Part shown: piece by piece, positions 1 to 26,079 of the stretch | Position numbering within the stretch: position 1 is the stretch's first letter | Layout: each line of letters starts with the position of its first letter | Virus record (IMG/VR): IMGVR_UViG_2698536454_000020 | Coordinates: 1 to 26,079 of that record | Reading direction: 5' to 3' (one strand) | DNA from: a virus | Lineage: Duplodnaviria > Heunggongvirae > Uroviricota > Caudoviricetes | DNA: 26,079 nucleotides | Notes under the pieces: generated by a model | What the model was told of the DNA's origin: nothing | The model's input: the letters and a program-made list of their open reading frames with translations, nothing else | Database searches by the model: none | Made by a program: the position numbers and the translations under genes

Positions 1-981
1 TTATAACGTCACTCCGCCTTTTAGTGGATTCAGAGCGACGGCATTTTGCAGATAGTCAGGCGCAAGGTGCGCATAGGCCATCGTCTGCTGAATGCTCGCA
101 TGTCCCAGAATCTGTTGCAGTGCGATTATATTGCCCCCATTCATCATGAAATGGCTTGCGAATGTATGCCGCAGGATGTGGGTTGCCTGATTGGGTGGTA
201 TATCAGGTTTCACTCTGCGTAAAATCCCGCAAAATTTCTCATAATCAACTTTGAATAATTTGGCGCTGGCCTCCTCTTTAACTTTTTTCTCCAGTTCCTC
301 AGAAATCGGCACGGTTCGCTTTTTACCGTTTTTGGTTTTCAGGAAGGTAACCCTGCAATTTGTAATCTGTGCTGGTTTTAGCGTGGCAACTTCCGTCCAT
401 CTTCCTCCAGTGCTCAGACATAAAAGCGCGACAAGTAAGTCATCACCAGCCAAAACATTTAACAGTTTTTCGATTTCTGCTTTTTCCAGGAACGTCATTT
501 CAGGGTTGGCTTCCGCCAGTGGCGGCAGTCCGTGAATTGGGTGTTGCCCGGAAAATTCATCCAATTGAATTAATTTTGTGAACATGCCGGATAATCGGTA
601 CATGTCACGGTTTATCGTTGCGGCACTGATACCATCACGTAGTCGCATGGAACGATAATCCATCAAAGCCCTTTTGCTCATCCTGCTCACTGGTATATCA
701 CCTATGCCGCTGATGGTTTTGAGTAGATGATTAAACTCTTTTGTTCCATGCTCGTGGTTTTGCCCGTGATATTTCCACCAGATGTCCAGCAACTCACTCA
801 AAGTCCGGCGGTCTGCTCGCTGGCCTCCCCATTCTTTCTGACTGGCATTGGCGATTGTGTATCGCTCAAATGCTAGTGCTTCAGCTTTTCTTTCGAATTT
901 CCTGCGGATGCGTTTTCCGTCGCGGCCGCGAGGTCTAATGTCCACTTCATAGCGACCATCATCGAGCTTCTTAATTGCCAT
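1..981 (-). CDS. int: Phage integrase, tyrosine recombinase (P2 Int-like). ORF is open to 1011, but the ATG at 981 (MAIKKLDDG...) has a GGAGG Shine-Dalgarno 8 nt upstream and matches the remembered P2 Int N-terminus.
   Basis: ORF track 1..1011 (-); C-terminal region carries the tyrosine-recombinase signature (HxLRHTFAS ... AYAHL); position at the prophage edge, divergent from the repressor as in P2. Confidence 0.88.
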   Translation of the reverse strand: MAIKKLDDGRYEVDIRPRGRDGKRIRRKFERKAEALAFERYTIANASQKEWGGQRADRRTLSELLDIWWKYHGQNHEHGTKEFNHLLKTISGIGDIPVSRMSKRALMDYRSMRLRDGISAATINRDMYRLSGMFTKLIQLDEFSGQHPIHGLPPLAEANPEMTFLEKAEIEKLLNVLAGDDLLVALLCLSTGGRWTEVATLKPAQITNCRVTFLKTKNGKKRTVPISEELEKKVKEEASAKLFKVDYEKFCGILRRVKPDIPPNQATHILRHTFASHFMMNGGNIIALQQILGHASIQQTMAYAHLAPDYLQNAVALNPLKGGVTL

Positions 982-1050
982 AAGAAAGCCCTCCGGCGCT
1001 GTATTCACCATCTTGGTAGCAAATGGTGAAAATGTAATCTTTATATAGAG

Positions 1051-1344
1051 TTAGCCAATCCTTTTCGCGGAGTGGTTGGACTCTGTTGACTCTGGCCCAA
1101 TGTGCGCGAGAGCCGGTGCGATTTGTCCTGCGTCCGGCGCGGTTTTATCTGTCATAAGCCATAGAGCATATTTTTGGAATGTGGGATGCATAGTGATTTT
1201 TAGCAAAGCTGTGCCACCAGGTTCAAAGTTTCCTCCTTCATATTTTTTAAGTGTGCTTAGTGGTAAGTCTATGATTTCACAGAATTTTGATTGGCTTAGC
1301 CCTTCAGCCTCACGCAAGGCCTTAATCTTTTCGCTTAATTTCAT
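1051..1344 (-). CDS. C: Immunity repressor, P2 C-like (97 aa)
   Basis: 97-aa ORF directly upstream of int on the same strand; size and C-terminal 'QIAPALAH' resemble remembered P2 C; divergent from the cox-like gene. Confidence 0.75.
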   Translation of the reverse strand: MKLSEKIKALREAEGLSQSKFCEIIDLPLSTLKKYEGGNFEPGGTALLKITMHPTFQKYALWLMTDKTAPDAGQIAPALAHIGPESTESNHSAKRIG

Positions 1345-1465
1345 TTGACATGGTGCCTATATAGGGACTAAATTCCCTCAAAACTGGAACCTATATAGGT
1401 TCCATTGATTTGAGAATAAACCAGCGTCTAAACGGTTTTGAGTGGTTTAGAAAGGGCTGGATCCT
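1345..1465. promoter_or_regulatory. Divergent early control region (Pc/Pe-type) with repeated palindromic operator-like motif CCTATATAGG
   Basis: 121-bp gap between divergent C and cox; CCTATATAGG occurs twice (about 1357..1366 and 1392..1401), the second inside the larger palindrome GGAACCTATATAGGTTCC. Confidence 0.45.
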
Positions 1466-1753
1466 ATGAGGGTACCATATATGGACGCTGAAAATTATGT
1501 GATTCAGTATCCGCTGGACGCGGTTCATGTGGATAAATTTGCTGATTTATTAGGGAAGCCAAAGACAGCCGTCAGTGAAATGGTGAAGGCAAATAAATTA
1601 CCAATTATTGAATTACGTGATCCTTGCAAACCGAAGGCTCGTGCCGGTGAAAAATGGGTTTTCATTCCTGAGTTTAATCGCGCTGTACGTGAGGCGTTTT
1701 ATAACCGACCGGTTGAACAGCGTGATGCATGGCTTTTGTGGATGGGGTTGTGA
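1466..1753 (+). CDS. cox: Cox-like excisionase / transcriptional regulator
   Basis: 95-aa ORF; C-terminus 'RDAWLLWMGL' resembles remembered P2 Cox; position right of the C repressor; AAAGGG Shine-Dalgarno upstream. An alternative ATG at 1481 also has a good SD. Confidence 0.7.
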   Translation: MRVPYMDAENYVIQYPLDAVHVDKFADLLGKPKTAVSEMVKANKLPIIELRDPCKPKARAGEKWVFIPEFNRAVREAFYNRPVEQRDAWLLWMGL

Positions 1754-1755
1754 TT

Positions 1756-1926
1756 ATGAATGAGCCGCGTTGTATTGCTCAGTTATTGCGTAACGAAAGC
1801 CCCAGGGTGATTGACTTCACCATCACCCACGGGAAGGGACGCAAGGGAATCATTATCCGCACCAAAAAACAGAGTCCGTTAAAGAAGGCTCTGACCTTTC
1901 TGAAAAGCCGGAGGGTCTGGAAATGA
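1756..1926 (+). CDS. Small hypothetical early protein (about 56 aa) in the P2 orf78 position
   Basis: ATG at 1756 immediately after the cox stop (1751..1753); ORF track 1729..1926 starts inside cox; 3' end overlaps the B start (ATGA). Confidence 0.4.
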   Translation: MNEPRCIAQLLRNESPRVIDFTITHGKGRKGIIIRTKKQSPLKKALTFLKSRRVWK

Positions 1927-2423
1927 CAGTGATGACGCTTAATCTCGTTGAAAAACAGCCAGCAGCTATGCGCCGGATAATTGGTAAGCATCTGGCCGTC
2001 CCTCGCTGGCAGGATACATGTGATTATTATAATCAGATGATGGAACGCGAACGGCTAACAGTTTGCTTTCATGCGCAGTTAAAACAACGTCATGCAACGA
2101 TGCGTTTTGAAGAAATGAACGACGTCGAACGTGAACGGCTGGTTTGTGCAATTGATGAATTGCGTGGGGCATTCTCAAAACGCCGTCAGGTTGGCGCAAG
2201 TGAGTATGCATATATTAGTTTTTTAACAGTCAGTCAGCGTCGTACTTTATTTATGCATGCCGGATTGACTGAAAAAGAATTCAACCAGCCATACTGGCGA
2301 ATTAATGAAGAGTCATGTTACTGGCGTGATGCTTTATTCCGTGCATTACGTGAATTATTCAGCCTGTTTGAGTATGCACCGACAATTCTGACGTCGGTAA
2401 AACCAGAGCAATATCTGCATTAA
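1923..2423 (+). CDS. B: Replication protein B-like (helicase-loader type), 166 aa
   Basis: 166-aa ORF, same length as P2 gpB, in the syntenic position between cox and A. Confidence 0.7.
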   Translation: MTVMTLNLVEKQPAAMRRIIGKHLAVPRWQDTCDYYNQMMERERLTVCFHAQLKQRHATMRFEEMNDVERERLVCAIDELRGAFSKRRQVGASEYAYISFLTVSQRRTLFMHAGLTEKEFNQPYWRINEESCYWRDALFRALRELFSLFEYAPTILTSVKPEQYLH

Positions 2424-2443
2424 ATAATTAACCAGAGTTTTAA

Positions 2444-2475
2444 ACGCACTTAATCGTGCGGGGCTTCTTTTTGCC
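2444..2475 (+). terminator. Weak hairpin plus T-rich tract after B (possible attenuator)
   Basis: CGCAC-TTAATC-GTGCG stem-loop followed by GGGCTTCTTTTTG. Confidence 0.25.
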
Positions 2476-2486
2476 TGGAGAAAGTT

Positions 2487-2711
2487 ATGCATACAGTTTC
2501 TGAAAATCAGTGCGGTAAATACGCATTACTGCTGCAACAGGCCAGAACCGAAGCACAGGCTGACGCTGCGACGCGCTTTTCTTCTCATCTTGACGCCATG
2601 ATTCGCCATATCACAAAGGCGGAGTTATCCCGCGTGGAGATAGTCGAGCTACTCAGTCAGGAGTCGGAAAAATTTCACAATATCGGATTGTCTCGCGGGG
2701 AGGTGCTTTGA
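2487..2711 (+). CDS. Hypothetical early protein (P2 orf80 position), 74 aa
   Basis: ORF track; forms a tight string of overlapping small ORFs between B and A as in P2. Confidence 0.5.
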
Positions 2712-3010
2712 TGTCCTGTTCTCATTCAGTTGTATTACTGAATAACGCCTTAAAAATCGCCGTTATGAAAAATGGCGATTTGTCTCTTATCCAACTTTGT
2801 CTTGATAAAGAAAAACGCGACATCACTGAATCTGTTATCGCGATTTATCAGAGCGAATTAAACCTCCTGTCTGATGTGATCAATTTACTTGTGAAACGCG
2901 CTGTATTCCACAAGCAAATTTCCTCAGTGGATGAACTGACAAAATTAACGACAGAACTCGCCAGTTATTGCGCTGATGTATCCAGGAAACTTAACGATAA
3001 AAGGAGCTGA
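2708..3010 (+). CDS. Hypothetical early protein (P2 orf81 position), 100 aa
   Basis: ORF track; ATGA overlap with the upstream ORF; AAAAGGAG Shine-Dalgarno before the next gene. Confidence 0.5.
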
Positions 3011-3012
3011 TA

Positions 3013-3237
3013 ATGCCGGACAACGTAGATTTTATTCAGGAACAACAGGCTGAATTACTGGAGCGCCAGATTAACGCGGCAAGGGGTAAACATTGCGGTG
3101 TTTCTTCGCTGGTTTGCGAAGAGTGTGACGCTCCAATACCTGCTGCCCGTCGTGCGGCTTATCCGTCAGCCACGCGTTGTGTTTCCTGTCAGTCAGTCTT
3201 TGAAGCAAAAAACAAACATTACCGGAGAACGGCATGA
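3013..3237 (+). CDS. TraR/DksA-type C4 zinc-finger protein (P2 orf82 position), 74 aa
   Basis: C-x2-C-x17-C-x2-C motif (CEECDAPIPAARRAAYPSATRCVSCQ); AAGGAG Shine-Dalgarno at about 3001..3006. Confidence 0.65.
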   Translation: MPDNVDFIQEQQAELLERQINAARGKHCGVSSLVCEECDAPIPAARRAAYPSATRCVSCQSVFEAKNKHYRRTA

Positions 3238-3509
3238 GTATTCGTATTGAAATTGGCGAACGTTATGTCGTTACCAGTGACAGCTTTCAGTTTATTCTCC
3301 ACGAGAAAAAGAGAGCGGAAAGCGGTAAAAACGCCGGTCAGGAATGGCTGGCGGTGGTTGGTTATTACCCGAAATTAAGCCAGCTCGTTTCCGGCCTGAT
3401 GCATCACGATATTCTGACCGGAAGCGCAAAGTCTTTTGCTGATTTAAACGGGCAGGTTGAGCAACTCAGCAAGCGTTGTTCAGAGGCTTTTGGCTCATAT
3501 GGCCGTTAA
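3234..3509 (+). CDS. Hypothetical early protein (P2 orf83 position), 91 aa
   Basis: ORF track; ATGA overlap with the upstream gene; overlaps the A start by 11 nt. Confidence 0.5.
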   Translation: MSIRIEIGERYVVTSDSFQFILHEKKRAESGKNAGQEWLAVVGYYPKLSQLVSGLMHHDILTGSAKSFADLNGQVEQLSKRCSEAFGSYGR

Positions 3510-5778
3510 AGCCTCCGGGCGTTTTGTCCCTCCGTCAGCATTTGCCGCAGGCACCGGTAAGACGTTTACCGGTGCTTATGCATGGAACGCGCCACGCGAG
3601 GCCGTCGGGCGCGAAAGACCCCTTACACGTGACGAGATGCGTCAGGTGCAAGGTGTTTTATCCACGATTAACCGCCTGCCTTACTTTTTGCGTTCGCTGT
3701 TTACTTCACGCTATGACTACATCCGGCGCAATAAAAGCCCGGTGCACGGGTTTTATTTCCTCACATCCACTTTTCAGCGTCGTTTATGGCCGCGCATTGA
3801 GCGCGTGAATCAGCGCCATGAAATGAACACCGACGCGTCGTTACTGTTTCTGGCAGAGCGTGACCACTATGCGCGCCTGCCGGGAATGAATGACAAGGAG
3901 CTGAAAAAATTTGCCGCCCGTATCTCATCGCAGCTTTTCATGATGTATGAGGAACTCTGCGATGCCTGGGTGGATGCCCATGGCGAAAAAGAATCGCTGT
4001 TTACGGATGAGGCGCAGGCTCACCTGTATGGTCATGTTGCTGGCGCTGCACGTGCTTTCAATATTTCCCCGCTCTACTGGAAAAAATACCGTAAAGGACA
4101 GATGACCACGAGGCAGGCATATTCTGCCATTGCCCGCCTGTTTAACGATGAGTGGTGGACTCATCAGCTTAAAGGCCAGCGTATGCGCTGGCATGAGGCG
4201 TTACTGATTGCTGTCGGGGAGGTCAATAAAGACCGTTCTCCTTATGCCAGTAAACATGCCATTCGTGATGTGCGTGCACGCCGCCAGGCAAATCTGGAAT
4301 TTCTTAAATCGTGTGACCTTGAAAACAGGGAAACCGGCGAGCGCATCGACCTTATCAGTAAGGTGATGGGCAGTATTTCTAATCCTGAAATTCGCCGGAT
4401 GGAGCTGATGAACACCATCGCCGGAATTGAGCGTTACGCCGCCGCAGAGGGTGATGTGGGGATGTTTATCACGCTGACCGCGCCGTCAAAGTATCACCCG
4501 ACACGTCAGGTCGGAAAAGGCGAAAGTAAAACCGTCCAGCTAAATCACGGCTGGAACGATGAGGCATTTAATCCAAAGGATGCGCAGCGTTATCTCTGCC
4601 ATATCTGGAGCCTGATGCGCACGGCATTCAAGGATAATGATTTACAGGTCTACGGTTTGCGTGTCGTCGAGCCACACCACGACGGAACGCCGCACTGGCA
4701 TATGATGCTTTTTTGTCATCCACGCCAGCGTAACCAGATTATTGAAATCATGCGTCGCTATGCGCTCAAAGAGGATGGCGACGAAAGAGGAGCCGCGCGA
4801 AACCGTTTTCAGGCAAAACACCTTAACCGGGGCGGTGCTGCGGGATATATCGCGAAATACATCTCAAAAAACATCGACGGCTATGCACTGGATGGTCAGC
4901 TCGATAATGATACCGGTAGGCCGCTGAAAGACACAGCTGCGGCTGTTACCGCATGGGCGTCAACGTGGCGCATTCCGCAATTTAAAACGGTTGGTCTGCC
5001 GACAATGGGGGCTTACCGTGAACTACGCAAATTGCCTCGCGGCGTCAGCATTGCTGATGAGTTTGACGAGCGCGTCGAGGCTGCACGCGCCGCTGCAGAC
5101 AGTGGTGATTTTGCGTTGTATATCAGCGCGCAGGGCGGGGCAAATGTCCCGCGCGATTGTCAGACTGTCAGGGTCGCCCGTAGCCCGTCGGATGACGTTA
5201 ACGAGTACGAGGAAGAAGTCGAGAGAGTGGTCGGCATTTACGCGCCGCATCTCGGCGCGCGTCATATTCATATCACCAGAACGACGGACTGGCGCATTGT
5301 TCCGAAAGTGCCGGTCGTTGAGCCTTTGACTTTAAAAAGCGGCATCGCCGCGCCTCGGAGTCCTGTCAATAACTGTGGAAAGCTCACCGGTGGTGATACT
5401 TCGTTACCGGCTCCCACACCTTCTGAGCACGCCGCAGCAGTGCTTAATCTGGTTGATGACGGTGTTATTGAATGGAATGACCAGGAGGTCGTGAGGGCGC
5501 TCAGGGGCGCATTAAAACAAGGTCTGAGAAGACCAAACCGTCAGCAAAGAAACGGAAGCCCGTTAAAACAGCATGAAATGGCACCATCGGCCAGACTGAC
5601 CCGGTCAGAACGAATGCAAATTACCCGTATCCGCGTTGACCTTGCTCAGAACGGTATCAGGCCGCAGCGATGGGAGCTTGAGGCGCTGGCGCGTGGAGCA
5701 ATTGTAAATTACGACGGGAAAAAATTCACGTATCCAGTCGCTGATGAGTGGCGGGGATTCTCAGCAGTAATGGAGTGA
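3499..5778 (+). CDS. A: Rolling-circle replication initiator endonuclease (P2 gpA-like), about 759 aa from the ATG at 3499
   Basis: ORF track 3457..5778; start moved to 3499 (MAVKASGRFVPP...) to match the remembered gpA N-terminus; HUH-type motif PHWHMMLF and tyrosine motif GYIAKYISKN present. Confidence 0.88.
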   Translation: MAVKASGRFVPPSAFAAGTGKTFTGAYAWNAPREAVGRERPLTRDEMRQVQGVLSTINRLPYFLRSLFTSRYDYIRRNKSPVHGFYFLTSTFQRRLWPRIERVNQRHEMNTDASLLFLAERDHYARLPGMNDKELKKFAARISSQLFMMYEELCDAWVDAHGEKESLFTDEAQAHLYGHVAGAARAFNISPLYWKKYRKGQMTTRQAYSAIARLFNDEWWTHQLKGQRMRWHEALLIAVGEVNKDRSPYASKHAIRDVRARRQANLEFLKSCDLENRETGERIDLISKVMGSISNPEIRRMELMNTIAGIERYAAAEGDVGMFITLTAPSKYHPTRQVGKGESKTVQLNHGWNDEAFNPKDAQRYLCHIWSLMRTAFKDNDLQVYGLRVVEPHHDGTPHWHMMLFCHPRQRNQIIEIMRRYALKEDGDERGAARNRFQAKHLNRGGAAGYIAKYISKNIDGYALDGQLDNDTGRPLKDTAAAVTAWASTWRIPQFKTVGLPTMGAYRELRKLPRGVSIADEFDERVEAARAAADSGDFALYISAQGGANVPRDCQTVRVARSPSDDVNEYEEEVERVVGIYAPHLGARHIHITRTTDWRIVPKVPVVEPLTLKSGIAAPRSPVNNCGKLTGGDTSLPAPTPSEHAAAVLNLVDDGVIEWNDQEVVRALRGALKQGLRRPNRQQRNGSPLKQHEMAPSARLTRSERMQITRIRVDLAQNGIRPQRWELEALARGAIVNYDGKKFTYPVADEWRGFSAVME

Positions 5779-6043
5779 ACGTCGCCAGTTGCGAAAATTA
5801 TTTACAGGGGGCAGCGTTAAGCATCTAAAGATCTTGTTCTATGATTAGAATGTTTCCTCGTTGCACTCTCGTATAGTTATTTAATGGGAAGATGTACTCT
5901 ATATGTTGTGTTTTGGTGATAAATGAAGCCAAAGGAAGGAGATTTTGCTTGATTGATGGGCGCTCTTTGCTATACACCTTGTATTGAGAAGGAGAAGTAA
6001 TCAAGGATTAAGCTGGCTTTTGTCAAAAATCTGAAAAGCTTTT

Positions 6044-6073
6044 TTGACTGAATACGATAGCGAGTTGTACTAT
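6044..6073 (+). promoter_or_regulatory. Candidate sigma70 promoter for the island's first operon
   Basis: TTGACT (6044..6049), 18-bp spacer, TACTAT (6068..6073), about 35 bp upstream of the ATG at 6108. Confidence 0.35.
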
Positions 6074-6107
6074 TTGCGCCCTCAAAAGTAACCGGCGGCT
6101 GGGTAAA

Positions 6108-6482
6108 ATGGGGAAGCAAGGCAAAGGCAAAGGCAACAAAAATCAGGTTAAGGTTACGTGGGCTCAGGCGTGGCGGGATGTAATGATAAGAGCCATGTCT
6201 AATGGTCAGTTGATACCTATTACCATCAGTATTATTTTAATGATTGCTGCATGGAGGTTACCAAAAACTGACTTGTCCAATTTAGCCTTCTCTATTGTTG
6301 ATGGCTTTAAGGAGCATTCCTTGGTTGGTTGGGCTATCTCGGTAATAGTGGGTTTGGCTTGGTCTGCACATGCGCGAATCATGAGGCGCTGTTTTAGTTC
6401 CGAGGCACAGAGAATCGGTAACGAGAAAACAAAGTATCAACAAAGACAGACCACTCAAGCCTTGGGTACAAGTGATAAATAG
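6108..6482 (+). CDS. Small membrane protein, 124 aa, lysine-rich N-terminus and two predicted TM helices
   Basis: ORF track; hydrophobic stretches LIPITISIILMIAAW and LVGWAISVIVGLAWSA; low-GC island in the P2 tin/old hotspot slot. Confidence 0.55.
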   Translation: MGKQGKGKGNKNQVKVTWAQAWRDVMIRAMSNGQLIPITISIILMIAAWRLPKTDLSNLAFSIVDGFKEHSLVGWAISVIVGLAWSAHARIMRRCFSSEAQRIGNEKTKYQQRQTTQALGTSDK

Positions 6483-6502
6483 TTGTTTATTTAGGAGTTA
6501 TT

Positions 6503-7060
6503 ATGCTGACAGTGCTGTTTTATGTGCTGTTGGGTTTAGGCGCAGCACACTTCATTTACGAGCGAATCATTTTGCCGTCCATCCGACTTCATTATAGAAA
6601 CCAATTGTTTGCGCTTCGTGATGTCGCTAGGAGGAAAATCATTGATGGAGGTTCCGATACTTCCATGCAAGCGGCAACACTTGTGCATGACTCATTGAAT
6701 AACGCTATCAATAGATTGCATTTACTCACGTTGCCAAACAAATTTCGTGCTCAAAAGCGTATGGCAGAAAACCATGCAATAAGGCAGAAAATTCGGCGTG
6801 AGATAGATGTTTTCAAACGCTGTGATGATAGAGAAGTTGTTGATGTACTGTTTAAATCCGGTCGGATACTTGAAAATGTACTGTTATTCAATAGCTTAAT
6901 GTTATTGCTTTACATGTTTCCATTTGTCCTTGCTGTATGGTTCTGTGTTAGGGTCATAAAGACAGCAAGTAGTTTAGTACAGTGGGTCAAAGGAAGAGAT
7001 TTAGAGGAAGCTATAATGCTGCTTCCTGATACTCAGGTTGAAAAGGTTGTATACGCATAA
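6503..7060 (+). CDS. Membrane protein, 185 aa, N-terminal TM helix, central soluble region, C-terminal TM helix
   Basis: ORF track; AGGAG Shine-Dalgarno at 6493..6497; hydrophobic segments at residues about 2..18 and 128..150; 20 bp downstream of the preceding ORF. Confidence 0.6.
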   Translation: MLTVLFYVLLGLGAAHFIYERIILPSIRLHYRNQLFALRDVARRKIIDGGSDTSMQAATLVHDSLNNAINRLHLLTLPNKFRAQKRMAENHAIRQKIRREIDVFKRCDDREVVDVLFKSGRILENVLLFNSLMLLLYMFPFVLAVWFCVRVIKTASSLVQWVKGRDLEEAIMLLPDTQVEKVVYA

Positions 7061-7062
7061 AA

Positions 7063-7089
7063 ATCACCCCTTAGGGGGTGATTTTTTTA
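7063..7089 (+). terminator. Rho-independent terminator after the membrane-protein operon
   Basis: ATCACCCC-TTAG-GGGGTGAT perfect 8-bp stem followed by TTTTTTT, immediately after the stop at 7058..7060. Confidence 0.65.
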
Positions 7090-7255
7090 CATGACTTTTG
7101 ATTAGCTGACATTGTAAATCCGCATGTATCAGATGCATTGTTTTGCATGTGGAAATGGGTGTTTTCACTGCCAGCTATCGCTACATGTAGCAAAAACACG
7201 GGCTTAATAAGAAATCATTCTGCCATAAGGCATAACTTCCCCGCGTGCTCAGGTA

Positions 7256-7285
7256 TTGACGTCATAGATATGGATCTTTTTTAAT
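7256..7285 (+). promoter_or_regulatory. Candidate promoter for the TIR-like gene
   Basis: TTGACG (7256..7261), 17-18 bp spacer, TTTAAT-like -10; AAGG Shine-Dalgarno before the ATG at 7300. Confidence 0.3.
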
Positions 7286-7299
7286 CAAGGTATGGTATT

Positions 7300-8247
7300 A
7301 TGAAGATATTTATTAGTTGGTCAGGTCAGGACAGCCTGGAGATAGCAAAAGTATTACGGGATTGGATACCGAATGTTATTCAAGTAGCTGAGCCGTACGT
7401 ATCAGCGGAAGATATTGATAAAGGCACTCGCTGGGCGACTGATATATCAAAGGAACTTGATGACTCTTCTTATGGGATTATTTGCCTTACAAAAAATAAT
7501 ATTAATGCACCGTGGATAAATTTTGAGGCGGGTGCTTTAGGTAAAAAGGTTGATAAGAGCCGGGTTAGTCCTTTCTTGTTTAAAATTAAACCATCTGAGA
7601 TAACAGGCCCAATATTACAATTCCAGTATACTCGTTCGGATGATAAGAACGATATTTTGAAGTTGATGTTGTCAATAAATAATCAAGCAGGATTTTTGAC
7701 TGAAGAACGCTTAACTAAAGCTTTCGAGCAATGGTGGCCAAGTTTAGAGCGTGAGTTAGATAACATTCAAGATATTAACCCTGTAGATAAAGATTCCACT
7801 AAAAAAACAAAAGGTGATTCGACTTCTGAGATACAAAATCTTTCCAAAATTGTTGAAAGTTTGCTGGATATTAGCCGAACAAATCACCAATTATTGCGTG
7901 ATCCAGCATCATTATTGCCAGAAGAATATGTTAGCAAAATAATAAACAGGGAAGGGCGTAAAGAAACTGTTTTAAAAATTGTAGCTTCTGATTTATTATC
8001 CATGCATCATTCACTAATTCGTGTAAAAAGAAGATTTATTCGCCGTGGTATTGATGAAACATCTAGGAGCGAGTTAATTGAATCATTAAATAAAATGATA
8101 ATGGATTGTTCTAGAGTAATCGCTCACTTAGATAATTATTGTGGGGCTTCATCAAACAATATGTTCAATAGTGCGCTTAGATTGCGGACCAGAAATTTAA
8201 TTGACATGATGGATGAGGAGGATGCAGAACGGGATGAAATGGAATAA
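7300..8247 (+). CDS. TIR-like domain protein (N-terminal ~135 aa) fused to an unrecognised ~175-aa helical C-terminal domain; candidate anti-phage NADase or signal-generating protein
   Basis: N-terminus MKIFISWSGQDS and the block ICLTKNNINAPWINFEAG (W72, E76; GAG at 7525..7527) fit the bacterial TIR-like pattern (F-I-S-x-S/H start, [SA]-x-W-[CI]-x-x-E). Own promoter and terminator-bounded unit; low GC. Confidence 0.6.
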   Translation: MKIFISWSGQDSLEIAKVLRDWIPNVIQVAEPYVSAEDIDKGTRWATDISKELDDSSYGIICLTKNNINAPWINFEAGALGKKVDKSRVSPFLFKIKPSEITGPILQFQYTRSDDKNDILKLMLSINNQAGFLTEERLTKAFEQWWPSLERELDNIQDINPVDKDSTKKTKGDSTSEIQNLSKIVESLLDISRTNHQLLRDPASLLPEEYVSKIINREGRKETVLKIVASDLLSMHHSLIRVKRRFIRRGIDETSRSELIESLNKMIMDCSRVIAHLDNYCGASSNNMFNSALRLRTRNLIDMMDEEDAERDEME

Positions 8248-8297
8248 TCGATTTTGACTAATCATAAATAATTTTGCATATATAAACTTATAATGCC

Positions 8298-8320
8298 GCA
8301 GCCGCTATTTTTCAGCGGCT
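8298..8320. other. Hairpin (CAGCCGCT / AGCGGCTG stem) flanked by direct repeats CTTATAATG
   Basis: Read from sequence about 50 bp after the TIR-like gene stop; no clean T-run after the stem, so terminator function is uncertain. Confidence 0.3.
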
Positions 8321-8791
8321 GTATATCGCTTATAATGGGTATGTTATTTTTATTTTGATAAAATCATTAAAATTGTCGATGTTATATGAATGCACATGTA
8401 TTATTAATGTTAGAAGATTATGCCTGCTTACGGCTATTGTGCTGAATTCAACTATGAACGCATCAGTATTAAAATCGTTCCATGAAATGTTCTTCGTCTA
8501 CAGCAGATGATGGGCAACGAAAAAATGACGCTGAGTGAGTTGGTCGGGGAGAATTGTTAGAGGTATTTATGGAGTGGTTTAATAATATCGGTCAATCCTG
8601 AGTTGCAGCATCACATAGACGATAGGGAATCTCTCCAGTCGTTCTGGAATGGCAGCGTTGAACAACAAGCACAGCGAGGCGTTAGATGCCCATCAGATTG
8701 ACACAGAGGGTTTATGAATCGCTGGGATTTACTTAGTTTGAAAAATAATATATTTATATGTTTTTGTATTGTGTTTGTTAAGGAGTTTGGA

Positions 8792-8997
8792 TTGAAAAGA
8801 AAACTGATTTGTGTTATGGCTTTTTGGGGGCGTTGCTGGCTGGTTGTAATGAGAGTAATAAAAAAGAAGTTGAGGGTTGTATTGAAAGAGGTGTCCAATA
8901 TTTTATAGAGATTGGTTCTTACCCTAAATTAAGTGATGGGCGTGATGCTGTGAAAGTTGCTACTGAACGTTGTAATAGAACAATAACGGCTTTCTGA
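8792..8997 (+). pseudogene. Small lipoprotein gene (~70 aa) interrupted by a -1 frameshift in a T5G5 homopolymer run (8821..8830)
   Basis: AGGAG at 8781..8785 then TTG 8792; frame 2 gives MKRKLICVMAF..., frame 1 continues ...LGALLAGCNESNKK... to the stop at 8995..8997. One extra T would give a textbook lipoprotein signal peptide with LAGC lipobox. Confidence 0.4.
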
Positions 8998-8999
8998 TA

Positions 9000-9917
9000 A
9001 TGGATTATACGAGCTATATAATAGGGCAGCTTCAGGTTGAGGATATTATTGATGCAATTAAAGGCGTTAATAATACTAATGTCATAAAAGATTATGTGCT
9101 GCCTGTAGTATTACCAATTATATCTTCTGTGCTGAGTTACTTTATTGCAACTAGGTTGTTTTATCGGCAGGAGTACCTTAAAGCACAAAGAAGAAAGGTA
9201 AGCGTTGTAAATAAATGTATTTATGACTACTTTTCTGCAATGACAACGTTGTTGCAAATTAAAGGGAATTATTATGGTGGGGTAAGTATAAGTGAAAATC
9301 CTATCGAGAGGGCTTTAGCTTTTCCTGTTGTGGTTTTTTCTGGTGCTCCTCTATCATCAGATTTAAGTGAGTTGGCCTGTATATTGAGTCAAAAGGGAGT
9401 AGGGAATAATAGAGAGACAGCAAAGACTACTAACTGGGGGGATGCTTTTGCTGTTAGTGATATAGCAAGAAGGTTTAACAGCCTATTGGCTGCATTAAAT
9501 GTTAGGAATGATTTTGATGACACCTATAGAGGAATGATTATTGAATCAACAGGTTCACCTTTGCCTACGATGCGTTTTAAAAATGATGATATTGTTAATG
9601 CTATAGGTAGTAATAAGGCAGCTTATTACATTGATATTACTGAGCAAATAATGATTATGATAGATGTTTTGTTGCTTGATATTAATCTGTTGCTCAAAGA
9701 GTTGCCATTGTATGCTGAATCGCTGTTTGACAAAAGAGTAATGCAAGAAGATTCAGGGATTCTTAAATTCAATGATTTGCACGAACGTTTTCCTCTACTT
9801 ATGAAACCTGTAACGCCACCTTCGATTAAACTCATGTCTGATTATTTGGGGTACAGTGAAGATGAGATCTTACGACGCTATCCATACCCGTTCTTTAATA
9901 TGCATGATTGTGAATGA
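9000..9917 (+). CDS. Hypothetical membrane-anchored protein, 305 aa, one N-proximal TM helix, no recognisable domain
   Basis: ORF track; ATG overlaps the lipoprotein gene stop region (TGATAATG), implying co-transcription; hydrophobic segment VLPVVLPIISSVLSYFIAT; AT-rich codon usage. Confidence 0.6.
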   Translation: MDYTSYIIGQLQVEDIIDAIKGVNNTNVIKDYVLPVVLPIISSVLSYFIATRLFYRQEYLKAQRRKVSVVNKCIYDYFSAMTTLLQIKGNYYGGVSISENPIERALAFPVVVFSGAPLSSDLSELACILSQKGVGNNRETAKTTNWGDAFAVSDIARRFNSLLAALNVRNDFDDTYRGMIIESTGSPLPTMRFKNDDIVNAIGSNKAAYYIDITEQIMIMIDVLLLDINLLLKELPLYAESLFDKRVMQEDSGILKFNDLHERFPLLMKPVTPPSIKLMSDYLGYSEDEILRRYPYPFFNMHDCE

Positions 9918-10021
9918 ATGTGCATATGTCAGAAGCCGTTTTTATTGTCAGTTATCGTCAGTGCTGGCGCGCTCTTGGAGTGTTCATGCAACTGCATTAA
10001 AACCGCCCCACGAAGCGGGCG

Positions 10022-10040
10022 GGCGAGGCGGGGAAAGCAC
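10022..10040. other. Candidate cos site (P2-type 19-nt cohesive end GGCGAGGCGGGGAAAGCAC)
   Basis: Exact 19-mer present in a GC-rich gap between the island and portal gene Q, where cos lies in a P2 prophage; the cos sequence is recalled from memory, not searched. Confidence 0.5.
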
Positions 10041-10170
10041 TGCGCGCTGGCGGTGGTGATGATTGTCTGAGCGCGTCGTGATGGCGTTTAGATTGTGCGC
10101 CGGGGCGTTGGTGTGTCTGCGGGGTGTTTTGTACAGTGGCGAGCGTGTGAGGGCGTGATGACGGGGGTGT

Positions 10171-10192
10171 AAAAAAGCCGCCCGCAGGCGGC
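10171..10192 (-). terminator. Rho-independent terminator downstream of Q on the minus strand
   Basis: Plus strand shows AAAAAA then GCCGCC-CGCA-GGCGGC; on the minus strand this is a GC hairpin followed by TTTTTT, immediately after the Q stop at 10198..10200. Confidence 0.55.
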
Positions 10193-10197
10193 GATGT

Positions 10198-11232
10198 TCA
10201 GCCGTTGTCAGTGTCCAGTGAGTAGTTTTTAAAGCGGATGACCTCCTGACCGAGCCAGCCGTTTATTTCCCGAATCCTGTCCTGTAACGGGATAAGTTCA
10301 TTGCGGACAAAGACCTTTGCCACTTTCTCAATATCGCCCAGCGACCCGACGTTTTCCGGCTTGCCACCCATCAACTGAAAGGGGATGCGGTGCGCGTCCA
10401 GCAGGTCAGCGGCGCTGGCTTTTTTGATATTAAAAAAATCGTCCTTCGTGGCCACTTCACTGAGCGGGATAATTTTAATGCCGTCGGCTTTTCCCTGTGG
10501 GGCATAGAGAAACAGGTTTTTAAAGTTATTGCGGCCTTTCGACTTCACCATGTTTTCGCGGAGCATTTCGATATCGTTGCGATCCTGCACGGCATCAGTG
10601 ACGTACATGATGTATCCGGCATGTGCGCCGTTTTCGTAATACTTGCGGCGGAACAGCGTGGCCGACTCATTCAGCCAGGCCGAGTTAAGGGCGCTGAGAT
10701 ATTCCGGCAGGCCGTACAGCTCCTGATTAATATCCGGCTCCAGCAGGTGAAACACGGAGCCGGGCGTGAAAGGTGTCGGCTCGTTGAAGGACGGCACCCA
10801 CCAGTAAACATCCTCCTCCACCCCACGGCGGGTATATTTTGCCGGTGAGGTTTCCAGTCTGATGACCTTACCGGTGGTGCTGTATCGCTTTTCCAGAAAC
10901 GCATTACCGAACACCAGAAAATCCAGCACAAAGCGGCTGAAATCCTGTTGCGAAAGCCACGGGTGCGGGATAAACGTTGAGGCCAGAATATTACGTTTGA
11001 CGTAAATCGGGGAGCTGTGATGCACGGCAGCACGAAGGCTTTTTGCCAGCCCGGTAAAGCTGACTGGTGGCTCATACCATCTGCCGTTACTGATGCACTC
11101 GACGTAATCCAGAATGTCACGGCGGTCGAGTACCGGCACCGGCTCGCCAAAGGTGAATGCCTCCATTTTCGGGGCGCTGGCGGTCATTGTTTTTGCCGCT
11201 GGTCGCGGTGTTTTCCCTTTTTTCTTGCTCAT
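10198..11232 (-). CDS. Q: Portal protein (P2 gpQ-like), 344 aa
   Basis: 344-aa ORF, same length as P2 gpQ; adjacent to and co-oriented with the large terminase, divergent from O. Confidence 0.88.
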   Translation of the reverse strand: MSKKKGKTPRPAAKTMTASAPKMEAFTFGEPVPVLDRRDILDYVECISNGRWYEPPVSFTGLAKSLRAAVHHSSPIYVKRNILASTFIPHPWLSQQDFSRFVLDFLVFGNAFLEKRYSTTGKVIRLETSPAKYTRRGVEEDVYWWVPSFNEPTPFTPGSVFHLLEPDINQELYGLPEYLSALNSAWLNESATLFRRKYYENGAHAGYIMYVTDAVQDRNDIEMLRENMVKSKGRNNFKNLFLYAPQGKADGIKIIPLSEVATKDDFFNIKKASAADLLDAHRIPFQLMGGKPENVGSLGDIEKVAKVFVRNELIPLQDRIREINGWLGQEVIRFKNYSLDTDNG

Positions 11233-13004
11233 CAGTAAAACTCCAGAATGGTGGATGTCAGCGGAGTGCTGATACCGGCGGTGAGTGGCTCATTTAACAG
11301 GGCGTGCATGGTCGCCCAGGCGAGGTCGGCGTGGCTGGCTTCCTCGCTGCGGCTGGCCTCATAGGTGGCGCTGCGTCCGCTGCTGGTCATGGTCTTGCGG
11401 ATAGCCATAAACGAGCTGGTGATGTCGGTGGCGCTGACGTCATATTCCAGACAGCCACGACGGATAACGTCTTTTGCCTTGAGCACCATTGCGGTTTTCA
11501 TTTCCGGCGTGTAGCGGATATCGCGCGCGGCGGGATAGAACGAGCGCACGAGCTGGAACACACCGACACCGAGGCCGGTGGCATCAATCCCGATGTATTC
11601 AACGTTATATTTTTCGGTGAGTTTGCGGATGGATTCAGCCTGGGTGGCAAAGTCCATGCCTTTCCACTGGTGACGCTCAAGTATTCTGAATTTGCCACCG
11701 GCCACCACCGGCGGTGCCAGCACCACGCATCCGGCACTGTCGCCACGGTGTGACGGGTCGTAACCAATCCATACCGGGCGGGAGCCGAACGGATTCGCGG
11801 CAAACGGCGCATAGTCTTCCCATTCTTCCAGTGTGTCGACCATGCAGCGTTGCAGCTCCTCGAACGGGAACACCGACGCCTTGTCGTCAACAAATTCACA
11901 CATGAACAGGTTTTTAAAATCGTCGGCGCTGTTTTCGCGTTTGAGCTGCTCAATGTCGAACAGCGTGCAGCCGCCTTTCAGGGCGTCCTCAATGGTGACA
12001 ATCTGCCGCCACTGGCCGTCCGCACAGAGAAGACCTCCGGCAAGGGCGTTATGACTGACGTCGATTTCCACGCGTTCGGCGGCGCTGGCGCGTCCCCGGT
12101 TAAACAGTTCACCCGACCAGAACGGGTAGGCGTCGTGCGCCAGCGTGGACGGGGTGGAGAAATAGGTCGAACGCAGGTGACTCTGTGAGGCCATACCTGA
12201 TGCCACCTTACGCAGTACCTGAAAATTCGGGATCCAGAAAATCTCGTCGACGTACAGGTCGCCGTTATGGCTCTGTGCGGTGTTGGAGTTGGTGCCGAGA
12301 AAAATCAGTTTTGCGCCGTTATTGCCCAGGACAATCGGGTCACCGGTCAGGTCAACGTCAACCAGCCGGGCAAAGGCGATGATGTATTCGCGGAACACAT
12401 ACGCCTGCGTTTTACTGGCTGACAGAAAAATCTGGTTATGACCGGTTTTCAGGGCGCGCAGCAGCGCCTCGCGGGAAAAATAAAACGTTGCGCCAATCTG
12501 GCGGGATTTCAGGATATCGCGGATGCGGTGCTCAAGCCCGGCGCGATACCAGTGCAACTGATAGTCGAAAGACTGCTCAAAGAAAATCTGCTCCAGCTTT
12601 TCGATGGCCTCGTCACTGAAAAAATTCTTTTTCGGTTTGCGCCGCCCGCCTTTGTTGCGGTTAGCAACGTTCGGATTAAGGTCTGCCTCGTTGCCGGTCT
12701 GACTGTAACGGTTGACCCGTGCCAGTCGTTCAATCTGGCGTCCGAGCAGGTCAATTTCCTTGAAGTCACCGCCGGTTTTCTGCGGTTTGATGATGAGCTG
12801 GGTCAGTCGCGCTTCCAGACTCATTTCGACACGGCTGATGGGGGCAACGCTGTCCCAGCCGTCGCGCTGTTTCCAGCTCTGCACCGTCGGGCGTTTCATC
12901 TGCAACATGGCGGCAATCTGCGGCACGGAAAATCCCTGCCAGTACAGCAGCGCCGCCTGACGACGCGGGTCGTGTAAAAGAGTGGTGTCTGTGGTGATGG
13001 TCAT
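11232..13004 (-). CDS. P: Terminase large subunit (P2 gpP-like), about 590 aa from the ATG at 13004
   Basis: ORF track 11232..13034; internal Met (MTITTDTTLLHDPRR...) at 13004 matches the remembered gpP start and gives the P2 length. Confidence 0.88.
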   Translation of the reverse strand: MTITTDTTLLHDPRRQAALLYWQGFSVPQIAAMLQMKRPTVQSWKQRDGWDSVAPISRVEMSLEARLTQLIIKPQKTGGDFKEIDLLGRQIERLARVNRYSQTGNEADLNPNVANRNKGGRRKPKKNFFSDEAIEKLEQIFFEQSFDYQLHWYRAGLEHRIRDILKSRQIGATFYFSREALLRALKTGHNQIFLSASKTQAYVFREYIIAFARLVDVDLTGDPIVLGNNGAKLIFLGTNSNTAQSHNGDLYVDEIFWIPNFQVLRKVASGMASQSHLRSTYFSTPSTLAHDAYPFWSGELFNRGRASAAERVEIDVSHNALAGGLLCADGQWRQIVTIEDALKGGCTLFDIEQLKRENSADDFKNLFMCEFVDDKASVFPFEELQRCMVDTLEEWEDYAPFAANPFGSRPVWIGYDPSHRGDSAGCVVLAPPVVAGGKFRILERHQWKGMDFATQAESIRKLTEKYNVEYIGIDATGLGVGVFQLVRSFYPAARDIRYTPEMKTAMVLKAKDVIRRGCLEYDVSATDITSSFMAIRKTMTSSGRSATYEASRSEEASHADLAWATMHALLNEPLTAGISTPLTSTILEFY

Positions 13005-13177
13005 GAATACCTCGCCGTGATGAATACACGGCAAGGCTACTGAGTCGCGCCCCGCGATTCGCTAAGGTGCTGTTGTGTCAGTGATAAGCCATCCGGGACT
13101 GATGGCGGAGGATGCGTATCGTCGGGAAACTGATGCCGACATGTGACTCCTCTAATCACTATTCAGGACTCCTGACA
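13005..13177. promoter_or_regulatory. Divergent late-promoter region between P and O (expected activator-dependent late promoters)
   Basis: Position only: divergent P and O operons as in P2; no activator site was located with confidence. Confidence 0.3.
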
Positions 13178-14032
13178 ATGGCAAAAAAAGTCTCAAAATT
13201 CTTTCGTATCGGCGTTGAGGGTGACACCTGTGACGGGCGTGTCATCAGTGCGCAGGATATTCAGGAAATGGCCGAAACCTTTGACCCGCGAGTCTATGGT
13301 TGCCGCATTAACCTGGAACATCTGCGCGGCATCCTGCCTGACGGTATTTTTAAGCGTTATGGCGATGTGGTCGAACTGAAGGCCGAAAAGATTGACGATG
13401 ATTCGGCGCTGAAAGGCAAATGGGCGCTGTTTGCGAAAATCACCCCGACCGATGACCTTATCGCGATGAACAAGGCCGCGCAGAAGGTCTACACCTCAAT
13501 GGAAATTCAGCCGAACTTTGCCAACACCGGCAAATGTTATCTGGTGGGGCTGGCCGTCACCGATGACCCGGCAAGCCTCGGCACGGAATACCTGGAATTC
13601 TGCCGCACGGCAAAACACAACCCCCTGAACCGCTTCAAATTAAGCCCTGAAAACCTGATTTCAGTGGCAACGCCTGTTGAGCTGGAATTTGAAGACCTGC
13701 CTGAAACCGTGTTCACCGCCCTGACCGAAAAGGTGAAGTCCATTTTTGGCCGCAAACAGGCCAGCGATGATGCCCGTCTGAATGACGTGCATGAAGCGGT
13801 GACCGCTGTTGCTGAACATGTGCAGGAAAAACTGAGCGCCACTGAGCAGCGCCTCGCGGAGATGGAAACCGCCTTTTCCGCACTTAAGCAGGAGGTGACT
13901 GACAGGGCGGATGAAACCAGCCAGGCATTCACCCGCCTGAAAAACAGTCTCGACCACACCGAAAGTCTGACCCAGCAGCGCCGCAGCAAGGCCACCGGTG
14001 GTGGCGGTGACGCCCTGATGACGAACTGCTGA
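13178..14032 (+). CDS. O: Capsid scaffolding protein (P2 gpO-like), 284 aa from the ATG at 13178
   Basis: ORF track 13112..14032; internal start MAKKVSKFFRIGVEGD... matches the remembered gpO N-terminus and length. Confidence 0.85.
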   Translation: MAKKVSKFFRIGVEGDTCDGRVISAQDIQEMAETFDPRVYGCRINLEHLRGILPDGIFKRYGDVVELKAEKIDDDSALKGKWALFAKITPTDDLIAMNKAAQKVYTSMEIQPNFANTGKCYLVGLAVTDDPASLGTEYLEFCRTAKHNPLNRFKLSPENLISVATPVELEFEDLPETVFTALTEKVKSIFGRKQASDDARLNDVHEAVTAVAEHVQEKLSATEQRLAEMETAFSALKQEVTDRADETSQAFTRLKNSLDHTESLTQQRRSKATGGGGDALMTNC

Positions 14033-14090
14033 CCGGCGTCAGTCAGTCCGGGAAAACCTTCACGATTAACCCTTAATTTCAGGAAAAACT

Positions 14091-15164
14091 ATGCGCCAGG
14101 AAACCCGCTTTAAATTTAATGCTTACCTGTCCCGTGTTGCCGAACTGAACGGCATCGACGCCGGTGATGTGTCGAAAAAATTCACCGTTGAACCGTCGGT
14201 CACCCAGACCCTGATGAACACCATGCAGGAGTCCTCTGATTTTCTGACCCGCATTAATATTGTGCCGGTCAGCGAAATGAAAGGGGAAAAAATTGGTATC
14301 GGTGTCACCGGCCCCATTGCCAGCACCACCGACACCGCCGGTGGCACCGAGCGTCAGCCGAAGGACTTCTCGAAGCTGGCGTCCAACAAGTACGAATGCG
14401 ACCAGGTTAACTTCGATTTTTATATCCGCTACAAAACGCTGGACCTGTGGGCGCGTTATCAGGATTTCCAGCTCCGTATCCGTAACGCCATTATCAAACG
14501 CCAGTCCCTTGATTTCATCATGGCCGGTTTTAACGGCGTGAAGCGTGCCGAAACCTCTGACCGCAACAGCAATCCGATGTTGCAGGATGTGGCGGTCGGC
14601 TGGCTGCAGAAATACCGCAATGAAGCCCCGGCGCGTGTGATGAGCAAGGTCACTGACGAGGAAGGCCGCACCACCTCTGAGGTTATCCGCGTGGGTAAGG
14701 GCGGTGACTATGCCAGCCTTGATGCACTGGTGATGGATGCGACCAACAACCTGATTGAGCCGTGGTATCAGGAAGACCCTGACCTTGTGGTGATTGTGGG
14801 ACGTCAGCTACTGGCGGACAAGTATTTCCCCATCGTCAACAAGGAGCAGGACAACAGCGAAATGCTGGCCGCTGACGTCATCATCAGCCAGAAACGCATC
14901 GGCAACCTGCCGGCGGTACGCGTCCCGTACTTCCCGGCGGATGCGATGCTCATCACGAAGCTGGAAAACCTGTCCATCTACTACATGGATGACAGCCATC
15001 GCCGCGTGATTGAGGAAAACCCGAAACTCGACCGCGTGGAGAACTACGAGTCAATGAACATTGATTACGTGGTGGAGGACTACGCCGCCGGTTGTCTGGT
15101 GGAAAAAATTAAGGTCGGTGATTTTTCCACACCGGCTAAAGCGACCGCAGAGCCGGGAGCGTAA
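14091..15164 (+). CDS. N: Major capsid protein (P2 gpN-like), 357 aa
   Basis: 357-aa ORF in the syntenic position after O; same length as P2 gpN. Confidence 0.88.
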   Translation: MRQETRFKFNAYLSRVAELNGIDAGDVSKKFTVEPSVTQTLMNTMQESSDFLTRINIVPVSEMKGEKIGIGVTGPIASTTDTAGGTERQPKDFSKLASNKYECDQVNFDFYIRYKTLDLWARYQDFQLRIRNAIIKRQSLDFIMAGFNGVKRAETSDRNSNPMLQDVAVGWLQKYRNEAPARVMSKVTDEEGRTTSEVIRVGKGGDYASLDALVMDATNNLIEPWYQEDPDLVVIVGRQLLADKYFPIVNKEQDNSEMLAADVIISQKRIGNLPAVRVPYFPADAMLITKLENLSIYYMDDSHRRVIEENPKLDRVENYESMNIDYVVEDYAAGCLVEKIKVGDFSTPAKATAEPGA

Positions 15165-15167
15165 CCG

Positions 15168-15911
15168 ATGACGAGTCCCGCACAGCGCCACATGATGCGG
15201 GTCTCGGCAGCGATGACCGCGCAGCGGGAAGCCGCCCCGCTGCGACATGCAACTGTCTATGAGCAGATGCTGGTCAAGCTCGCCGCAGACCAGCGCACAC
15301 TGAAAGCGATTTATTCAAAAGAGCTGAAGGCCGCAAAAAAACGCGAACTGCTGCCGTTCTGGTTGCCGTGGGTGAATGGCGTGCTGGAGCAGGGCAAAGG
15401 TGCACAGGATGACATTCTGATGACGGTCATGCTGTGGCGTCTGGATACCGGCGATATTGCCGGTGCGCTGGAGATTGCCCGTTATGCCCTGAAGTACGGT
15501 CTGACCATGCCGGGTAAACACCGCCGCACCCCGCCGTACATGTTCACCGAGGAGGTGGCACTTGCGGCCATGCGCGCCCACGCTGCCGGTGAGTCTGTGG
15601 ATACCCGCCTGCTGACGGACACCCTCGAACTGACCGCCACGGCTGACATGCCTGATGAAGTGCGCGCAAAGCTGCACAAAATCACCGGTCTGTTTCTGCG
15701 TGACGGTGGTGATGCCGCCGGTGCGCTGGCGCACCTGCAACGTGCGACACAGCTCGACTGTCAGGCAGGCGTCAAAAAAGAGATTGAACGACTGGAGCGG
15801 GAGCTGAAACCGAAGCCGGAGCCGCAACCCAAAGCGGCCACCCGCACTCCGCGTAAGACCCGGAGCGTGACACCGGCAAAACGTGGACGCCCGAAAAAGA
15901 AAGCCAGTTAA
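15168..15911 (+). CDS. M: Terminase small subunit / endonuclease subunit (P2 gpM-like), 247 aa
   Basis: 247-aa ORF, same length as P2 gpM; basic C-terminal tail (KRGRPKKKAS); synteny. Confidence 0.85.
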   Translation: MTSPAQRHMMRVSAAMTAQREAAPLRHATVYEQMLVKLAADQRTLKAIYSKELKAAKKRELLPFWLPWVNGVLEQGKGAQDDILMTVMLWRLDTGDIAGALEIARYALKYGLTMPGKHRRTPPYMFTEEVALAAMRAHAAGESVDTRLLTDTLELTATADMPDEVRAKLHKITGLFLRDGGDAAGALAHLQRATQLDCQAGVKKEIERLERELKPKPEPQPKAATRTPRKTRSVTPAKRGRPKKKAS

Positions 15912-16010
15912 CAACCGAATGCGCCCCGCGCCAGGGCGGCACGCCGGTCAGTGAGGGTGAATCACCTGACACTGCACCGGCGTCCACCGCCCGACTTTTC
16001 AGAGGTAGTC

Positions 16011-16520
16011 ATGATGACGCTGATTATTCCGCGAAAGGAGGCTCCCGTGTCCGGTGAGGGTACGGTGGTCATCCCGCAACCGGCAGGCGACGAGCCGGTG
16101 ATTAAAAACACGTTCTTTTTTCCCGATATCGACCCGAAGCGCGTCCGGGAACGTATGCGCCTTGAGCAGACCGTCGCCCCCGCCCGTCTGCGTGAGGCCA
16201 TCAAGTCAGGCATGGCGGAGACGAATGCGGAGCTGTACGAGTACCGCGAACAGAAAATTGCCGCCGGTTTTACGCGTCTGGCGGACGTTCCGGCGGACGA
16301 CATCGACGGTGAAAGTATCAAAGTTTTTTACTACGAGCGCGCCGTGTGTGCGATGGCGACCGCGTCGCTTTATGAGCGTTATCGCGGCGTGGATGCCAGT
16401 GCGAAAGGAGACAAGAAGGCCGACAGCATTGACAGCACCATTGATGAACTGTGGCGGGATATGCGCTGGGCGGTGGCGCGTATCCAGGACAAGCCGCGCT
16501 GCATCGTGAGTCAAATCTGA
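16011..16520 (+). CDS. L: Head completion protein (P2 gpL-like), 169 aa from the ATG at 16011
   Basis: ORF track 15951..16520; internal start MMTLIIPRKEAP... with AGAGG Shine-Dalgarno gives the P2 gpL length. Confidence 0.82.
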   Translation: MMTLIIPRKEAPVSGEGTVVIPQPAGDEPVIKNTFFFPDIDPKRVRERMRLEQTVAPARLREAIKSGMAETNAELYEYREQKIAAGFTRLADVPADDIDGESIKVFYYERAVCAMATASLYERYRGVDASAKGDKKADSIDSTIDELWRDMRWAVARIQDKPRCIVSQI

Positions 16521-16723
16521 TGAAGACCTTTGCGCTACAGGGCGACACGCTCGACGCCATTTGTGTCCGCTATTACGGGCGCACTGAGGGCGTGGTTGAG
16601 ACCGTGCTCGCCGCAAATCCGGGACTGGCTGAACTGGGTGCGGTGCTGCCACACGGCACCGCCGTCGAACTGCCCGACGTTCAGACCGCGCCCGTGGCTG
16701 AAACTGTCAATCTGTGGGAGTAA
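16520..16723 (+). CDS. X: Tail protein X-like (67 aa)
   Basis: MKTFALQGDTLDAICVRYYG...; start overlaps the L stop (ATGA); 67 aa as in P2 gpX. Confidence 0.78.
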   Translation: MKTFALQGDTLDAICVRYYGRTEGVVETVLAANPGLAELGAVLPHGTAVELPDVQTAPVAETVNLWE

Positions 16724-16726
16724 CGC

Positions 16727-17008
16727 ATGACAGCAGAAGAAAAAAGCGTCCTGTCGCTTTTCATGATTGGGGTGCTGATTGTTGTCGGCAAGGTGCTTGC
16801 CGGTGGTGAACCCATCACCCCGCGTCTGTTTATCGGGCGCATGTTGCTCGGTGGTTTTGTCTCGATGGTTGCCGGTGTTGTTCTGGTGCAGTTTCCTGAC
16901 CTGTCACTGCCTGCGGTGTGCGGTATCGGCTCCATGCTGGGTATCGCCGGTTATCAGGTGATTGAGATTGCCATTCAGCGCCGTTTTAAGGGCAGGGGGA
17001 AACCGTAA
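16727..17008 (+). CDS. Y: Holin (P2 gpY-like), 93 aa
   Basis: 93-aa ORF with hydrophobic TM segments and a charged C-terminus (RRFKGRGKP), immediately upstream of the endolysin. Confidence 0.8.
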   Translation: MTAEEKSVLSLFMIGVLIVVGKVLAGGEPITPRLFIGRMLLGGFVSMVAGVVLVQFPDLSLPAVCGIGSMLGIAGYQVIEIAIQRRFKGRGKP

Positions 17009-17505
17009 TGCCGGTAATTAACACGCATCAGAATATCGCGGCCTTTCTCGACATGCTGGCCGTGTCCGAAGGGACGGCGAATCATCCGCTGACGAAAAAC
17101 CGGGGCTATGACGTGATAGTCACCGGACTGGACGGGAAGCCGGAAATTTTCACTGACTACAGTGACCACCCGTTCGCGCATGGCCGACCGGCGAAGGTGT
17201 TTAACCGTCGCGGTGAAAAATCCACGGCCTCCGGTCGCTATCAGCAGCTTTACCTGTTCTGGCCGCACTACCGCAAACAGCTTGCCCTGCCGGATTTCAG
17301 TCCGTTGTCACAGGACAGGCTCGCCATTCAGTTGATCCGCGAACGCGGTGCACTGGATGACATCCGGGCGGGACGCATTGAGCGCGCCATTTCACGCTGT
17401 CGCAATATCTGGGCGTCCCTGCCGGGAGCCGGTTACGGTCAGCGTGAGCATTCACTGGAAAAACTGGTCACCGTCTGGCGTACCGCTGGCGGCGTACCGG
17501 CTTAA
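17008..17505 (+). CDS. K: Endolysin (P2 gpK-like), 165 aa
   Basis: 165-aa ORF, same length as P2 gpK, between holin and lysA/lysB. Confidence 0.82.
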   Translation: MPVINTHQNIAAFLDMLAVSEGTANHPLTKNRGYDVIVTGLDGKPEIFTDYSDHPFAHGRPAKVFNRRGEKSTASGRYQQLYLFWPHYRKQLALPDFSPLSQDRLAIQLIRERGALDDIRAGRIERAISRCRNIWASLPGAGYGQREHSLEKLVTVWRTAGGVPA

Positions 17506-17519
17506 ACGGAGTAAACACC

Positions 17520-17945
17520 ATGAAGAAATTATCCCTTTCACTGATGCTGAACGTGTCGCTGGCGCTGATGCTGGCACTGTCCCTGATTTACCCGCAGAGC
17601 GTGGCCGTCAGTTTTGTCGCCACCTGGGCGATTCTGGCGACGGTTATCTGTGTGGTTGCCGGTGGTGTCGGCGTGTATGCCACGGAGTATGTGCTGGAAC
17701 GCTACGGGCGGGAGCTTCCGCCGGAATCGCTGGCCGTGAAGATTGTCACGTCGCTGTTTTTGCAGCCGGTGCCGTGGCGCAGACGGGCGGTGGCTCTGGT
17801 GGTGATGGTGGCGACGTTTATCTCGCTGGTCGCTGCCGGGTGGATTTTTACCGCGCTGATTTATCTCGTGGCGTCGGTGTTCTTCCGGCTGATACGTACG
17901 GCCTGCCGTCAGCGTTTTGAGGGGCGGGAACCATGTCAAAGCTGA
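17520..17945 (+). CDS. lysA: Lysis accessory membrane protein LysA-like, 141 aa
   Basis: 141-aa hydrophobic ORF following the endolysin; synteny with P2 lysA. Confidence 0.72.
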   Translation: MKKLSLSLMLNVSLALMLALSLIYPQSVAVSFVATWAILATVICVVAGGVGVYATEYVLERYGRELPPESLAVKIVTSLFLQPVPWRRRAVALVVMVATFISLVAAGWIFTALIYLVASVFFRLIRTACRQRFEGREPCQS

Positions 17946-18358
17946 TGATTGTGATGGTTGTGCTGTTATCGCTGGCGGTGGCGGGGCTGTTTCTGGTGAA
18001 GCATGAAAACGCCAGCCTGCGCGCCTCGCTGGACAGGGCGAACAACGTCGCCAGCGGGCAGCAGACGACCATCACCATGCTGCAAAATCAGCTTCATGTT
18101 GCCATCACCAGGGCAGACAAAAACGAGCTGGCGCAGGTGGCACTGCGTCAGGAACTGGAGAACGCCGCGAAGCGTGAAGCACAGCGCGAGAAAACCATCA
18201 CGAGGTTACTTAATGAAAACGAAGATTTTCGCCGCTGGTACGGTGCTGACCTGCCTGATGCTGTGCGCCGGTTGCACCAGCGCCCCGCCTGCACTGACGC
18301 CAGTGATTGTCCCCAACGCCTGCCCGAAAGTGAGCCTTTGCCCGATGCCGGGCAGTGA
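17933..18358 (+). CDS. lysB: LysB-like inner-membrane spanin (Rz-like), 141 aa
   Basis: N-terminal TM segment then coiled-coil-like region; synteny with P2 lysB. Confidence 0.72.
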   Translation: MSKLMIVMVVLLSLAVAGLFLVKHENASLRASLDRANNVASGQQTTITMLQNQLHVAITRADKNELAQVALRQELENAAKREAQREKTITRLLNENEDFRRWYGADLPDAVRRLHQRPACTDASDCPQRLPESEPLPDAGQ

Positions 18359-18503
18359 CCCGGAGACGAACGGCGATTTAAGTGCCGATATCCGGCAGCT
18401 TGAGAACGCGCTGGCACGCTGTGCCAGCCAGGTAAAAATGATTAAACACTGTCAGGACGAAAACGATGCTCAAACCCGACAGCCTGCGCAGGGCGCTGAC
18501 TGA
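18213..18503 (+). CDS. lysC: LysC-like outer-membrane lipoprotein spanin (Rz1-like), 96 aa, embedded out of frame in lysB
   Basis: ATG at 18213 inside ORF 18003..18503; MKTKIFAAGTVLTCLMLCAGC has a lipoprotein signal with lipobox; proline-rich mature part. Confidence 0.7.
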   Translation: MKTKIFAAGTVLTCLMLCAGCTSAPPALTPVIVPNACPKVSLCPMPGSDPETNGDLSADIRQLENALARCASQVKMIKHCQDENDAQTRQPAQGAD

Positions 18504-18933
18504 TGCCGTCACGGTGCTGAAAACTAACCCCGAGATGCTGCGGATATTCGTGGATAACGGGAGTATTGCCTCCACACTGGCGACGTCGCTGTCATTCGAA
18601 AAGCGTTACACGCTCAATGTGATTGTGACCGACTTTACCGGTGATTTTGACCTGCTCATTGTGCCGGTGCTGGCGTGGCTGCGGGAGAATCAGCCCGACA
18701 TCATGACCACCGACGCAGGCCAGAAAAAGGGCTTCACGTTTTATGCAGACATCAACAATGACAGCAGCTTTGATATCAGCATCAGCCTGATGCTGACCGA
18801 GCGCACGCTGGTCAGTGAGGTGGACGGCGCACTGCATGTGAAGAATATCCCGGAACCCACGCCGCCGGAGCCGGTCACCCGCCCGGTGGAGCTTTATATC
18901 AATGGCGAACTGGTGAGCAAGTGGGATGAATGA
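18466..18933 (+). CDS. R: Tail completion protein R-like, 155 aa
   Basis: 155-aa ORF, same length as P2 gpR; synteny. Confidence 0.8.
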   Translation: MLKPDSLRRALTDAVTVLKTNPEMLRIFVDNGSIASTLATSLSFEKRYTLNVIVTDFTGDFDLLIVPVLAWLRENQPDIMTTDAGQKKGFTFYADINNDSSFDISISLMLTERTLVSEVDGALHVKNIPEPTPPEPVTRPVELYINGELVSKWDE

Positions 18934-19378
18934 GTTTAAGCGTTTTGAAGACCGGCTGACCGGACTGATTGAATCGCTGTCACCGTCAGGGCGTCGGCGA
19001 CTGAGTGCCGAACTGGCGAAGCGCCTGCGGCAGAGTCAGCAGCGTCGGGTGATGGCACAGAAAGCCCCGGACGGCACACCCTACGTGCCACGCCAGCAGC
19101 AGAGCGCCAGAAAAAAGACTGGTCGTGTTAAGCGAAAAATGTTTGCGAAACTTATCACCAGTCGTTTTTTGCATATCCGCGCCAGCCCGGAACAGGCATC
19201 AATGGAGTTTTACGGCGGGAAGTCACCGAAAATCGCCAGTGTGCATCAGTTCGGTCTGTCGGAAGAAAACCGGAAAGACGGTAAGAAAATTGATTATCCG
19301 GCGCGTCCTCTGCTCGGCTTTACCGGTGAGGATGTGCAGATGATTGAAGAGATTATTCTGGCGCACCTCGACCGTTAG
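18926..19378 (+). CDS. S: Tail completion protein S-like, 150 aa
   Basis: 150-aa ORF, same length as P2 gpS; overlaps the R stop. Confidence 0.8.
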   Translation: MNEFKRFEDRLTGLIESLSPSGRRRLSAELAKRLRQSQQRRVMAQKAPDGTPYVPRQQQSARKKTGRVKRKMFAKLITSRFLHIRASPEQASMEFYGGKSPKIASVHQFGLSEENRKDGKKIDYPARPLLGFTGEDVQMIEEIILAHLDR

Positions 19379-19444
19379 TTGTGCCATTCCCGACACCTCA
19401 TCGTCACATTGCCGCCGGTATGACCCGGCGGCATCCTTCCCGTT

Positions 19445-20080
19445 ATGAACACTCTCGCAAATATTCAGGAACTCGCGCGCGCACTGCGCAACATGATCCG
19501 CACCGGCATTATCGTCGAAACCGACCTTAACGCCGGTCGCTGCCGTGTGCAGACTGGCGGCATGTGCACCGACTGGCTTCAGTGGCTGACCCATCGTGCC
19601 GGGCGTTCGCGCACATGGTGGGCACCTTCCGTGGGGGAACAGGTGCTGATTCTGGCCGTGGGCGGTGAACTTGACACGGCGTTTGTTCTGCCGGGGATTT
19701 ATTCCGGCGATAACCCCGCGCCGTCTGCGTCGGCGGATGCCCTGCATATCCGTTTCCCTGACGGGGCGGTGATTGAGTATGAACCCGAAACCAGTGCACT
19801 CACGGTAAGCGGAATTAAAACGGCCAGCGTGACGGCTTCTGATTCTGTTACTGCCACGGTGCCGGTGGTCATGGTGAAAGCATCAACCCGCATCACCCTG
19901 GACACACCGGAGGTGGTCTGCACCAACAGGCTGATTACCGGCACGCTGGAAGTGCAGAAGGGCGGGACGATGCGCGGCAACATTGAACACACCGGCGGTG
20001 AACTCTCATCAAACGGTAAGGTACTGCATACCCATAAACACCCCGGCGACAGCGGCGGCACAACCGGGAGTCCTCTATGA
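19445..20080 (+). CDS. V: Baseplate spike/hub protein V-like, 211 aa
   Basis: 211-aa ORF, same length as P2 gpV; starts a new operon after a 66-bp gap. Confidence 0.83.
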   Translation: MNTLANIQELARALRNMIRTGIIVETDLNAGRCRVQTGGMCTDWLQWLTHRAGRSRTWWAPSVGEQVLILAVGGELDTAFVLPGIYSGDNPAPSASADALHIRFPDGAVIEYEPETSALTVSGIKTASVTASDSVTATVPVVMVKASTRITLDTPEVVCTNRLITGTLEVQKGGTMRGNIEHTGGELSSNGKVLHTHKHPGDSGGTTGSPL

Positions 20081-20424
20081 CAGCGCGTTATCTCGGAATG
20101 AATCGCAGTGATGGCCTGACTGTCACTGACCTTGAGCATATCAGCCAGAGTATCGGCGATATCCTGCGCACACCGGTCGGCTCACGGGTGATGCGTCGTG
20201 ATTACGGCTCGTTGCTGGCGTCAATGATTGACCAGCCGCAGACCCCGGCGCTTGAGTTGCAGATTAAGGTCGCCTGTTACATGGCCGTGCTGAAATGGGA
20301 ACCCCGCGTCACCCTGTCATCCGTCACCACGGCGCGCAGTTTTGACGGGCGAATGACGGTCACGTTAACCGGTCAGCACAACGACACCGGCCAGCCACTT
20401 TCGTTAACCATCCCTGTGAGTTGA
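20077..20424 (+). CDS. W: Baseplate protein W-like, 115 aa
   Basis: 115-aa ORF; ATGA overlap with V; synteny. Confidence 0.83.
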   Translation: MTARYLGMNRSDGLTVTDLEHISQSIGDILRTPVGSRVMRRDYGSLLASMIDQPQTPALELQIKVACYMAVLKWEPRVTLSSVTTARSFDGRMTVTLTGQHNDTGQPLSLTIPVS

Positions 20425-20428
20425 AACC

Positions 20429-21337
20429 ATGCCGATTATCGACCTGAACCAGCTACCCGCACCGGATGTGGTCGAGGAGCTGGACTTTGAAACCATTCTT
20501 GCCGAACGCAAGGCGACACTGATTTCCCTTTACCCGGAAGACCAGCAGGAGGCGGTCGCCCGTACCCTGACGCTGGAATCCGAGCCTCTCGTCAAACTGC
20601 TGGAGGAAAATGCTTATCGTGAGCTTATCTGGCGTCAGCGTGTGAATGAGGCCGCACGGGCGGTGATGCTGGCTTGTGCCGCCGGTAATGACCTTGATGT
20701 GATTGGTGCCAATTTCAACACCACGCGCCTGATTATCACCCCGGCAGATGATTCGACTATCCCGCCGACACCGGCAGTGATGGAATCTGACACGGATTAT
20801 CGTCTGCGTATTCAGCAGGCGTTTGAGGGCTTAAGCGTCGCCGGGTCGGTGGGAGCCTATCAGTATCATGGTCGCAGTGCTGACGGGCGTGTCGCCGATA
20901 TCTCTGTCACCAGTCCGTCTCCGGCCTGCGTCACTATCTCCGTGCTGTCACGTGAAAATAACGGCGTCGCATCCGAAGACCTGCTGGCCGTGGTGCGTAA
21001 CGCCCTTAATGGCGAGGACGTCAGGCCGGTGGCCGACCGCGTGACCGTGCAGTCTGCCGCCATCGTTGAATACCAGATAAACGCCACGCTGTATCTTTAC
21101 CCTGGTCCCGAAAGCGAACCCATTCGCGCTGCCGCCGTGAAAAAACTGGAAGCGTATATCACGGCACAGCACCGGCTGGGGCGCGACATCCGTCTGTCTG
21201 CCATTTATGCCGCTTTGCATGTGGAAGGCGTGCAGCGTGTCGAACTGGCTGCACCGCTGGCCGACATCGTGCTCAACAGTACGCAGGCGTCTTTCTGTAC
21301 CGAATACCGCGTCGTGACCGGAGGCTCGGATGAGTGA
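20429..21337 (+). CDS. J: Baseplate protein J-like, 302 aa
   Basis: 302-aa ORF, same length as P2 gpJ; synteny. Confidence 0.85.
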   Translation: MPIIDLNQLPAPDVVEELDFETILAERKATLISLYPEDQQEAVARTLTLESEPLVKLLEENAYRELIWRQRVNEAARAVMLACAAGNDLDVIGANFNTTRLIITPADDSTIPPTPAVMESDTDYRLRIQQAFEGLSVAGSVGAYQYHGRSADGRVADISVTSPSPACVTISVLSRENNGVASEDLLAVVRNALNGEDVRPVADRVTVQSAAIVEYQINATLYLYPGPESEPIRAAAVKKLEAYITAQHRLGRDIRLSAIYAALHVEGVQRVELAAPLADIVLNSTQASFCTEYRVVTGGSDE

Positions 21338-21941
21338 TTCGCGACTGCTGCCGACCGGCTCATCGCCGCTTGAAGTCGCCGCCGCAAAAGCCTGTGCGGA
21401 AATTGAAAAAACGCCGGTCAGTATTCGTGAGCTGTGGAACCCGGATACCTGTCCGGCAAATCTGCTGCCGTGGCTGGCGTGGTCATTTTCGGTTGACCGC
21501 TGGGATGATAAGTGGCCGGAAGCGACAAAACGCGCTGTTATCCGCGATGCGTATTTCATTCACTGCCATAAGGGCACTATAGGCGCAATCCGGCGTGTGG
21601 TGGAGCCGCTCGGCTATCTGATTGAGGTGAGGGAGTGGTGGCAGCTCAACGAGGAGCCGGGGACGTTCCGCATCGTTGTTGGCGTGCTTGAGCAGGGTAT
21701 TACCGAGGAAATGTATCAGGAGCTGGAGCGCCTCGTTGCTGATGCAAAACCGGCAAGCCGCCATCTGACGGGACTGGCTATCAGTTTAAGTACAACCGGC
21801 AACATTTTTGCCGGTGCAGGATGCTATCACGGCGACGCCCTGACGGTTTATCCCTACACCCCGGAGGCCATTATTGTCGGAGGGGATTATTTCCCGGCCT
21901 CGGCCATTCATTTAATTGATAACCTGAGAGTAAACGCATGA
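21330..21941 (+). CDS. I: Baseplate/tail protein I-like, 203 aa
   Basis: ORF overlapping the J stop and the H start; synteny. Its 3' 234 bp lie inside the long inverted repeat. Confidence 0.78.
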   Translation: MSDSRLLPTGSSPLEVAAAKACAEIEKTPVSIRELWNPDTCPANLLPWLAWSFSVDRWDDKWPEATKRAVIRDAYFIHCHKGTIGAIRRVVEPLGYLIEVREWWQLNEEPGTFRIVVGVLEQGITEEMYQELERLVADAKPASRHLTGLAISLSTTGNIFAGAGCYHGDALTVYPYTPEAIIVGGDYFPASAIHLIDNLRVNA

Positions 21942-22783
21942 CAGTGAAATACTACGCCATTCTGACTAATCAGGGCGCAGCACGGCTGGCTAACGCGACG
22001 ATGCTCGGCAGTAAGCTGAATCTGACGCAAATGGCAGTTGGTGATGCGAATGGTGTCTTGCCGACACCAGACCCGGCACAGACAAAACTGATTAACCAGA
22101 AACGCATCGCGCCGCTGAATCTTCTGAGTGTTGACCCGAACAACCAGAGCCAGATTATTGCGGAGCAAATCATCCCTGAGAACGAGGGCGGATTCTGGAT
22201 CCGTGAGATTGGGCTTTATGATGATGAAGGCGTACTCATTGCGGTGGCGAACTGCCCGGAAACGTACAAACCGCAGTTGCAGGAAGGCAGTGGTCGTACC
22301 CAGACTATCCGCATGATTCTGGTTGTCACGAATACCGAAGCTATTACGCTGAAAATCGACCCGTCGGTGGTACTGGCGACCCGTAAATATGTGGATGATG
22401 AAGTCCTGGAATTAAGGCTGTATGTGGATGACCAGATGAGCAAACACATTGCCGCACAGGACCCTCATACCCAGTATGCACAGAAACATAATCCGACATT
22501 TACCGGAGAACCAAAAGCGCCGACGCCTGCCGCAGGAAATAACACCACGCGGATTGCGACCACTGCGTTTGTACAGGCCGCTATTACCGCTCTGATTAAC
22601 GGTGCGCCTGACACGCTGGACACACTGAAAGAAATTGCCGCGGCCATTAACAATGACCCGAAATTCAGCACCACCATTAACAATGCGCTGGCAGGTAAAC
22701 AACCGCTGGACAATACGCTGACTCATTTGAGCGGAAAGGATGTTGCCGGTCTTCTCGCATACCTTGGTTTGGGAGAAGGTGCT
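21708..22783. repeat. Left arm of a 1076-bp near-perfect inverted repeat (3' end of I, constant part of H, site 1)
   Basis: Reverse-complement identity with 24492..25567 (coordinates sum to 47275); confirmed by identical ORFs on opposite strands (22412..22726 - and 24549..24863 +; 21908..22168 - and 25107..25367 +). Confidence 0.85.
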
Positions 22784-23221
22784 CCAGCTATTGGCGTTCC
22801 GTTCTTCTGGCCGTCCGCTGCAATGCCAAATACTGTAATCGACAGCTGGTCCAGTATGGTGTTTTTGAAGTTCAACGGCGCGAAATTCTCTGCCACTGAT
22901 TATCCTGTGCTGGCGAAAGTATTTCCTTCGCTGGTATTACCTGAAGCCCGCGGTGATTTCATTCGTATCTGGGATGACGGGCGAGGTACAGACGGTGGTC
23001 GCGAATTATTAAGCTGGCAGGCAGCTACAAACTTTTCTCAGTTTGCCGGGAATATAGGCGGAGGTGCGGGACACGCAATTAACTTTCATGATGGCATCGC
23101 CGGAAATCAGCCAGGATTTTCACGATTTAATTTAACCAGTAACTCTGTGGGTGATGGTGTGAATTTTGTTGCTGTCAGACCGCGAAATATTGCATTTAAC
23201 TTTCTGGTGAGGGCTAAATAA
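21938..23221 (+). CDS. H: Tail fibre protein H-like, 427 aa: constant N-terminal part (to about 22765) plus variable C-terminal cassette Hv1
   Basis: ORF track; N-terminal domain typical of P2/Mu-type tail fibres; a hix/gix-like crossover site lies in frame at 22752..22777. Confidence 0.82.
   Translation: MTVKYYAILTNQGAARLANATMLGSKLNLTQMAVGDANGVLPTPDPAQTKLINQKRIAPLNLLSVDPNNQSQIIAEQIIPENEGGFWIREIGLYDDEGVLIAVANCPETYKPQLQEGSGRTQTIRMILVVTNTEAITLKIDPSVVLATRKYVDDEVLELRLYVDDQMSKHIAAQDPHTQYAQKHNPTFTGEPKAPTPAAGNNTTRIATTAFVQAAITALINGAPDTLDTLKEIAAAINNDPKFSTTINNALAGKQPLDNTLTHLSGKDVAGLLAYLGLGEGAPAIGVPFFWPSAAMPNTVIDSWSSMVFLKFNGAKFSATDYPVLAKVFPSLVLPEARGDFIRIWDDGRGTDGGRELLSWQAATNFSQFAGNIGGGAGHAINFHDGIAGNQPGFSRFNLTSNSVGDGVNFVAVRPRNIAFNFLVRAK
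22752..22777 (+). other. hix/gix-like 26-bp recombination site 1 (TTCTCGCATACCTTGGTTTGGGAGAA) inside H
   Basis: Imperfect palindrome around a central TT; resembles remembered hixL TTCTTGAAAACCAAGGTTTTTGATAA and gixR; sits exactly at the constant/variable boundary of H. Confidence 0.6.
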
Positions 23222-23814
23222 TGAAACCTGTTTTTGATGAAAATGGGCTGGCTACAGTGCCGGGCGATATGCGTTGTTTTTATTATGATGCTGAAACATC
23301 TGAGTATACGGGCTGGTCTGATGAATATATTAATACTGGCGTAAGTATGCCCGCCTGTTCCACTGGTATTGACCCGGGCGAAAACATTCCGGGGAAAGTG
23401 GCAGTATTTACGGGTAAGGAATGGAGCTATGAAGAAGACCATCGCAATGAGACTGTTTACTCAACAGAAAATGGCGCAGCTGTTACAGTGGATTATATCG
23501 GTGCCATCAAAAACGGTTATGTCACGCTTTCACCGTTAACGCCATATGATAAATGGGATGGTGAGAAATGGGTGACAGATACTGAGGCACAGCATAACGC
23601 CGCAGTAGAAGCAGCAGAAGCACAGCGCCAGTCACTGATTGATGCAGCAATGGCTTCCATTAGTCTGATTCAGCTGAAATTACAGGCCGGACGGAAACTG
23701 ACTCAGGCAGAAACAACCCGACTTAACGCCGTGCTGGATTACATTGACGCGGTGACGGCAACAGATACCAGCACCGCGCCGGATGTCATCTGGCCTGAAC
23801 TGCCGGAGGCGTAG
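23221..23814 (+). CDS. G: Tail fibre assembly protein (Tfa/gpG/Mu-U family), 197 aa
   Basis: Immediately follows H; C-terminal ...[13 protein letters not shown] motif typical of tail-fibre assembly chaperones. Confidence 0.78.
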
Positions 23815-24214
23815 GCCATTCAATATCGGGTGCTGTTGAAGTATCAACACGCATCAGCAGCACACGGTATTTCTTCCATTCGGTGAGAGTTGAAGTTTCT
23901 TCATCAGTTGCGATATCAGCATCAACAGCATCCTGACGCCAGGATATTTCACTGTCAGCTTTTTCCCGTAATTGGGATTTTTTAACTTCAGTAATAGCTA
24001 TTAATTCCTTTTTGGTCGGCTGAGGAATATCTATCAGTGCTGGTTTTCCATTCAGTGTTCCAATCTGTTTTCCTGGTGGAATATCCATAAATAACTTTTT
24101 ATGTTCTTCCTCACTGACTATTACACCATCATCAGGCCACAGACCTGATGCCTCAAATTTTTCTTTCTCCGATATGGGGAAAAAGCCATTTGCTTTAGCG
24201 CTCCATACGTACAT
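23786..24214 (-). CDS. Second, convergent tail fibre assembly protein (alternative Tfa), 142 aa
   Basis: Minus-strand ORF; C-terminus ...[20 protein letters not shown] shares the Tfa motif; 3' ends of the two tfa genes overlap at 23786..23814. Confidence 0.72.
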
Positions 24215-24511
24215 ATCAATACCCCACCGCTATAATGTCCACATTAAATCCCCCGGGACCTGCCTGCCAGATGCTGGCCCCTGTTAATGATTTTGTTTGA
24301 TGAACAACCGCCACATTTGCTGGCGATTGTGTTTCAGTTGTTACAGTACCGATATCATTCCAGTTAATTGAGATGGAATAGTTCGTTGTTGTAAACGACC
24401 GTGGGAAAGTTATGTGTCTTACATTGGTGCCAACAGGAAATCCAAGATAAACACGCTGAATTATCATTCCTCCAGGTAACATAACCCAGTTAGCACCTTC
24501 TCCAAAACCAA
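24122..24511. repeat. First copy of a 390-bp direct repeat (5' end of the minus-strand tfa gene, Hv2 cassette, half of the crossover site)
   Basis: Identical to 25569..25958 (offset 1447 bp); the copies diverge at the centre of the crossover sites. Confidence 0.85.
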
Positions 24512-25337
24512 GGTATGCGAGAAGACCGGCAACATCCTTTCCGCTCAAATGAGTCAGCGTATTGTCCAGCGGTTGTTTACCTGCCAGCGCATTGTTAATG
24601 GTGGTGCTGAATTTCGGGTCATTGTTAATGGCCGCGGCAATTTCTTTCAGTGTGTCCAGCGTGTCAGGCGCACCGTTAATCAGAGCGGTAATAGCGGCCT
24701 GTACAAACGCAGTGGTCGCAATCCGCGTGGTGTTATTTCCTGCGGCAGGCGTCGGCGCTTTTGGTTCTCCGGTAAATGTCGGATTATGTTTCTGTGCATA
24801 CTGGGTATGAGGGTCCTGTGCGGCAATGTGTTTGCTCATCTGGTCATCCACATACAGCCTTAATTCCAGGACTTCATCATCCACATATTTACGGGTCGCC
24901 AGTACCACCGACGGGTCGATTTTCAGCGTAATAGCTTCGGTATTCGTGACAACCAGAATCATGCGGATAGTCTGGGTACGACCACTGCCTTCCTGCAACT
25001 GCGGTTTGTACGTTTCCGGGCAGTTCGCCACCGCAATGAGTACGCCTTCATCATCATAAAGCCCAATCTCACGGATCCAGAATCCGCCCTCGTTCTCAGG
25101 GATGATTTGCTCCGCAATAATCTGGCTCTGGTTGTTCGGGTCAACACTCAGAAGATTCAGCGGCGCGATGCGTTTCTGGTTAATCAGTTTTGTCTGTGCC
25201 GGGTCTGGTGTCGGCAAGACACCATTCGCATCACCAACTGCCATTTGCGTCAGATTCAGCTTACTGCCGAGCATCGTCGCGTTAGCCAGCCGTGCTGCGC
25301 CCTGATTAGTCAGAATGGCGTAGTATTTCACTGTCAT
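24216..25337 (-). CDS. Alternative tail fibre gene (inverted copy of the H constant part fused to variable cassette Hv2), 373 aa
   Basis: Minus-strand ORF; the first 27x residues are identical to H, diverging right after the crossover site; the nucleotide sequence is the reverse complement of 21938..22783. Confidence 0.65.
24498..24523 (+). other. hix/gix-like recombination site 2 (TTCTCCAAAACCAAGGTATGCGAGAA), inverted relative to site 1
   Basis: Reverse complement of site 1 with one mismatch; lies at the Hv2/constant boundary. Confidence 0.6.
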
Positions 25338-25567
25338 GCGTTTACTCTCAGGTTATCAATTAAATGAATGGCCGAGGCCGGGAAATAATCCCCTCCGACA
25401 ATAATGGCCTCCGGGGTGTAGGGATAAACCGTCAGGGCGTCGCCGTGATAGCATCCTGCACCGGCAAAAATGTTGCCGGTTGTACTTAAACTGATAGCCA
25501 GTCCCGTCAGATGGCGGCTTGCCGGTTTTGCATCAGCAACGAGGCGCTCCAGCTCCTGATACATTTC
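25338..25567 (-). pseudogene. Inverted, 5'-truncated duplicate of the 3' end of gene I (last ~76 codons)
   Basis: C-terminus of minus ORF 25334..25666 is identical to the I C-terminus (MYQELERLVADAK...LRVNA); no corresponding 5' part. Confidence 0.6.
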
Positions 25568-25568
25568 A

Positions 25569-25958
25569 TACACCATCATCAGGCCACAGACCTGATGCCT
25601 CAAATTTTTCTTTCTCCGATATGGGGAAAAAGCCATTTGCTTTAGCGCTCCATACGTACATATCAATACCCCACCGCTATAATGTCCACATTAAATCCCC
25701 CGGGACCTGCCTGCCAGATGCTGGCCCCTGTTAATGATTTTGTTTGATGAACAACCGCCACATTTGCTGGCGATTGTGTTTCAGTTGTTACAGTACCGAT
25801 ATCATTCCAGTTAATTGAGATGGAATAGTTCGTTGTTGTAAACGACCGTGGGAAAGTTATGTGTCTTACATTGGTGCCAACAGGAAATCCAAGATAAACA
25901 CGCTGAATTATCATTCCTCCAGGTAACATAACCCAGTTAGCACCTTCTCCAAAACCAA
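25569..25958. repeat. Second copy of the 390-bp direct repeat
   Basis: See first copy; begins abruptly after the inverted I fragment (junction at 25568). Confidence 0.85.
25663..25944 (-). other. Duplicate Hv2 variable tail-fibre cassette (promoterless, no constant N-terminal part attached)
   Basis: C-terminal 94 aa of minus ORF 25663..26064 are identical to the Hv2 C-terminus; upstream of it (beyond site 3) the reading frame is unrelated to H. Confidence 0.6.
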
Positions 25959-25970
25959 CGTTTATGAAAA
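25945..25970 (+). other. hix/gix-like recombination site 3 (TTCTCCAAAACCAACGTTTATGAAAA), outer boundary of the invertible region
   Basis: Left half identical to site 2, right half divergent but still matching the hix consensus (..AAACC NN GGTTT../..CGTTTATGAAAA); the flanking sequence to the right is not tail-fibre sequence, as for gixR next to gin in Mu. Confidence 0.55.
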
Positions 25971-26079
25971 TGCAGAGATAAGTAAGCGTCGTCTCAGCAC
26001 CGTCTGGCAGATCCTGAAATTCCTGAGAGAATAGTGGACACCAAATATGGTGGACGCTATCCATGAAATCATTAACCGC

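Follow-up and report, generated by a model that had tools for sequence, protein, structure and literature searches.

The window, that is, the whole stretch of 26,079 nucleotides that was analysed, contains an AT-rich island between replication gene A and cos of a P2-type prophage, and the island carries five open reading frames on the + strand (Table 1). When compared with P2 (NC_001895) using blastn, the window showed 96.8% identity as far as position 5780, where gene A ends, and identity picked up again at 9993-10040, which corresponds to cosR. The 19-nt cos sequence occurs as a single exact copy in the window, where none would be expected by chance. A sequence-only reading of this DNA had proposed P2-like flanks and an island spanning 5779-9917; the flanks and the break in P2 homology were confirmed, but the replaced segment is slightly longer. 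The low GC content and distinct codon usage that it had described held up on calculation, with a GC fraction of 0.376 for the island against 0.532 in the remaining window, and third-position GC of 0.25-0.46 for the five island ORFs against 0.55-0.70 for genes A, Q and P. As it had also suggested, the block bears no likeness to P2 orf91, tin or old: tblastn of the three P2 proteins against the window gave a best E value of 0.03, and no weak match was seen in the corresponding position. The island is 99.7% identical at the nucleotide level to that of Escherichia phage P2_AC1 (AC1), with 100% of the block covered. The differences comprise an in-frame 6-nt deletion at 6117, inside the GKG repeat of ORF1, five substitutions, and an intergenic T-run at 8346 that is one T shorter.

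Table 1. Features of the island and its flanks, in window coordinates.
Feature	Position	Strand	Remarks
Replication gene A, left flank	3499..5778	+	97.4% aa identity to P2 gpA, residues 1-761
AT-rich accessory island	5781..9992	.	gpA-cos hotspot of P2-type prophage, where P2 has orf91-tin-old
Equivalent of plasmid pFD240 insert (validated AC1 '2TM + 1TM + TIR')	5843..8633	+	Primers of PMC9122126, Table S2
ORF1, 124 aa, '2TM' membrane protein of Rst_2TM_1TM_TIR	6108..6482	+	PADLOC PDLC02978 '2TM-TIR', E = 2.2e-58, residues 1-124/124
ORF2, 185 aa, '1TM' membrane protein of Rst_2TM_1TM_TIR	6503..7060	+	PADLOC PDLC02977 '1TM-TIR', E = 2.7e-75, full length
Intrinsic terminator at end of ORF1-ORF2 unit	7059..7086	+	Perfect 12-bp stem, 4-nt loop, then T7 (U7 run)
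ORF3, 315 aa, soluble TIR-domain protein	7300..8247	+	PADLOC PDLC03016 'TIR-TM', E = 2.3e-118, full length
Hairpin 3' of ORF3, possible weak terminator	8299..8321	+	8-9 bp GC-rich stem
Decayed relic of a small gene (68-77 aa), 3' portion	8488..8640	+	Gene sits behind DUF3850/orf91 homologue in other P2-type prophages
ORF4, small lipoprotein gene, frameshifted in window	8792..8997	+	PHROG 32041 match (function not annotated)
ORF5, 305 aa, membrane protein with a single TM (about residues 33-51)	9000..9917	+	Unannotated family PHROG 21267
P2 cos, 19-nt cohesive-end sequence	10022..10040	+	Right hotspot edge; identical to annotated cosR, NC_001895
Portal gene Q, right flank	10198..11232	-	98.8% aa identity to P2 gpQ

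Profile searches against Pfam and PADLOC, which the sequence-only reading had recommended, gave full-length matches of ORFs 1-3 to the PADLOC models for every component of the 2TM + 1TM + TIR system (named Rst_2TM_1TM_TIR in DefenseFinder). ORF1 also matched PHROG 33772 and has a hydrophobic segment at residues 33-51, while ORF2 matched PHROG 24550 and has such segments at residues 1-19 and 131-149. Neither protein matched a known nucleotide-binding domain or carried a recognisable SLOG or Macro signal-binding domain. No hydrophobic segment was detected in ORF3, whose residues 1 to ~115 form a TIR domain (Pfam TIR_2, E = 4.7e-10; score 40.5 bits, cutoff 28), followed by a C-terminal extension of ~180 aa for which no family match was found. 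The putative catalytic glutamate of ORF3 is E76, in the motif W72-x-x-x-E76; PDB alignments that were themselves weak (E of about 0.5) pair it with the glutamate of the WxxxE motif in AbTir and AtTIR.

The 2TM + 1TM + TIR system was found in phage P2_AC1 by Rousset et al. (2022; PMC9122126), who reported that the AC1 system, cloned alone, protected E. coli C against lambda, LF82_P8 and P2, and that the three-gene clone reproduced the protection conferred by the AC1 lysogen. The primers given for this clone (pFD240; Table S2 of that paper) match the window exactly at 5843-5868 and 8609-8633, and the equivalent stretch leaves ORFs 4 and 5 outside. Judged by its sequence, the ORF1-ORF3 cassette (cassette 1) is this described system, essentially the AC1 type example itself, and the main finding, a TIR defence island, is already known. 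The suggestion that this variable, cos-proximal P2-type slot carries anti-phage cargo thus has experimental backing for ORFs 1-3, in a phage that is 99.7% identical here. The view that the TIR protein, the membrane proteins and the lipoprotein make up one undescribed system is not supported, since ORFs 1-3 are the described system and the lipoprotein, whose gene is frameshifted in the window, lies outside the active clone.

The same reading had divided the island into three transcription units with promoter-like and terminator elements, which the sequence bears out in part. A strong terminator does follow ORF2 (-17.8 kcal/mol, z = -6.3, with 0 of 200 shuffles folding as well). However, the hairpin behind ORF3 is unremarkable (-15.9 kcal/mol, z = -1.4 only, no U-run behind it), no terminator was found 3' of ORF5, and promoter-like hexamers showed no excess, with 17 found and 15.1 expected in shuffled sequence.

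All five ORFs were present as originally placed, but the 62-aa lipoprotein ORF (TTG at 8809) proved to be the downstream piece of a longer gene, beginning at 8792, that has been disrupted by the loss of 1 nt. The intact gene of relatives starts at the TTG corresponding to 8792, preceded by AAGGAG at 8781-8786, and encodes (M)KRKLICVMAFWGALLAGC, continuing NES..., with a mature peptide of ~49 aa containing two conserved cysteines. In these relatives the N-region is rich in K/R, a hydrophobic core is present, and the lipobox reads LLAGC, LLVGC or LLSGC. The window has T5G5 at 8821-8830 where intact relatives have T5G6 or T7G4, so that one G has been lost from the G-run inside the signal peptide, and the frame read from 8792 meets a stop at 8908. 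Among the 14 island-bearing complete E. coli genomes, 13 have an intact ORF4; that of phage AC1 is frameshifted as well. Aspartate at position +2 is the classical signal for retention of lipoproteins in the inner membrane; it is present in two ORF4 homologues, and the membrane location of the window-type lipoprotein is uncertain because its +2 residue is asparagine. An ORF4-like lipoprotein was also seen alone in a high-GC contig, on whose available 1.7 kb no relative of ORF5 was called. ORF5 starts 3 nt past the ORF4 stop. Because ORF4 is broken and ORF5 lacks an evident ribosome-binding site, the ORF4-ORF5 cassette (cassette 2) is probably weakened or inactive in the window.

ORF5 is 100% identical to the AC1 protein. 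Its AF2 model is a confidently predicted helical bundle (pLDDT 88.3, pTM 0.81), and profile, PADLOC and further sequence and structure searches found no specific fold or sequence relative. PHROG 21267 was matched by all 58 sampled family members, and the positive-inside bias was seen in 49 of them. An N-out/C-in topology is predicted from this charge bias alone, with a short periplasmic N-terminus and a large cytoplasmic helical bundle. Members of the family occupy several prophage slots: the P2-type gpA-portal slot (two loci), the P2 S-V (orf30) slot (one locus), the interval separating tail genes I and J of lambda type (six loci), and a site beside an integrase (one locus). Members directly adjoin AbiH or ApeA-HEPN at one locus each, another lies downstream of type I R-M hsdM-hsdS, and one in the gpA-portal slot is ~2.3 kb from CBASS cyclase and 4TM genes in that same slot; this neighbourhood evidence comes from a handful of loci and is not a statistical enrichment. 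Most ORF5 relatives have no lipoprotein partner.

We consider that the cos-proximal P2-type cargo slot, from gpA to cos/gpQ, holds two independent cassettes, the 2TM + 1TM + TIR system and a putative exclusion module, ORF4-ORF5, with a probability of about 0.85. If instead the TIR protein, the two membrane proteins, the lipoprotein and ORF5 all had to act together, as one new defence system of five genes, the adjacency, common strand and shared low GC of the ORFs would be in keeping with it, and the five-gene arrangement is listed in Table S5A of Rousset et al. Moreover, every complete E. coli genome with the TIR genes (14 of 14) also has ORF4-ORF5. However, these 14 islands are 99.5-99.9% identical to one another, and the constant co-occurrence therefore most likely reflects one recent lineage. 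Comparison of slot occupants across P2-like prophages, also proposed earlier, revealed at least five further arrangements of the P2-type hotspot where ORF4-ORF5 occur and the TIR genes do not: behind DUF3850 and the small gene at three loci, with an extra 333-aa gene at one locus and a 433-aa gene at another, and as sole cargo in E. albertii and E. coli CP058063. Between the two parts lies the relic. Its counterpart, an annotated hypothetical gene present in some 336 further complete E. coli genomes, aligns to it at ~70% nucleotide identity with gaps that break the frame, and in the window stop codons interrupt all three frames of the relic; on this alignment it marks the junction of the cassettes. 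Together with the limits of the three-gene clone and the frameshifted ORF4 of AC1 itself, these observations largely refute the single five-gene system, which we regard as very improbable. ORF4-ORF5 could still play a supporting role in TIR defence.

Given two cassettes, how might each of them act? On infection, the soluble TIR protein of cassette 1 would cleave NAD+, and would then either make a nucleotide signal that switches on the ORF1 and ORF2 membrane proteins or itself deplete NAD+; by either route the infected cell would no longer support phage growth. Rousset et al. favour signalling, with a TIR-made nucleotide activating the membrane proteins and Thoeris as the model, and the text consulted (PMC9122126) reports no single-gene deletions, NADase assay or signal molecule for the system. 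The reverse of their model, in which the TIR protein, once activated, kills by NAD+ depletion and the membrane proteins are sensors or anchors, is a tentative reading that falls somewhat short of even odds. Many bacterial TIR proteins act as NADase effectors, the C-terminal extension of ORF3 could mediate activation or oligomerisation, and the lack of a known nucleotide-binding domain in ORF1 and ORF2 is in its favour; against it, signalling systems, CBASS, Pycsar and type II Thoeris among them, commonly employ small membrane proteins as effectors. Cassette 2 would be a separately mobile module of a small periplasm-facing lipoprotein and a single-pass inner-membrane protein; it would exclude incoming phages at the inner membrane, either by keeping their genomes out or through abortive infection triggered at the membrane. 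ORF5 is a candidate for a new membrane-level phage-exclusion gene, and the residual interest of the island lies there. ORF4-ORF5 might instead be lysogenic-conversion cargo affecting envelope properties, stress tolerance or host interaction, placed in a permissive slot and unrelated to phage exclusion. The P2 hotspot does carry partition systems and cytolethal distending toxin (Rousset et al., 2022), no PADLOC defence model was matched by ORF5 or 57 family members, and the lone lipoprotein of the high-GC contig fits such a role. We nevertheless consider it less likely than not, since ORF5 relatives recur across prophage accessory slots beside or near the defence genes described above, and in some phages ORF4-ORF5 are the sole cargo of a slot mostly filled by exclusion genes. 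A spanin-like pair that fuses membranes at lysis is suggested by a superficial likeness (a small lipoprotein with conserved cysteines and an N-terminally anchored long-helix protein), but can hardly be credited: the window already has the P2 spanins lysB/lysC (17933-18500, 96-97% identity), the gene order is opposite to that of known spanin pairs, and ORF5, at ~300 aa, is twice the usual length with its large domain predicted to be cytoplasmic. The frequent absence of a lipoprotein partner also argues against it, as does the +2 aspartate of two ORF4 homologues, since outer spanins must reach the outer membrane.

Among known systems, Rst_2TM_1TM_TIR of the P2-like phage AC1 (PMC9122126) has the same three genes, in the same order and in the same gpA-cos slot; the deletion, shorter T-run and substitutions described above set the window apart from it. 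Thoeris likewise places a TIR gene (the ThsB sensor) beside separate effector genes, with a membrane-spanning effector in type II. The window proteins, however, match no PADLOC Thoeris model, ORF1 and ORF2 lack the SLOG and Macro domains, ORF3 has its additional C-terminal extension, and the likeness in signalling is a model only. P2 old, tin and orf91 share with the island its position, low GC and character as non-essential exclusion cargo, but not its sequence, the sole remnant being the fragment of the small gene found behind orf91 homologues. DUF3829 and the four-helix-bundle sensor domains found in chemoreceptors and histidine kinases (for example Tar/Tsr, TorS, and QseE with the lipoprotein QseG) are also among the closest known systems. 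The families that ORF4 and ORF5 matched in PHROG searches, namely 32041, 21267 and weaker hits, all lack an assigned function, and an exclusion protein is named in none of their annotations. The superinfection-exclusion proteins T5 Llp, phi80/N15 Cor, TP-J34 Ltp, HK97 gp15, P22 SieA and T4 Imm/Sp are small envelope proteins. Prophage exclusion proteins are encoded by AT-rich accessory genes in variable slots, and a lipoprotein, an inner-membrane protein or both act at the envelope. ORF4-ORF5 resemble them in these respects, and the large domain of ORF5, unlike receptor-masking lipoproteins, is predicted to lie in the cytoplasm.

Nucleotide identity to phage P2 (NC_001895) was 96.8% as far as position 5780, where replication gene A ends, and returned at 9993, leading into cosR; the segment that has been replaced therefore lies between these two positions. 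The sequence-only reading had placed an AT-rich accessory block in lieu of orf91, tin and old at 5779-9917, and while the replacement stood, its extent had to be adjusted to the limits of the P2 alignments. The 19-nt P2 cohesive-end sequence was present as a single exact copy (0 expected by chance), and portal gene Q and terminase gene P followed on the minus strand with 98.8-100% amino acid identity to P2. The segment is thus found between the gpA homologue and cos with the portal gene, in place of old/tin, a position defined as the gpA-cos/gpQ hotspot by Rousset et al. (2022; PMC9122126). GC content was 37.6% in the segment and 53.2% in the remaining window, and GC3 ranged from 0.25 to 0.46 in the five island ORFs as compared to 0.55-0.70 in A, Q and P, in agreement with the AT-rich composition and codon usage claimed earlier. 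Searches of the whole window with P2 Orf91, Tin and Old (tblastn) gave a best E of 0.03, at unrelated places, indicating that these genes are absent, and the five plus-strand ORFs were present where they had been reported. No Rfam match was obtained over 5500-10300.

Coordinates of features in the window, and of related genes in other sequences
Feature	Position	Strand	Remarks
int region	1-1753		P2 nucleotide match confined to a short stretch of int (80% over 140 nt)
Replaced segment	5781-9992
Fragment corresponding to pFD240	5843-8633		primers at 5843-5868 and 8609-8633
ORF1 (2TM)	6108-6482	+	PADLOC PDLC02978 '2TM-TIR', E = 2.2e-58, 1-124 of 124
GCAAAG/GKG tandem repeat	6117		near ORF1 N-terminus; one unit fewer than in AC1 and E. 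coli 01G17CRGN001
ORF2 (1TM)	6503-7060	+	PADLOC PDLC02977 '1TM-TIR', E = 2.7e-75, 1-184 of 185
Hairpin closing ORF1-ORF2	7059-7086		perfect 12 bp, then U7; -17.8 kcal/mol, z = -6.3
ORF3 (TIR)	7300-8247	+	PADLOC PDLC03016 'TIR-TM', E = 2.3e-118, full length
Hairpin 3' of ORF3	8299-8321		unremarkable, z = -1.4
Relic of small gene	8488-8640
ORF4 start, equivalent position	8792		six bases past AAGGAG; TTG here, ATG in MS 16-3
Sole in-frame ORF4 start in window	8809		TTG
ORF4 T-run and G-run	8821-8830		T5G5; intact T5G6 or T7G4
Stop when reading from 8792	8908
P2 cohesive-end sequence	10022-10040
lysB/lysC	17933-18500
Second accessory slot (S-V), empty	19380-19445		orf30 in P2
H-like gene	21938-23221	+	P2 H N-terminal part matches both H-like copies (40% and 36% aa identity)
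G-like gene	23221-23814	+	pairs with H-like gene 21938-23221
Second G-like gene	24214-23786	-	pairs with second H-like gene
Second H-like gene	25337-24216	-	faces first H-like/G-like pair
AT-rich dip	22750-24500		coincides with convergent tail-fibre cassettes
mEp390 (JQ182729.1), ORF3-like	33766-34218		lambdoid phage; product annotated hypothetical
L003, 433-aa gene	1808-3109		weak MauJ (Pfam) and DzbB (PADLOC, E = 2e-4) similarity
L002, 333-aa gene	8646-9647		without PADLOC match
L030, ORF4-like gene	466-666		high-GC contig

Elsewhere in the window, the phage departed from P2 in several places. The second accessory slot of P2, located between tail genes S and V, contains no cargo in the window, with P2 positions 9369 and 10308 mapping 64 nt apart. 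The C repressor/cox region gave no nucleotide match to P2, and from these comparisons the immunity type of the phage probably differs from that of P2, and possibly its integration specificity as well. Two convergent tail-fibre cassettes are present at 21938-25337, and P2 nucleotides 13561-13714 match both copies in opposite orientation; the cassettes could represent a duplicated or invertible host-range module.

We found that the first three genes of the island (cassette 1) belong to a published system. ORF1, ORF2 and ORF3 matched, essentially from end to end, three PADLOC models that are the components of 2TM + 1TM + TIR, as named by Rousset et al. (2022; PMC9122126) and called Rst_2TM_1TM_TIR in DefenseFinder. 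Residues 3-113 of ORF3 also matched Pfam TIR_2 (40.5 bits, cutoff 28), and the genes lie side by side on one strand in the 2TM-1TM-TIR order known from AC1. Over 100% of its length, the block was 99.7% identical to this Escherichia phage (P2_AC1). The window differs from it in lacking 6 nt, in frame, of the ORF1 GKG repeat and one T at 8346, and in five substitutions. The system was discovered in AC1; E. coli C lysogenic for this phage resists lambda and LF82_P8, and the AC1 copy expressed alone protects against lambda, LF82_P8 and P2 (PMC9122126). Primers used to construct the plasmid clone pFD240 (Table S2, PMC9122126) map exactly to the window, and therefore delimit the validated fragment within it. 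This phenotype belongs to the AC1 copy, of which the window carries a near-identical allele. The proposal that a TIR protein with membrane proteins formed an undescribed system was therefore not upheld: the finding as it was put is already known, and the type example, within a few substitutions, sits in a published hotspot. ORF1-3 DNA is rare (14 of 5426 complete E. coli genomes), and the systems that one survey preprint did not detect in its genome set include Rst_2TM_1TM_TIR. A gene of Enterobacteria phage mEp390 encodes a product 41% identical to the ORF3 TIR domain (residues 1-150, E = 7e-31).

ORF1 has one clear hydrophobic segment (33-51) and, judged by eye, a weaker one further on, and ORF2 has segments at 1-19 and 131-149. 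No hydrophobic segment was found along ORF3, so that this TIR protein should be soluble, and its C terminus extends ~180 aa beyond the TIR domain; searching solved structures by sequence with full-length ORF3 gave nothing useful. In weak PDB alignments (E ~0.5-1), E76 of W72-I-N-F-E76 falls opposite the WxxxE glutamate of AbTir ('WTNYE') and of the plant protein AtTIR ('WCLDE'), which is the catalytic residue of those two proteins. Cassette 1 is a TIR-based defence system, with its phenotype experimentally shown for the AC1 copy and its mechanism inferred. According to the proposal of Rousset et al. (PMC9122126), a nucleotide messenger synthesized by the TIR protein switches on the membrane proteins; in the reverse assignment, the TIR protein would be an NAD+-depleting effector and the membrane proteins would act as sensors.

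Three transcription units had been proposed for the island, and the evidence for them was uneven. A strong terminator hairpin, which our terminator scan had missed, closes ORF1-ORF2, and ORF3 is therefore most likely transcribed separately. However, the hairpin 3' of ORF3 was unremarkable, none was found 3' of ORF5, and promoter-like hexamers occurred at background frequency, no better than in shuffled sequence. The active AC1 clone starts at the equivalent of window position 5843 and includes native upstream sequence (PMC9122126), so that promoter activity is shown only indirectly, by the activity of the clone.

Rousset et al. list the five-gene arrangement in their Table S5A, and were thus aware of ORF4-ORF5, although the text describes and tests three genes only (PMC9122126). 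Several observations argue against a single five-gene system and indicate that ORF4-ORF5 form a separate cassette (cassette 2). The active clone ends 159 nt 5' of ORF4. The stretch between the cassettes aligns at ~70% identity, albeit with stop codons and with gaps that break the reading frame, to the 3' portion of a gene of 68-77 aa that trails a DUF3850 (orf91-type) gene in P2-type prophages of ~336 other complete E. coli genomes; by this alignment, it is a decayed relic marking the junction. High identity to a TIR-less prophage of E. coli MS 16-3 starts at ~8642, just past the relic, and spans ORF4-ORF5 (97%). Comparison of slot occupants across P2-type prophages was informative, and revealed several further arrangements of ORF4-ORF5 that lack the TIR genes. 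Three loci (L032-L034) carry DUF3850, the small gene, ORF4 and ORF5 between gpA and the portal gene, L002 has the same four genes together with a 333-aa gene, and L003 has ORF4, ORF5 (57% identical) and a 433-aa gene. The ORF4-ORF5 pair is the only cargo in an E. albertii locus (L009, 53% identical) and in E. coli CP058063 (L028). The lipoprotein had earlier been grouped with the TIR and membrane proteins as one system, and this grouping was rejected, since ORF4-ORF5 occur without TIR genes and lie outside the active clone. ORF4-ORF5 do adjoin the TIR genes in 14/14 complete E. coli genomes, but these islands are 99.5-99.9% identical, and the constant co-occurrence is therefore best read as one lineage. 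The 433-aa and 333-aa genes are thus two further uncharacterised occupants of the hotspot, next to the ORF4-ORF5 pair of other P2-type prophages.

In intact relatives, ORF4 begins with a textbook lipoprotein signal peptide, (M)KRKLICVMAFWGALLAGC, followed by a mature peptide of ~49 aa with two conserved Cys. A positively charged N-region, a hydrophobic core and a lipobox (L-[AS]-[GA]-C), read from the real start, were present in these relatives (e.g. MKRKLICVMAFFGALLVGC) and missing from the window, where the sole in-frame start gives MCYGFLGALLAGC, with no charged N-region. Reading from the equivalent of the intact start, the lipobox frame is lost at a run of five G residues, inside the signal peptide. 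The 62-aa ORF of the sequence-only reading is, by comparison with the intact homologues, the orphaned downstream part of ORF4. The G5 allele was also found in P2_AC1, E. coli M21816 and one IMG/VR contig, while G6 is carried by 13 of the 14 island-bearing complete E. coli genomes; E. coli D7 is a G6 strain. A sequencing error was rejected, and G5 is a real allele, because it is common to four independent assemblies. Programmed -1 frameshifting at the G-run was also rejected, since GCU UUU UGG GGG CGU is not an X XXY YYZ slippery site. The variation in length of the T-run and G-run between islands that hardly differ otherwise, and hence the one-G frameshift common to the window, the inducible AC1 and two other assemblies, could reflect either plain decay or a slippage-prone tract that switches the gene on and off. 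ORF5 starts 3 nt past the ORF4 stop (TGAtaATG) without an evident ribosome-binding site, and its expression may therefore suffer too. Cassette 2 is probably impaired in this window, and the AC1/window copy is probably the wrong one to test.

The best PHROG match of ORF4 was 32041, a family of unknown function, and no significant match was obtained in Pfam, NCBIfam or PADLOC; a word-indexed homologue search returned at least five clusters. A lipoprotein partner accompanied only the close ORF5 relatives, those of Escherichia P2-type prophages, and none was seen directly upstream of the distant ORF5 relatives inspected. One ORF4-like lipoprotein (L030) lies on a contig whose available 1.7 kb include no ORF5 relative, and conserves CIERG...YFKEIGSYP...ATERCNRT.TAF. 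This small lipoprotein domain may be a family of its own.

ORF5 matched PHROG 21267 (function unknown) with E = 1.4e-149 over profile positions 1-291 of 291, and so did 58/58 sampled relatives, with no other family recurring. ORF5 itself had no significant match in Pfam, NCBIfam or PADLOC, and the 58 relatives gave only single-member matches in these libraries (best E = 1e-4 to 4e-3), with no consistent family. An exhaustive search was needed to reveal the family: word-indexed searches returned at least two clusters with ORF5 and at least four with the family profile, and an alignment search for close relatives gave one genome locus and two near-identical viral contigs, whereas an exhaustive HMMER scan of 1.84 billion representatives gave at least 171 clusters at 50% identity with E <= 1e-3, of which 79 had E <= 1e-10. 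The top matches were mostly of 280-320 aa and aligned over nearly their full length at 22-29% identity. P35, L84, K88, Y91, P101 and R104 are invariant in the family, and N71, R169, E215 and D222 nearly so. An AlphaFold model with the family alignment as input (pLDDT 88.3, pTM 0.81) showed a short N-terminal helix, a membrane helix running into a long stalk (28-95), and long helices at 149-184 and 204-242 that together appear to form a helical bundle. Lys and Arg were more frequent in the 15 residues past the membrane helix than in those before it in 49/58 members, and never fewer, and the N-terminal tail carries a net negative charge. These features predict an N-out topology, with the bundle in the cytoplasm. 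Comparison of the family profile with solved structures found nothing. ORF5 is thus a member of a sizeable, unannotated family with a confident but uninformative fold.

Relatives of ORF5 in IMG/VR sit in accessory positions of several prophage kinds. They occupy the gpA-portal slot of other P2-type phages (L015, L017), the place of P2 orf30 between tail genes S and V (L024, a P2-type contig with an ORF5-like gene), the interval between lambda-type tail genes I and J (L018-L023), and a site beside an integrase (L025). An ORF5-like protein of a lambdoid contig had no match among isolated phage genomes. In L014, the relative is immediately preceded by AbiH and, some genes before that, by the PADLOC candidate PDC-S42; an ApeA-HEPN protein is encoded nearby in L012, a CBASS cyclase with a 4TM effector lies ~2.3 kb downstream in the P2-type slot of L015, and type I R-M hsdM-hsdS accompany a relative on a metagenome contig, as the TIR system accompanies ORF5 in this window.

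The envelope location, the recurrent placement in exclusion slots and the defence-gene neighbours suggest that cassette 2 acts in membrane-level phage exclusion, through a genome-entry block or membrane-triggered abortive infection, and we give this reading a probability of roughly 0.35-0.45. ORF5 would be a single-pass inner-membrane protein, N-out and C-in, with a cytoplasmic helical bundle, and temperate phages would carry its gene by itself as cargo of several different accessory slots. A small periplasmic lipoprotein, ORF4, may have been recruited as its partner in the Escherichia/Salmonella P2-type branch, and at the inner membrane ORF5 could sense the entry of phage genomes or prevent it. 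That ORF5 is the founding example of an undescribed exclusion family (PHROG 21267), and hence a new exclusion determinant, is a tentative proposal. The placement pattern agrees with a defence- or exclusion-type cargo gene that stands alone, although the evidence is anecdotal rather than a statistical enrichment; the main rival, that cassette 2 is lysogenic-conversion cargo with no role in defence, we consider somewhat less probable. No profile match to an annotated exclusion family (Cor, Llp, Imm, Sie) was obtained for ORF4 or ORF5, which hit only PHROGs of unknown function.

A lipoprotein gene next to a membrane protein gene could also be a spanin pair of the Rz/Rz1 type. Asp at position +2 is the classical inner-membrane retention signal of lipoproteins, and two ORF4 homologues have Asp there, the window type having Asn. 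We rejected a spanin pair on account of these Asp residues, the location of the genes outside the lysis cassette in a phage with its own lysB/lysC, the reversed order of ORF4 and ORF5, the predicted cytoplasmic position of the bulk of ORF5, and the lack of a lipoprotein partner in most ORF5 relatives.

Literature searches on RefSeq accessions, PHROG ids and exclusion by P2-like lipoproteins gave no relevant paper. In the literature and libraries searched we did not find the division into two cassettes, the relic, the frameshift in ORF4 that AC1 shares, or the assignment of ORF5 to a sizeable, unannotated, hotspot-associated family. ORF5 is a concrete candidate, cheap to test, for a new exclusion function at the membrane, because it belongs to a separable cassette and to a sizeable unannotated family that recurs beside known defence genes in prophage slots. 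Cassette 1 opens no new question, as it is a named system whose activity has been demonstrated by experiment in a near-identical phage, and to 2TM + 1TM + TIR the window adds only a natural allele with the 6-nt deletion in ORF1. The useful outcome is the dissection of the island, in which ORF4-ORF5 are separable from this known system and were omitted from its published clone.

Follow-up and report, generated by a model that had tools for sequence, protein, structure and literature searches.

A probably mobile two-gene membrane-protein cassette in the Rst_2TM_1TM_TIR locus of a P2-like prophage

Identity and layout of the locus

The analysed stretch of DNA (the window, 26,079 nt) is as a whole a P2-like prophage, and two small adjacent genes, encoding a 2TM and a 1TM protein, are situated in its gpA-Q accessory hotspot. 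Nucleotides 5780-10021 are 99.7% identical over 4242 nt to Escherichia phage P2_AC1 (OV192280.1), whose Rst_2TM_1TM_TIR type locus lies in the same hotspot. ORF2 is identical in the two, one Gly-Lys repeat distinguishes the two versions of ORF1 and 1 nt those of the TIR gene, and all three PADLOC models of the system matched the window proteins at full length. Rousset et al. 2022 (Cell Host Microbe, PMC9122126) cloned a '2TM + 1TM + TIR' fragment of P2_AC1 and showed that both the AC1 lysogen and the cloned fragment protect against lambda, LF82_P8 and P2. Both cloning primers of the corresponding plasmid pFD240, as given in Table S2 of that study, map to the window at 5843 and 8633 with 0 mismatches. 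Because of the near identity to P2_AC1, the pFD240 fragment and the full-length PADLOC matches, the locus must be regarded as already known: the unit is the 2TM + 1TM pair of Rst_2TM_1TM_TIR, which is catalogued in DefenseFinder and PADLOC and has already been validated. The initial annotation had not identified the locus as a named, validated system.

In PMC9122126 the protection is tied to the combined pair and TIR fragment only, and the searched passages of the paper and of its supplementary files mention neither deletions nor point mutations in the AC1 system. Literature searches under the system name gave this original paper and a survey preprint, and no mechanistic follow-up. An Rfam search over positions 5700-10300 gave no match. 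The features of the hotspot are collected in Table 1.

Table 1. Coordinates of the pair, its neighbours and the hotspot borders in the window
Feature	Position	Strand	Evidence
P2 replication gene A, left hotspot border	3457..5778	+	Pfam Phage_GPA, E = 1.5e-124
Equivalent of the pFD240 insert (protective fragment)	5843..8633	+	Primers in Table S2 of Rousset et al., 0 mismatches
Mobile 2TM-1TM cassette, promoter to terminator	6018..7088	+	L019 homology breakpoints
Predicted sigma-70-like promoter, TTGACT-18-TACTAT	6044..6073	+	Scan; conserved hexamers
5' leader (..AACCGGCGGCTGGGTAAA), conserved, without canonical Shine-Dalgarno	6074..6107	+	L019, L016 comparison
ORF1, 124 aa, '2TM' protein	6108..6482	+	PADLOC PDLC02978; phrog_33772; alignment A3
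ORF2, 185 aa, '1TM' protein	6503..7060	+	PADLOC PDLC02977; AF2; alignment A2
Intrinsic terminator, hairpin overlapping the ORF2 stop codon, then T7 run	7059..7088	+	Direct folding
TIR cassette (CDS 7300-8247, 315 aa), separately mobile	7185..8486	+	L026 match; Pfam, PADLOC, Foldseek
Third hotspot cassette, unrelated: lipoprotein gene 8714-8997 and ORF4 9000-9917	8487..9985	+	L028 homology
P2 portal gene Q, right hotspot border	10198..11232	-	Pfam Phage_portal; backbone homology back at ~9980-9986

The two membrane proteins and their transcription signals

ORF1 matches its PADLOC model along residues 1-124 of 124 (E = 2.2e-58) as well as phrog_33772, and a tblastn search yielded homologues with E from 1e-12 to 1e-69; ten homologues were usable for structure modelling. 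Kyte-Doolittle analysis of the protein and of the family alignment located hydrophobic segments at residues 35-51 and 71-87. The N-terminus is Lys/Gly-rich, the C-terminal helix is basic and conserved, and the net charge is +4 and +5 at the termini and -2 in the loop. ORF1 is predicted to fold into a helical hairpin whose two basic tails lie in the cytoplasm (N-in/C-in). Residues G33, Q34, G74, W85, R93, E99, R102, E106, Q111 and S122 are invariant in alignment A3.

ORF2 starts after a spacer of 20 nt, with an AGGAG 8 nt upstream, and matches its PADLOC model along residues 1-184 (E = 2.7e-75). Its tblastn homologues have E from 1e-9 to 1e-93, and the family comprises 1036 sequence clusters at E <= 1e-3. 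Hydrophobic segments at residues 2-18 and 132-148, again found in both the protein and the family alignment, are followed by a short C-terminal tail and enclose a basic (+6.8) helical bundle of residues ~21-125. The AF2 model is all-helical with a pLDDT of 85.8, and a Foldseek search with it against BFVD returned no match at E <= 0.001. The invariant residues in alignment A2 are H16, Y19, E20, P25, R28, R32, D40, R43, N66, N67, N70, N130, Y137 and P140. The predicted arrangement is one of N-terminal and C-proximal TM helices around a basic cytoplasmic helical bundle.

The protein-level conservation across phyla establishes that both frames are coding. This agrees with the initial annotation, which had described two small membrane proteins, one of 124 aa with two TM helices and a lysine-rich N-terminus and one of 185 aa with N- and C-terminal TM helices around a soluble part of ~105 aa: hydropathy placed two hydrophobic segments in each, and the tblastn conservation speaks against untranslated frames. 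Neither protein was assigned to a functional family in Pfam, NCBIfam or PHROGs, and the two family profiles found nothing among PDB sequences. Domain searches of ORF1 and ORF2 revealed no sensor domain of the SLOG, Macro, SAVED, STING or CARF type, and no holin, spanin or antiholin family match for the pair was obtained with Pfam, PHROG-function or NCBIfam. Because the two genes are tightly coupled and always inherited together, even in different phyla, ORF1 and ORF2 are predicted to form one heteromeric inner-membrane complex. The conserved polar residues in or near the membrane segments (H16, Y19, E20, N130 and Y137 of ORF2; G33, Q34 and W85 of ORF1) could belong to a gated conduit or to a surface for interaction.

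The signals on either side of the pair had likewise been pointed out before, as a TTGACT-18-TACTAT promoter element and an 8-bp GC hairpin with a T7 terminator, and both are present. The putative promoter fits the consensus at 9 of 12 positions, which is not above chance, and 17 promoter-like sites were counted in the region versus 14 +/- 2.9 in shuffles. Its -35 and -10 hexamers are invariant in two orthologous cassettes (L019 and, from Serratia, L016) in which overall DNA identity is just 70-78%, and the spacer and flanks diverge in both. The leader is kept in the same two cassettes and partly in two lambdoid prophages (L013 and, from E. coli RM7190, L027).

In the RNA of positions 7059-7086 the 8-bp core ATCACCCC/GGGGTGAT is extended to a 12-bp stem with the loop UUAG (dG -17.8 kcal/mol, z = -5.6; 0 of 200 shuffles fold equally well), and the T7 run occupies 7082-7088. 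A simple terminator scan did not list this hairpin, which was found by direct folding; the scan overlooked it because the stem extension uses up the T-run. With an A-run 5' of the hairpin, the terminator is potentially bidirectional. Eight proteobacterial versions of the pair were compared, one from the window and seven from further distinct loci, and in every one a terminator stands immediately after ORF2. The GC hairpins and T-runs 3' of ORF2 in L016, L019, L018, L013, L010/11, L002 and L004 are non-homologous.

Separate distribution of the pair and the TIR gene

The borders of the cassette were defined by comparison of related prophages. In a pair-only E. coli P2-like prophage (L019, GCA_012121255.1), window positions 6018-7088 are covered by blastn at 78% identity and the next homology begins at 9980, in the portal-side backbone, so that the pair is present and nothing from 7089-9979. 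A TIR-only P2 prophage (L026) lacks 6018-7088, yet its backbone is 97% and 95.6% identical on the two sides, and within that backbone it matches window positions 7185-8486 at 80%. The compact, self-contained unit of the initial annotation thereby acquired breakpoints, at 6018 and 7088. The pair shows what is expected of a moron, namely presence or absence between related phages with sharp breakpoints and a predicted promoter and a terminator of its own.

Wherever the upstream sequence was long enough, a homologue of ORF1 lies next to that of ORF2. A gene-context survey covered 25 loci from a family of 1036 clusters, with seven loci sampled from distant phyla. Of the pair loci not belonging to the AC1 lineage, 23 extend 1.7 kb or more downstream, and no TIR or ORF4 homologue was found at any of these. 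Five P2-like lineages (L016/17, L019, L030, L032 and L034/35) carry the pair as only or portal-proximal cargo, and in these the portal gene follows ~350 bp past ORF2. Among lambdoid prophages the pair is located between antiterminator Q and holin (L010-12), between the lysis genes and HNH/TerS (L013-15, L027) or upstream of TerL (L018); it flanks complete lysis cassettes without being part of them, and in P2-like prophages it is far from the lysis genes. Chromosomal pair loci of Bacteroidota and Verrucomicrobiota have unrelated neighbours.

Among 5426 complete E. coli genomes, 14 have the pair combined with the TIR gene, with identities of 99.3% or more throughout, which points to one evolutionary event; the three genes thus co-occur in one near-clonal lineage and not across independent lineages. 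All seven TIR loci compared are without the pair. The same P2 hotspot holds TIR homologues of 74-78% identity without companions in other prophages (L020-22, L026), and a 61% identical homologue is a lone chromosomal gene. The TIR-only cassettes retain their own 115-bp upstream region, and in the window ORF2 and the TIR gene are set apart by 239 bp and a strong terminator. The earlier suggestion that the terminator argues for transcription apart from the TIR gene is supported by the terminators of all eight pair versions and by the 23 pair loci without TIR.

The TIR protein itself matches Pfam TIR_2 (E = 4.7e-10) and PADLOC PDLC03016 (E = 2.3e-118), and its AF2 model (pLDDT 70.7) has a TIR fold that Foldseek matched to the TIR domains of BtTir, PdTIR and AbTir. 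The invariant motif W72-x-N-F-E76 is intact, and E76 in PWINFEAG, the putative catalytic glutamate, is invariant in 30 homologues. The C-terminal domain is helical and conserved; the AF2 model gave no account of these helices. The third cassette, in which the small lipoprotein gene 8714-8997 is frameshifted, has a counterpart in E. coli ETEC1717 (L028), where the small ORF and an ORF4 homologue of 53% identity are the sole P2-hotspot cargo.

These comparisons suggest that the two genes most likely make up an autonomous membrane module and not a TIR effector arm. The cassette 6018-7088 would be a horizontally mobile, moron-type element that brings its own sigma-70 promoter and terminator along with two translationally coupled genes, stacked in this prophage lineage beside what appear to be two independent cassettes, a single-gene TIR and the lipoprotein gene with ORF4. 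The TIR protein would then be a non-obligate partner. Expressed from the prophage, the complex may hit incoming phages at the inner membrane by itself: most likely the cytoplasmic bundle of ORF2 would sense infection and the complex would depolarise or permeabilise the membrane (abortive infection), or alternatively the complex might stop genome entry (superinfection exclusion). Such an activity would explain part or all of the protection seen for the cloned pair and TIR fragment. This explanation as a whole, in which an autonomous mobile cassette encodes an inner-membrane complex that counters phages independently, is considered fairly probable. The initial annotation had proposed the pair as a defence effector or exclusion factor. 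In PMC9122126 protection is published for pair and TIR together, and for the pair alone an anti-phage role is plausible from its location in hotspots and at prophage accessory-gene sites.

This leads to the question whether the published explanation of the AC1 locus, in which the TIR protein senses infection and a NAD-derived nucleotide activates the 2TM and 1TM proteins to kill at the membrane by a Thoeris-like logic, would account better for the data. In type II Thoeris, TIR-made signals activate TM-containing effectors. The AC1 genes are moreover adjacent, on the same strand and validated as one fragment, and the TIR domain is intact in motif and fold. However, the two components are found together in a single near-clonal lineage, the 23 other pair loci and the seven TIR loci, those in the same P2 hotspot included, each lack the other component, and the terminator, the intergenic 239 bp and the upstream region kept by TIR-only cassettes all separate them. 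Nor does ORF1 or ORF2 contain a sensor of the kinds searched for, whereas the TIR protein has a conserved helical C-terminal domain of its own, like single-gene systems. Signalling between the three genes is therefore very unlikely, and the initial annotation's alternative, in which the pair was the membrane effector arm of TIR signalling, is disfavoured by the comparative data. That alternative coincides with the hypothesis put forward for the AC1 locus in PMC9122126. The adjacency in AC1 could also represent a recently acquired functional partnership.

It is unlikely, if less so, that the pair is a non-defence membrane accessory carried as prophage cargo, with a part in lysis timing, envelope stress or lysogenic conversion, and that AC1 protection comes entirely from the TIR protein. 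A non-defence membrane function is made possible by distant relatives, those of Bacteroidota included, which lie amid housekeeping genes (such as PBP1, CinA, a hybrid kinase and NMO) with no defence genes near, and by the pair adjoining the lysis cassette in lambdoid prophages; the lone TIR homologues that fill the defence hotspot suggest that TIR suffices as a system. On the other hand, the hotspot in which the five P2-like lineages have the pair, as sole or portal-proximal cargo, was shown in PMC9122126 to be a reservoir of anti-phage systems, and the pair's predicted promoter and its terminator imply expression independent of the late and lysis operons. The pair is also found rarely and in scattered places, a pattern typical of accessory and defence genes. 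A holin or spanin role was rejected, as there is no family match and no conserved site inside the lysis cassette. Practically no credence is left for chance open frames or a fortuitous hairpin and promoter: taken by itself the promoter match does not exceed chance, but both proteins are conserved across phyla in length, adjacency and invariant residues, which refutes chance frames, and the terminator has a z of -5.6.

Comparison with known systems

The locus is the type example of a named, validated defence system, and what is added here is the re-reading of the pair versus the TIR gene. The catalogue treats Rst_2TM_1TM_TIR as one three-gene system, whereas the comparative data present two independently mobile units. 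The evidence for three genes rests on a single phage lineage, and all other occurrences part the pair from TIR. More tentatively, the pair alone is possibly a widespread stand-alone anti-phage or exclusion membrane system of ~1000 clusters in Proteobacteria, Bacteroidota and Verrucomicrobiota, with an unclassified fold and no known domain, and Rst_2TM_1TM_TIR its chance juxtaposition with a single-gene TIR system. If so, detection rules that require TIR hide nearly all occurrences of the pair. An autonomous pair would mean that the DefenseFinder/PADLOC rule should be split, which would give many more loci, and that work assuming TIR-to-membrane signalling here is misdirected. The TIR protein could then be regarded as a candidate single-gene system that carries a sensor at its C-terminus, and the family of ~1000 clusters of small membrane-protein pairs, with no known domain, would be a candidate, and a tractable one, for a new anti-phage mechanism at the membrane.

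Type II Thoeris consists of the TIR protein ThsB and a Macro-domain/TM effector. The AC1-type locus resembles it in having a TIR gene beside membrane-protein genes, and the published AC1 hypothesis borrows Thoeris logic. The AC1-type membrane proteins differ in lacking a ligand-sensing domain of the ThsA kind, and the TIR and membrane genes are not co-inherited and have a terminator between them. Membership in Thoeris was rejected because no SLOG/Macro effector is co-inherited with the TIR gene, although the TIR glutamate motif is present.

Membrane exclusion or abortive-infection factors are known from several phages, among them lambda RexAB, T4 Imm/Sp, HK97 gp15 and P22 SieA. The pair has no sequence or fold similarity to these and may be likened to them by layout. 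As with prophage morons and exclusion factors, it consists of small, predicted inner-membrane proteins and appears as a promoter-gene-terminator insertion at accessory sites.

Layout of the hotspot and identity of the locus

The window is a P2-like prophage, and the membrane-protein pair ORF1 (2TM) and ORF2 (1TM) lies in the variable accessory region bounded by replication gene A and portal gene Q. In blastn comparisons, the pair-only E. coli prophage L019 matches the pair cassette and next the window from 9980 onwards. The backbone of the TIR-only E. coli prophage L026 is 97% identical up to 5777, then matches the TIR cassette (80%) and returns to backbone from 9986 (95.6%). Breakpoints were sharp in both, and the hotspot of the window therefore consists of three stacked cassettes.

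Features of the prophage and its gpA-Q hotspot
Feature	Position	Remarks
Integrase	1-1011 (-)	window landmark
Replication gene A	3457-5778	Pfam Phage_GPA, E = 1.5e-124
Pair cassette	6018-7088	blastn breakpoints
Promoter-like hexamers	6044-6073	TTGACT-18-TACTAT, consensus scan
ORF1 leader	6074-6107	
ORF1	6108-6482	124 aa
GGCAAA repeat in ORF1	6114-6137	in frame, Gly-Lys
ORF2	6503-7060	185 aa
Hairpin 3' of ORF2	7059-7070 with 7075-7086	12-bp stem, loop UUAG, then T7 run
TIR cassette	7185-8486	blastn breakpoints
TIR gene	7300-8247	
Hairpin past TIR gene	about 8299-8321	CAGCCGC-N9-GCGGCTG
Third cassette	8487-9985	small lipoprotein gene and ORF4; blastn breakpoints
Small lipoprotein-like gene	8714-8997	lipobox LLAGC
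ORF4	9000-9917	305 aa
Portal gene Q	10198-11232 (-)	window landmark
Terminase, then capsid and tail genes	beyond portal gene Q	

The PADLOC models 2TM-TIR, 1TM-TIR and TIR-TM matched ORF1 (E = 2e-58), ORF2 (E = 3e-75) and the downstream TIR gene (E = 2e-118), each over the full length, and Escherichia phage P2_AC1 (AC1) shares 99.7% identity with positions 5780-10021. In Rousset et al. 2022 (PMC9122126), AC1 is the phage from which the 2TM + 1TM + TIR system was originally described. The pair is the 2TM + 1TM part of this published locus and is already catalogued; the sole difference inside it is that ORF1 is one Gly-Lys repeat shorter than in AC1. That study found E. coli C to be protected from lambda, LF82_P8 and P2 both as an AC1 lysogen and with a plasmid carrying "the three genes", and its Table S2 gives construct pFD240 as "2TM + 1TM + TIR"; no dissection of the three genes was found in the passages searched (PMC9122126). 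Both pFD240 primers match the window with 0 mismatches, at 5843 and 8633. A survey preprint names the system Rst_2TM_1TM_TIR and gives it as one of only two systems undetected in its bacterial genome set.

The pair cassette and its proteins

The initial annotation had proposed a promoter-like element, two tightly spaced ORFs and a hairpin terminator, and all three were recovered. Promoter-like sites in the region numbered 17 against 14 +/- 2.9 expected, and a consensus match by itself therefore proves nothing. Both hexamers are invariant in L019 and the Serratia prophage L016, while spacer and flanks diverge. The ORFs are 20 nt apart, with AGGAG 5' of ORF2. The hairpin 3' of ORF2 has a dG of -17.8 kcal/mol (z = -5.6 versus shuffles), and a GC hairpin with T-run lies at most 45 nt from the ORF2 stop in all eight proteobacterial versions of the pair examined, the hairpin sequences being mutually unrelated. 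The cassette begins just 5' of the -35 hexamer and ends with the T-run, an anatomy that suggests a moron, an independently transcribed insertion. This anatomy, the breakpoints and the terminators of all eight versions agree with the earlier proposal of a separate transcription unit.

The ORF1 leader (..AACCGGCGGCTGGGTAAA-ATG), which lacks a canonical Shine-Dalgarno sequence, is conserved in L019 and L016 and partly so in the lambdoid loci L013 and L027 (AACCGCGGCTGGATGATA-ATG), whose proteins are only 53-62% identical. It may be a regulatory element.

Hydropathy gave two hydrophobic segments in ORF1 (35-51 and 71-87) and two in ORF2 (2-18 and 132-148), in keeping with the two membrane segments per protein and the soluble ORF2 middle region originally described. 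Family alignments showed basic termini (+4, +5) and an acidic loop in ORF1, and a basic middle region (+6.8) in ORF2. Under the positive-inside rule, ORF1 is thus predicted to be an N-in/C-in hairpin, and the central domain of ORF2 to be cytoplasmic. Among 29 ORF2 relatives the invariant residues are H16, Y19 and E20 at the end of TM1; P25, R28, R32, D40 and R43 on a single face of the following helix; and the LNNAINRL motif (N66, N67, N70) with N130, Y137 and P140 of TM2. An AlphaFold2 model of ORF2 (pLDDT 85.8) is all-helical: a 47-residue helix starts in TM1 and continues into a helical bundle, with TM2 after it. Conserved among the ORF1 relatives are G33 and Q34 ahead of TM1, G74 and W85, as well as a C-terminal helix with R93/E99/R102/E106/Q111. 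The GGCAAA repeat at the ORF1 N-terminus has 3 copies in the window and 4 in AC1; two complete E. coli genomes have a match longer by 6 nt, which may be a fourth copy.

Distribution of the three cassettes

By word-based search no more than 49 ORF2 relatives were retrieved, most of them in Enterobacterales. Against 1.84 billion cluster representatives, a profile search gave 1036 matches at E <= 1e-3, the best 150 of which are all single-domain proteins of 162-194 aa. Gene context was assessed for ORF2 homologues at 25 loci that do not belong to the AC1 lineage. Wherever the contig permits, ORF2 has an ORF1 homologue directly 5' of it, with a few-base overlap at some loci. The two are co-inherited, predicted inner-membrane proteins that probably co-assemble. 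In five distinct P2-like lineages (Serratia L016/17, E. coli L019, and also L030, L032 and L034/35; ORF2 66-85% identical) the pair is the sole or portal-proximal cargo of the gpA-Q hotspot, the portal gene starting ~350 bp past ORF2. In lambdoid/HK97-like prophages it is flanked by antiterminator Q and holin (Klebsiella L010-12), separates the lysis genes from HNH/TerS (L013-15, E. coli L027), or precedes either a lambda-type TerL (L018) or a methylase and holin (L002). On Bacteroidota and Verrucomicrobiota chromosomes its neighbours are unrelated (PBP1, CinA, hybrid kinase, NMO, helicases, transposase).

A TIR or ORF4 homologue was found at none of the 23 pair loci outside the AC1 lineage that extend 1.7 kb or more downstream. 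Of 5426 complete E. coli genomes, 14 contain pair and TIR together; their identities are all 99.3% or more, and they therefore represent one evolutionary event. Six further E. coli genomes carry a divergent pair, none with a TIR cassette match; in L027, the one examined in detail, no TIR gene was found near the pair. We infer, with good support, that the pair is an autonomous mobile cassette which came to lie next to the TIR gene recently and only once.

TIR homologues (74-78% identical) are the sole hotspot cargo of Klebsiella L020-22 and E. coli L026 prophages, and a Serratia homologue (61%) is a lone chromosomal gene; the PADLOC TIR model matches such solitary genes with E-values of about 1e-111 to 1e-117. 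In TIR-only cassettes the 115 bp 5' of the TIR start are retained, a TTGAC/TG element among them. The protein has an intact TIR fold with E76 invariant, and its C-terminal region is helical and conserved (invariant E186, R193, N195, R200, P202, Y210). The TIR gene is a separately mobile single-gene cassette and probably constitutes an independent single-gene TIR system. The TIR loci compared with the window cassette were L020-22, L026 and L023-25. The hairpin ~50 nt past the TIR stop is without a T-run and is kept in L026 and L020.

The third cassette, a candidate defence unit, falls outside the cloned fragment of Rousset et al. (5843-8633). A small ORF + ORF4 cassette homologous to it (ORF4 53% identical) is the only P2-hotspot cargo in E. 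coli ETEC1717 (L028). ORF4 has an N-terminal TM helix and matches phrog_21267; no Pfam or PADLOC match was found for it. The lipoprotein-like gene directly 5' is frameshifted in the window and AC1: a G-run at about 8826-8830 is G5 in AC1 and G6 in E. coli PBS4, which has an intact 94-aa ORF. This could reflect a slippage-prone tract or an identical sequencing/assembly artefact in both records. Positions 8488-8700 show ~70% identity to roughly 300 complete E. coli genomes, within genes annotated as hypothetical proteins; these far outnumber the genomes with any of the three cassettes.

Function and relation to catalogued systems

Our hypothesis is that the pair counteracts incoming phage on its own at the inner membrane, through either infection-triggered depolarisation or a block of genome entry; it would then contribute to the protection measured for pFD240. 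The published model of TIR-to-membrane signalling, like the initial suggestion that the pair is the membrane effector arm of the TIR protein, is disfavoured because pair and TIR gene are not co-inherited, a terminator separates ORF2 from the TIR gene and a sensor domain is absent. A non-defence membrane function, with all protection due to TIR, is kept as a live alternative, in line with the adjoining lysis cassettes and the housekeeping neighbours in Bacteroidota.

The three-gene "system" is probably two systems. The PADLOC 2TM and 1TM models match TIR-less Flavobacteriaceae pairs (E = 7e-37 and 5e-45), and the 1TM model a TIR-less Verrucomicrobiota ORF2 homologue (2e-43). The pair belongs to a large uncharacterised family, and present detection rules tie it to a TIR gene that is almost never there. 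The locus itself is already known; the new element is the proposed correction of the three-gene "system" to two, which is open to test.

Follow-up and report, generated by a model that had tools for sequence, protein, structure and literature searches.

The TIR gene examined here lies in a P2-like prophage carried on a 26,079-nucleotide stretch of viral DNA (Caudoviricetes; IMG/VR record IMGVR_UViG_2698536454_000020), which is referred to below as the window. It is almost certainly the TIR component of the anti-phage cargo in the gpA-portal hotspot of the P2-like phage AC1. Genome comparisons suggest something new about this cargo: what was published as a 'three-gene system' looks like a pair of modules, each mobile on its own, that lie side by side. 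The explanation that we judge best overall, with a modest preference, is that the TIR protein would act as a self-contained sensor-effector and that the pair of transmembrane (TM) genes upstream of it would form an independent cassette.

Between positions 5779 and 10021 the window is 99.7% identical in DNA sequence to Escherichia phage P2_AC1. The encoded proteins are identical at 124/126 (2TM), 185/185 (1TM), 314/315 (TIR, gp02) and 305/305 (orf305) positions. The differences are trivial, with A283V as the single substitution in the TIR protein and an indel of GK at the N-terminus of 2TM. All three PADLOC models of Rst_2TM_1TM_TIR (2TM-TIR, 1TM-TIR and TIR-TM) matched over their full length to adjacent, co-oriented genes at 6108..8247 (+). 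As in AC1, these genes occupy the gpA-portal hotspot of a prophage that is P2-like, and DefenseFinder lists the AC1 locus as Rst_2TM_1TM_TIR. Phage AC1 was isolated by Rousset et al. (2022; PMC9122126), who found that an AC1 lysogen resists lambda and LF82_P8 and that the three genes, cloned as one block, give protection against lambda, LF82_P8 and P2. In that study the three genes were cloned together, single-gene constructs or mutants are not reported, and signalling from the TIR protein to the TM proteins was proposed (Rousset et al., 2022; PMC9122126). A literature search found no mechanistic follow-up of the AC1 system. The sequence-only reading of this DNA had called the gene a strong defence candidate in a prophage defence hotspot. 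Both points hold, the site being the P2 gpA-portal hotspot and the AC1 block being experimentally anti-phage, yet that reading overlooked that the locus is already known: its isolation, cloning and anti-phage effect were published in 2022, and both DefenseFinder (as Rst_2TM_1TM_TIR) and PADLOC include it.

The window represents a P2-like prophage of E. coli, with integrase, cox and gpA on the left side and portal, terminase, scaffold and capsid genes on the right. The interval between gpA and the portal gene (5779..10197), known from Rousset et al. (2022; PMC9122126) as the P2 hotspot, is AT-rich (GC 0.35-0.41 versus 0.53 in the flanks) and holds five plus-strand ORFs of 124, 185, 315, 62 and 305 amino acids (Table 1). 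In E. coli GCEC19 (NZ_CP137765.1) the same cargo region is broken by the IS21-like element ISEc12 (istA/istB). Elsewhere in the window, after the tail-fibre genes at 21938..23814 (+), the segment 23786..26064 (-) carries tail-fibre genes in inverted orientation, namely one for tail-fibre assembly (Caudo_TAP) and one for a tail-collar fibre, together with Gp53-like C-terminal fragments. The arrangement resembles a host-range cassette of an alternative or invertible kind; no invertase gene was found within the window.

Table 1. Features of the hotspot, of its TIR gene and of TM-pair-only loci (positions in the window unless a locus is named)
Feature	Position	Strand	Description	Basis
P2 gpA replication endonuclease, left hotspot border	3457..5778	+		PF05840 E=1.5e-124, RefSeq annotation
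'2TM' small membrane protein	6108..6482	+	124 aa	PADLOC 2TM-TIR (PDLC02978) E=2.2e-58, phrog_33772
'1TM' membrane protein	6503..7060	+	185 aa	PADLOC 1TM-TIR (PDLC02977) E=2.7e-75
Intrinsic terminator	7059..7088	+	directly 3' of 1TM	12-bp stem, UUAG loop, U7
TIR and helical C-terminal protein	7300..8247	+	315 aa, ATG start	WP_023140578-type
TIR domain and extra conserved helix 135-155	7300..7764	+	residues 1-155	
E76 codon, putative catalytic glutamate	7525..7527	+	W72-x3-E76 motif	alignment, conservation
Variable, predicted-disordered linker	7765..7818	+	residues 156-173	pLDDT, alignment variability
Conserved helix/motif ELLxxSRxNHxLLRxPxxLLPxxY	7819..7929	+	residues 174-210	common to both tail classes
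Fast-evolving helical tail	7930..8244	+	residues 211-315	
GC-rich hairpin without U-run	8298..8322	+	3' of the TIR stop codon	dG -17.3, z -3.3
Third cargo cassette (orf62, 8809..8997; orf305, 9000..9917)	8809..9917	+	separate from the TIR unit	
P2-type portal protein (Q), right hotspot border	10198..11232	-		PF04860, RefSeq annotation
TM-pair-only loci	L095 4614..5589; L096 4529..5579; L098 4594..5573; L100 4559..5558; L101/L105			

The TIR ORF is an open frame of 945 nt in DNA of 35% GC and contains the motifs MKIFISWSGQDS, ICLTKNN and APWINFEAG; frame, motifs and E76 codon lie exactly where the sequence-only reading had placed them. The ORF is far beyond a chance frame, because its product matches Pfam TIR_2 (PF13676; residues 3-113, E=4.7e-10), the PADLOC model TIR-TM (PDLC03016; full-length, E=2.3e-118) and a PHROG family (2.6e-112) and has 1511 homologous clusters. 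The Pfam score of 40.5 bits exceeds the gathering cut-off of 28 and bears out the TIR assignment of the earlier reading. Two AlphaFold models, built from 40 and 113 sequences with mean pLDDT of 73.6 and 78.5, both gave a confident flavodoxin-like TIR fold for residues ~1-130. The domain had previously been drawn as ~135 residues long; we correct its limits to ~1-130 and add a conserved helix at 135-155. When the protein was aligned with AbTir, the W and E of the AbTir sequence 'DWTNYE' paired with W72 and E76, as W-x-x-x-E following the beta-C strand; we take the catalytic glutamate of AbTir to be E208. W72 and E76 were invariant in the 113 homologs, as was E76 in the set of 40, and the proposal that E76 occupies the catalytic position is thereby sustained. 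Searches of PDB sequences with the family profile or with the TIR domain alone returned only weak TIR matches (AbTir, E ~0.3-1). The TIR protein has no hydrophobic segment, its maximum 19-residue Kyte-Doolittle score being 1.04, and is therefore soluble, despite the PADLOC label 'TIR-TM'.

The C-terminal part, in which nothing had been recognised before, still has no relative in Pfam, among PDB sequences, in the representative library or among folds beyond generic helical hairpins, but it is not one uniform region: it can be subdivided into a linker, a conserved motif and a variable tail. The linker falls below a pLDDT of 50 at residues 162-173 in one model and 165-173 in the other. C-terminal of it helices were modelled at 174-200, 208-215, 217-249 and 253-281, the last two of which, in the tail, have pLDDT values of 80-88. 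Residues 290-314 form a terminal helix of low confidence, and the geometry between the domains is uncertain (pTM 0.48-0.50). The 174-210 motif is highly conserved, with E186, L189, R193, N195, L199, R200, P202, P207 and Y210 among its positions. Apparent PDB matches of the C-terminal part were designed helical bundles and were put down to compositional or helical bias. When the C-terminal region alone was compared by phmmer with 1.84 billion representatives, six matches were obtained. Since these were members of the same family, fragments or, in one case, a chance match to a repetitive protein, there is no evidence for the tail as a swappable module.

Rates of evolution contrast strongly between regions of the protein. 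Its closest relatives, from P2-like phages of E. coli (L104) and Klebsiella (L089), which have near-identical TIR cores and divergent tails, were compared with the window protein region by region. Amino acid identity was 94% in the TIR domain (residues 1-155; dN/dS 0.02-0.06) and 92-95% in the helix 174-210 (dN/dS 0.04-0.06) versus 40-51% in the tail (residues 211-315; dN/dS 0.53-0.68). Such a contrast is what one typically sees when a recognition surface that changes fast is joined to a conserved enzyme, and the tail is a candidate specificity or sensor region, or a candidate oligomerisation region. Alternatively, the high dN/dS of the tail could reflect relaxed constraint on a mere coiled coil. 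The pairing of near-identical cores with divergent tails in E. coli and Klebsiella P2-like phages offers a natural system for mapping phage specificity.

Relatives of the TIR protein were found in 269 species-representative genomes, with 50-57% identity over residues 1 to ~205, from Proteobacteria, Bacteroidota, Bacillota, Acidobacteriota, Planctomycetota, Nitrospirota and other phyla, and from one Methanosarcina. The latter, on the Methanosarcina hadiensis chromosome (L013 5983..6888), is 46% identical over residues 1-268; an archaeal member in an otherwise bacterial family indicates horizontal transfer across domains. The family shares a core of TIR domain, helix 135-155, linker and motif 174-210, to which one of two classes of tail is attached. 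Proteins of ~340 amino acids with a conserved tail of ~142 amino acids occur at 51 of 77 loci, and the other class, which includes the window protein, has a short variable tail. Tails of the ~142-residue class (for example L015 6001..7032 and L047 6001..7020) are unrelated to that of the window protein, and Pfam searches with both classes gave no match. A protein of the lambdoid Enterobacteria phage mEp390 (33766..34218) is 41% identical to residues 1-150 only and has the same TIR core with a different or absent C-terminal part.

At many loci the TIR gene stands by itself. In P2-like prophages of E. coli (78% identity, L104) and Klebsiella (74% identity, L088/L089) no other substantial ORF accompanies it between gpA and the portal gene. 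A solitary TIR gene is located between housekeeping regulators on a Serratia chromosome (61%), at the edges of prophages or satellites in Enterobacter and other Enterobacteriaceae (53% and 47%), next to a type I restriction-modification (R-M) system in a Providencia island with an integrase (52%) and directly after the rep gene on small Rep/Mob/RelE plasmids of Klebsiella (60%). The Klebsiella plasmid protein is common: the assembly index has 365 blocks that list it. The small-plasmid homologs (L090-L092 from Klebsiella and NZ_CP091124.1, a 4.7-kb Serratia plasmid) are ~55-61% identical to the window protein and overlap the end of the replicase gene. Neither 2TM nor 1TM was present at any of 80 TIR loci fetched from the 269 species-representative genomes, and no recurrent partner family was seen near distant TIR loci, where the top neighbour cluster occurred at 7 of ~77 loci and integrases and TnpV were the common neighbours. 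Divergence past the sensitivity of tblastn could account in part for the absence of partners in distant loci.

This distribution also bears on the idea that the protein, rather than being a phage-defence enzyme, serves virulence by mimicking host TLR adaptors in the manner of TcpC, TcpB and TirS. We consider this extremely improbable and rejected it, since relatives come from many phyla, free-living and environmental bacteria among them, as well as from a Methanosarcina, and since the catalytic glutamate is invariant. Moreover, the gene occupies a hotspot for phage defence, an anti-phage phenotype has been published for the locus, and the domain order of Tcps differs from the N-terminal TIR arrangement of the window protein.

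The TM pair has a history of its own. The 1TM family comprises 49 clusters, all from Enterobacterales, in which a 2TM homolog is always directly upstream and the TIR gene is absent outside AC1-type loci. The pair alone was found in lambdoid prophages (E. coli O91, K. aerogenes, K. pneumoniae) at classic moron positions, flanked either by Q and the holin gene or by the lysis genes and terminase. In P2/186-like prophages from E. coli and Serratia it occupies the gpA-portal hotspot (85%, 81% and 72% identity). An equivalent of the terminator at the end of the window's 1TM gene follows the 1TM stop codon in every pair-only locus. Neither protein has a Pfam or NCBIfam match or a recognisable ligand-binding domain. 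By hydropathy, the '1TM' protein has hydrophobic segments at residues 1-19 and ~122-159, the second of which is long enough for one or two helices; its membrane topology is probably richer than the published name says. In the '2TM' protein, the second TM segment is weak on the Kyte-Doolittle scale. 2TM and 1TM form a self-contained two-gene module with a terminator of its own, and this module may serve exclusion or defence in its own right.

Are the three genes, then, one system or two modules? Public gene calls can miss small ORFs, and the loci, some of which are short contigs, were therefore re-checked with tblastn and ORF listings. Over all fetched loci, tblastn found the complete trio twice (both AC1-type), the TIR gene alone 93 times and the pair alone 10 times. 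The trio occurs only as one lineage with at least 99.6% identity and was not detected in a broad survey; among complete E. coli genomes the cargo is rare, at 14 of 5426, with at least 99% identity in every case. Homology of the window DNA to pair-only and TIR-only hotspots breaks at 7088 and 7277, such that the homologous segments extend over 6018..7088 for the TM-pair cassette and 7277..8350 for the TIR cassette, and the two differ in GC content (0.41 versus 0.35). On this genomic evidence, the trio shows neither conserved co-occurrence nor the make-up of a single operon. The terminator, which marks the 3' end of the TM-pair cassette, is strong (dG -17.8 kcal/mol, z -5.4; 0/200 shuffles fold as well). 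A hairpin like the one 3' of the TIR stop codon was likewise found in the TIR-only loci L104 and L089 and travels with the TIR cassette.

A third cassette, orf62/orf305, ends the cargo and is a candidate defence or moron gene. Its products have no Pfam, PADLOC or NCBIfam match and belong to phrog_32041 and phrog_21267, both of unknown function. In E. coli MS 16-3 it occurs with other cargo and without the TIR gene. It recurs with 99% protein identity in another P2-like hotspot, beside DUF3850 and other cargo; in AC1 it apparently lies outside the cloned 'three genes', and orf305 has a single N-terminal hydrophobic segment. Because the modules are separable, with defined breakpoints, a terminator and a contrast in GC between them, and because the third cassette likewise occurs without the TIR gene, the AC1 hotspot is best read as three stacked cassettes. 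The published view differs from ours at this point, as we see two separable cassettes where it has one system, and a third in the same hotspot.

It has to be weighed against this that the three genes are adjacent and on the same strand in AC1-type loci and were validated together, which counts against autonomy of the TIR gene and in favour of a true three-gene system. In such a system the TIR protein would sense infection and make an NAD+-derived messenger (a cADPR isomer or a His-ADPR-like compound) that activates membrane-disrupting 2TM/1TM proteins, in the manner of type II Thoeris, and the logic of a TIR protein with a TM effector is indeed known from Thoeris. The search for regulatory signals also leaves room for it. 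A consensus scan for promoters and terminators did no better than expected from shuffled sequence and failed to pick up the real terminator, and a relaxed promoter scan between this terminator and the TIR start gave one doubtful site only, too near the start codon. As no convincing, independent promoter was found there, expression of the TIR gene may rely on read-through from the TM pair. We nevertheless regard a three-gene signalling system as somewhat unlikely. The modules co-occur in only the one nearly identical lineage, the closest relatives of each fill the same hotspot without the other, and a strong terminator separates the 1TM and TIR genes. The TM proteins, moreover, offer no recognisable domain for a ligand by Pfam or NCBIfam; the TIR family, with more than 1500 clusters in many phyla, has spread far beyond the 49 Enterobacterales clusters of 1TM; and a solitary TIR protein on plasmids of ~4.7-9.4 kb has no effector to signal to. 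The comparative data thus disfavour the printed hypothesis of a TIR messenger that activates TM effectors.

A different possibility is that the AC1 phenotype stems from the 2TM+1TM pair alone, for example through superinfection exclusion at the membrane or abortive infection, with the TIR protein acting on other phages or in some other way. The occurrence of the pair as a stand-alone moron in lambdoid and P2-like prophages implies a selectable function of its own, and the phenotype covers lambda and P2; prophage-encoded membrane proteins classically exclude temperate phages such as these. To us this is nonetheless a quite improbable account. The TIR gene itself is sole cargo at the P2 hotspot, at prophage ends, on small plasmids and in an R-M island, and strong purifying selection on its catalytic motif argues that it is individually selected too. 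Nothing indicates which module acts on which phage, and synergy between the stacked modules is possible.

The gene had originally been called stand-alone. This needs amending in that two same-strand TM genes upstream count as its partners in the literature, but the comparative data favour autonomy, so that the description may be right in substance and the TIR gene functionally autonomous. Whether 'Rst_2TM_1TM_TIR' as a whole is an accident of hotspot stacking is, in our estimate, an evenly balanced question; on that reading the TIR gene would represent a widespread mobile family of single-gene sensor-NADases whose specificity is set by the tail, and the TM pair would be a separate moron module, probably with a function in exclusion or defence. 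If there are two modules, detection by the three-gene rule conceals both a large family of single-gene TIR proteins and a separate TM-pair module, and tools that require all three genes would therefore miss almost all instances of both.

For the TIR protein as a self-contained sensor-effector we propose the following mechanism. The N-terminal TIR domain would cleave NAD+ by means of E76. The conserved helix 174-210 would couple to this domain or regulate it, and the tail (211-315) would recognise a phage-derived cue or drive oligomerisation. Upon infection, the TIR domains would assemble and consume NAD+, and the cell would stop supporting phage growth (abortive infection). The upstream 2TM+1TM pair would be an independently transcribed, separately mobile cassette and not an obligate effector of the TIR protein. 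From sequence alone an NADase is not distinguishable from an enzyme that synthesises a signal. We infer NADase activity, and with it autonomy and a sensing role of the tail; direct consumption of NAD+ is the most parsimonious assumption because a mobile TIR protein that occurs alone and has an invariant catalytic glutamate cannot count on a messenger receptor being transferred along with it.

A precedent is SpbK, encoded by ICEBs1 of Bacillus subtilis (PMC11984713; PDB 9phb), a single-gene protein composed of a sensor domain, a linker and a TIR domain. SpbK binds a phage portal protein and oligomerises, NAD+ is depleted about 100-fold and an E192Q substitution abolishes defence (PMC11984713). 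The logic proposed here for the window protein is that of SpbK with the order of domains reversed: in SpbK the sensor is N-terminal and the TIR domain C-terminal, and the two proteins lack sequence similarity outside the TIR domain, such that neither homology beyond the TIR fold nor a common domain order connects them. What suggests an SpbK-like sufficiency of the single gene is its solitary occurrence in genomes.

Likeness to Thoeris, in which the TIR protein ThsB works with a ThsA effector (SIR2-SLOG or, in type II, Macro-TM), lies in the position of the TIR gene next to genes for membrane proteins, and it is from this arrangement that the published AC1 hypothesis was derived. The TIR and TM modules of AC1-type loci differ from Thoeris in that they do not co-occur evolutionarily. 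Membership in Thoeris was rejected, as no PADLOC match to ThsA or ThsB was obtained at E<=1 and the neighbouring genes encode no Macro, SLOG or SIR2 domains.

The NADases AbTir, PdTIR and BtTir possess N-terminal coiled-coil regions and share only 17-23% sequence identity with the window protein. In comparison with these enzymes, the family described here is set apart by a distinctive, extremely conserved TIR core combined with the 174-210 motif.

Follow-up and report, generated by a model that had tools for sequence, protein, structure and literature searches.

Cor of phages phi80, N15 and HK022 and Llp of phage T5 are small phage-encoded lipoproteins that block the FhuA receptor. Phage T4 encodes Imm and Sp, an envelope-located superinfection-exclusion pair that is dispensable for growth. 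In P2-like prophages, cargo tested from the accessory hotspot has often proved to be anti-phage (PMC9122126, PMC9519451). Vassallo et al. 2022 report ‘a lipoprotein’ as a defence system (PMC9519451), and Rousset et al. 2022 showed defence by a 2TM-1TM-TIR system from phage AC1 by means of the clone pFD240 (PMC9122126). Both genes of the pair described below are listed in a table of the latter study as ‘hypothetical’ hotspot content (PMC9122126).

The window analysed here, a stretch of 26,079 nucleotides taken at its full length, is a P2-like (Peduovirus) prophage. It comprises an integrase, replication gene A (3457-5778), an accessory hotspot, cos (~10022-10040) and the portal gene (10198-11232, minus strand), followed by terminase, head, lysis and tail genes. 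Within the hotspot lies a small lipoprotein gene that is interrupted by a single-base deletion, with a gene for a membrane protein directly behind it. We are confident that the locus carries a real, inherited allele in which a small gene for an exported lipoprotein has lost its function, and that this gene is the first of two in an accessory cassette of the A–Q hotspot.

A lipoprotein gene split in a T/G tract

The lipoprotein gene (8792-8997, plus strand; 68 codons if intact) starts with a TTG at 8792, and a Shine-Dalgarno sequence, AGGAG (8781-8785), can be read directly 6 nt 5' of it. The earlier note had called both elements correctly, and the 68-aa form is annotated from the equivalent start in NZ_CP146667, where the codon is ATG. 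From TTG 8792, frame 2 encodes MKRKLICVMAF; at the T5G5 tract TTTTTGGGGG (8821-8830), the site of the frameshift, it continues with WGRCWLVVMRV… and ends at TAG 8906-8908. This truncated reading frame of 38 codons (8792-8908) is the one that is actually open from the start codon. Frame 1 carries …LGALLAGCNESNKK… through to TGA 8995-8997. With one base added to the tract, the two frames join into a protein of 68 aa that begins with MKRK, followed by 12 hydrophobic residues and the lipobox L-A-G-C, and both the frames and the intact orthologues (P0001/P0013, P0002, P0004 and P0029) define the gene in this form.

The intact lipoprotein, as encoded by the T5G6 tract, reads MKRK-LICVMAFWGAL-LAGC, with the lipobox cysteine at position 19 and a mature domain of ~49 aa. 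It has a basic n-region, an h-region and a lipobox of the form [LVI][ASTVI][GAS]C ~15-25 residues from the start, whereas the window allele has the lipobox in a different frame from the start codon. At position +2 this protein has Asn, whereas P0004/P0029 have Asp, which gives no clear prediction of the membrane to which the lipoprotein would be sorted.

Gene callers treat the locus in several ways. On intact copies, PGAP annotates 94 aa from an upstream ATG (window 8714), and PGAP-style callers extend the truncated frame-2 ORF upstream to the same ATG, which gives 64 aa (P0006). In E. coli M21816, PGAP leaves a 750-nt stretch empty, with no gene at the position of the lipoprotein. We prefer the 68-aa form because it alone fits an N-terminal signal peptide and the 68-aa Citrobacter orthologue. 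The upstream ATG of the 94-aa annotation is probably wrong, the real gene having 68 codons.

Comparison with orthologues supports the split as real rather than a chance arrangement of frames. Among 5,426 complete E. coli genomes, 15 contain the 301-nt stretch 8700-9000. In 14 of these 15 the stretch is longer by one base and the gene reads through in one frame, in agreement with the earlier note's reading of a lipoprotein gene split by a single-base frameshift in a T/G homopolymer. The closest relatives have T5G6 (…AFWGALLAGC). A 94%-identical lineage has T7G4 (…AFFGALLVGC) and an ATG where the window has TTG, and a third, the P0002 lineage, has T6GGGAG (…AFLGALLVGC), the protein that the earlier note had predicted. 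The tract thus measures 11 nt in every intact T/G-tract lineage and 10 nt in the window. As the nearest intact relatives have T5G6 and the window T5G5, the base that was lost is a G and not a T. The earlier note had proposed repair by an additional T to a ~70-aa LAGC lipoprotein; the signal peptide and the LAGC lipobox stand, in a protein of 68 aa, but the nearest relatives carry an extra G. The comparison of T6 with T5 among orthologues that it had suggested likewise shows that the break is not shared by all of them, and that the close intact alleles differ by a G, T6 being seen only as T6GGGAG.

In the lineage of the contigs L004 and L098, AAGGTG followed by an ATG start occupies the equivalent Shine-Dalgarno site. 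Few substitutions separate the window from the L004/L098 lineages, too few for a dN/dS reading. The G-run is missing from the divergent orthologues L030, L032 and L041. All divergent orthologues, together with 119 aligned family members, are in frame, and on this alignment evidence the intact state is ancestral.

T5G5 as an inherited allele

The T5G5 tract recurs outside the window. It is found in phage P2_AC1 (NC_070903), which Rousset et al. 2022 obtained as plaques on E. coli C and whose genome is a SPAdes assembly (PMC9122126), in the IMG/VR contig L086, and in 10 of 10 fetched contigs of isolates and metagenomes (Logan, ENA metagenomes and NCBI). It is also found in E. coli M21816, which is identical to the window over the 301-nt query; as the identity over 8.3 kb is 98.9%, M21816 is a separate carrier. 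P0006, the 64-aa product, can be encoded by T5G5 alone and is recorded on 124 contigs. The contig counts, 124 versus 297, are neither comparable nor allele frequencies, as the broken ORF is not indexed in annotated assemblies. The contigs found under the T5G5-specific product (L010-L019) are all shorter than 11 kb and those with the intact product (L020-L029) reach megabases, a size gap that likely reflects annotation bias or assembly breaks at the conserved P2 flanks.

We compared haplotypes over window positions 6130-9920 in 12 T5G5 and 11 T5G6 copies. Every T5G5 copy (12/12) carries 6269T/9417A and every close T5G6 copy (10/10) carries 6269A/9417C, while the more divergent L003 is the sole copy that pairs G6 with 6269T/9417A. 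The T5G5 copies form two sub-haplotypes, one consisting of the window and L010, the other of AC1, M21816 and L011-L019. The sole conflict with a single origin of T5G5 is a T5/T6 length polymorphism at 8346-8350, in the intergenic region between the TIR gene and the lipoprotein gene. One and two origins are equally parsimonious on these sequences, and the change from G6 to G5 may have occurred twice. The frameshift is the only sign of decay in the lipoprotein gene, and all 12 T5G5 copies have an unbroken partner gene, which points either to a recent loss or to some remaining function.

Sequencing error, recent pseudogenisation and slipped-strand phase variation were the three explanations that the earlier note had offered for the break. 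The shared T5G5 tract and its linkage to flanking SNPs support the second of these, an inherited null allele. The frameshift itself is an ordinary pseudogenising event, and the allele is a fairly common one.

Reversible phase variation, in which slipped-strand mispairing of the G-run would toggle the lipoprotein, and the partner by polarity, within a lineage, is unlikely. The break does sit in adjoining homopolymers, both tract lengths are common in nature, and the lack of secondary decay together with the intact partner in all T5G5 copies would suit a switch. The four-gamete conflict with the T-run at 8346 also permits two independent G6 to G5 events, although that site is itself a mutable homopolymer. 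Contingency tracts are typically mononucleotide runs of 7-8 or more. The runs here, at 5-6 nt, are far shorter, and none of the 22 close copies, admittedly a small sample, mixes a tract length with the SNPs of the other haplotype. Moreover, the G-run is absent from the divergent orthologues, interrupted (GGGAG) or shortened (G4) in sister lineages, and thus not conserved as a switch would be. Across the orthologues and the 22 close copies we found neither a long conserved tract nor ON and OFF lengths within identical haplotypes. An inherited null allele is therefore favoured over a contingency switch, given the lack of interconversion within haplotypes, the short runs and the missing G-run in divergent orthologues.

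It is highly improbable that the full lipoprotein is still produced from T5G5 by recoding, either through a -1 slip of tRNA-Phe on U-UUU (…AFLGALLAGC) or through transcriptional slippage. At the P site, a -1 shift from UUU 8822-8824 to UUU 8821-8823 would preserve full pairing, and its product would be exactly the protein natural to the P0002 lineage. However, the in-frame heptamer is U UUU UGG and not X XXY YYZ, and the next 80 nt show less structure than shuffled controls do (z = +1.84). A search for the marks of programmed -1 frameshifting thus found no slippery heptamer at the tract, no stimulatory structure downstream and, in the orthologues, a single frame throughout, which makes the shift derived rather than conserved. 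Runs as short as T5 and G5 do not support efficient RNA polymerase slippage, which speaks against the transcriptional variant.

A similarly slim chance attaches to a functional gene with a shortened signal peptide, in which the 62-aa frame-1 ORF from TTG 8809 (MCYGFLGALLAGC…), or a shorter ORF that starts at TTG 8833, would be translated and exported. Such an ORF exists and keeps the lipobox and the whole mature domain, and gene callers sometimes give a 54-aa version of the lipoprotein (P0003). Yet no Shine-Dalgarno-like sequence precedes 8809 or 8833, and the signal peptide would lack a positively charged n-region and have ~9 hydrophobic residues before the lipobox, whereas all intact orthologues begin with an n-region containing K/R or N/K. 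Without a Shine-Dalgarno sequence and a basic n-region, rescue of export from either start is unlikely.

A sequencing or assembly error, by which the true window sequence would be T5G6 and the gene intact, is extremely improbable: although undercalled homopolymers are the commonest error type in long-read assemblies and the longer tract prevails among the complete genomes, the same T5G5 recurs in independent data (the SPAdes assembly of P2_AC1, M21816 and the IMG/VR, Logan, ENA and NCBI contigs), the window has both SNPs linked to T5G5, and tract 8821-8830 is the only coding single-base homopolymer indel private to the window over ~21 kb aligned with three related prophages.

A conserved lipoprotein family

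The lipoprotein matches PHROG 32041 (E = 9.5e-38), its sole family match. A search with the single sequence retrieved only 5 clusters, whereas a profile search retrieved 194 small proteins of 65-100 aa from Alpha-, Beta- and Gammaproteobacteria, Gemmatimonadota and Bdellovibrio. A lipobox is present in at least 97 of the 119 aligned family members, and others have ordinary signal peptides. Exactly two further cysteines occur in 92 of the 97 lipobox members, and most aligned sequences share the C-terminal …ERCNRTTTAF. The AlphaFold model of the mature domain shows a helix-loop-helix with pLDDT >90 and the two conserved cysteines on opposite helices, which suggests a disulfide-capable helical hairpin. 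Neither the lipoprotein nor its 119 relatives belong to a Pfam, NCBIfam or PADLOC family; the few hits to LptM are explained by the signal peptide and lipobox alone. The fold search returned no match in PDB or BFVD at E <0.5, and the literature searched contains no mention of the accessions of the lipoprotein or partner proteins.

Outside the Enterobacteriaceae, the neighbours of family members are heterogeneous and often housekeeping genes, and the partner is never adjacent. No neighbour gene recurs across 47 non-enterobacterial family loci. Three neighbours were considered as partners and set aside as single cases whose pattern was not reproduced: an OLD-family nuclease (L038), a DUF4236 protein (L036) and a T6SS effector/immunity locus (L035). 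In Telluria sp. B2 (L038 3110-5252) and Nitrosospira sp. Nsp11 (L036 3785-5222), distant lipoproteins lie 16-35 nt downstream of the neighbouring gene, which encodes an OLD-family ATPase/TOPRIM nuclease in Telluria and, on a Trb-type conjugative element, a DUF4236 protein in Nitrosospira. On unrelated phage contigs, family members adjoin the tape-measure gene or have an Rz-like spanin gene close by, both typical positions for accessory genes.

The family is strongly conserved and unannotated across several bacterial phyla, and it deserves a family definition. What is new here, a widely conserved uncharacterised lipoprotein family and its P2-specific pairing with the phrog_21267 membrane protein, is of modest novelty.

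The partner gene and the two-gene cassette

The partner gene (9000-9917, plus strand) starts 2 nt past the lipoprotein stop (TGATAATG) and encodes a 305-aa single-pass membrane protein of PHROG 21267. Its one hydrophobic helix spans residues ~33-54, with a net charge of -3 before and +5 after it, and the protein is predicted to be N-out/C-in with an all-helical cytoplasmic domain of ~250 aa. The structure model, built from a 3-sequence alignment, was poor (pLDDT 51.5) and was left out of the fold search. We found 171 full-length relatives at 20-29% identity, and all 40 of the 40 sampled fall into PHROG 21267. For the partner and these 40 relatives there was no link to Pfam, NCBIfam, PADLOC or PDB, the PDB profile search yielding transmembrane-helix noise only. 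The N-terminus of ~30 residues, predicted to be periplasmic, is highly conserved (IIDAIKG), and we infer that it is a candidate contact for the lipoprotein.

Lipoprotein and partner occur together in P2-like prophages of E. coli, E. albertii and Citrobacter at 54-99% identity, in constant order and always in the A–Q hotspot. The partner adjoins the lipoprotein in every enterobacterial P2-like orthologue sampled; in divergent orthologues the gap between the two genes is ~34 nt. The company of the pair varies between the TIR system, a 333-aa gene and a MauJ-like gene, and in some prophages the pair is the sole cargo besides a DUF3850/ASCH gene. As the two genes recur with varied cargo or alone, and in the same order, they behave as an autonomous two-gene cassette. 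In one intact-allele prophage, that of E. coli GCEC19 (CP137765; L023 6609-8911), an IS21-family element (rve and IstB) is placed between the partner and portal genes.

The pair does not fit a spanin pair of the Rz/Rz1 type, which belongs to the lysis cassette and joins an N-in/C-out i-spanin with a periplasmic coiled coil to a small proline-rich outer-membrane lipoprotein. It lies outside the lysis cassette, the large domain of the partner is predicted to be cytoplasmic, and the mature lipoprotein lacks the richness in proline. LysB/LysC are annotated separately in the related prophage D7, at about window positions 17933-18503.

The neighbouring TIR system

Upstream of the pair and on the same strand lies a 2TM-1TM-TIR defence system (6102-6482, 6503-7060 and 7300-8247), whose genes match the PADLOC models 2TM-TIR, 1TM-TIR and TIR-TM with E = 7e-58 to 2e-118. 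Near the 5' end of the 2TM gene, at ~6110-6135, an (AAGGCA)n hexanucleotide tandem repeat encodes (GK)n. Its copy number varies between near-identical prophages and yields 2TM products of 124, 126, 128 or 130 aa.

Between the TIR genes and the pair, a hairpin (~8296-8322) overlaps a promoter-like TTTTCA-16-TATAAT (8309-8336, plus strand) identified by its consensus matches. The segment 8296-8336 is the probable boundary, as read from these motifs, between the TIR operon and the lipoprotein/partner unit. The clone pFD240 covers the equivalent of window 5843-8633, stopping 159 nt short of the lipoprotein start. As it defends without the downstream pair, the TIR system is independent of the pair. 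TIR system and pair occur together in the window, AC1, M21816 and ~25 sampled contigs, and the pair occurs without the TIR genes in L004, L030, L032 and L098-L102. We considered the pair as a fourth and fifth component of Rst_2TM_1TM_TIR and rejected this, as the active clone excludes the pair and the pair occurs without TIR genes.

Other features of the prophage

The window lacks 13 bp (TTATTTTTTCAGC) at 10064/10065 that are present in the related prophages L005-L007, to the right of the P2-type cos GGCGAGGCGGGGAAAGCAC. At the far end of the window, an inverted tail-fibre set (23786-26064, minus strand) faces the H/G tail-fibre genes (21938-23814, plus strand). The set consists of Caudo_TAP (23786-24214), Phage_tail_fib + Gp53-like_C (24216-25337) and Gp53-like_C (25663-26064), and the arrangement resembles the invertible host-range segments known as G in Mu and C in P1.

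In four ‘complete’ E. coli chromosomes (NZ_CP133923, NZ_CP190018, NZ_CM169482 and NZ_AP045736), base 1 is that of the replication endonuclease gene of this prophage, with a match at 5202-5509 in each. A chromosome-rotation tool probably took the phage gene A for the replication-start gene in these four records.

Discussion

In our reading a G6 run lost one G, which shifts the frame after codon 11. Translation from TTG 8792 then ends at 8906-8908 without the lipobox and the mature domain, and the T5G5 allele would make little or no lipoprotein. Judged from the spacing of the two genes, the frameshift probably also lowers translation of the partner by breaking translational coupling. Reduced partner expression is probable because stop and start are 2 nt apart, the partner has no recognisable Shine-Dalgarno sequence and ribosomes in frame 2 stop 92 nt upstream. 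The intact lipoprotein, for its part, would be lipidated, with its two-helix domain facing the periplasm, and could serve lysogenic conversion at the envelope, perhaps together with the partner, whose conserved N-terminal segment is predicted to lie in the periplasm. Because AC1 is viable with the broken allele and the TIR clone is active, the lipoprotein is dispensable for phage growth, lysogeny and TIR-mediated defence.

The likeliest role of such a factor would be to block the entry of other phages or to defend against them, a tentative proposal that is the weakest step of our reading and that we regard as possible but not probable. The analogy with Cor and Llp drawn in the earlier note is a guess at function. 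The position of the lipoprotein gene as a phage accessory gene is compatible with a role in superinfection exclusion, which is plausible; for the lipoprotein, none of the searches (Pfam, NCBIfam, PADLOC, annotated PHROGs and fold) ties it to an exclusion or defence factor. The broader idea, that the two genes form a new envelope-associated module of the P2 defence hotspot, directed against phages or serving superinfection exclusion and drawn from families of ~200 ERCNRTTTAF lipoproteins and ~170 phrog_21267 proteins, is more speculative still and rather doubtful. If it holds, matched natural ON (T5G6) and OFF (T5G5) alleles already exist, the OFF allele in the experimentally used AC1. The allele in AC1 being broken, the lysogen phenotype published for this phage is silent on the intact pair. 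The intact and null natural alleles are one base apart, which makes a clean comparison easy.

Of the systems compared, Rst_2TM_1TM_TIR of phage AC1 is the immediate upstream neighbour of the pair on the same strand. It differs in that its three genes alone reproduce the defence of the lysogen, and the hairpin and promoter-like site lie in between. With T4 Imm/Sp, the pair may share the combination of a membrane protein and a small, anchored, periplasm-facing protein, a likeness in architecture only. When set beside the lipoprotein system of Vassallo et al. 2022, the lipoprotein described here matches no PADLOC model.

The likeness to Cor and Llp lies in a phage-encoded lipoprotein of ~50 aa when mature, with a canonical lipobox, that is encoded by a prophage accessory gene. 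Family members elsewhere are located inside phage tail or lysis modules, as cor is. However, there is no sequence similarity (Pfam, NCBIfam, annotated PHROG) or fold similarity (PDB, BFVD) to Cor or Llp. Unlike them, the family is widespread in non-phage chromosomal settings across Proteobacteria, and the P2-like lipoprotein is paired with a membrane protein. With the old/tin cargo of P2, the pair shares its place, flanked by the replication endonuclease gene A on one side and cos/portal gene Q on the other, and its exchangeability between near-identical prophages, whereas it has no PADLOC model and was left out of the sole construct tested from the locus. Thus, while it fails the homology tests for these families, the pair resembles both Cor/Llp and the old/tin cargo in architecture and genomic position.

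Follow-up and report, generated by a model that had tools for sequence, protein, structure and literature searches.

The 305-aa gene at 9000 to 9917 and the small lipoprotein gene immediately upstream of it constitute a self-contained accessory (moron) module of the cos-proximal P2 hotspot, separate from the 2TM-1TM-TIR system that lies beside it. The two genes move as a unit, independently of this adjacent TIR system, and together they represent a plausible but unproven anti-phage module, which we put forward as a candidate only. Our best explanation, to which we assign a probability of about 40%, is that the 305-aa protein and the lipoprotein act against phages by an abortive-infection type of mechanism exerted through the membrane, with the lipoprotein as a modulator. 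We infer this anti-phage function and mechanism, as we do the topology and oligomerisation of the membrane protein and the location of the lipoprotein.

The hotspot and the neighbouring TIR system

The window, by which we mean the whole 26,079-nt stretch of DNA analysed, is a P2-like prophage whose variable hotspot, flanked by replication gene A on one side and by cos and the portal gene gpQ on the other, ends with the 305-aa gene. The features considered here are the following.

6108 to 8247, + strand: 2TM-1TM-TIR system, a separate neighbour (PADLOC matches)
6108 to 6482, + strand: 2TM gene (PADLOC 2TM-TIR, 2.2e-58)
6503 to 7060, + strand: 1TM gene (PADLOC 1TM-TIR, 2.7e-75)
7300 to 8247, + strand: TIR gene (PADLOC TIR-TM, 2.3e-118)
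8650 to 8791, + strand: presumed promoter region/5' leader of the two-gene module (similarity to TIR-less copies begins here)
8792 to 8997, + strand: small lipoprotein gene, frameshifted in the window (DNA alignment with D7, MS16-3 and P2_AC1)
9000 to 9917, + strand: gene for the 305-aa single-pass membrane protein (ATG start, stop TGA 9915-9917)
Layout of the 305-aa protein: N-tail of ~31 aa; transmembrane (TM) helix at ~32-55 (nt 9093-9164); helical bundle and small C-terminal helices at 56-305
10022 to 10040, + strand: P2-type cos site, the right-hand limit of the hotspot (exact 19-mer match to P2 cosL, AF063097, positions 1-19)

The 305-aa ORF is real, conserved and under purifying selection, with a dN/dS of 0.09-0.25. 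At the local base composition ~7% of random codons are stops, and simple arithmetic puts the chance of 305 open codons at ~5e-10 per start; because the protein also matches phrog_21267 (E=1.4e-149, residues 9-300 against profile positions 1-291 of 291) and the ORF is intact across lineages, it is not a chance reading frame. Several features described in an earlier reading of the sequence alone were borne out. The ATG abuts the upstream stop (TGA 8995-8997, a 2-nt gap, TGA-TA-ATG), the only strong hydrophobic segment is the N-proximal one at ~residues 32-55, and the ~250 residues said to hold no placeable motif are in a protein without a Pfam match. The gene also lies in an AT-rich island, as described, with a G+C content of 0.34-0.38 over 7500-10000 compared with 0.55-0.61 in the phage structural genes.

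Several anti-phage systems have been validated in the P2 hotspot between gpA and gpQ, which carries non-defence cargo too, including partition systems and cytolethal distending toxin (PMC9122126). The 2TM-1TM-TIR system (Rst_2TM_1TM_TIR) was validated experimentally from phage AC1 by Rousset et al. 2022 (PMC9122126). In that study, the AC1 lysogen was protected against only lambda and LF82_P8 in a panel of 8 phages, and cloning only the three TIR-system genes gave the same protection (PMC9122126). Thus, the pair added nothing detectable on the 8-phage panel, although the AC1 lipoprotein gene is broken.

The same result bears on whether the pair represents the fourth and fifth components of the 2TM-1TM-TIR system. 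The five-gene arrangement is the commonest in E. coli and all of its products are membrane-associated. However, the three genes suffice for the lysogen's defence (PMC9122126), and the pair occurs without TIR genes in four other arrangements. The two sets of genes are also set apart in the window by a perfect 8-bp hairpin (8299-8321) 3' of the TIR gene, by a spacer of ~540 nt, and by the module's own leader, and neither the lipoprotein nor the 305-aa protein had a PADLOC match at E<=1. We regard this alternative as effectively refuted. Alignment with the loci of E. coli MS16-3 and Salmonella begins at ~8650, right after the terminator hairpin of the upstream gene in those loci. The leader at 8650-8791 held no strong sigma-70 consensus, and the window gave no Rfam matches.

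A frameshifted lipoprotein gene

The native start of the lipoprotein gene in the window is TTG 8792-8794, preceded at a distance of 6 nt by AAGGAG (8780-8785), and intact alleles begin with TTG or ATG at this position. These alleles encode MKRKLICVMAF(W/F/L)GALL(A/V)GC..., in which a charged N-region, a hydrophobic core and the lipobox are in frame with the mature part; an intact signal peptide of the form MNKN...LLSGC also occurs. In the window, a T5 run (8821-8825) is followed by a G5 run (8826-8830), whereas the intact allele of E. coli D7 has G6. With this 1-nt deletion, translation from the native start runs out of frame and stops at 8906-8908. Lipobox and mature part are kept only in the ORF at 8809-8997 (TTG 8809) that the sequence-only reading had taken as the lipoprotein gene. 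The lipid-Cys codon (8845-8847) and the mature domain (8845-8994) are in this frame, but the signal peptide's charged N-region is missing from this ORF, and no Shine-Dalgarno was seen for it by eye. A complete lipoprotein signal peptide in frame with the mature domain is found in the intact alleles and is missing from the window. The lipoprotein gene in the window is thus not intact, the deletion having separated signal peptide from mature part.

DNA alignment revealed the same deletion in phage P2_AC1, and match lengths and annotation suggest that E. coli M21816 and an IMG/VR locus (L046) carry it too; the 305-aa gene of the latter is identical to that of the window. The intact allele is far commoner, with 675 indexed blocks compared with 1 contig for the cluster resembling the truncated broken-allele call. 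Across copies, the run in the signal peptide occurs as T5G6, T7G4 and T5G5. The T7G4 form belongs to the MS16-3 allele, in which total run length is the same as in the intact T5G6.

The lipoprotein matched phrog_32041 (E=1.9e-30), and its dN/dS was 0.08-0.25. The mature protein was modelled as a helix-loop-helix hairpin (pLDDT 83) and has invariant cysteines at positions 12 and 43. From the lipid-Cys onwards, the window lineage reads CNES, the two divergent phage lineages read CDDS and CDNG, and a stand-alone homologue reads CDSS, placing Asp at +2 in two of the three phage lineages and in the stand-alone homologue. Asp at this position is the classic inner-membrane retention signal in E. coli (the "+2 rule"), and it is this rule that predicts retention of the lipoprotein at the inner membrane.

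The abutting stop and start had been read as coupling of the two genes. The abutment is present in the window; however, because the lipoprotein gene is frameshifted, coupling is broken here, and in the divergent lineages a gap of 33-34 nt separates the lipoprotein stop from the membrane-protein start. By eye, there is no obvious Shine-Dalgarno before ATG 9000. Given this and the 1-nt deletion, the module in the window is probably crippled, or limited to low-level production of the membrane protein by itself.

These alleles also speak to the idea of an addiction pair, in which a membrane toxin restrained by the lipoprotein would stabilise the prophage or the hotspot cargo. Two small adjacent genes whose stop and start abut in the window lineage, and a TM zipper suggestive of pore formation, fit such an arrangement. 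However, a frameshift disrupts the lipoprotein gene of the window and of P2_AC1, and apparently those of M21816 and L046, while the 305-aa ORF is intact; AC1 forms stable lysogens; and most family members have neither a lipoprotein nor another conserved partner. No antidote is thus required, and we consider a toxin-antidote pair very unlikely. The natural frameshift alleles suggest instead that the 305-aa gene alone is non-toxic at its native level.

The pair and its wider family

The sequence-only reading had proposed checking whether the 305-aa gene is linked to the lipoprotein gene. Such linkage exists in three lineages of P2 phages, with protein identities of 99%, 57% and 54%. The pair-bearing lineages are only 54-57% identical, and in phages the lipoprotein is always accompanied by its membrane-protein partner. 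In E. coli the commonest arrangement is the pair together with the three TIR-system genes. Copies without TIR genes (loci L003, L005-L007, L004, L028 and L029) include those of E. coli MS16-3 and of Salmonella P2-like prophages; in L004 the pair lies beside a MauJ/DzbB-like gene, and in ETEC1730 and GCA_014109045 no other annotated cargo lies between gpA and gpQ.

A word-index search for homologous proteins yielded only 2-5 clusters per query, and the wider family emerged from exhaustive phmmer searches, which returned 171 representatives at E<=1e-3 with 22-29% identity and the same length and architecture. Loci of distant relatives were located with a 10-sequence sub-alignment of a 46-sequence alignment. 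The family signature consists of KDYxxP before the TM helix, an SxxxGxxxA zipper within it, and invariant L84, K88, Y91, P101, R104 and D222; the window protein carries the full signature, with Ser for Gly at position 46. Relatives at 22-32% identity are stand-alone genes without the lipoprotein, and most are chromosomal genes of free-living Proteobacteria (such as Nitrosomonas, Pseudoalteromonas and Desulfobulbaceae), with one on a plasmid. Because the wider family consists of single genes, the membrane protein seems to form the core, to which the lipoprotein would be a lineage-specific accessory, and the pair does not appear to be an obligate two-component system. The earlier idea of a lipoprotein acting with a membrane partner is consistent with linkage in the three P2 lineages, but it does not extend to the wider family, nor to the window, where the lipoprotein is broken.

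Lipoprotein-less relatives recur at variable sites of other phages: in the region next to gpA in a different P2-like phage, ~2.3 kb from a CBASS cyclase and 4TM effector (L043); between gpA and the portal gene (L044); between gpS and gpV (L045); and between the genes for endonuclease VII and the large terminase (L042). Defence or toxin neighbours of relatives include a type I restriction-modification specificity protein (Methylase_S), a PDC-S59-like ATPase, PDC-S67, a RES toxin, a NucC-like DUF6602 nuclease and a DUF2806/Abi_alpha-like protein. The family is carried by prophages at sites that keep anti-virus genes, which makes the 305-aa gene a reasonable candidate defence gene. About half of the distant homologues are lone genes in housekeeping surroundings, such as directly after ribF-ileS-lspA, suf genes, metH or trxB (neighbours recognised by eye from their N-termini), and this setting has no defence-island signature.

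A machine-learning survey published in 2026 had flagged a close homologue. This protein, WP_023140581.1, is one residue away from that of the window and is listed in DefensePredictor Table S10 as a "Putative novel defense gene" with a mean log-odds of 4.84 against a cut-off of 4 (PMC13092281). The score is only just above threshold. Moreover, the model takes as input two neighbours on each side and G+C content (PMC13092281), so that the call is not independent of the adjacent TIR gene. The authors validated 42 systems, with 45% precision over 118 tested units, 94 of which had been chosen for high scores, and their HHblits search with WP_023140581.1 gave a single match at 9% coverage and probability 55 (PMC13092281). 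It did not appear in the other supplementary tables examined.

These observations must be weighed against a role unrelated to phage defence, in which the pair would be a lysogenic-conversion or housekeeping-type envelope factor (for stress tolerance, host interaction or membrane homeostasis) or would serve the phage cycle while riding in the hotspot. The partition systems and toxin found in the same hotspot (PMC9122126) set a precedent for such cargo, and many distant homologues are single genes amid housekeeping genes. In addition, the pair conferred no extra phenotype on the AC1 lysogen (PMC9122126), and at least two sources, probably four, have retained the frameshifted allele together with an intact downstream ORF. 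We nevertheless think this role unlikely. The family recurs at several phage variable sites, beside CBASS, RES, nuclease and restriction-modification genes; it is patchy, AT-rich and mobile; the machine-learning prediction is defensive; and no match to a non-defence family was found. The absence of such a match in the family-library searches supports the sequence-only reading, which proposed an exclusion or abortive-infection module. That proposal draws further support from the linked pair, the defence hotspot and the machine-learning flag, but it receives none from the AC1 lysogen, whose phenotype the TIR-system genes could account for by themselves.

Proposed mechanism and comparison with known systems

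A confident AlphaFold model of the 305-aa protein (pLDDT 88, pTM 0.80) places a bundle of helices C-terminal to a single TM helix. The distribution of charges points to a cytoplasmic bundle (predicted topology N-out/C-in): for 85 of the 108 family members, K+R are more numerous in the 20-residue stretch past the TM helix than in the entire N-tail (means 4.2 and 2.4). Cysteines in this large domain are not conserved, and 47% of members have an odd number of them; the N-tail is conserved. Within the TM helix, the window protein carries S42xxxS46(G)xxxA50, a zipper whose positions are conserved in most of the 46 aligned sequences (S42 in 39, G46 in 40 and A50 in 38) and which is predicted to favour self-association.

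In the abortive-infection mechanism that we prefer, the 305-aa protein would display a short acidic N-tail in the periplasm, span the membrane by its Ser/Gly/Ala-zipper helix, and hold the helical bundle in the cytoplasm. The bundle would sense an infection cue, whereupon self-assembly through the TM helix would compromise the inner membrane. The family would be able to work as a single gene. The enterobacterial P2 lineage has acquired a lipoprotein predicted to be disulfide-stapled and kept at the inner membrane; by binding the periplasmic tail, it would modulate or gate the 305-aa protein.

A second explanation is superinfection exclusion at the envelope. The inner-membrane-anchored lipoprotein and the membrane protein would prevent the DNA-delivery conduit of an incoming phage from assembling or working, keeping DNA out and sparing the cell. 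The two products belong to the envelope and come from a temperate phage, exclusion lipoproteins and SieA-type proteins are established, the lipoprotein is predicted at the inner membrane, where DNA enters, and the N-tail of the membrane protein is conserved. However, a periplasmic block has no need of the ~250 aa predicted to be cytoplasmic. The family is mostly stand-alone, chromosomal and without the lipoprotein, whereas exclusion proteins are usually narrow and phage-specific, and no known exclusion protein matches in sequence or fold. We see exclusion as a serious contender, if on the unlikely side.

A more speculative variant treats the family as a new class of single-gene, single-pass inner-membrane immune effectors whose fold lacks a characterised relative; in the P2 lineage, the lipoprotein would sense a periplasmic infection event, the zipper TM helices would then oligomerise, and the G-run might be a slippage-prone on/off switch. 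We hold this to be quite improbable. In this variant, the cue might be, for example, conduit insertion or a breach of the cell wall, and the short periplasmic tail would relay it.

If the family is defensive, a widespread fold without an annotated relative would join the membrane-acting immune effectors. It would also be a rare case of an effector that stands alone in many bacteria and for which one phage lineage recruited a periplasmic lipoprotein, a natural experiment on bolting sensing modules onto effectors. The AC1 hotspot, described as three genes, holds a second candidate module. Because AC1, like the window, carries the broken allele, the negative result with AC1 says little; an intact allele is that of E. 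coli D7 (WP_023140580 and WP_023140581).

Searches of Pfam, NCBIfam and PADLOC with the window protein and 46 family members gave no specific relatives, nor did the family profile against PDB sequences. No family in PADLOC-DB v2 or Pfam (Abi, HEPN, SLATT and others) was shared among the 46 members, which gave isolated single-member matches near the E=0.01 cut-off. Full-text literature searches found no published characterisation of the pair by accession or of P2-hotspot lipoprotein/exclusion systems. Two motif assignments were rejected. A HEPN identity fails because no Rx4-6H motif is conserved and the phage clade does not keep the His of NYH. The C-terminal LxxYLGYSEDEILRRY is not accepted as a helix-turn-helix, and we do not claim DNA binding, because there is no Pfam HTH match and the would-be recognition helix is acidic.

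Direct membership links the pair to phrog_21267, phrog_32041 and the DefensePredictor "uncharacterized cluster" of WP_023140581.1, which provide only labels or a prediction. Structural matches of the bundle were generic, with no PDB relative: TorS, Tar, PilJ and QseE-QseG bundles score as any long helical bundle does, and de novo designed bundles score higher. Unlike TorS, Tar, PilJ and QseE, the bundle is predicted to be cytoplasmic rather than periplasmic, and it has no kinase or signalling output domain.

The spanins Rz/Rz1 (LysB/LysC in P2) likewise combine a phage lipoprotein with a single-pass inner-membrane protein. In spanins, the i-spanin gene comes first, with the o-spanin gene embedded, overlapping or following, and the i-spanin is N-in/C-out with a periplasmic coiled coil. 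Here, the lipoprotein gene comes first, the pair lies in the gpA-cos hotspot outside the lysis cassette, the lipoprotein is not proline-rich, and the membrane protein is predicted to be C-in, the opposite topology. Gene order, location and predicted topology led us to reject a spanin identity. LysA and LysC genes lie in the lysis region of phages that share this hotspot layout (L038, L040).

T5 Llp, Cor of phi80/N15/HK022 and TP-J34 Ltp are small disulfide-containing phage lipoproteins and established exclusion factors. The lipoprotein of the pair resembles them in its small mature size (~50 aa), its conserved Cys pair and its temperate-phage origin, but Asp at +2 in two lineages predicts the inner rather than the outer membrane. 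Homology to the Llp/Cor type was not found, with no Pfam match above noise and PHROG matches to unknown-function families only. Among inner-membrane proteins, HK97 gp15 is a superinfection-exclusion protein. P22 SieA is likewise an established exclusion factor (PMC10883804). Both resemble the 305-aa protein in being prophage-encoded inner-membrane proteins that benefit the lysogen, but there is no sequence or fold similarity, the bulk of the 305-aa protein is predicted to be cytoplasmic, and its family is widespread outside phages.

With Rst_2TM_1TM_TIR the pair shares the hotspot, the AT-rich island and membrane-associated products, and in E. coli the two are usually co-resident; it differs in having no homology to the three proteins of that system, in being naturally separable from it, and in being dispensable for the published phenotype. 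Finally, the TM effectors of abortive infection (CBASS 4TM/2TM and Pycsar) differ from the 305-aa protein, which has only one TM helix and lacks homology to them, a partner signalling enzyme and a recognisable nucleotide-binding domain. It nevertheless shares with them a membrane anchor joined to a predicted cytoplasmic domain, its TM self-association motif suggests membrane disruption upon activation, and one of its homologues is co-resident with CBASS.

A membrane-protein gene in the A-Q hotspot

The window is a P2-like prophage with the following features (window coordinates):

1-1011, minus strand: integrase gene
3457-5778: replication gene A
About 6100-9920: AT-rich block, G+C 0.34-0.42
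10022-10040: P2 cos, exact 19-mer
10198-11232, minus strand: portal gene Q
11232-13034, minus strand: terminase gene P
Beyond terminase gene P: head, lysis and tail genes

Over 8500-10000 the window and phage P2_AC1 are 99.9% identical, and an IMG/VR contig carries an identical 305-aa gene. The AT-rich block occupies the variable region between genes A and Q, which Rousset et al. demonstrated to be a hotspot of anti-phage systems (PMC9122126). Two terminator-like hairpins on the minus strand (10003-10022 and 10177-10192) flank cos; one lies just after gene Q, where P2 annotation places tQ, and the other directly adjoins the 19-mer of cos. For the 305-aa gene, on the plus strand, no such site was found.

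The ORF at 9000-9917 is present and encodes 305 aa. It begins 2 nt past the stop of the upstream lipoprotein ORF (TGA-TA-ATG), where the sequence-only reading had described the two as abutting; as that reading also had it, the gene lies in AT-rich surroundings and specifies one strongly hydrophobic segment (about residues 32-55); the statement that no motif could be placed also held, as a Pfam scan returned no domain. At the local composition roughly 7% of random codons would be stops, so the chance of 305 open codons is about 5e-10 per start; the protein matches phrog_21267 (E=1.4e-149), and dN/dS is 0.09-0.25 in lineage comparisons that are saturated at synonymous sites. On these grounds a chance ORF is ruled out, and the gene is real.

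ORFs 6108-6482, 6503-7060 and 7300-8247 match PADLOC 2TM-TIR, 1TM-TIR and TIR-TM (E=1e-58 to 1e-118), and window 6108-8247 is a complete 2TM-1TM-TIR anti-phage system. This system was validated from phage AC1, where its three genes reproduce the protection that the lysogen has against lambda and LF82_P8; the five-gene arrangement is listed in Table S5A, the last two genes without discussion (Rousset et al. 2022, PMC9122126). The pair could belong to the TIR system beside which it sits, but this is extremely improbable. E. coli MS16-3 has the pair without TIR genes: a DUF3850/ASCH gene and a small hypothetical one precede it, and a different gene, of 333 aa, comes after it; in Salmonella P2-like prophages the same two genes precede the pair, which is otherwise alone; in ETEC1730 and GCA_014109045 (54% identical to the window's lineage in the membrane protein, 68% in the lipoprotein) it is the sole annotated cargo between gpA and gpQ; and on a metagenomic P2-like contig a 57%-identical pair adjoins a MauJ/DzbB-like gene. 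Similarity to the TIR-less copies begins at about 8650, which therefore marks the pair's own leader, and a perfect 8-bp hairpin lies 3' of the TIR gene (8299-8321). The lipoprotein gene and the 305-aa gene are a module of their own, outside the TIR system.

Several features of these loci deserve separate mention. Between the hairpin and the module, about 300 nt of AT-rich DNA (8340-8650) have no counterpart in the TIR-less copies, contain only a weak 51-aa ORF (8355-8510) and may be the leftover of earlier cargo. The MauJ/DzbB-like gene of the metagenomic contig (1808-3109 of locus L004) encodes a protein of 433 aa that resembles MauJ (Pfam, E=3.6e-06) and DzbB (PADLOC, E=2e-4) weakly and is possibly a further defence candidate. 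In MS16-3 (6216-7647 of locus L003) a cos-like sequence immediately follows the 305-aa gene; the 333-aa protein encoded between it and the portal gene has hydrophobic segments towards its C-terminus and matches no family, and either this cargo lies on the "wrong" side of cos or the cos-like sequence is a second copy.

The lipoprotein gene and its frameshift

In intact lipoprotein alleles the start, at the equivalent of window 8792, lies 6 nt past an AAGGAG, and the product has a textbook lipoprotein signal peptide (MKRKLICVMAF-GALL-GC) ahead of a mature part of 50 aa. The sequence-only reading had spoken of a lipoprotein gene; in the window's copy, one G is missing from the T5G6 run (8821-8830), and translation from the native start runs out of frame to a stop at 8906-8908. 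An ORF from TTG 8809 retains the lipobox and mature part but lacks a charged N-region and, by eye, a preceding ribosome-binding site. P2_AC1 carries the identical deletion, and by match length, annotation and ORF calls E. coli M21816 and an IMG/VR locus with an identical 305-aa gene (L046) appear to have it as well. The gene is intact in 14 of 15 complete E. coli genomes matched at full length. The index of the assembly collection has the intact product in 675 blocks, and a cluster that resembles a truncated call of the broken allele was seen on one contig. The tract varies (T5G6 in E. coli D7, T7G4 in MS16-3, T5G5 in the window and AC1) and may be a slippage-prone site inside the signal peptide, an on/off switch being a candidate role. 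In the window the lipoprotein cannot be produced from its native start; low-level -1 slippage on the G run is pure speculation.

Because translation from the native start ends about 90 nt before the 305-aa start, where no ribosome-binding site is evident, the translational coupling proposed from the abutting stop and start is lost here. That abutment is also not conserved: divergent lineages have a 33-34-nt spacer, which in ETEC1730 includes an AG-rich, ribosome-binding-like stretch (by eye). The module in the window is probably defective. Two linked genes might also suggest a toxin-antidote pair, but natural frameshifts of the putative antidote are viable, and we regard this explanation as quite unlikely.

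In a GC-rich bacterium, a lone homologue without a membrane-protein partner (232-666 of locus L031) shares the CIERGxxYFKEIGSYP...ATERCNRTxTAF domain with the phage lipoprotein; the small lipoprotein domain therefore exists independently. The mature part was modelled as a helix-loop-helix hairpin (pLDDT 83), and since Cys12 and Cys43 are invariant and lie on opposite helices of the model, a disulfide stapling the two is plausible. Asp at +2 after the lipid cysteine is an inner-membrane retention signal in E. coli; this residue is Asp in two of three phage lineages and in the stand-alone homologue, and Asn, ambiguous for sorting, in the window's lineage.

The membrane-protein family

Searched exhaustively with phmmer, 1.8 billion representatives yielded 171 proteins at E<=1e-3, nearly all of 275-320 aa and matching end to end at 22-29% identity. 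Source names of sampled members are always "hypothetical protein", and many members are nameless. No homology to a non-defence family emerged. Scans of the 46 aligned members gave no Pfam, NCBIfam or PADLOC family common to them, and the family profile matched nothing among PDB sequences below E=0.2. The alignment has an N-tail pattern IVxAIxxLK...KDYxxP, and one face of the TM helix carries S42 (39/46 sequences), G46 (40/46; Ser in the window protein) and A50 (38/46). L84, K88, Y91, P101, R104 and D222 are invariant; Q57, N71, R169 and E215 are nearly so. A conserved C-terminal motif, (D/N)YxxLxxLxG(Y/E)SxE(E)IxxRY (window 9825-9890, residues ~276-297), is spaced like a helix-turn-helix, but no Pfam HTH matches and the second helix is acidic; the motif might be a protein-binding element.

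AlphaFold2, run with the 46-sequence alignment, gave a confident model of the 305-aa protein (pLDDT 88, pTM 0.80):

Residues 4-21: N-terminal helix, lower confidence
Residues 28-95: one very long helix, including the TM segment
Residues about 130-148: variable loop, low confidence
Residues 149-184 and 204-242: two more long helices, packed as a bundle
C-terminus: short helices, clustered

In 85 of 108 members the 20 residues after the TM segment hold more Lys+Arg than the whole N-tail (means 4.2 versus 2.4), which is acidic. By the positive-inside rule, this bias makes a periplasmic N-tail and a cytoplasmic 250-aa bundle likely. Cysteines are unconserved and odd in number in 47% of members, in agreement with this topology.

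Homologues lie in varied settings:

L043, gpA-adjacent hotspot of a different, divergent P2-like phage: type I CBASS (cyclase and 4TM effector, 9120-11056) about 2.3 kb downstream
Another P2-like phage: between gpA and the portal gene
Viral contig: between tail genes S and V, the site of P2 orf30
Phage with lambda-type (GpA) terminase: between endonuclease VII and large terminase genes
Conjugative Erwinia plasmid: between resolvase genes
Beside a type I restriction-modification specificity (Methylase_S) gene
Beside a PDC-S59-like ATPase and a Tdi1-like immunity protein
Beside a RES toxin and PDC-S67
Beside a NucC-like DUF6602 nuclease
Beside a DUF2806/Abi_alpha-like gene
Beside integrase and IS21 genes

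Viral-contig members occupy prophage variable sites other than the window's, and at about half of the bacterial loci the homologue is inserted alone amid housekeeping genes. In two Nitrosomonas loci (L015, L016) it lies directly 3' of ribF-ileS-lspA (N-termini, by eye). The lspA gene encodes lipoprotein signal peptidase; given the phage lipoprotein partner this adjacency is curious, but probably coincidence. In two Nitrosomonas MAGs (L014 6001-6888, L019 5968-6907) the homologue is in two ORFs, reflecting either pseudogenisation or an assembly error.

None of 22 distant-homologue loci has an upstream lipoprotein gene, and several have no room for one. Together with the stand-alone homologue, this suggests that the lipoprotein is an accessory gained in the enterobacterial P2 lineage. 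Of the proposed two-component module, the linkage stands, conserved within P2-like phages, but its core is the membrane protein; the lipoprotein is optional and, in the window, broken. The family is real, large, unannotated and uncharacterised, and judged from their loci its members would normally work alone.

Proposed function and published prediction

We favour, at a probability of about 0.4, a membrane-acting anti-phage effector. The cytoplasmic bundle would be the sensing or regulatory part, and the zipper-bearing TM helix would self-associate and damage the membrane; in the window's phage lineage, an inner-membrane lipoprotein would modulate it via the periplasmic tail. A non-lethal block of DNA entry is possible, if unlikely; an envelope function other than defence is slightly less likely still. 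With linkage conserved and non-defence homology not found, the earlier anti-phage reading withstands its own refutation tests and is a reasonable hypothesis, the pair still being a candidate.

A full-text search of the literature library for the pair's accessions returned no mention. DefensePredictor (Science 2026) lists WP_023140581.1 as "Putative novel defense gene" in Table S10, which covers 1,041 "uncharacterized" clusters, with a mean log-odds of 4.84 against a stringent cut-off of 4 and a single HHblits match (9% coverage, probability 55) (PMC13092281). It is missing from that paper's other supplementary tables in text form, and so shows no sign there of having been tested. The predictor's input includes two neighbours per side and G+C, and its precision was 45% over 118 tested units (PMC13092281). 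The listing supports a defence role, neither independently nor decisively. The pair is one more candidate in a well-known hotspot, and a published predictor has already flagged it; it is set apart by a fold that lacks relatives and by its unusual periplasmic add-on.

What the first reader, a model, noticed from the sequence alone, without database searches (positions are those of the whole stretch)
21708..25958. Unusually long inverted duplication plus direct duplication with an abrupt junction: rearrangement or assembly chimera
The inverted repeat is 1076 bp and includes the last 234 bp of gene I and the whole constant part of H, far more than the short sites needed for inversion. Immediately after its right arm (junction 25567/25569) a 390-bp direct copy of the tfa 5' end plus Hv2 plus half a site begins, with no sequence logic at the junction. 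The result is a full-length second H gene (24216..25337, -) preceded by a truncated I fragment, and a second promoterless Hv2 cassette. Either the phage carries a genuine duplication that creates a three-site, multi-cassette shufflon, or the contig merges both orientations of an invertible segment from a mixed population.
Basis: seen in the sequence. Interest (0 to 1): 0.55.

Follow-up and report, generated by a model that had tools for sequence, protein, structure and literature searches.

The report
Scaffolding artefact at invertible tail-fibre segment
The long inverted and direct duplications are not a real rearrangement: a draft assembly stitched both orientations of an ordinary flip-flop tail-fibre switch of a P2-like prophage into one contig, and the "abrupt junction" is a one-letter gap (N) in the original record.

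Summary
The repeats are in the window as described. The inverted repeat is 21708-22783 / 24492-25567 (1075 of 1076 bases match). The direct repeat is 24122-24511 = 25569-25958 (390 nt, 100%). The structure is an assembly product, not a real feature.

- **Source.** The window is the last 26 kb of draft contig CYCS01000026.1 (GCA_001283365.1). That contig ends 98 nt inside an IS66-family element.
- **Junction.** Over the 14 kb I could fetch, the record differs from the window at one base. Window 25568 'A' is 'N' in the record, so the junction is a scaffold gap.
- **Real biology.** A Gin/Pin-type invertible segment (22766-24509) carries two alternative H C-termini and their assembly genes, bounded by 26-bp sites.
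- **Middle site.** Site 24498-24523 is the exact recombinant of the two outer sites. Both orientations were therefore present in the sequenced DNA.
- **Reference for orientation B.** Window 22764-25567 is 100% identical to the reverse complement of a 99.99%-identical prophage fixed in the other orientation. That prophage has one I, one H and an intact invertase.
- **Junction elsewhere.** None of 5426 complete E. coli genomes spans it.

The true prophage is most likely window 1-24511 joined to 25959-26079. The underlying switch is already known. Interest is low.

The parts
21330..21941 (+). P2 gene I (baseplate/tail protein I), the single real copy
   Evidence: ORF of 203 aa. PF09684 Tail_P2_I on the identical gene in L004/L006.
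21938..23221 (+). Tail-fibre gene H in orientation A: constant part (to about 22765) fused to variable C-terminus Hv1 (427 aa)
   Evidence: ORF. PF12571 Phage_tail_fib. The Hc-Hv1 junction is spanned in 73 complete E. coli genomes.
22752..22777 (+). Left crossover site: TTCTCGCATACC TT GGTTTGGGAGAA (12-2-12)
   Evidence: The same half-site composition is seen in the orientation-A genome L001.
22766..24509 (.). The real invertible segment: Hv1, tfa1 (23221-23814 +), tfa2 (23786-24214 -) and Hv2 (24216-24497 -, continuing into the site)
   Evidence: ORFs. PF02413 Caudo_TAP on both tfa genes. The segment is found in both orientations in other genomes.
24498..24523 (-). Recombinant site: Hc-side half of the left site plus Hv2-side half of the right site (TTCTCGCATACC TT GGTTTTGGAGAA). 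It exists only in orientation-B molecules.
   Evidence: It is identical to the Hc-Hv2 site of the orientation-B prophage L004.
24512..25567 (-). Extension into orientation-B sequence: a second, spurious copy of the H constant part and the last 234 nt of gene I. Together with Hv2 it gives the 373-aa H ORF at 24216-25337 (-).
   Evidence: Window 22764-25567 is 100.000% identical to the reverse complement of L004 9771-12574. It is an exact inverted copy of 21708-22765.
25568..25568 (.). Scaffold gap: 'N' in CYCS01000026.1, rendered as 'A' in the window
   Evidence: It is the only difference between L006 (source record) and the last 14142 nt of the window.
25569..25958 (-). Redundant second copy of 24122-24511 (first 31 codons of tfa2, Hv2, and the inner half-site plus core). 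It is the start of the second scaffolded piece.
   Evidence: 390 nt, 100% identical.
25945..25970 (-). Right crossover site: TTTTCATAAACG TT GGTTTTGGAGAA (read on the - strand)
   Evidence: The same outer half sits next to the invertase in L001, L002 and L004.
25982..26079 (+). Left end of an IS66-family (ISEc22-like) element. The contig ends 98 nt inside it.
   Evidence: The end of L006 is the end of the 52362-nt record.

Best explanation
The window is the end of a short-read draft contig of an E. coli P2-like prophage. The prophage carries an ordinary Gin/Pin-type tail-fibre switch.

**The switch.** A 1.74-kb segment (22766-24509) lies between two inverted 26-bp sites. It holds two alternative C-terminal parts of tail-fibre protein H, each with its own assembly gene. 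A serine invertase flips the segment, so that Hv1 or Hv2 is fused to the single constant part of H.

**How the artefact arose.** The sequenced culture contained both orientations.
1. At the right-hand site, sequence from orientation-B molecules was appended to an orientation-A contig. That walked back into the H constant part and gene I for 1056 nt (24512-25567).
2. The true right neighbour is a short piece consisting of the end of Hv2, the right site and the IS end. It was scaffolded behind the first piece with a one-N gap.
3. That second piece had been extended 390 nt back into the segment.

The 1076-nt inverted repeat, the 390-nt direct repeat, the second H gene, the truncated I and the second Hv2 cassette are all by-products.

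**True sequence.** In orientation A it is window 1-24511 joined directly to 25959-26079, then the IS, and presumably the invertase gene.

**Shown versus inferred.**
- Shown: the N, the exact copies, the recombinant site, the colinearity with real A and B genomes, and the contig end inside an IS.
- Inferred: that a greedy scaffolder or gap-filler (SSPACE/GapFiller-type) produced the extensions, and that the invertase lies beyond the IS.
For: 1. Source and junction. L006 is the NCBI record GCA_001283365.1 / CYCS01000026.1, positions 38221-52362 of 52362. It equals the last 14142 nt of the window except that window 25568 'A' is 'N'.
2. Repeats. The direct repeat is 390/390 identical. The inverted repeat is 1075/1076 identical, with its one mismatch inside the crossover site.
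3. Sites. The left site is TTCTCGCATACC-TT-GGTTTGGGAGAA. The right site is TTTTCATAAACG-TT-GGTTTTGGAGAA. The middle site is TTCTCGCATACC-TT-GGTTTTGGAGAA, the left half of one plus the right half of the other. That is the product of exchange at the central TT. Only these three sites occur in the window, and none lies near 21708, 24122 or 25568.
4. Colinearity. L004 (GCA_025255385.1) is the same prophage: 1 mismatch in 10846 nt. It is fixed in orientation B with one I, one 373-aa H, tfa2, inverted tfa1, Hv1 and an intact PF00239/PF02796 invertase. Window 22764-25567 is 100.000% identical to its reverse complement. Orientation A with a single Hc and an adjacent recombinase is seen in HB-Coli0. 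Orientation B is seen in NMBU-W12E19.
5. Absence elsewhere. Of 5426 complete E. coli genomes, none covers at least 80% of the 4780-nt region or of a 301-nt query across the junction. All 705 genomes with a match stop at the junction.
6. Contig end. The contig ends 98 nt inside an IS66-family element. The assembler could not bridge repeats, so 'resolved' exact repeats of 1076 and 390 nt are not credible.
7. Literature. Co-existing orientations of P2-like prophage tail-fibre segments in clonal E. coli cultures are documented (PMC4272514). SSPACE and GapFiller are described by their users as greedy tools that can make false joins. Joins leave N gaps, which are then extended from both edges over many iterations (PMC5320598 and PMC3446322).
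Against: - No reads were available, so the absence of molecules spanning 25568 is inferred, not observed.
- A single N could in principle be an ambiguous base call inside truly contiguous sequence. That would require it to fall exactly on the breakpoint.
- I could not establish which assembler or scaffolder made this assembly. A literature search for the accession found nothing.
- I cannot explain why the extensions stop at exactly 21708 and 24122.
Confidence: 0.92

Rival explanations
1. The strain really carries the structure on one molecule: an inverted duplication of I'-Hc to the right of the segment plus a direct duplication of tfa2'-Hv2-site. This would give a three-site, multi-cassette shufflon with two H genes.
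For: The sequence as given contains three site-like sequences and two full-length H ORFs. Real three-site tail-fibre shufflons do exist in P2-like prophages of E. coli (PMC4272514).
Against: - The two blocks are separated by an N in the source record, so contiguity was never asserted.
- The copies are 100% identical, and the extra cassette is not a new cassette.
- One molecule would have to hold two parental sites and one recombinant site, which simple inversion cannot produce.
- No complete genome, including a 99.99%-identical prophage, has this structure.
- A short-read assembly that breaks at an IS could not have resolved such repeats.
Confidence: 0.03
2. Part of the population carries a real head-to-head (palindromic) product of invertase-mediated exchange between two sister copies in opposite orientation: L-segment-L'. 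The assembler captured this rather than simple inversion.
For: The contiguous part of the contig (to 25567) has exactly the L-segment-L' form, with a recombinant site at the joint.
Against: - From established knowledge of Gin/Hin-type invertases, they act on inverted sites in the same supercoiled molecule with an enhancer and strongly disfavour intermolecular exchange.
- The product would be an inverted chromosome dimer that cannot be resolved.
- The same L-segment-L' reading arises trivially from mixing reads of orientations A and B, both of which exist as normal genomes.
Confidence: 0.02
3. The inverted copy comes from library or sequencing chimeras (fold-back artefacts), not from a biologically inverted subpopulation.
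For: Inverted chimeras are a known library artefact (general knowledge). I have no read data.
Against: - The joint lies exactly at the 2-bp core of the crossover site.
- It carries the G-to-T half-site swap that the invertase reaction predicts.
- It is identical to the site in a genome fixed in orientation B. A random fold-back would not land there.
Confidence: 0.02

Closest known systems
Serine-invertase tail-fibre switches: Mu G segment/Gin, P1 C segment/Cin, e14 P segment/Pin
   Same: - A constant N-terminal tail-fibre part lies outside the segment.
- Two alternative C-terminal parts, each with a cognate assembly gene, lie head-to-head inside it.
- There are inverted 26-bp sites with a 2-bp core.
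- In close relatives a PF00239/PF02796 recombinase gene sits next to one site.
- From memory, the inner half-site GGTTTTGGAGAA resembles the gix half GGTTTTGGATAA. I did not test this here.
   Different: The host element is a P2-like prophage, with the invertase placed between the segment and the sheath gene. In this contig the invertase is not present, because an IS66-family element follows the right site and the contig ends in it.
Invertible tail-fibre loci of P2-like prophages in E. coli (Goldberg et al. 2014, PMC4272514)
   Same: It is the same kind of element. That paper reports a two-variant P2-like locus whose two orientations co-exist in clonal cultures. Such a mixture is the condition that produced this artefact.
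   Different: That paper also describes a true three-IR locus with four variants and three alternative C-termini. Here the apparent third site and extra cassette are redundant copies across a gap, and the constant part is duplicated.
False joins and extensions by greedy scaffolders and gap-fillers (SSPACE/GapFiller, as used in the pipeline of Page et al. 2016, PMC5320598)
   Same: - An N sits at the join.
- Sequence has been extended from both edges of the gap, and the extensions do not merge.
- The anomaly lies at a contig end beside a repeat.
- The pipeline feeds the gap-filler only read pairs that do not map as proper pairs. That would enrich for reads from the minority orientation.
   Different: I could not establish that this assembly was made with those tools. 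That a single N marks an unclosed or negative gap is my recollection of their behaviour, not something tested here.

Membership tests
Gin/Cin/Pin/Hin-type invertible segment (serine DNA invertase switch) | Two about 26-bp crossover sites in inverted orientation, two 12-bp half-sites around a 2-bp core, flanking the segment | tested here: met
   Sites at 22752-22777 (+) and 25945-25970 (-), both 12-TT-12. No other matches in the window apart from the recombinant copy. 0 expected by chance.
Gin/Cin/Pin/Hin-type invertible segment (serine DNA invertase switch) | Serine recombinase gene (resolvase/invertase catalytic domain plus HTH) adjacent to the segment | tested here: inconclusive
   Not in the window, because the contig ends in an IS 11 nt past the right site. 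It is present directly after the same site in the 99.99%-identical prophage L004 (PF00239 + PF02796) and in L001 and L002.
Gin/Cin/Pin/Hin-type invertible segment (serine DNA invertase switch) | Both orientations occur, with reciprocal exchange of half-sites at the core | tested here: met
   Inner halves always travel with Hv1 (GGTTTGGGAGAA) or Hv2 (GGTTTTGGAGAA). Outer halves stay with Hc or the invertase side. This holds in the window and in L001, L002 and L004. The Hc-Hv1 junction is spanned in 73 complete genomes and Hc-Hv2 in 19.
Gin/Cin/Pin/Hin-type invertible segment (serine DNA invertase switch) | Alternative C-terminal tail-fibre parts with cognate assembly genes inside, and the constant part outside | tested here: met
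   H of 427 aa (Hc+Hv1) and 373 aa (Hc+Hv2), both PF12571. Two PF02413 tfa genes lie head-to-head.
Gin/Cin/Pin/Hin-type invertible segment (serine DNA invertase switch) | Fis-bound recombinational enhancer in the 5' part of the invertase gene | not testable with these tools
   The invertase gene is absent from the window, and there is no tool for Fis or enhancer function.
Multi-site tail-fibre shufflon (three or more sites, e.g. the EPEC P2-like three-IR locus, or p15B Min) | Three or more crossover sites on one contiguous molecule | tested here: not met
   The third site lies beyond an N gap in the source record. No other assembly has the arrangement.
Multi-site tail-fibre shufflon (three or more sites, e.g. 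the EPEC P2-like three-IR locus, or p15B Min) | Each extra site precedes a distinct alternative cassette, and there is one constant part | tested here: not met
   The 'extra' cassette is a 390-nt, 100% copy of Hv2 with its site. The constant part and the end of gene I are duplicated exactly.
Assembly/scaffolding artefact at an invertible segment | Gap character at the join in the deposited record | tested here: met
   'N' at the position of window 25568. It is the only difference over 14142 nt.
Assembly/scaffolding artefact at an invertible segment | Each side of the anomaly is colinear with a real single-orientation genome, and the duplicated parts are exact | tested here: met
   Window 11938-22783 matches L004 at 99.991%. 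Window 22764-25567 matches the reverse complement of L004 at 100%. Window 19408-24511 plus 25569-25979 is colinear with L001.
Assembly/scaffolding artefact at an invertible segment | Read-level evidence: single-copy depth over the 'duplicated' parts and no reads across the join | not testable with these tools
   No access to the raw reads of GCA_001283365.1.

The most novel reading that the evidence does not exclude
The isolate truly carries, on one molecule, I-Hc-[segment]-Hc'-I' followed by a second Hv2 cassette and site. This palindromic duplication would have been made by exchange between two copies of the prophage in opposite orientation. It would give two simultaneously expressed H genes (Hv1 and Hv2) and a three-site switch.
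Probability: 0.03. Interest if true: 0.5.

Novelty: not a real feature. Interest (0 to 1): 0.06.

Why it matters
Biologically it adds nothing new. The underlying element is a well-known kind of phage host-range switch, already described for P2-like prophages of E. coli.

Its practical value is as a caution.
- Invertible segments in mixed populations can generate long, perfect, hairpin-like inverted repeats, duplicated genes and chimeric ORFs at the ends of draft contigs.
- Replacing N by a real base in a processing step hides the tell-tale gap.
- Gene catalogues built from such contigs will contain spurious proteins. Here these are a 110-aa chimeric ORF across the gap, a 133-aa Hv2 ORF that reads into the IS end, and a duplicated H.

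One useful positive inference follows. The presence of the exact recombinant site shows that inversion was occurring in the sequenced culture, even though an IS sits between the right site and the place where the invertase gene should be.

Tried and rejected
- **Exact 38-nt junction searches.** I searched IMG/VR, the GTDB species genomes and JGI metagenomes and found 0 hits. In hindsight these could not have found the source record, because it has N where the window has A. They show only that no other record has the junction with an A. The mismatch-tolerant megablast against E. coli complete genomes is the meaningful negative.
- **Look-up of the 133-aa ORF 25663-26064 (-).** It is not on record, because in the source the gene runs off the contig end. 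Look-ups of the two H proteins did find the source contig.
- **Literature search for the accession.** It found nothing, so the assembly method remains unknown.
- **Look-up of the integrase.** I hoped to read more of the source contig and look for further N gaps. It returned other genomes only.
- **Site-specific or homology-driven event at 25568.** Rejected. There is no site-like sequence at 21708, 24122 or 25568, and no shared bases at the join.
- **Node boundaries.** I considered that the 98 nt of IS at the contig end and the block ends at 21708 and 24122 reflect de Bruijn node boundaries (k about 99) shared with a second prophage. I could not test this, so it is left as speculation.
Full report

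Yes, as sequence. The repeat finder reports an inverted repeat with arms 21708-22783 and 24492-25567 (1076 nt). It also reports a direct repeat starting at 24122 and 25569.

A base-by-base check gives more detail.
- The inverted repeat is 1075/1076 complementary, with a single mismatch at 22771.
- The direct repeat is 24122-24511 = 25569-25958, 390 nt and 100% identical.

| Gene | Coordinates | Strand | Notes |
|---|---|---|---|
| I | 21330-21941 | + | 203 aa |
| H | 21938-23221 | + | 427 aa |
| tfa1 | 23221-23814 | + | assembly gene |
| tfa2 | 23786-24214 | - | assembly gene |
| second H | 24216-25337 | - | 373 aa, full length |
| I fragment | 25334-25567 | - | last 234 nt of gene I |

**2. 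What the region is**

The window is a P2-like prophage. It has an integrase at 1-1011, gene A at 3457-5778 (PF05840), and the Q/P/O/N/M/L late genes through V, W, J, I and H.

Complete E. coli genomes carry the same tail-fibre module in two forms.
- In HB-Coli0 the order is I, H (constant part plus Hv1), tfa1, inverted tfa2, inverted Hv2 cassette, recombinase, sheath.
- In NMBU-W12E19 it is I, H of 373 aa (constant part plus Hv2), tfa2, inverted tfa1, inverted Hv1 remnant, recombinase, sheath.

Each form has one gene I and one H constant part.

This is a classical serine-invertase tail-fibre switch. The segment is bounded by 26-bp sites of the form 12-TT-12.
- The left site is at 22752-22777: TTCTCGCATACC TT GGTTTGGGAGAA.
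- The right site is at 25945-25970, read on the minus strand: TTTTCATAAACG TT GGTTTTGGAGAA.

Across the window and loci L001, L002 and L004 the half-sites behave consistently. The inner half always travels with its cassette, GGTTTGGGAGAA with Hv1 and GGTTTTGGAGAA with Hv2. The outer halves stay with Hc or with the invertase side. That is what exchange at the central dinucleotide predicts.

The Hc-Hv1 junction is spanned in 73 complete genomes and the Hc-Hv2 junction in 19.

**3. The middle site is a recombinant**

The site at 24498-24523 (minus strand) reads TTCTCGCATACC TT GGTTTTGGAGAA. That is the Hc-side half of the left site joined to the Hv2-side half of the right site. This accounts for the one mismatch in the '1076-nt' repeat.

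The window therefore contains both sites of orientation A and one site that exists only in orientation B. A single molecule cannot reach that state by inversion. A mixture of A and B molecules explains it at once.

**4. The junction is a gap**

Looking up the two H proteins by exact sequence found the source. It is NCBI assembly GCA_001283365.1, contig CYCS01000026.1, 52362 nt. The locus ends at the contig end.

The fetched 14142 nt of the record are identical to the window's last 14142 nt except at one position. Window 25568 'A' is 'N' in the record...tgatacatttc n tacaccatcat....

So the 'abrupt junction with no sequence logic' is where two pieces were scaffolded. The 'A' is a placeholder introduced when the window was prepared.

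**5. Each piece matches a normal genome**

L004 (GCA_025255385.1) is the same prophage, with 1 mismatch in 10846 nt over window 11938-22783. It is fixed in orientation B, with one I, one H and an intact invertase (PF00239 + PF02796) immediately after the site.

Window 22764-25567 is 100.000% identical to the reverse complement of L004 9771-12574. In other words, the stretch from the left core dinucleotide to the gap is simply orientation B read backwards.

Window 19408-24511 and 25569-25979 are colinear with the orientation-A genome HB-Coli0. In one search the best matches span 3231 nt of the record for 4678 nt of query, which is exactly the window minus the 1447-nt redundancy.

**6. Nobody else has the structure**

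Of 5426 complete E. coli genomes, none covers at least 80% of the 4780-nt region. None covers at least 80% of a 301-nt query centred on the junction. The 705 genomes with a match align only up to the junction.

No record of the phage collection covers the region either.

**7. Context of the contig end**

The last 98 nt of the window (25982-26079) are the left end of an IS66-family, ISEc22-like element. The contig stops there.

An assembler that breaks at an IS copy cannot have genuinely resolved perfect repeats of 1076 and 390 nt. Their presence points to greedy extension.

A plausible route is as follows. It is inferred, not shown.
1. The contig broke at the right-hand site, because the assembly graph forks there. 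The path leads to the right flank in A and back into Hc in B.
2. A scaffolder joined the contig to the short right-flank piece.
3. A gap-filler then extended both edges. The left edge followed orientation-B reads into Hc and gene I. The right edge followed orientation-A reads back into Hv2.
4. The two extensions could never merge, so the gap stayed open as one N.

The published Sanger improvement pipeline behaves in just this way (PMC5320598). It uses SSPACE joins with N gaps and 120 GapFiller iterations. It uses only reads that are not proper pairs, which would enrich for the minority orientation. GapFiller extends from both edges and closes a gap only if the extensions merge (PMC3446322).

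I could not establish that this assembly used those tools.

**8. Mechanism of the real element**

From the family's established biology, the invertase binds the two inverted sites. With a Fis-bound enhancer it exchanges strands at the 2-bp core and flips the 1.74-kb segment (22766-24509).

The H promoter and constant part stay fixed. After inversion the other C-terminal receptor-binding part and its assembly gene are expressed, which changes host range.

- Shown here: the sites, the half-site exchange, both orientations in nature, and the alternative H and tfa reading frames.
- Inferred: enhancer dependence and the host-range effect.

Co-existing orientations in clonal E. coli cultures have been shown for P2-like prophages (PMC4272514).

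**9. Comparison with known systems and novelty**

The real element works like, and by the tested criteria belongs with, the Gin/Cin/Pin-type switches. Only the invertase gene itself could not be seen in this contig.

It is not a multi-site shufflon.

The residual chance that the structure is physically real is about 3-5%.

**10. Verdict**

- The 'assembly chimera from a mixed population' alternative is supported, and the 'genuine duplication or three-site shufflon' alternative is rejected.
- Interest is 0.06.
- The true sequence in orientation A is most likely window 1-24511 joined to 25959-26079.

Noticed in passing
window 25982-26079 (and L003 7100-9540; L004 12590-12645): An IS66-family (ISEc22-like) element starts 11 nt after the right inversion site. 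That is 44 nt upstream of where the invertase ATG lies in the near-identical prophage L004, so it would separate the invertase gene from its upstream region. In the complete genomes examined (for example M217), ISEc22 sits 77 nt further in, after codon 11 of the invertase. 87 complete genomes align to this query with that pattern, and none of the listed top hits has the IS at the window's position. Inversion was nevertheless occurring in the sequenced culture, as the recombinant site shows. The invertase is therefore still expressed or is supplied by another prophage.
   Followed up: partly
window 6108-8247 (+): Three adjacent ORFs match the PADLOC models 2TM-TIR (E 2e-58), 1TM-TIR (3e-75) and TIR-TM (2e-118). 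The third also matches Pfam TIR_2. This looks like a known 2TM-1TM-TIR anti-phage cassette in the variable cargo region between gene A and the portal gene. The same slot holds other cargo in prophages with the identical integrase: HipA-like/HIRAN, a DEAD helicase, HATPase plus methylase, AAA_13, or Fic.
   Followed up: partly
window 25334-25666 (-), 25663-26064 (-), 25569-25661 (-): The artefact creates spurious ORFs. One is a 110-aa ORF that reads across the N gap into the gene I fragment. Another is a 133-aa ORF in which the Hv2 cassette reads through the right site into the IS end. The third is a 31-codon tfa2 fragment that ends in a stop formed at the placeholder base. The source record's gene calls include an 89-aa and a partial 138-aa product here.
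   Followed up: yes
window 25568: The window shows 'A' where the public record has 'N'. If ambiguous bases were replaced by A when the window was prepared, other windows may hide scaffold gaps in the same way.
   Followed up: yes
window 1-1011 (-); L007-L011 11198-13916: The window starts exactly at the stop codon of the P2-type integrase, which suggests a left boundary trimmed at a gene edge. In other genomes the identical integrase lies next to cpxP and cpxRA-like genes (LTXXQ, response regulator, CpxA_peri kinase), which indicates the attachment locus.
   Followed up: no
L001 4637-5920 (HB-Coli0): In this complete genome the H gene of the orientation-A prophage is annotated as two partial pseudogene pieces with a 360-nt unannotated stretch between them, although megablast aligns it to the window without a gap. 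This is probably an annotation or frameshift issue in that record.
   Followed up: no
NZ_CP030281.1 (E308) 4543285-4543465 and 2991123-2991303: One complete genome carries both the Hc-Hv1 and the Hc-Hv2 junctions, but in two different prophages 1.5 Mb apart. Several related P2-like prophages per genome are common (median 2 matching places per genome, up to 14). Such repeats further confound short-read assembly of this module.
   Followed up: no

Follow-up and report, generated by a model that had tools for sequence, protein, structure and literature searches.

The tail-fibre gene of this P2-like Escherichia coli prophage likely belongs to a canonical two-site inversion switch of the Din family (Pin/Gin type), with the apparent third crossover site and the second copy of gene H being artefacts of assembly. 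The window that we analysed comprises the last 26,079 nt of the draft contig CYCS01000026.1 (GCA_001283365.1); a literature search on the assembly accession found no paper. Swapping of tail-fibre tips by an invertase is textbook knowledge for Mu, P1 and e14, and the present type of switch is already known: it is an ordinary Pin/Gin-type DNA inversion that exchanges the tip of a P2-like tail fibre. What looks like a third site and a second fibre gene stems, most likely, from a scaffold join in the draft assembly.

P2-like identity was judged by the gene order int, C, cox, B, A ... Q, P, O, N, M, L ... V, W, J, I, H, G, and by the marker families; Int, GPA, Tail_P2_I and Phage_tail_fib were matched, and the called genes of the source contig include the Pfam families GPO, cap_P2, GPL, tail_X, GpR, tail_S, base_V, GPW and Baseplate_J. 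Gene I, taken from the ORF list and encoding the P2 baseplate/tail protein I (21330..21941, plus strand; Pfam Tail_P2_I, E = 3e-56), lies directly upstream of H in the late operon. In its current state, H (21938..23221, plus strand) consists of a constant part (Hc, residues 1-277), with Pfam Phage_tail_fib covering residues 1-150 (E = 6e-63), and of the variable part Hv1 (residues 278-427). An ORF on the opposite strand (24216..25337, minus) encodes identical residues 1-277 and diverges from residue 278. At codons 276-278, H thus divides into a constant part and either of two C-termini, and a separate tfa chaperone goes with each C-terminus. The tfa1 gene (23221..23814, plus strand; Pfam Caudo_TAP, E = 8e-28) is paired with Hv1, and its product is 64% identical to TfaE of e14; the convergent tfa2 (23786..24214, minus strand; Caudo_TAP, E = 7e-33) is paired with Hv2. 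The alternative C-terminus Hv2 itself (24216..24497, minus strand) resembles Gp53-like_C with E = 1.7e-4 and 22.5 bits, which is below the gathering cut-off of 24.9, and its counterpart in HB-Coli0 is annotated as a gp53-like domain protein. Hv2 is silent in the unflipped state.

When the whole 26-kb window was scanned with the Din consensus TTCNNNNAAACNNANGTTTNNNNGAA, allowing up to two mismatches, exactly three matches were returned, against 0.05 expected by chance in a window of this size; none of 100 shuffles reached that count. Site 1, the left crossover site (22752..22777; TTCTCGCATACC TT GGTTTGGGAGAA), spans codons 272-280 of H, its outer half belonging to the constant part and its inner half to Hv1. 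It is identical to pixL at 23 of 26 positions, and the same site occurs in HB-Coli0. Site 2 (24498..24523; TTCTCGCATACC TT GGTTTTGGAGAA on the minus strand) is a hybrid of the Hc outer half and the Hv2 inner half; read backwards, it is the flipped state's left junction, and the same hybrid is present in the flipped prophages L002 and L010. Site 3 (25945..25970; TTCTCCAAAACC AA CGTTTATGAAAA) combines the Hv2 inner half with the outer half of the invertase side, thus forming the right junction of the unflipped state. It agrees with pixR of e14 at 25 of 26 positions, and the 39 nt that include it are 92% identical to the e14 pixR region. Site 3 is the true right-hand crossover site and the outer boundary toward the invertase.

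The central dinucleotide is TT/AA in all three sites (22764-65, 24510-11 and 25957-58), and the sites are nearer to pix than to gix (18-19 of 26 positions identical) or cix (18-21 of 26). In a reference table of crossover sites that includes pixL and pixR, hix, cix and pix have AA at the centre and gix has GA (PMC3241671), so that the AA found here differs from gix of Mu. A G/T polymorphism in the inner half-site travels with Hv1 or Hv2, and the outer halves with the flanks, in HB-Coli0 and NMBU-W12E19 as in L001 and L002, which agrees with exchange at the centre of the site. The initial annotation had proposed that a 26-bp Hin/Gin-like site splits H at the constant/variable boundary, that there are three hix/gix-like sites, that a tfa gene is followed by a convergent second one, and that the third site is the outer boundary on the invertase side. 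The shared residues with site 1 at their end, the formal consensus comparison, the two Caudo_TAP matches and the resemblance to pixR bear this out.

By analogy with the established knowledge of Mu, P1 and e14, a serine invertase would act on two inverted 26-bp sites, of which the first lies in codon 276 of H and its partner just ahead of the invertase gene, and would exchange strands at their central TT/AA. The exchange would invert a 1.74-kb segment, and residues 1-277 of H would thus be read into either Hv1 and then tfa1 or Hv2 and then tfa2, changing the receptor-binding tip as a result. Among near-identical prophages (98-100% identity), L001 is unflipped and both L002 and L010 are flipped. 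Among complete E. coli genomes, 76 carry the Hc-Hv1 junction and 19 the Hc-Hv2 junction, and the source record itself contains Hc-site-Hv1 as well as Hc-site-Hv2. Inverted consensus sites, an identical central dinucleotide and the existence of both orientations, three marks of Din-family segments, are all present. The earlier assignment to the type of the Mu G, P1 C and e14 P segments is therefore upheld by the match of the sites to pix, by the two orientations and by the invertase of the relatives.

That invertase is not in the window, as had been noted before; tblastn found none encoded anywhere in it (best E = 8.6). In L001, L002 and L010, an invertase with Resolvase and HTH_7 domains follows directly after the right-hand site; the relatives' protein shares 87-88% identity with PinE and, over residues 1-182, aligns to Mu Gin (PDB 3UJ3) with E = 7e-95. 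The L010 prophage, which comes from another sample and is identical over 6535 nt of the region, carries two sites, and its 197-aa invertase (87% identity to PinE) starts 55 nt past the right site. A homologue search with this invertase returned cluster representatives that were 96-97% identical, the exact sequence not being among them. The L010 invertase gene contains a single strict Fis-like 15-mer at nt 94-108, and a promoter scan of L010 gave no sigma-70-like match between the right site and the invertase ATG. A looser G-N13-C 15-mer was seen by eye at nt 46-60, 48 bp upstream of the strict one.

Beyond site 3, the window ends in the left end of an ISEc22-type element of the IS66 family (25982..26079, plus strand), with the conserved end GTAAGCG and tnpA from 26063. 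The end was set at 25982 by aligning six copies with unrelated flanks; in another copy (L003), the IS end is followed by tnpA, tnpB and an ISEc22-family transposase. The insertion point lies 11 nt beyond site 3 and 44 nt short of the position that the invertase ATG occupies in L010, and the contig stops 98 nt into the element, so the window contains only its first 98 nt. The invertase gene is thus absent from the window because the IS66 insertion and the contig end intervene. Accordingly, 25982-26079 is not the flank of an invertase gene for which it had been taken. The idea that the minus strand of 25971-26079 encodes one more constant part of a fibre was rejected, the sequence being IS66.

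Two repeats follow site 2. The first is an inverted repeat of 1076 nt (21708-22783 / 24492-25567), the inverted copy of which covers the H constant part in full and 234 nt from the 3' end of gene I; the pair differs at one position, within the inner half-site. Together with Hv2, the inverted duplicate of the H constant part and gene I 3' end (24512..25567, minus strand) makes up the full 373-aa H ORF at 24216..25337, and 22764-25567 is 100% identical to L010. The second is an exact direct repeat of 390 nt (25569..25958, minus strand; equal to 24122-24511) comprising Hv2 together with 31 codons from the start of tfa2 and the inner half-site as far as the central AA, so that identity stops exactly at the crossover dinucleotide. 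The initial annotation, which overlooked both repeats, was right in describing Hv2 as an inverted alternative cassette but not in letting it simply end at site 2, where these repeats follow. The three-site array that it proposed is not supported, as sites 2 and 3 share their inner half and Hv2 and are linked only via an N.

This N is base 25568, which alone links the inverted copy to the direct repeat and forms the only novel junction. It reads A in the window and N in the public record, and is the sole difference between the window and CYCS01000026.1 (L009). A single N is probably the mark of a join made by a scaffolder or gap-filler. Since no base is called at the junction in that record, the 1447 extra bases rest on an unsequenced join; in principle, the N could stand for an ambiguous call within a junction that was in fact sequenced. 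When 24512-25958 was removed, a gapless 5125-nt alignment to HB-Coli0 resulted, and after flipping and collapsing of the window, the 6535 nt differed from L010 at the N position alone. A 44-nt junction query had no matches in genome, viral and metagenome contig collections, and megablast against 5426 complete E. coli genomes returned half-matches to the junction only. In a phage collection the full region found no place with at least 80% coverage, and the junction was absent. Exact-protein look-ups of the junction-spanning ORFs (three alternative start codons) and of the ORF running across the IS, site 3 and Hv2 gave no match; the public record reads X/N at the junction position of those ORFs.

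We suggest that one contig would have covered the flipped-state junction, passing from Hv2 across the site (Hv2-site-Hc-I'), that a second, overlapping contig would have carried the unflipped junction (Hv2-site-flank-IS66), and that a scaffolder would have butted the two together with one N. The second Hc, the second Hv2 and the "third site" are, most likely, not on one molecule. The stretch 24512..25567 is probably the tail of an assembly contig running past the flipped-state junction, and that junction probably originated in cells of the sequenced culture with the segment flipped; a second related prophage is a less likely source. The block ends (equivalents of 21708 in gene I and 24122 in tfa2) do not lie at recombination sites. 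A mixed-orientation assembly graph alone does not account for contigs stopping at these positions; the stops would require extra branch points, provided by homology to other prophages, or read-extension steps.

Both odd block boundaries would be accounted for by a single second locus that diverges at the equivalents of 21707 and 24121. The join would then still be artefactual, but Hc-site-Hv2 would come from a second related prophage in the same genome, held in the other state and sharing about 1.45 kb exactly with the resident one, the assembler having crossed over between the two. Double carriage does exist, as in the complete genome E308 with Hc-Hv1 at 4.54 Mb and Hc-Hv2 at 2.99 Mb, and the number of places matching the region per E. 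coli genome has a median of 2 and reaches 14. We nevertheless consider this origin unlikely: over 1076 nt, the flipped-junction copy matches the resident H/I sequence at 100% identity, and the contig, judged from coordinates, carries about 26 kb more upstream of the int end of the prophage, whereas a full second prophage copy might have broken the assembly at the prophage boundary.

In-silico inversion between the centres of sites 1 and 3 produced a tandem repeat of 1447 bp, identical at 1446 of 1447 positions with the junction base as the exception. One illegitimate junction and one normal inversion would thus suffice for a real three-site structure, in which a 1447-bp unit (the I 3' end, the H constant part, the site, Hv2 and the first 31 tfa2 codons) was tandemly duplicated in the flipped state before inversion between site 1 and site 3. 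Three-site, four-variant tail-fibre shufflons are known in P2-like EPEC prophages (PMC4272514). However, butting the tail of any flipped-junction contig to an overlapping unflipped contig gives the same duplication-plus-inversion geometry, and the in-silico inversion therefore does not discriminate between the two origins. The novel junction that a genuine duplication requires is an N in the source record, never sequenced, and is missing from all collections searched; L010, otherwise identical, is without the duplication, and the "third cassette" is an exact Hv2 copy offering no new specificity. We therefore regard a real three-site structure as improbable. If real, it would provide two complete H genes, three crossover sites and four possible arrangements, one of which would put both H variants in the late operon. 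That the duplication is not only real but recent, marking a two-state switch on its way to a four-state shufflon with the invertase gene detached by IS66, seems to us very unlikely.

The two-site switch that we favour has the same order of parts as the e14 P segment with Pin: an I-like gene, fibre, tfa, convergent tfa, promoterless fibre C-terminus, site and, here in the relatives, invertase. In e14 of E. coli K-12, the switch consists of pixL/pixR, stfP-tfaP / tfaE-stfE and pinE. Hv1 is 41% identical to StfE, whereas the e14 cassettes are distant from Hv2 and tfa2, the latter being 32% identical to TfaP. Unlike e14, a defective lambdoid remnant, the prophage described here is apparently complete and P2-like, with int to H in the window, and an IS66 element parts its switch from the invertase gene. 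As in Mu G/Gin and P1 C/Cin, the crossover site marks the constant/variable boundary inside the tail-fibre ORF, each variable part is accompanied by an assembly gene of its own, and the invertase is adjacent (in the relatives); unlike in Mu and P1, the backbone is P2-like.

In P2-like prophages of EPEC E2348/69, an invertase and inverted repeats give rise to alternative fibre C-termini (Goldberg et al. 2014, PMC4272514), and sequencing and PCR showed both variants to coexist in cultures (PMC4272514). The three-repeat locus of EPEC carries three different C-termini (PMC4272514), whereas the third cassette here is an exact duplicate joined via an N. A multi-site shufflon, as in Min of p15B or of the EPEC type, was rejected: the cassette at site 3 is an N-linked 100% copy, and L010 has two sites.

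Our analysis adds little to biology, since the same switching has already been demonstrated in P2-like E. coli prophages; the same locus is present in about 95 complete E. coli genomes. The lesson is a practical one: a phase-variable segment in a draft assembly can mimic a duplication and a multi-site shufflon, and one N silently written as A can mask that a "novel junction" was never sequenced. Both states of the switch are probably preserved in the source record, which, if so, hints at active inversion in the sequenced culture despite the IS66 element between the switch and the invertase gene.

Several Escherichia phages of 33-43 kb, which we take to be Mu-like from the lengths and names of their records, carry a cassette with about 95% DNA identity to Hv1-tfa1. 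In one of these phages, vB_EcoM-611R5, an invertase also lies about 0.8 kb from the cassette.

The window carries a P2-like prophage laid out in the order int (1..1011, minus strand), C, cox, B, A, Q, P, O, N, M, L, lysis and tail genes, I (21330..21941, plus strand), H (21938..23221, plus strand) and tfa (23221..23814, plus strand). The tail-fibre locus at its right end is best read as a normal two-site switch of the Pin type. Scanning the window with the Din-family consensus TTCNNNNAAACNNANGTTTNNNNGAA (Table 3 of PMC3241671), with at most two mismatches tolerated, returned exactly three crossover sites, at 22752-22777 (site 1), 24498-24523 (site 2) and 25945-25970 (site 3). With 0.05 hits expected from shuffled sequences, this number is far beyond chance, and the positions coincide with those in the initial annotation. 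Written in a common orientation, the sites are TTCTCGCATACC TT GGTTTGGGAGAA, TTCTCGCATACC TT GGTTTTGGAGAA and TTTTCATAAACG TT GGTTTTGGAGAA, respectively. Site 3 is identical to pixR of e14 at 25 of 26 positions and site 1 to pixL at 23 of 26; the identity of hix, gix and cix to the window sites is 15-21 of 26. The nearest known relative, by sites as well as by enzyme, is the e14 Pin system. The tail-fibre switch that had been proposed from the sequence is real and operates in the manner of the Mu G, P1 C and e14 P segments.

Site 1 occupies codons 272-280 of H, its central TT falling in codon 276. The two H reading frames in the window are identical over residues 1-277 and unrelated thereafter, a constant part (Hc) being continued by a variable part of either 150 aa (Hv1) or 96 aa (Hv2). 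Downstream of each variable part lies a dedicated Caudo_TAP chaperone gene (tfa1 for Hv1, tfa2 for Hv2), and these two genes are convergent.

Both states of the switch occur in relatives. E. coli HB-Coli0 is unflipped, with Hc read into Hv1: I and H are followed by tfa, a convergent tfa, gp53-like Hv2 and the site; 55 nt downstream of the site begins the gene for a 197-aa recombinase, with a sheath gene behind it. In NMBU-W12E19 the segment is flipped, producing an Hc-Hv2 fusion and leaving a promoterless Hv1 facing the recombinase. In both genomes the inner half-site variant stays linked to its cassette (GGTTTGGGAGAA to Hv1, GGTTTTGGAGAA to Hv2) and the outer halves keep their place, as predicted by exchange at the central dinucleotide. 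The switch locus is frequent among E. coli genomes: of 5426 complete ones, 76 contained the Hc-site-Hv1 junction and 19 the Hc-site-Hv2 junction. For P2-like prophages, inversion has been published before, three-repeat shufflons included (PMC4272514).

Several Escherichia phages of 33-43 kb, perhaps Mu-like as judged from size and names only, carry a cassette with about 95% DNA identity to Hv1-tfa1 (22753-23848). Records with a similar cassette are ON470588.1, ON470579.1 and ON470593.1, and in one of the cassette-sharing phages, vB_EcoM-611R5, an invertase lies about 0.8 kb away. These sequence similarities suggest that fibre cassettes are exchanged between phage types.

The initial annotation had an alternative cassette ending at site 2. 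The site is present, but beyond it we found no new sequence; instead, a 1076-nt inverted repeat of 21708-22783 follows, comprising the final 234 nt of gene I (I') and all of Hc. This creates a second complete H gene of 373 aa (24216..25337, minus strand), and the two repeat copies differ at one position only, the G/T variant of the inner half-site. A single base, 25568, separates the inverted repeat from an exact 390-nt direct repeat of 24122-24511. Within this direct repeat lie the opening 31 codons of tfa2 together with Hv2 and the inner half-site, and its end coincides exactly with the central AA of site 3. Relative to its ordinary relatives, the window has 1447 extra bases. With 24512-25958 removed, it aligned to HB-Coli0 without gaps over 5125 nt, and when flipped and collapsed it aligned to NMBU-W12E19 without gaps over 5827 nt. 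A Logan assembly of SRR18429166 contains the same prophage in the flipped state, with two sites and neither duplication nor IS; 6535 nt of the window, flipped and collapsed in silico, are identical to it except at one position, the base at the repeat junction. In the 5426 complete E. coli genomes, no single place matched at least 80% of the region in its window form, and the novel junction was spanned in none of them.

An exact match to the H protein led to the source contig: the window constitutes the last 26,079 of the 52,362 nt of CYCS01000026.1 (NCBI GCA_001283365.1), and both end together. Over the last 14 kb the two differ only at 25568, where the record has N and the window has A; this position is the very one that links the inverted Hc/I' block to the 390-nt repeat. 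The A of the window replaced an ambiguity and hides a probable scaffold join. A lone N is what scaffolders and gap-fillers leave where contigs expected to touch or overlap are abutted and no overlap is found.

On the best reading, the record is a join of two contigs. One ends in Hv2-site-Hc-I' and would represent the flipped state, whose left junction it shows read backwards. The other begins within tfa2, runs through Hv2, site and flank into an IS, and would supply the unflipped state's right junction. On that view a single physical right-hand site, caught in both recombination states, appears as sites 2 and 3. Against this reading stand the contig stops at the equivalents of 21708 and 24122, which are not recombination sites; homology with further copies of the prophage, or read extension within the pipeline, may account for them. 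Had the flipped junction arisen in a subpopulation, the assembly would record switching in the sequenced culture; the two states have been shown to coexist in e14 and, by Goldberg et al. (PMC4272514), in P2-like prophages. The flipped junction could instead derive from a second related prophage. Double carriage occurs in E. coli E308 (NZ_CP030281.1), which has Hc-site-Hv1 at 4,543,305 and Hc-site-Hv2 at 2,991,143, separate loci belonging to a pair of related P2-like prophages whose switches are in opposite states. With either source, we consider an assembly artefact very probable.

A real three-site molecule is, by our estimate, unlikely. In-silico inversion between sites 1 and 3 yields a perfect 1447-bp tandem repeat, so that one duplication and one inversion would suffice to produce the locus. 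However, any flipped-junction tail abutted to an overlapping unflipped contig gives the same geometry, and the tandem repeat therefore does not discriminate. The N at 25568 in the record counts against a real duplication: the sole novel junction that it needs was never determined.

As the initial annotation stated, no invertase is encoded next to site 3, nor was its gene found elsewhere in the window. The last base identical to the IS-free prophage is 25981, after ...TGCAGAGATAA; an ISEc22-type IS66 element begins at 25982 with its conserved terminal GTAAGCG..., as delimited by aligning six copies with unrelated flanks, and its tnpA starts at 26063. The IS sits 11 nt beyond site 3 and 44 nt short of where the invertase ATG lies in the IS-free prophage, and the contig ends 98 nt inside this multi-copy element. 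Short-read contigs usually stop in such elements. The invertase is thus missing from the window because the insertion and the contig end intervene, and the unusual features of the locus probably dissolve into an assembly join plus an IS insertion. In the SRR18429166 prophage the invertase (197 aa, MLIGYVRVSTNDQNTELQ...; starting 55 nt after the right site; stretch given as CGGGTAACTGG...ATGCTTATTGGCTATGTACGC) is 87% identical to PinE and has Resolvase and HTH_7 domains; for its homologue in HB-Coli0, the structures 3UJ3 and 4M6F of Mu Gin were matched with E ~1e-94. Between the right site and the invertase start codon of the SRR18429166 prophage (L010) we found no sigma-70-like promoter; a terminator-like hairpin with a T-run lies there at 8603-8622.

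The ISEc22-type copies (window 25971-25984 and the IS66-bearing loci L003-L007) are preceded by short A/T-rich flanks with GATA or GATG (GAGATAA, GGAGATAT, GGATATAA, AGATGACA and GCTGATAC), which may reflect a target preference. In the variable region of the prophage, a 305-aa ORF (9000-9917, plus strand) had no match in Pfam or PADLOC. Three consecutive genes at 6108-8247 (plus strand), located after replication gene A and before packaging genes Q/P, gave hits to PADLOC models: 2TM-TIR (E = 2e-58), 1TM-TIR (E = 3e-75) and TIR-TM (E = 2e-118). Pfam TIR_2 is a further match of the third gene; judged by these matches, they look like an anti-phage defence cassette in the P2 variable region.
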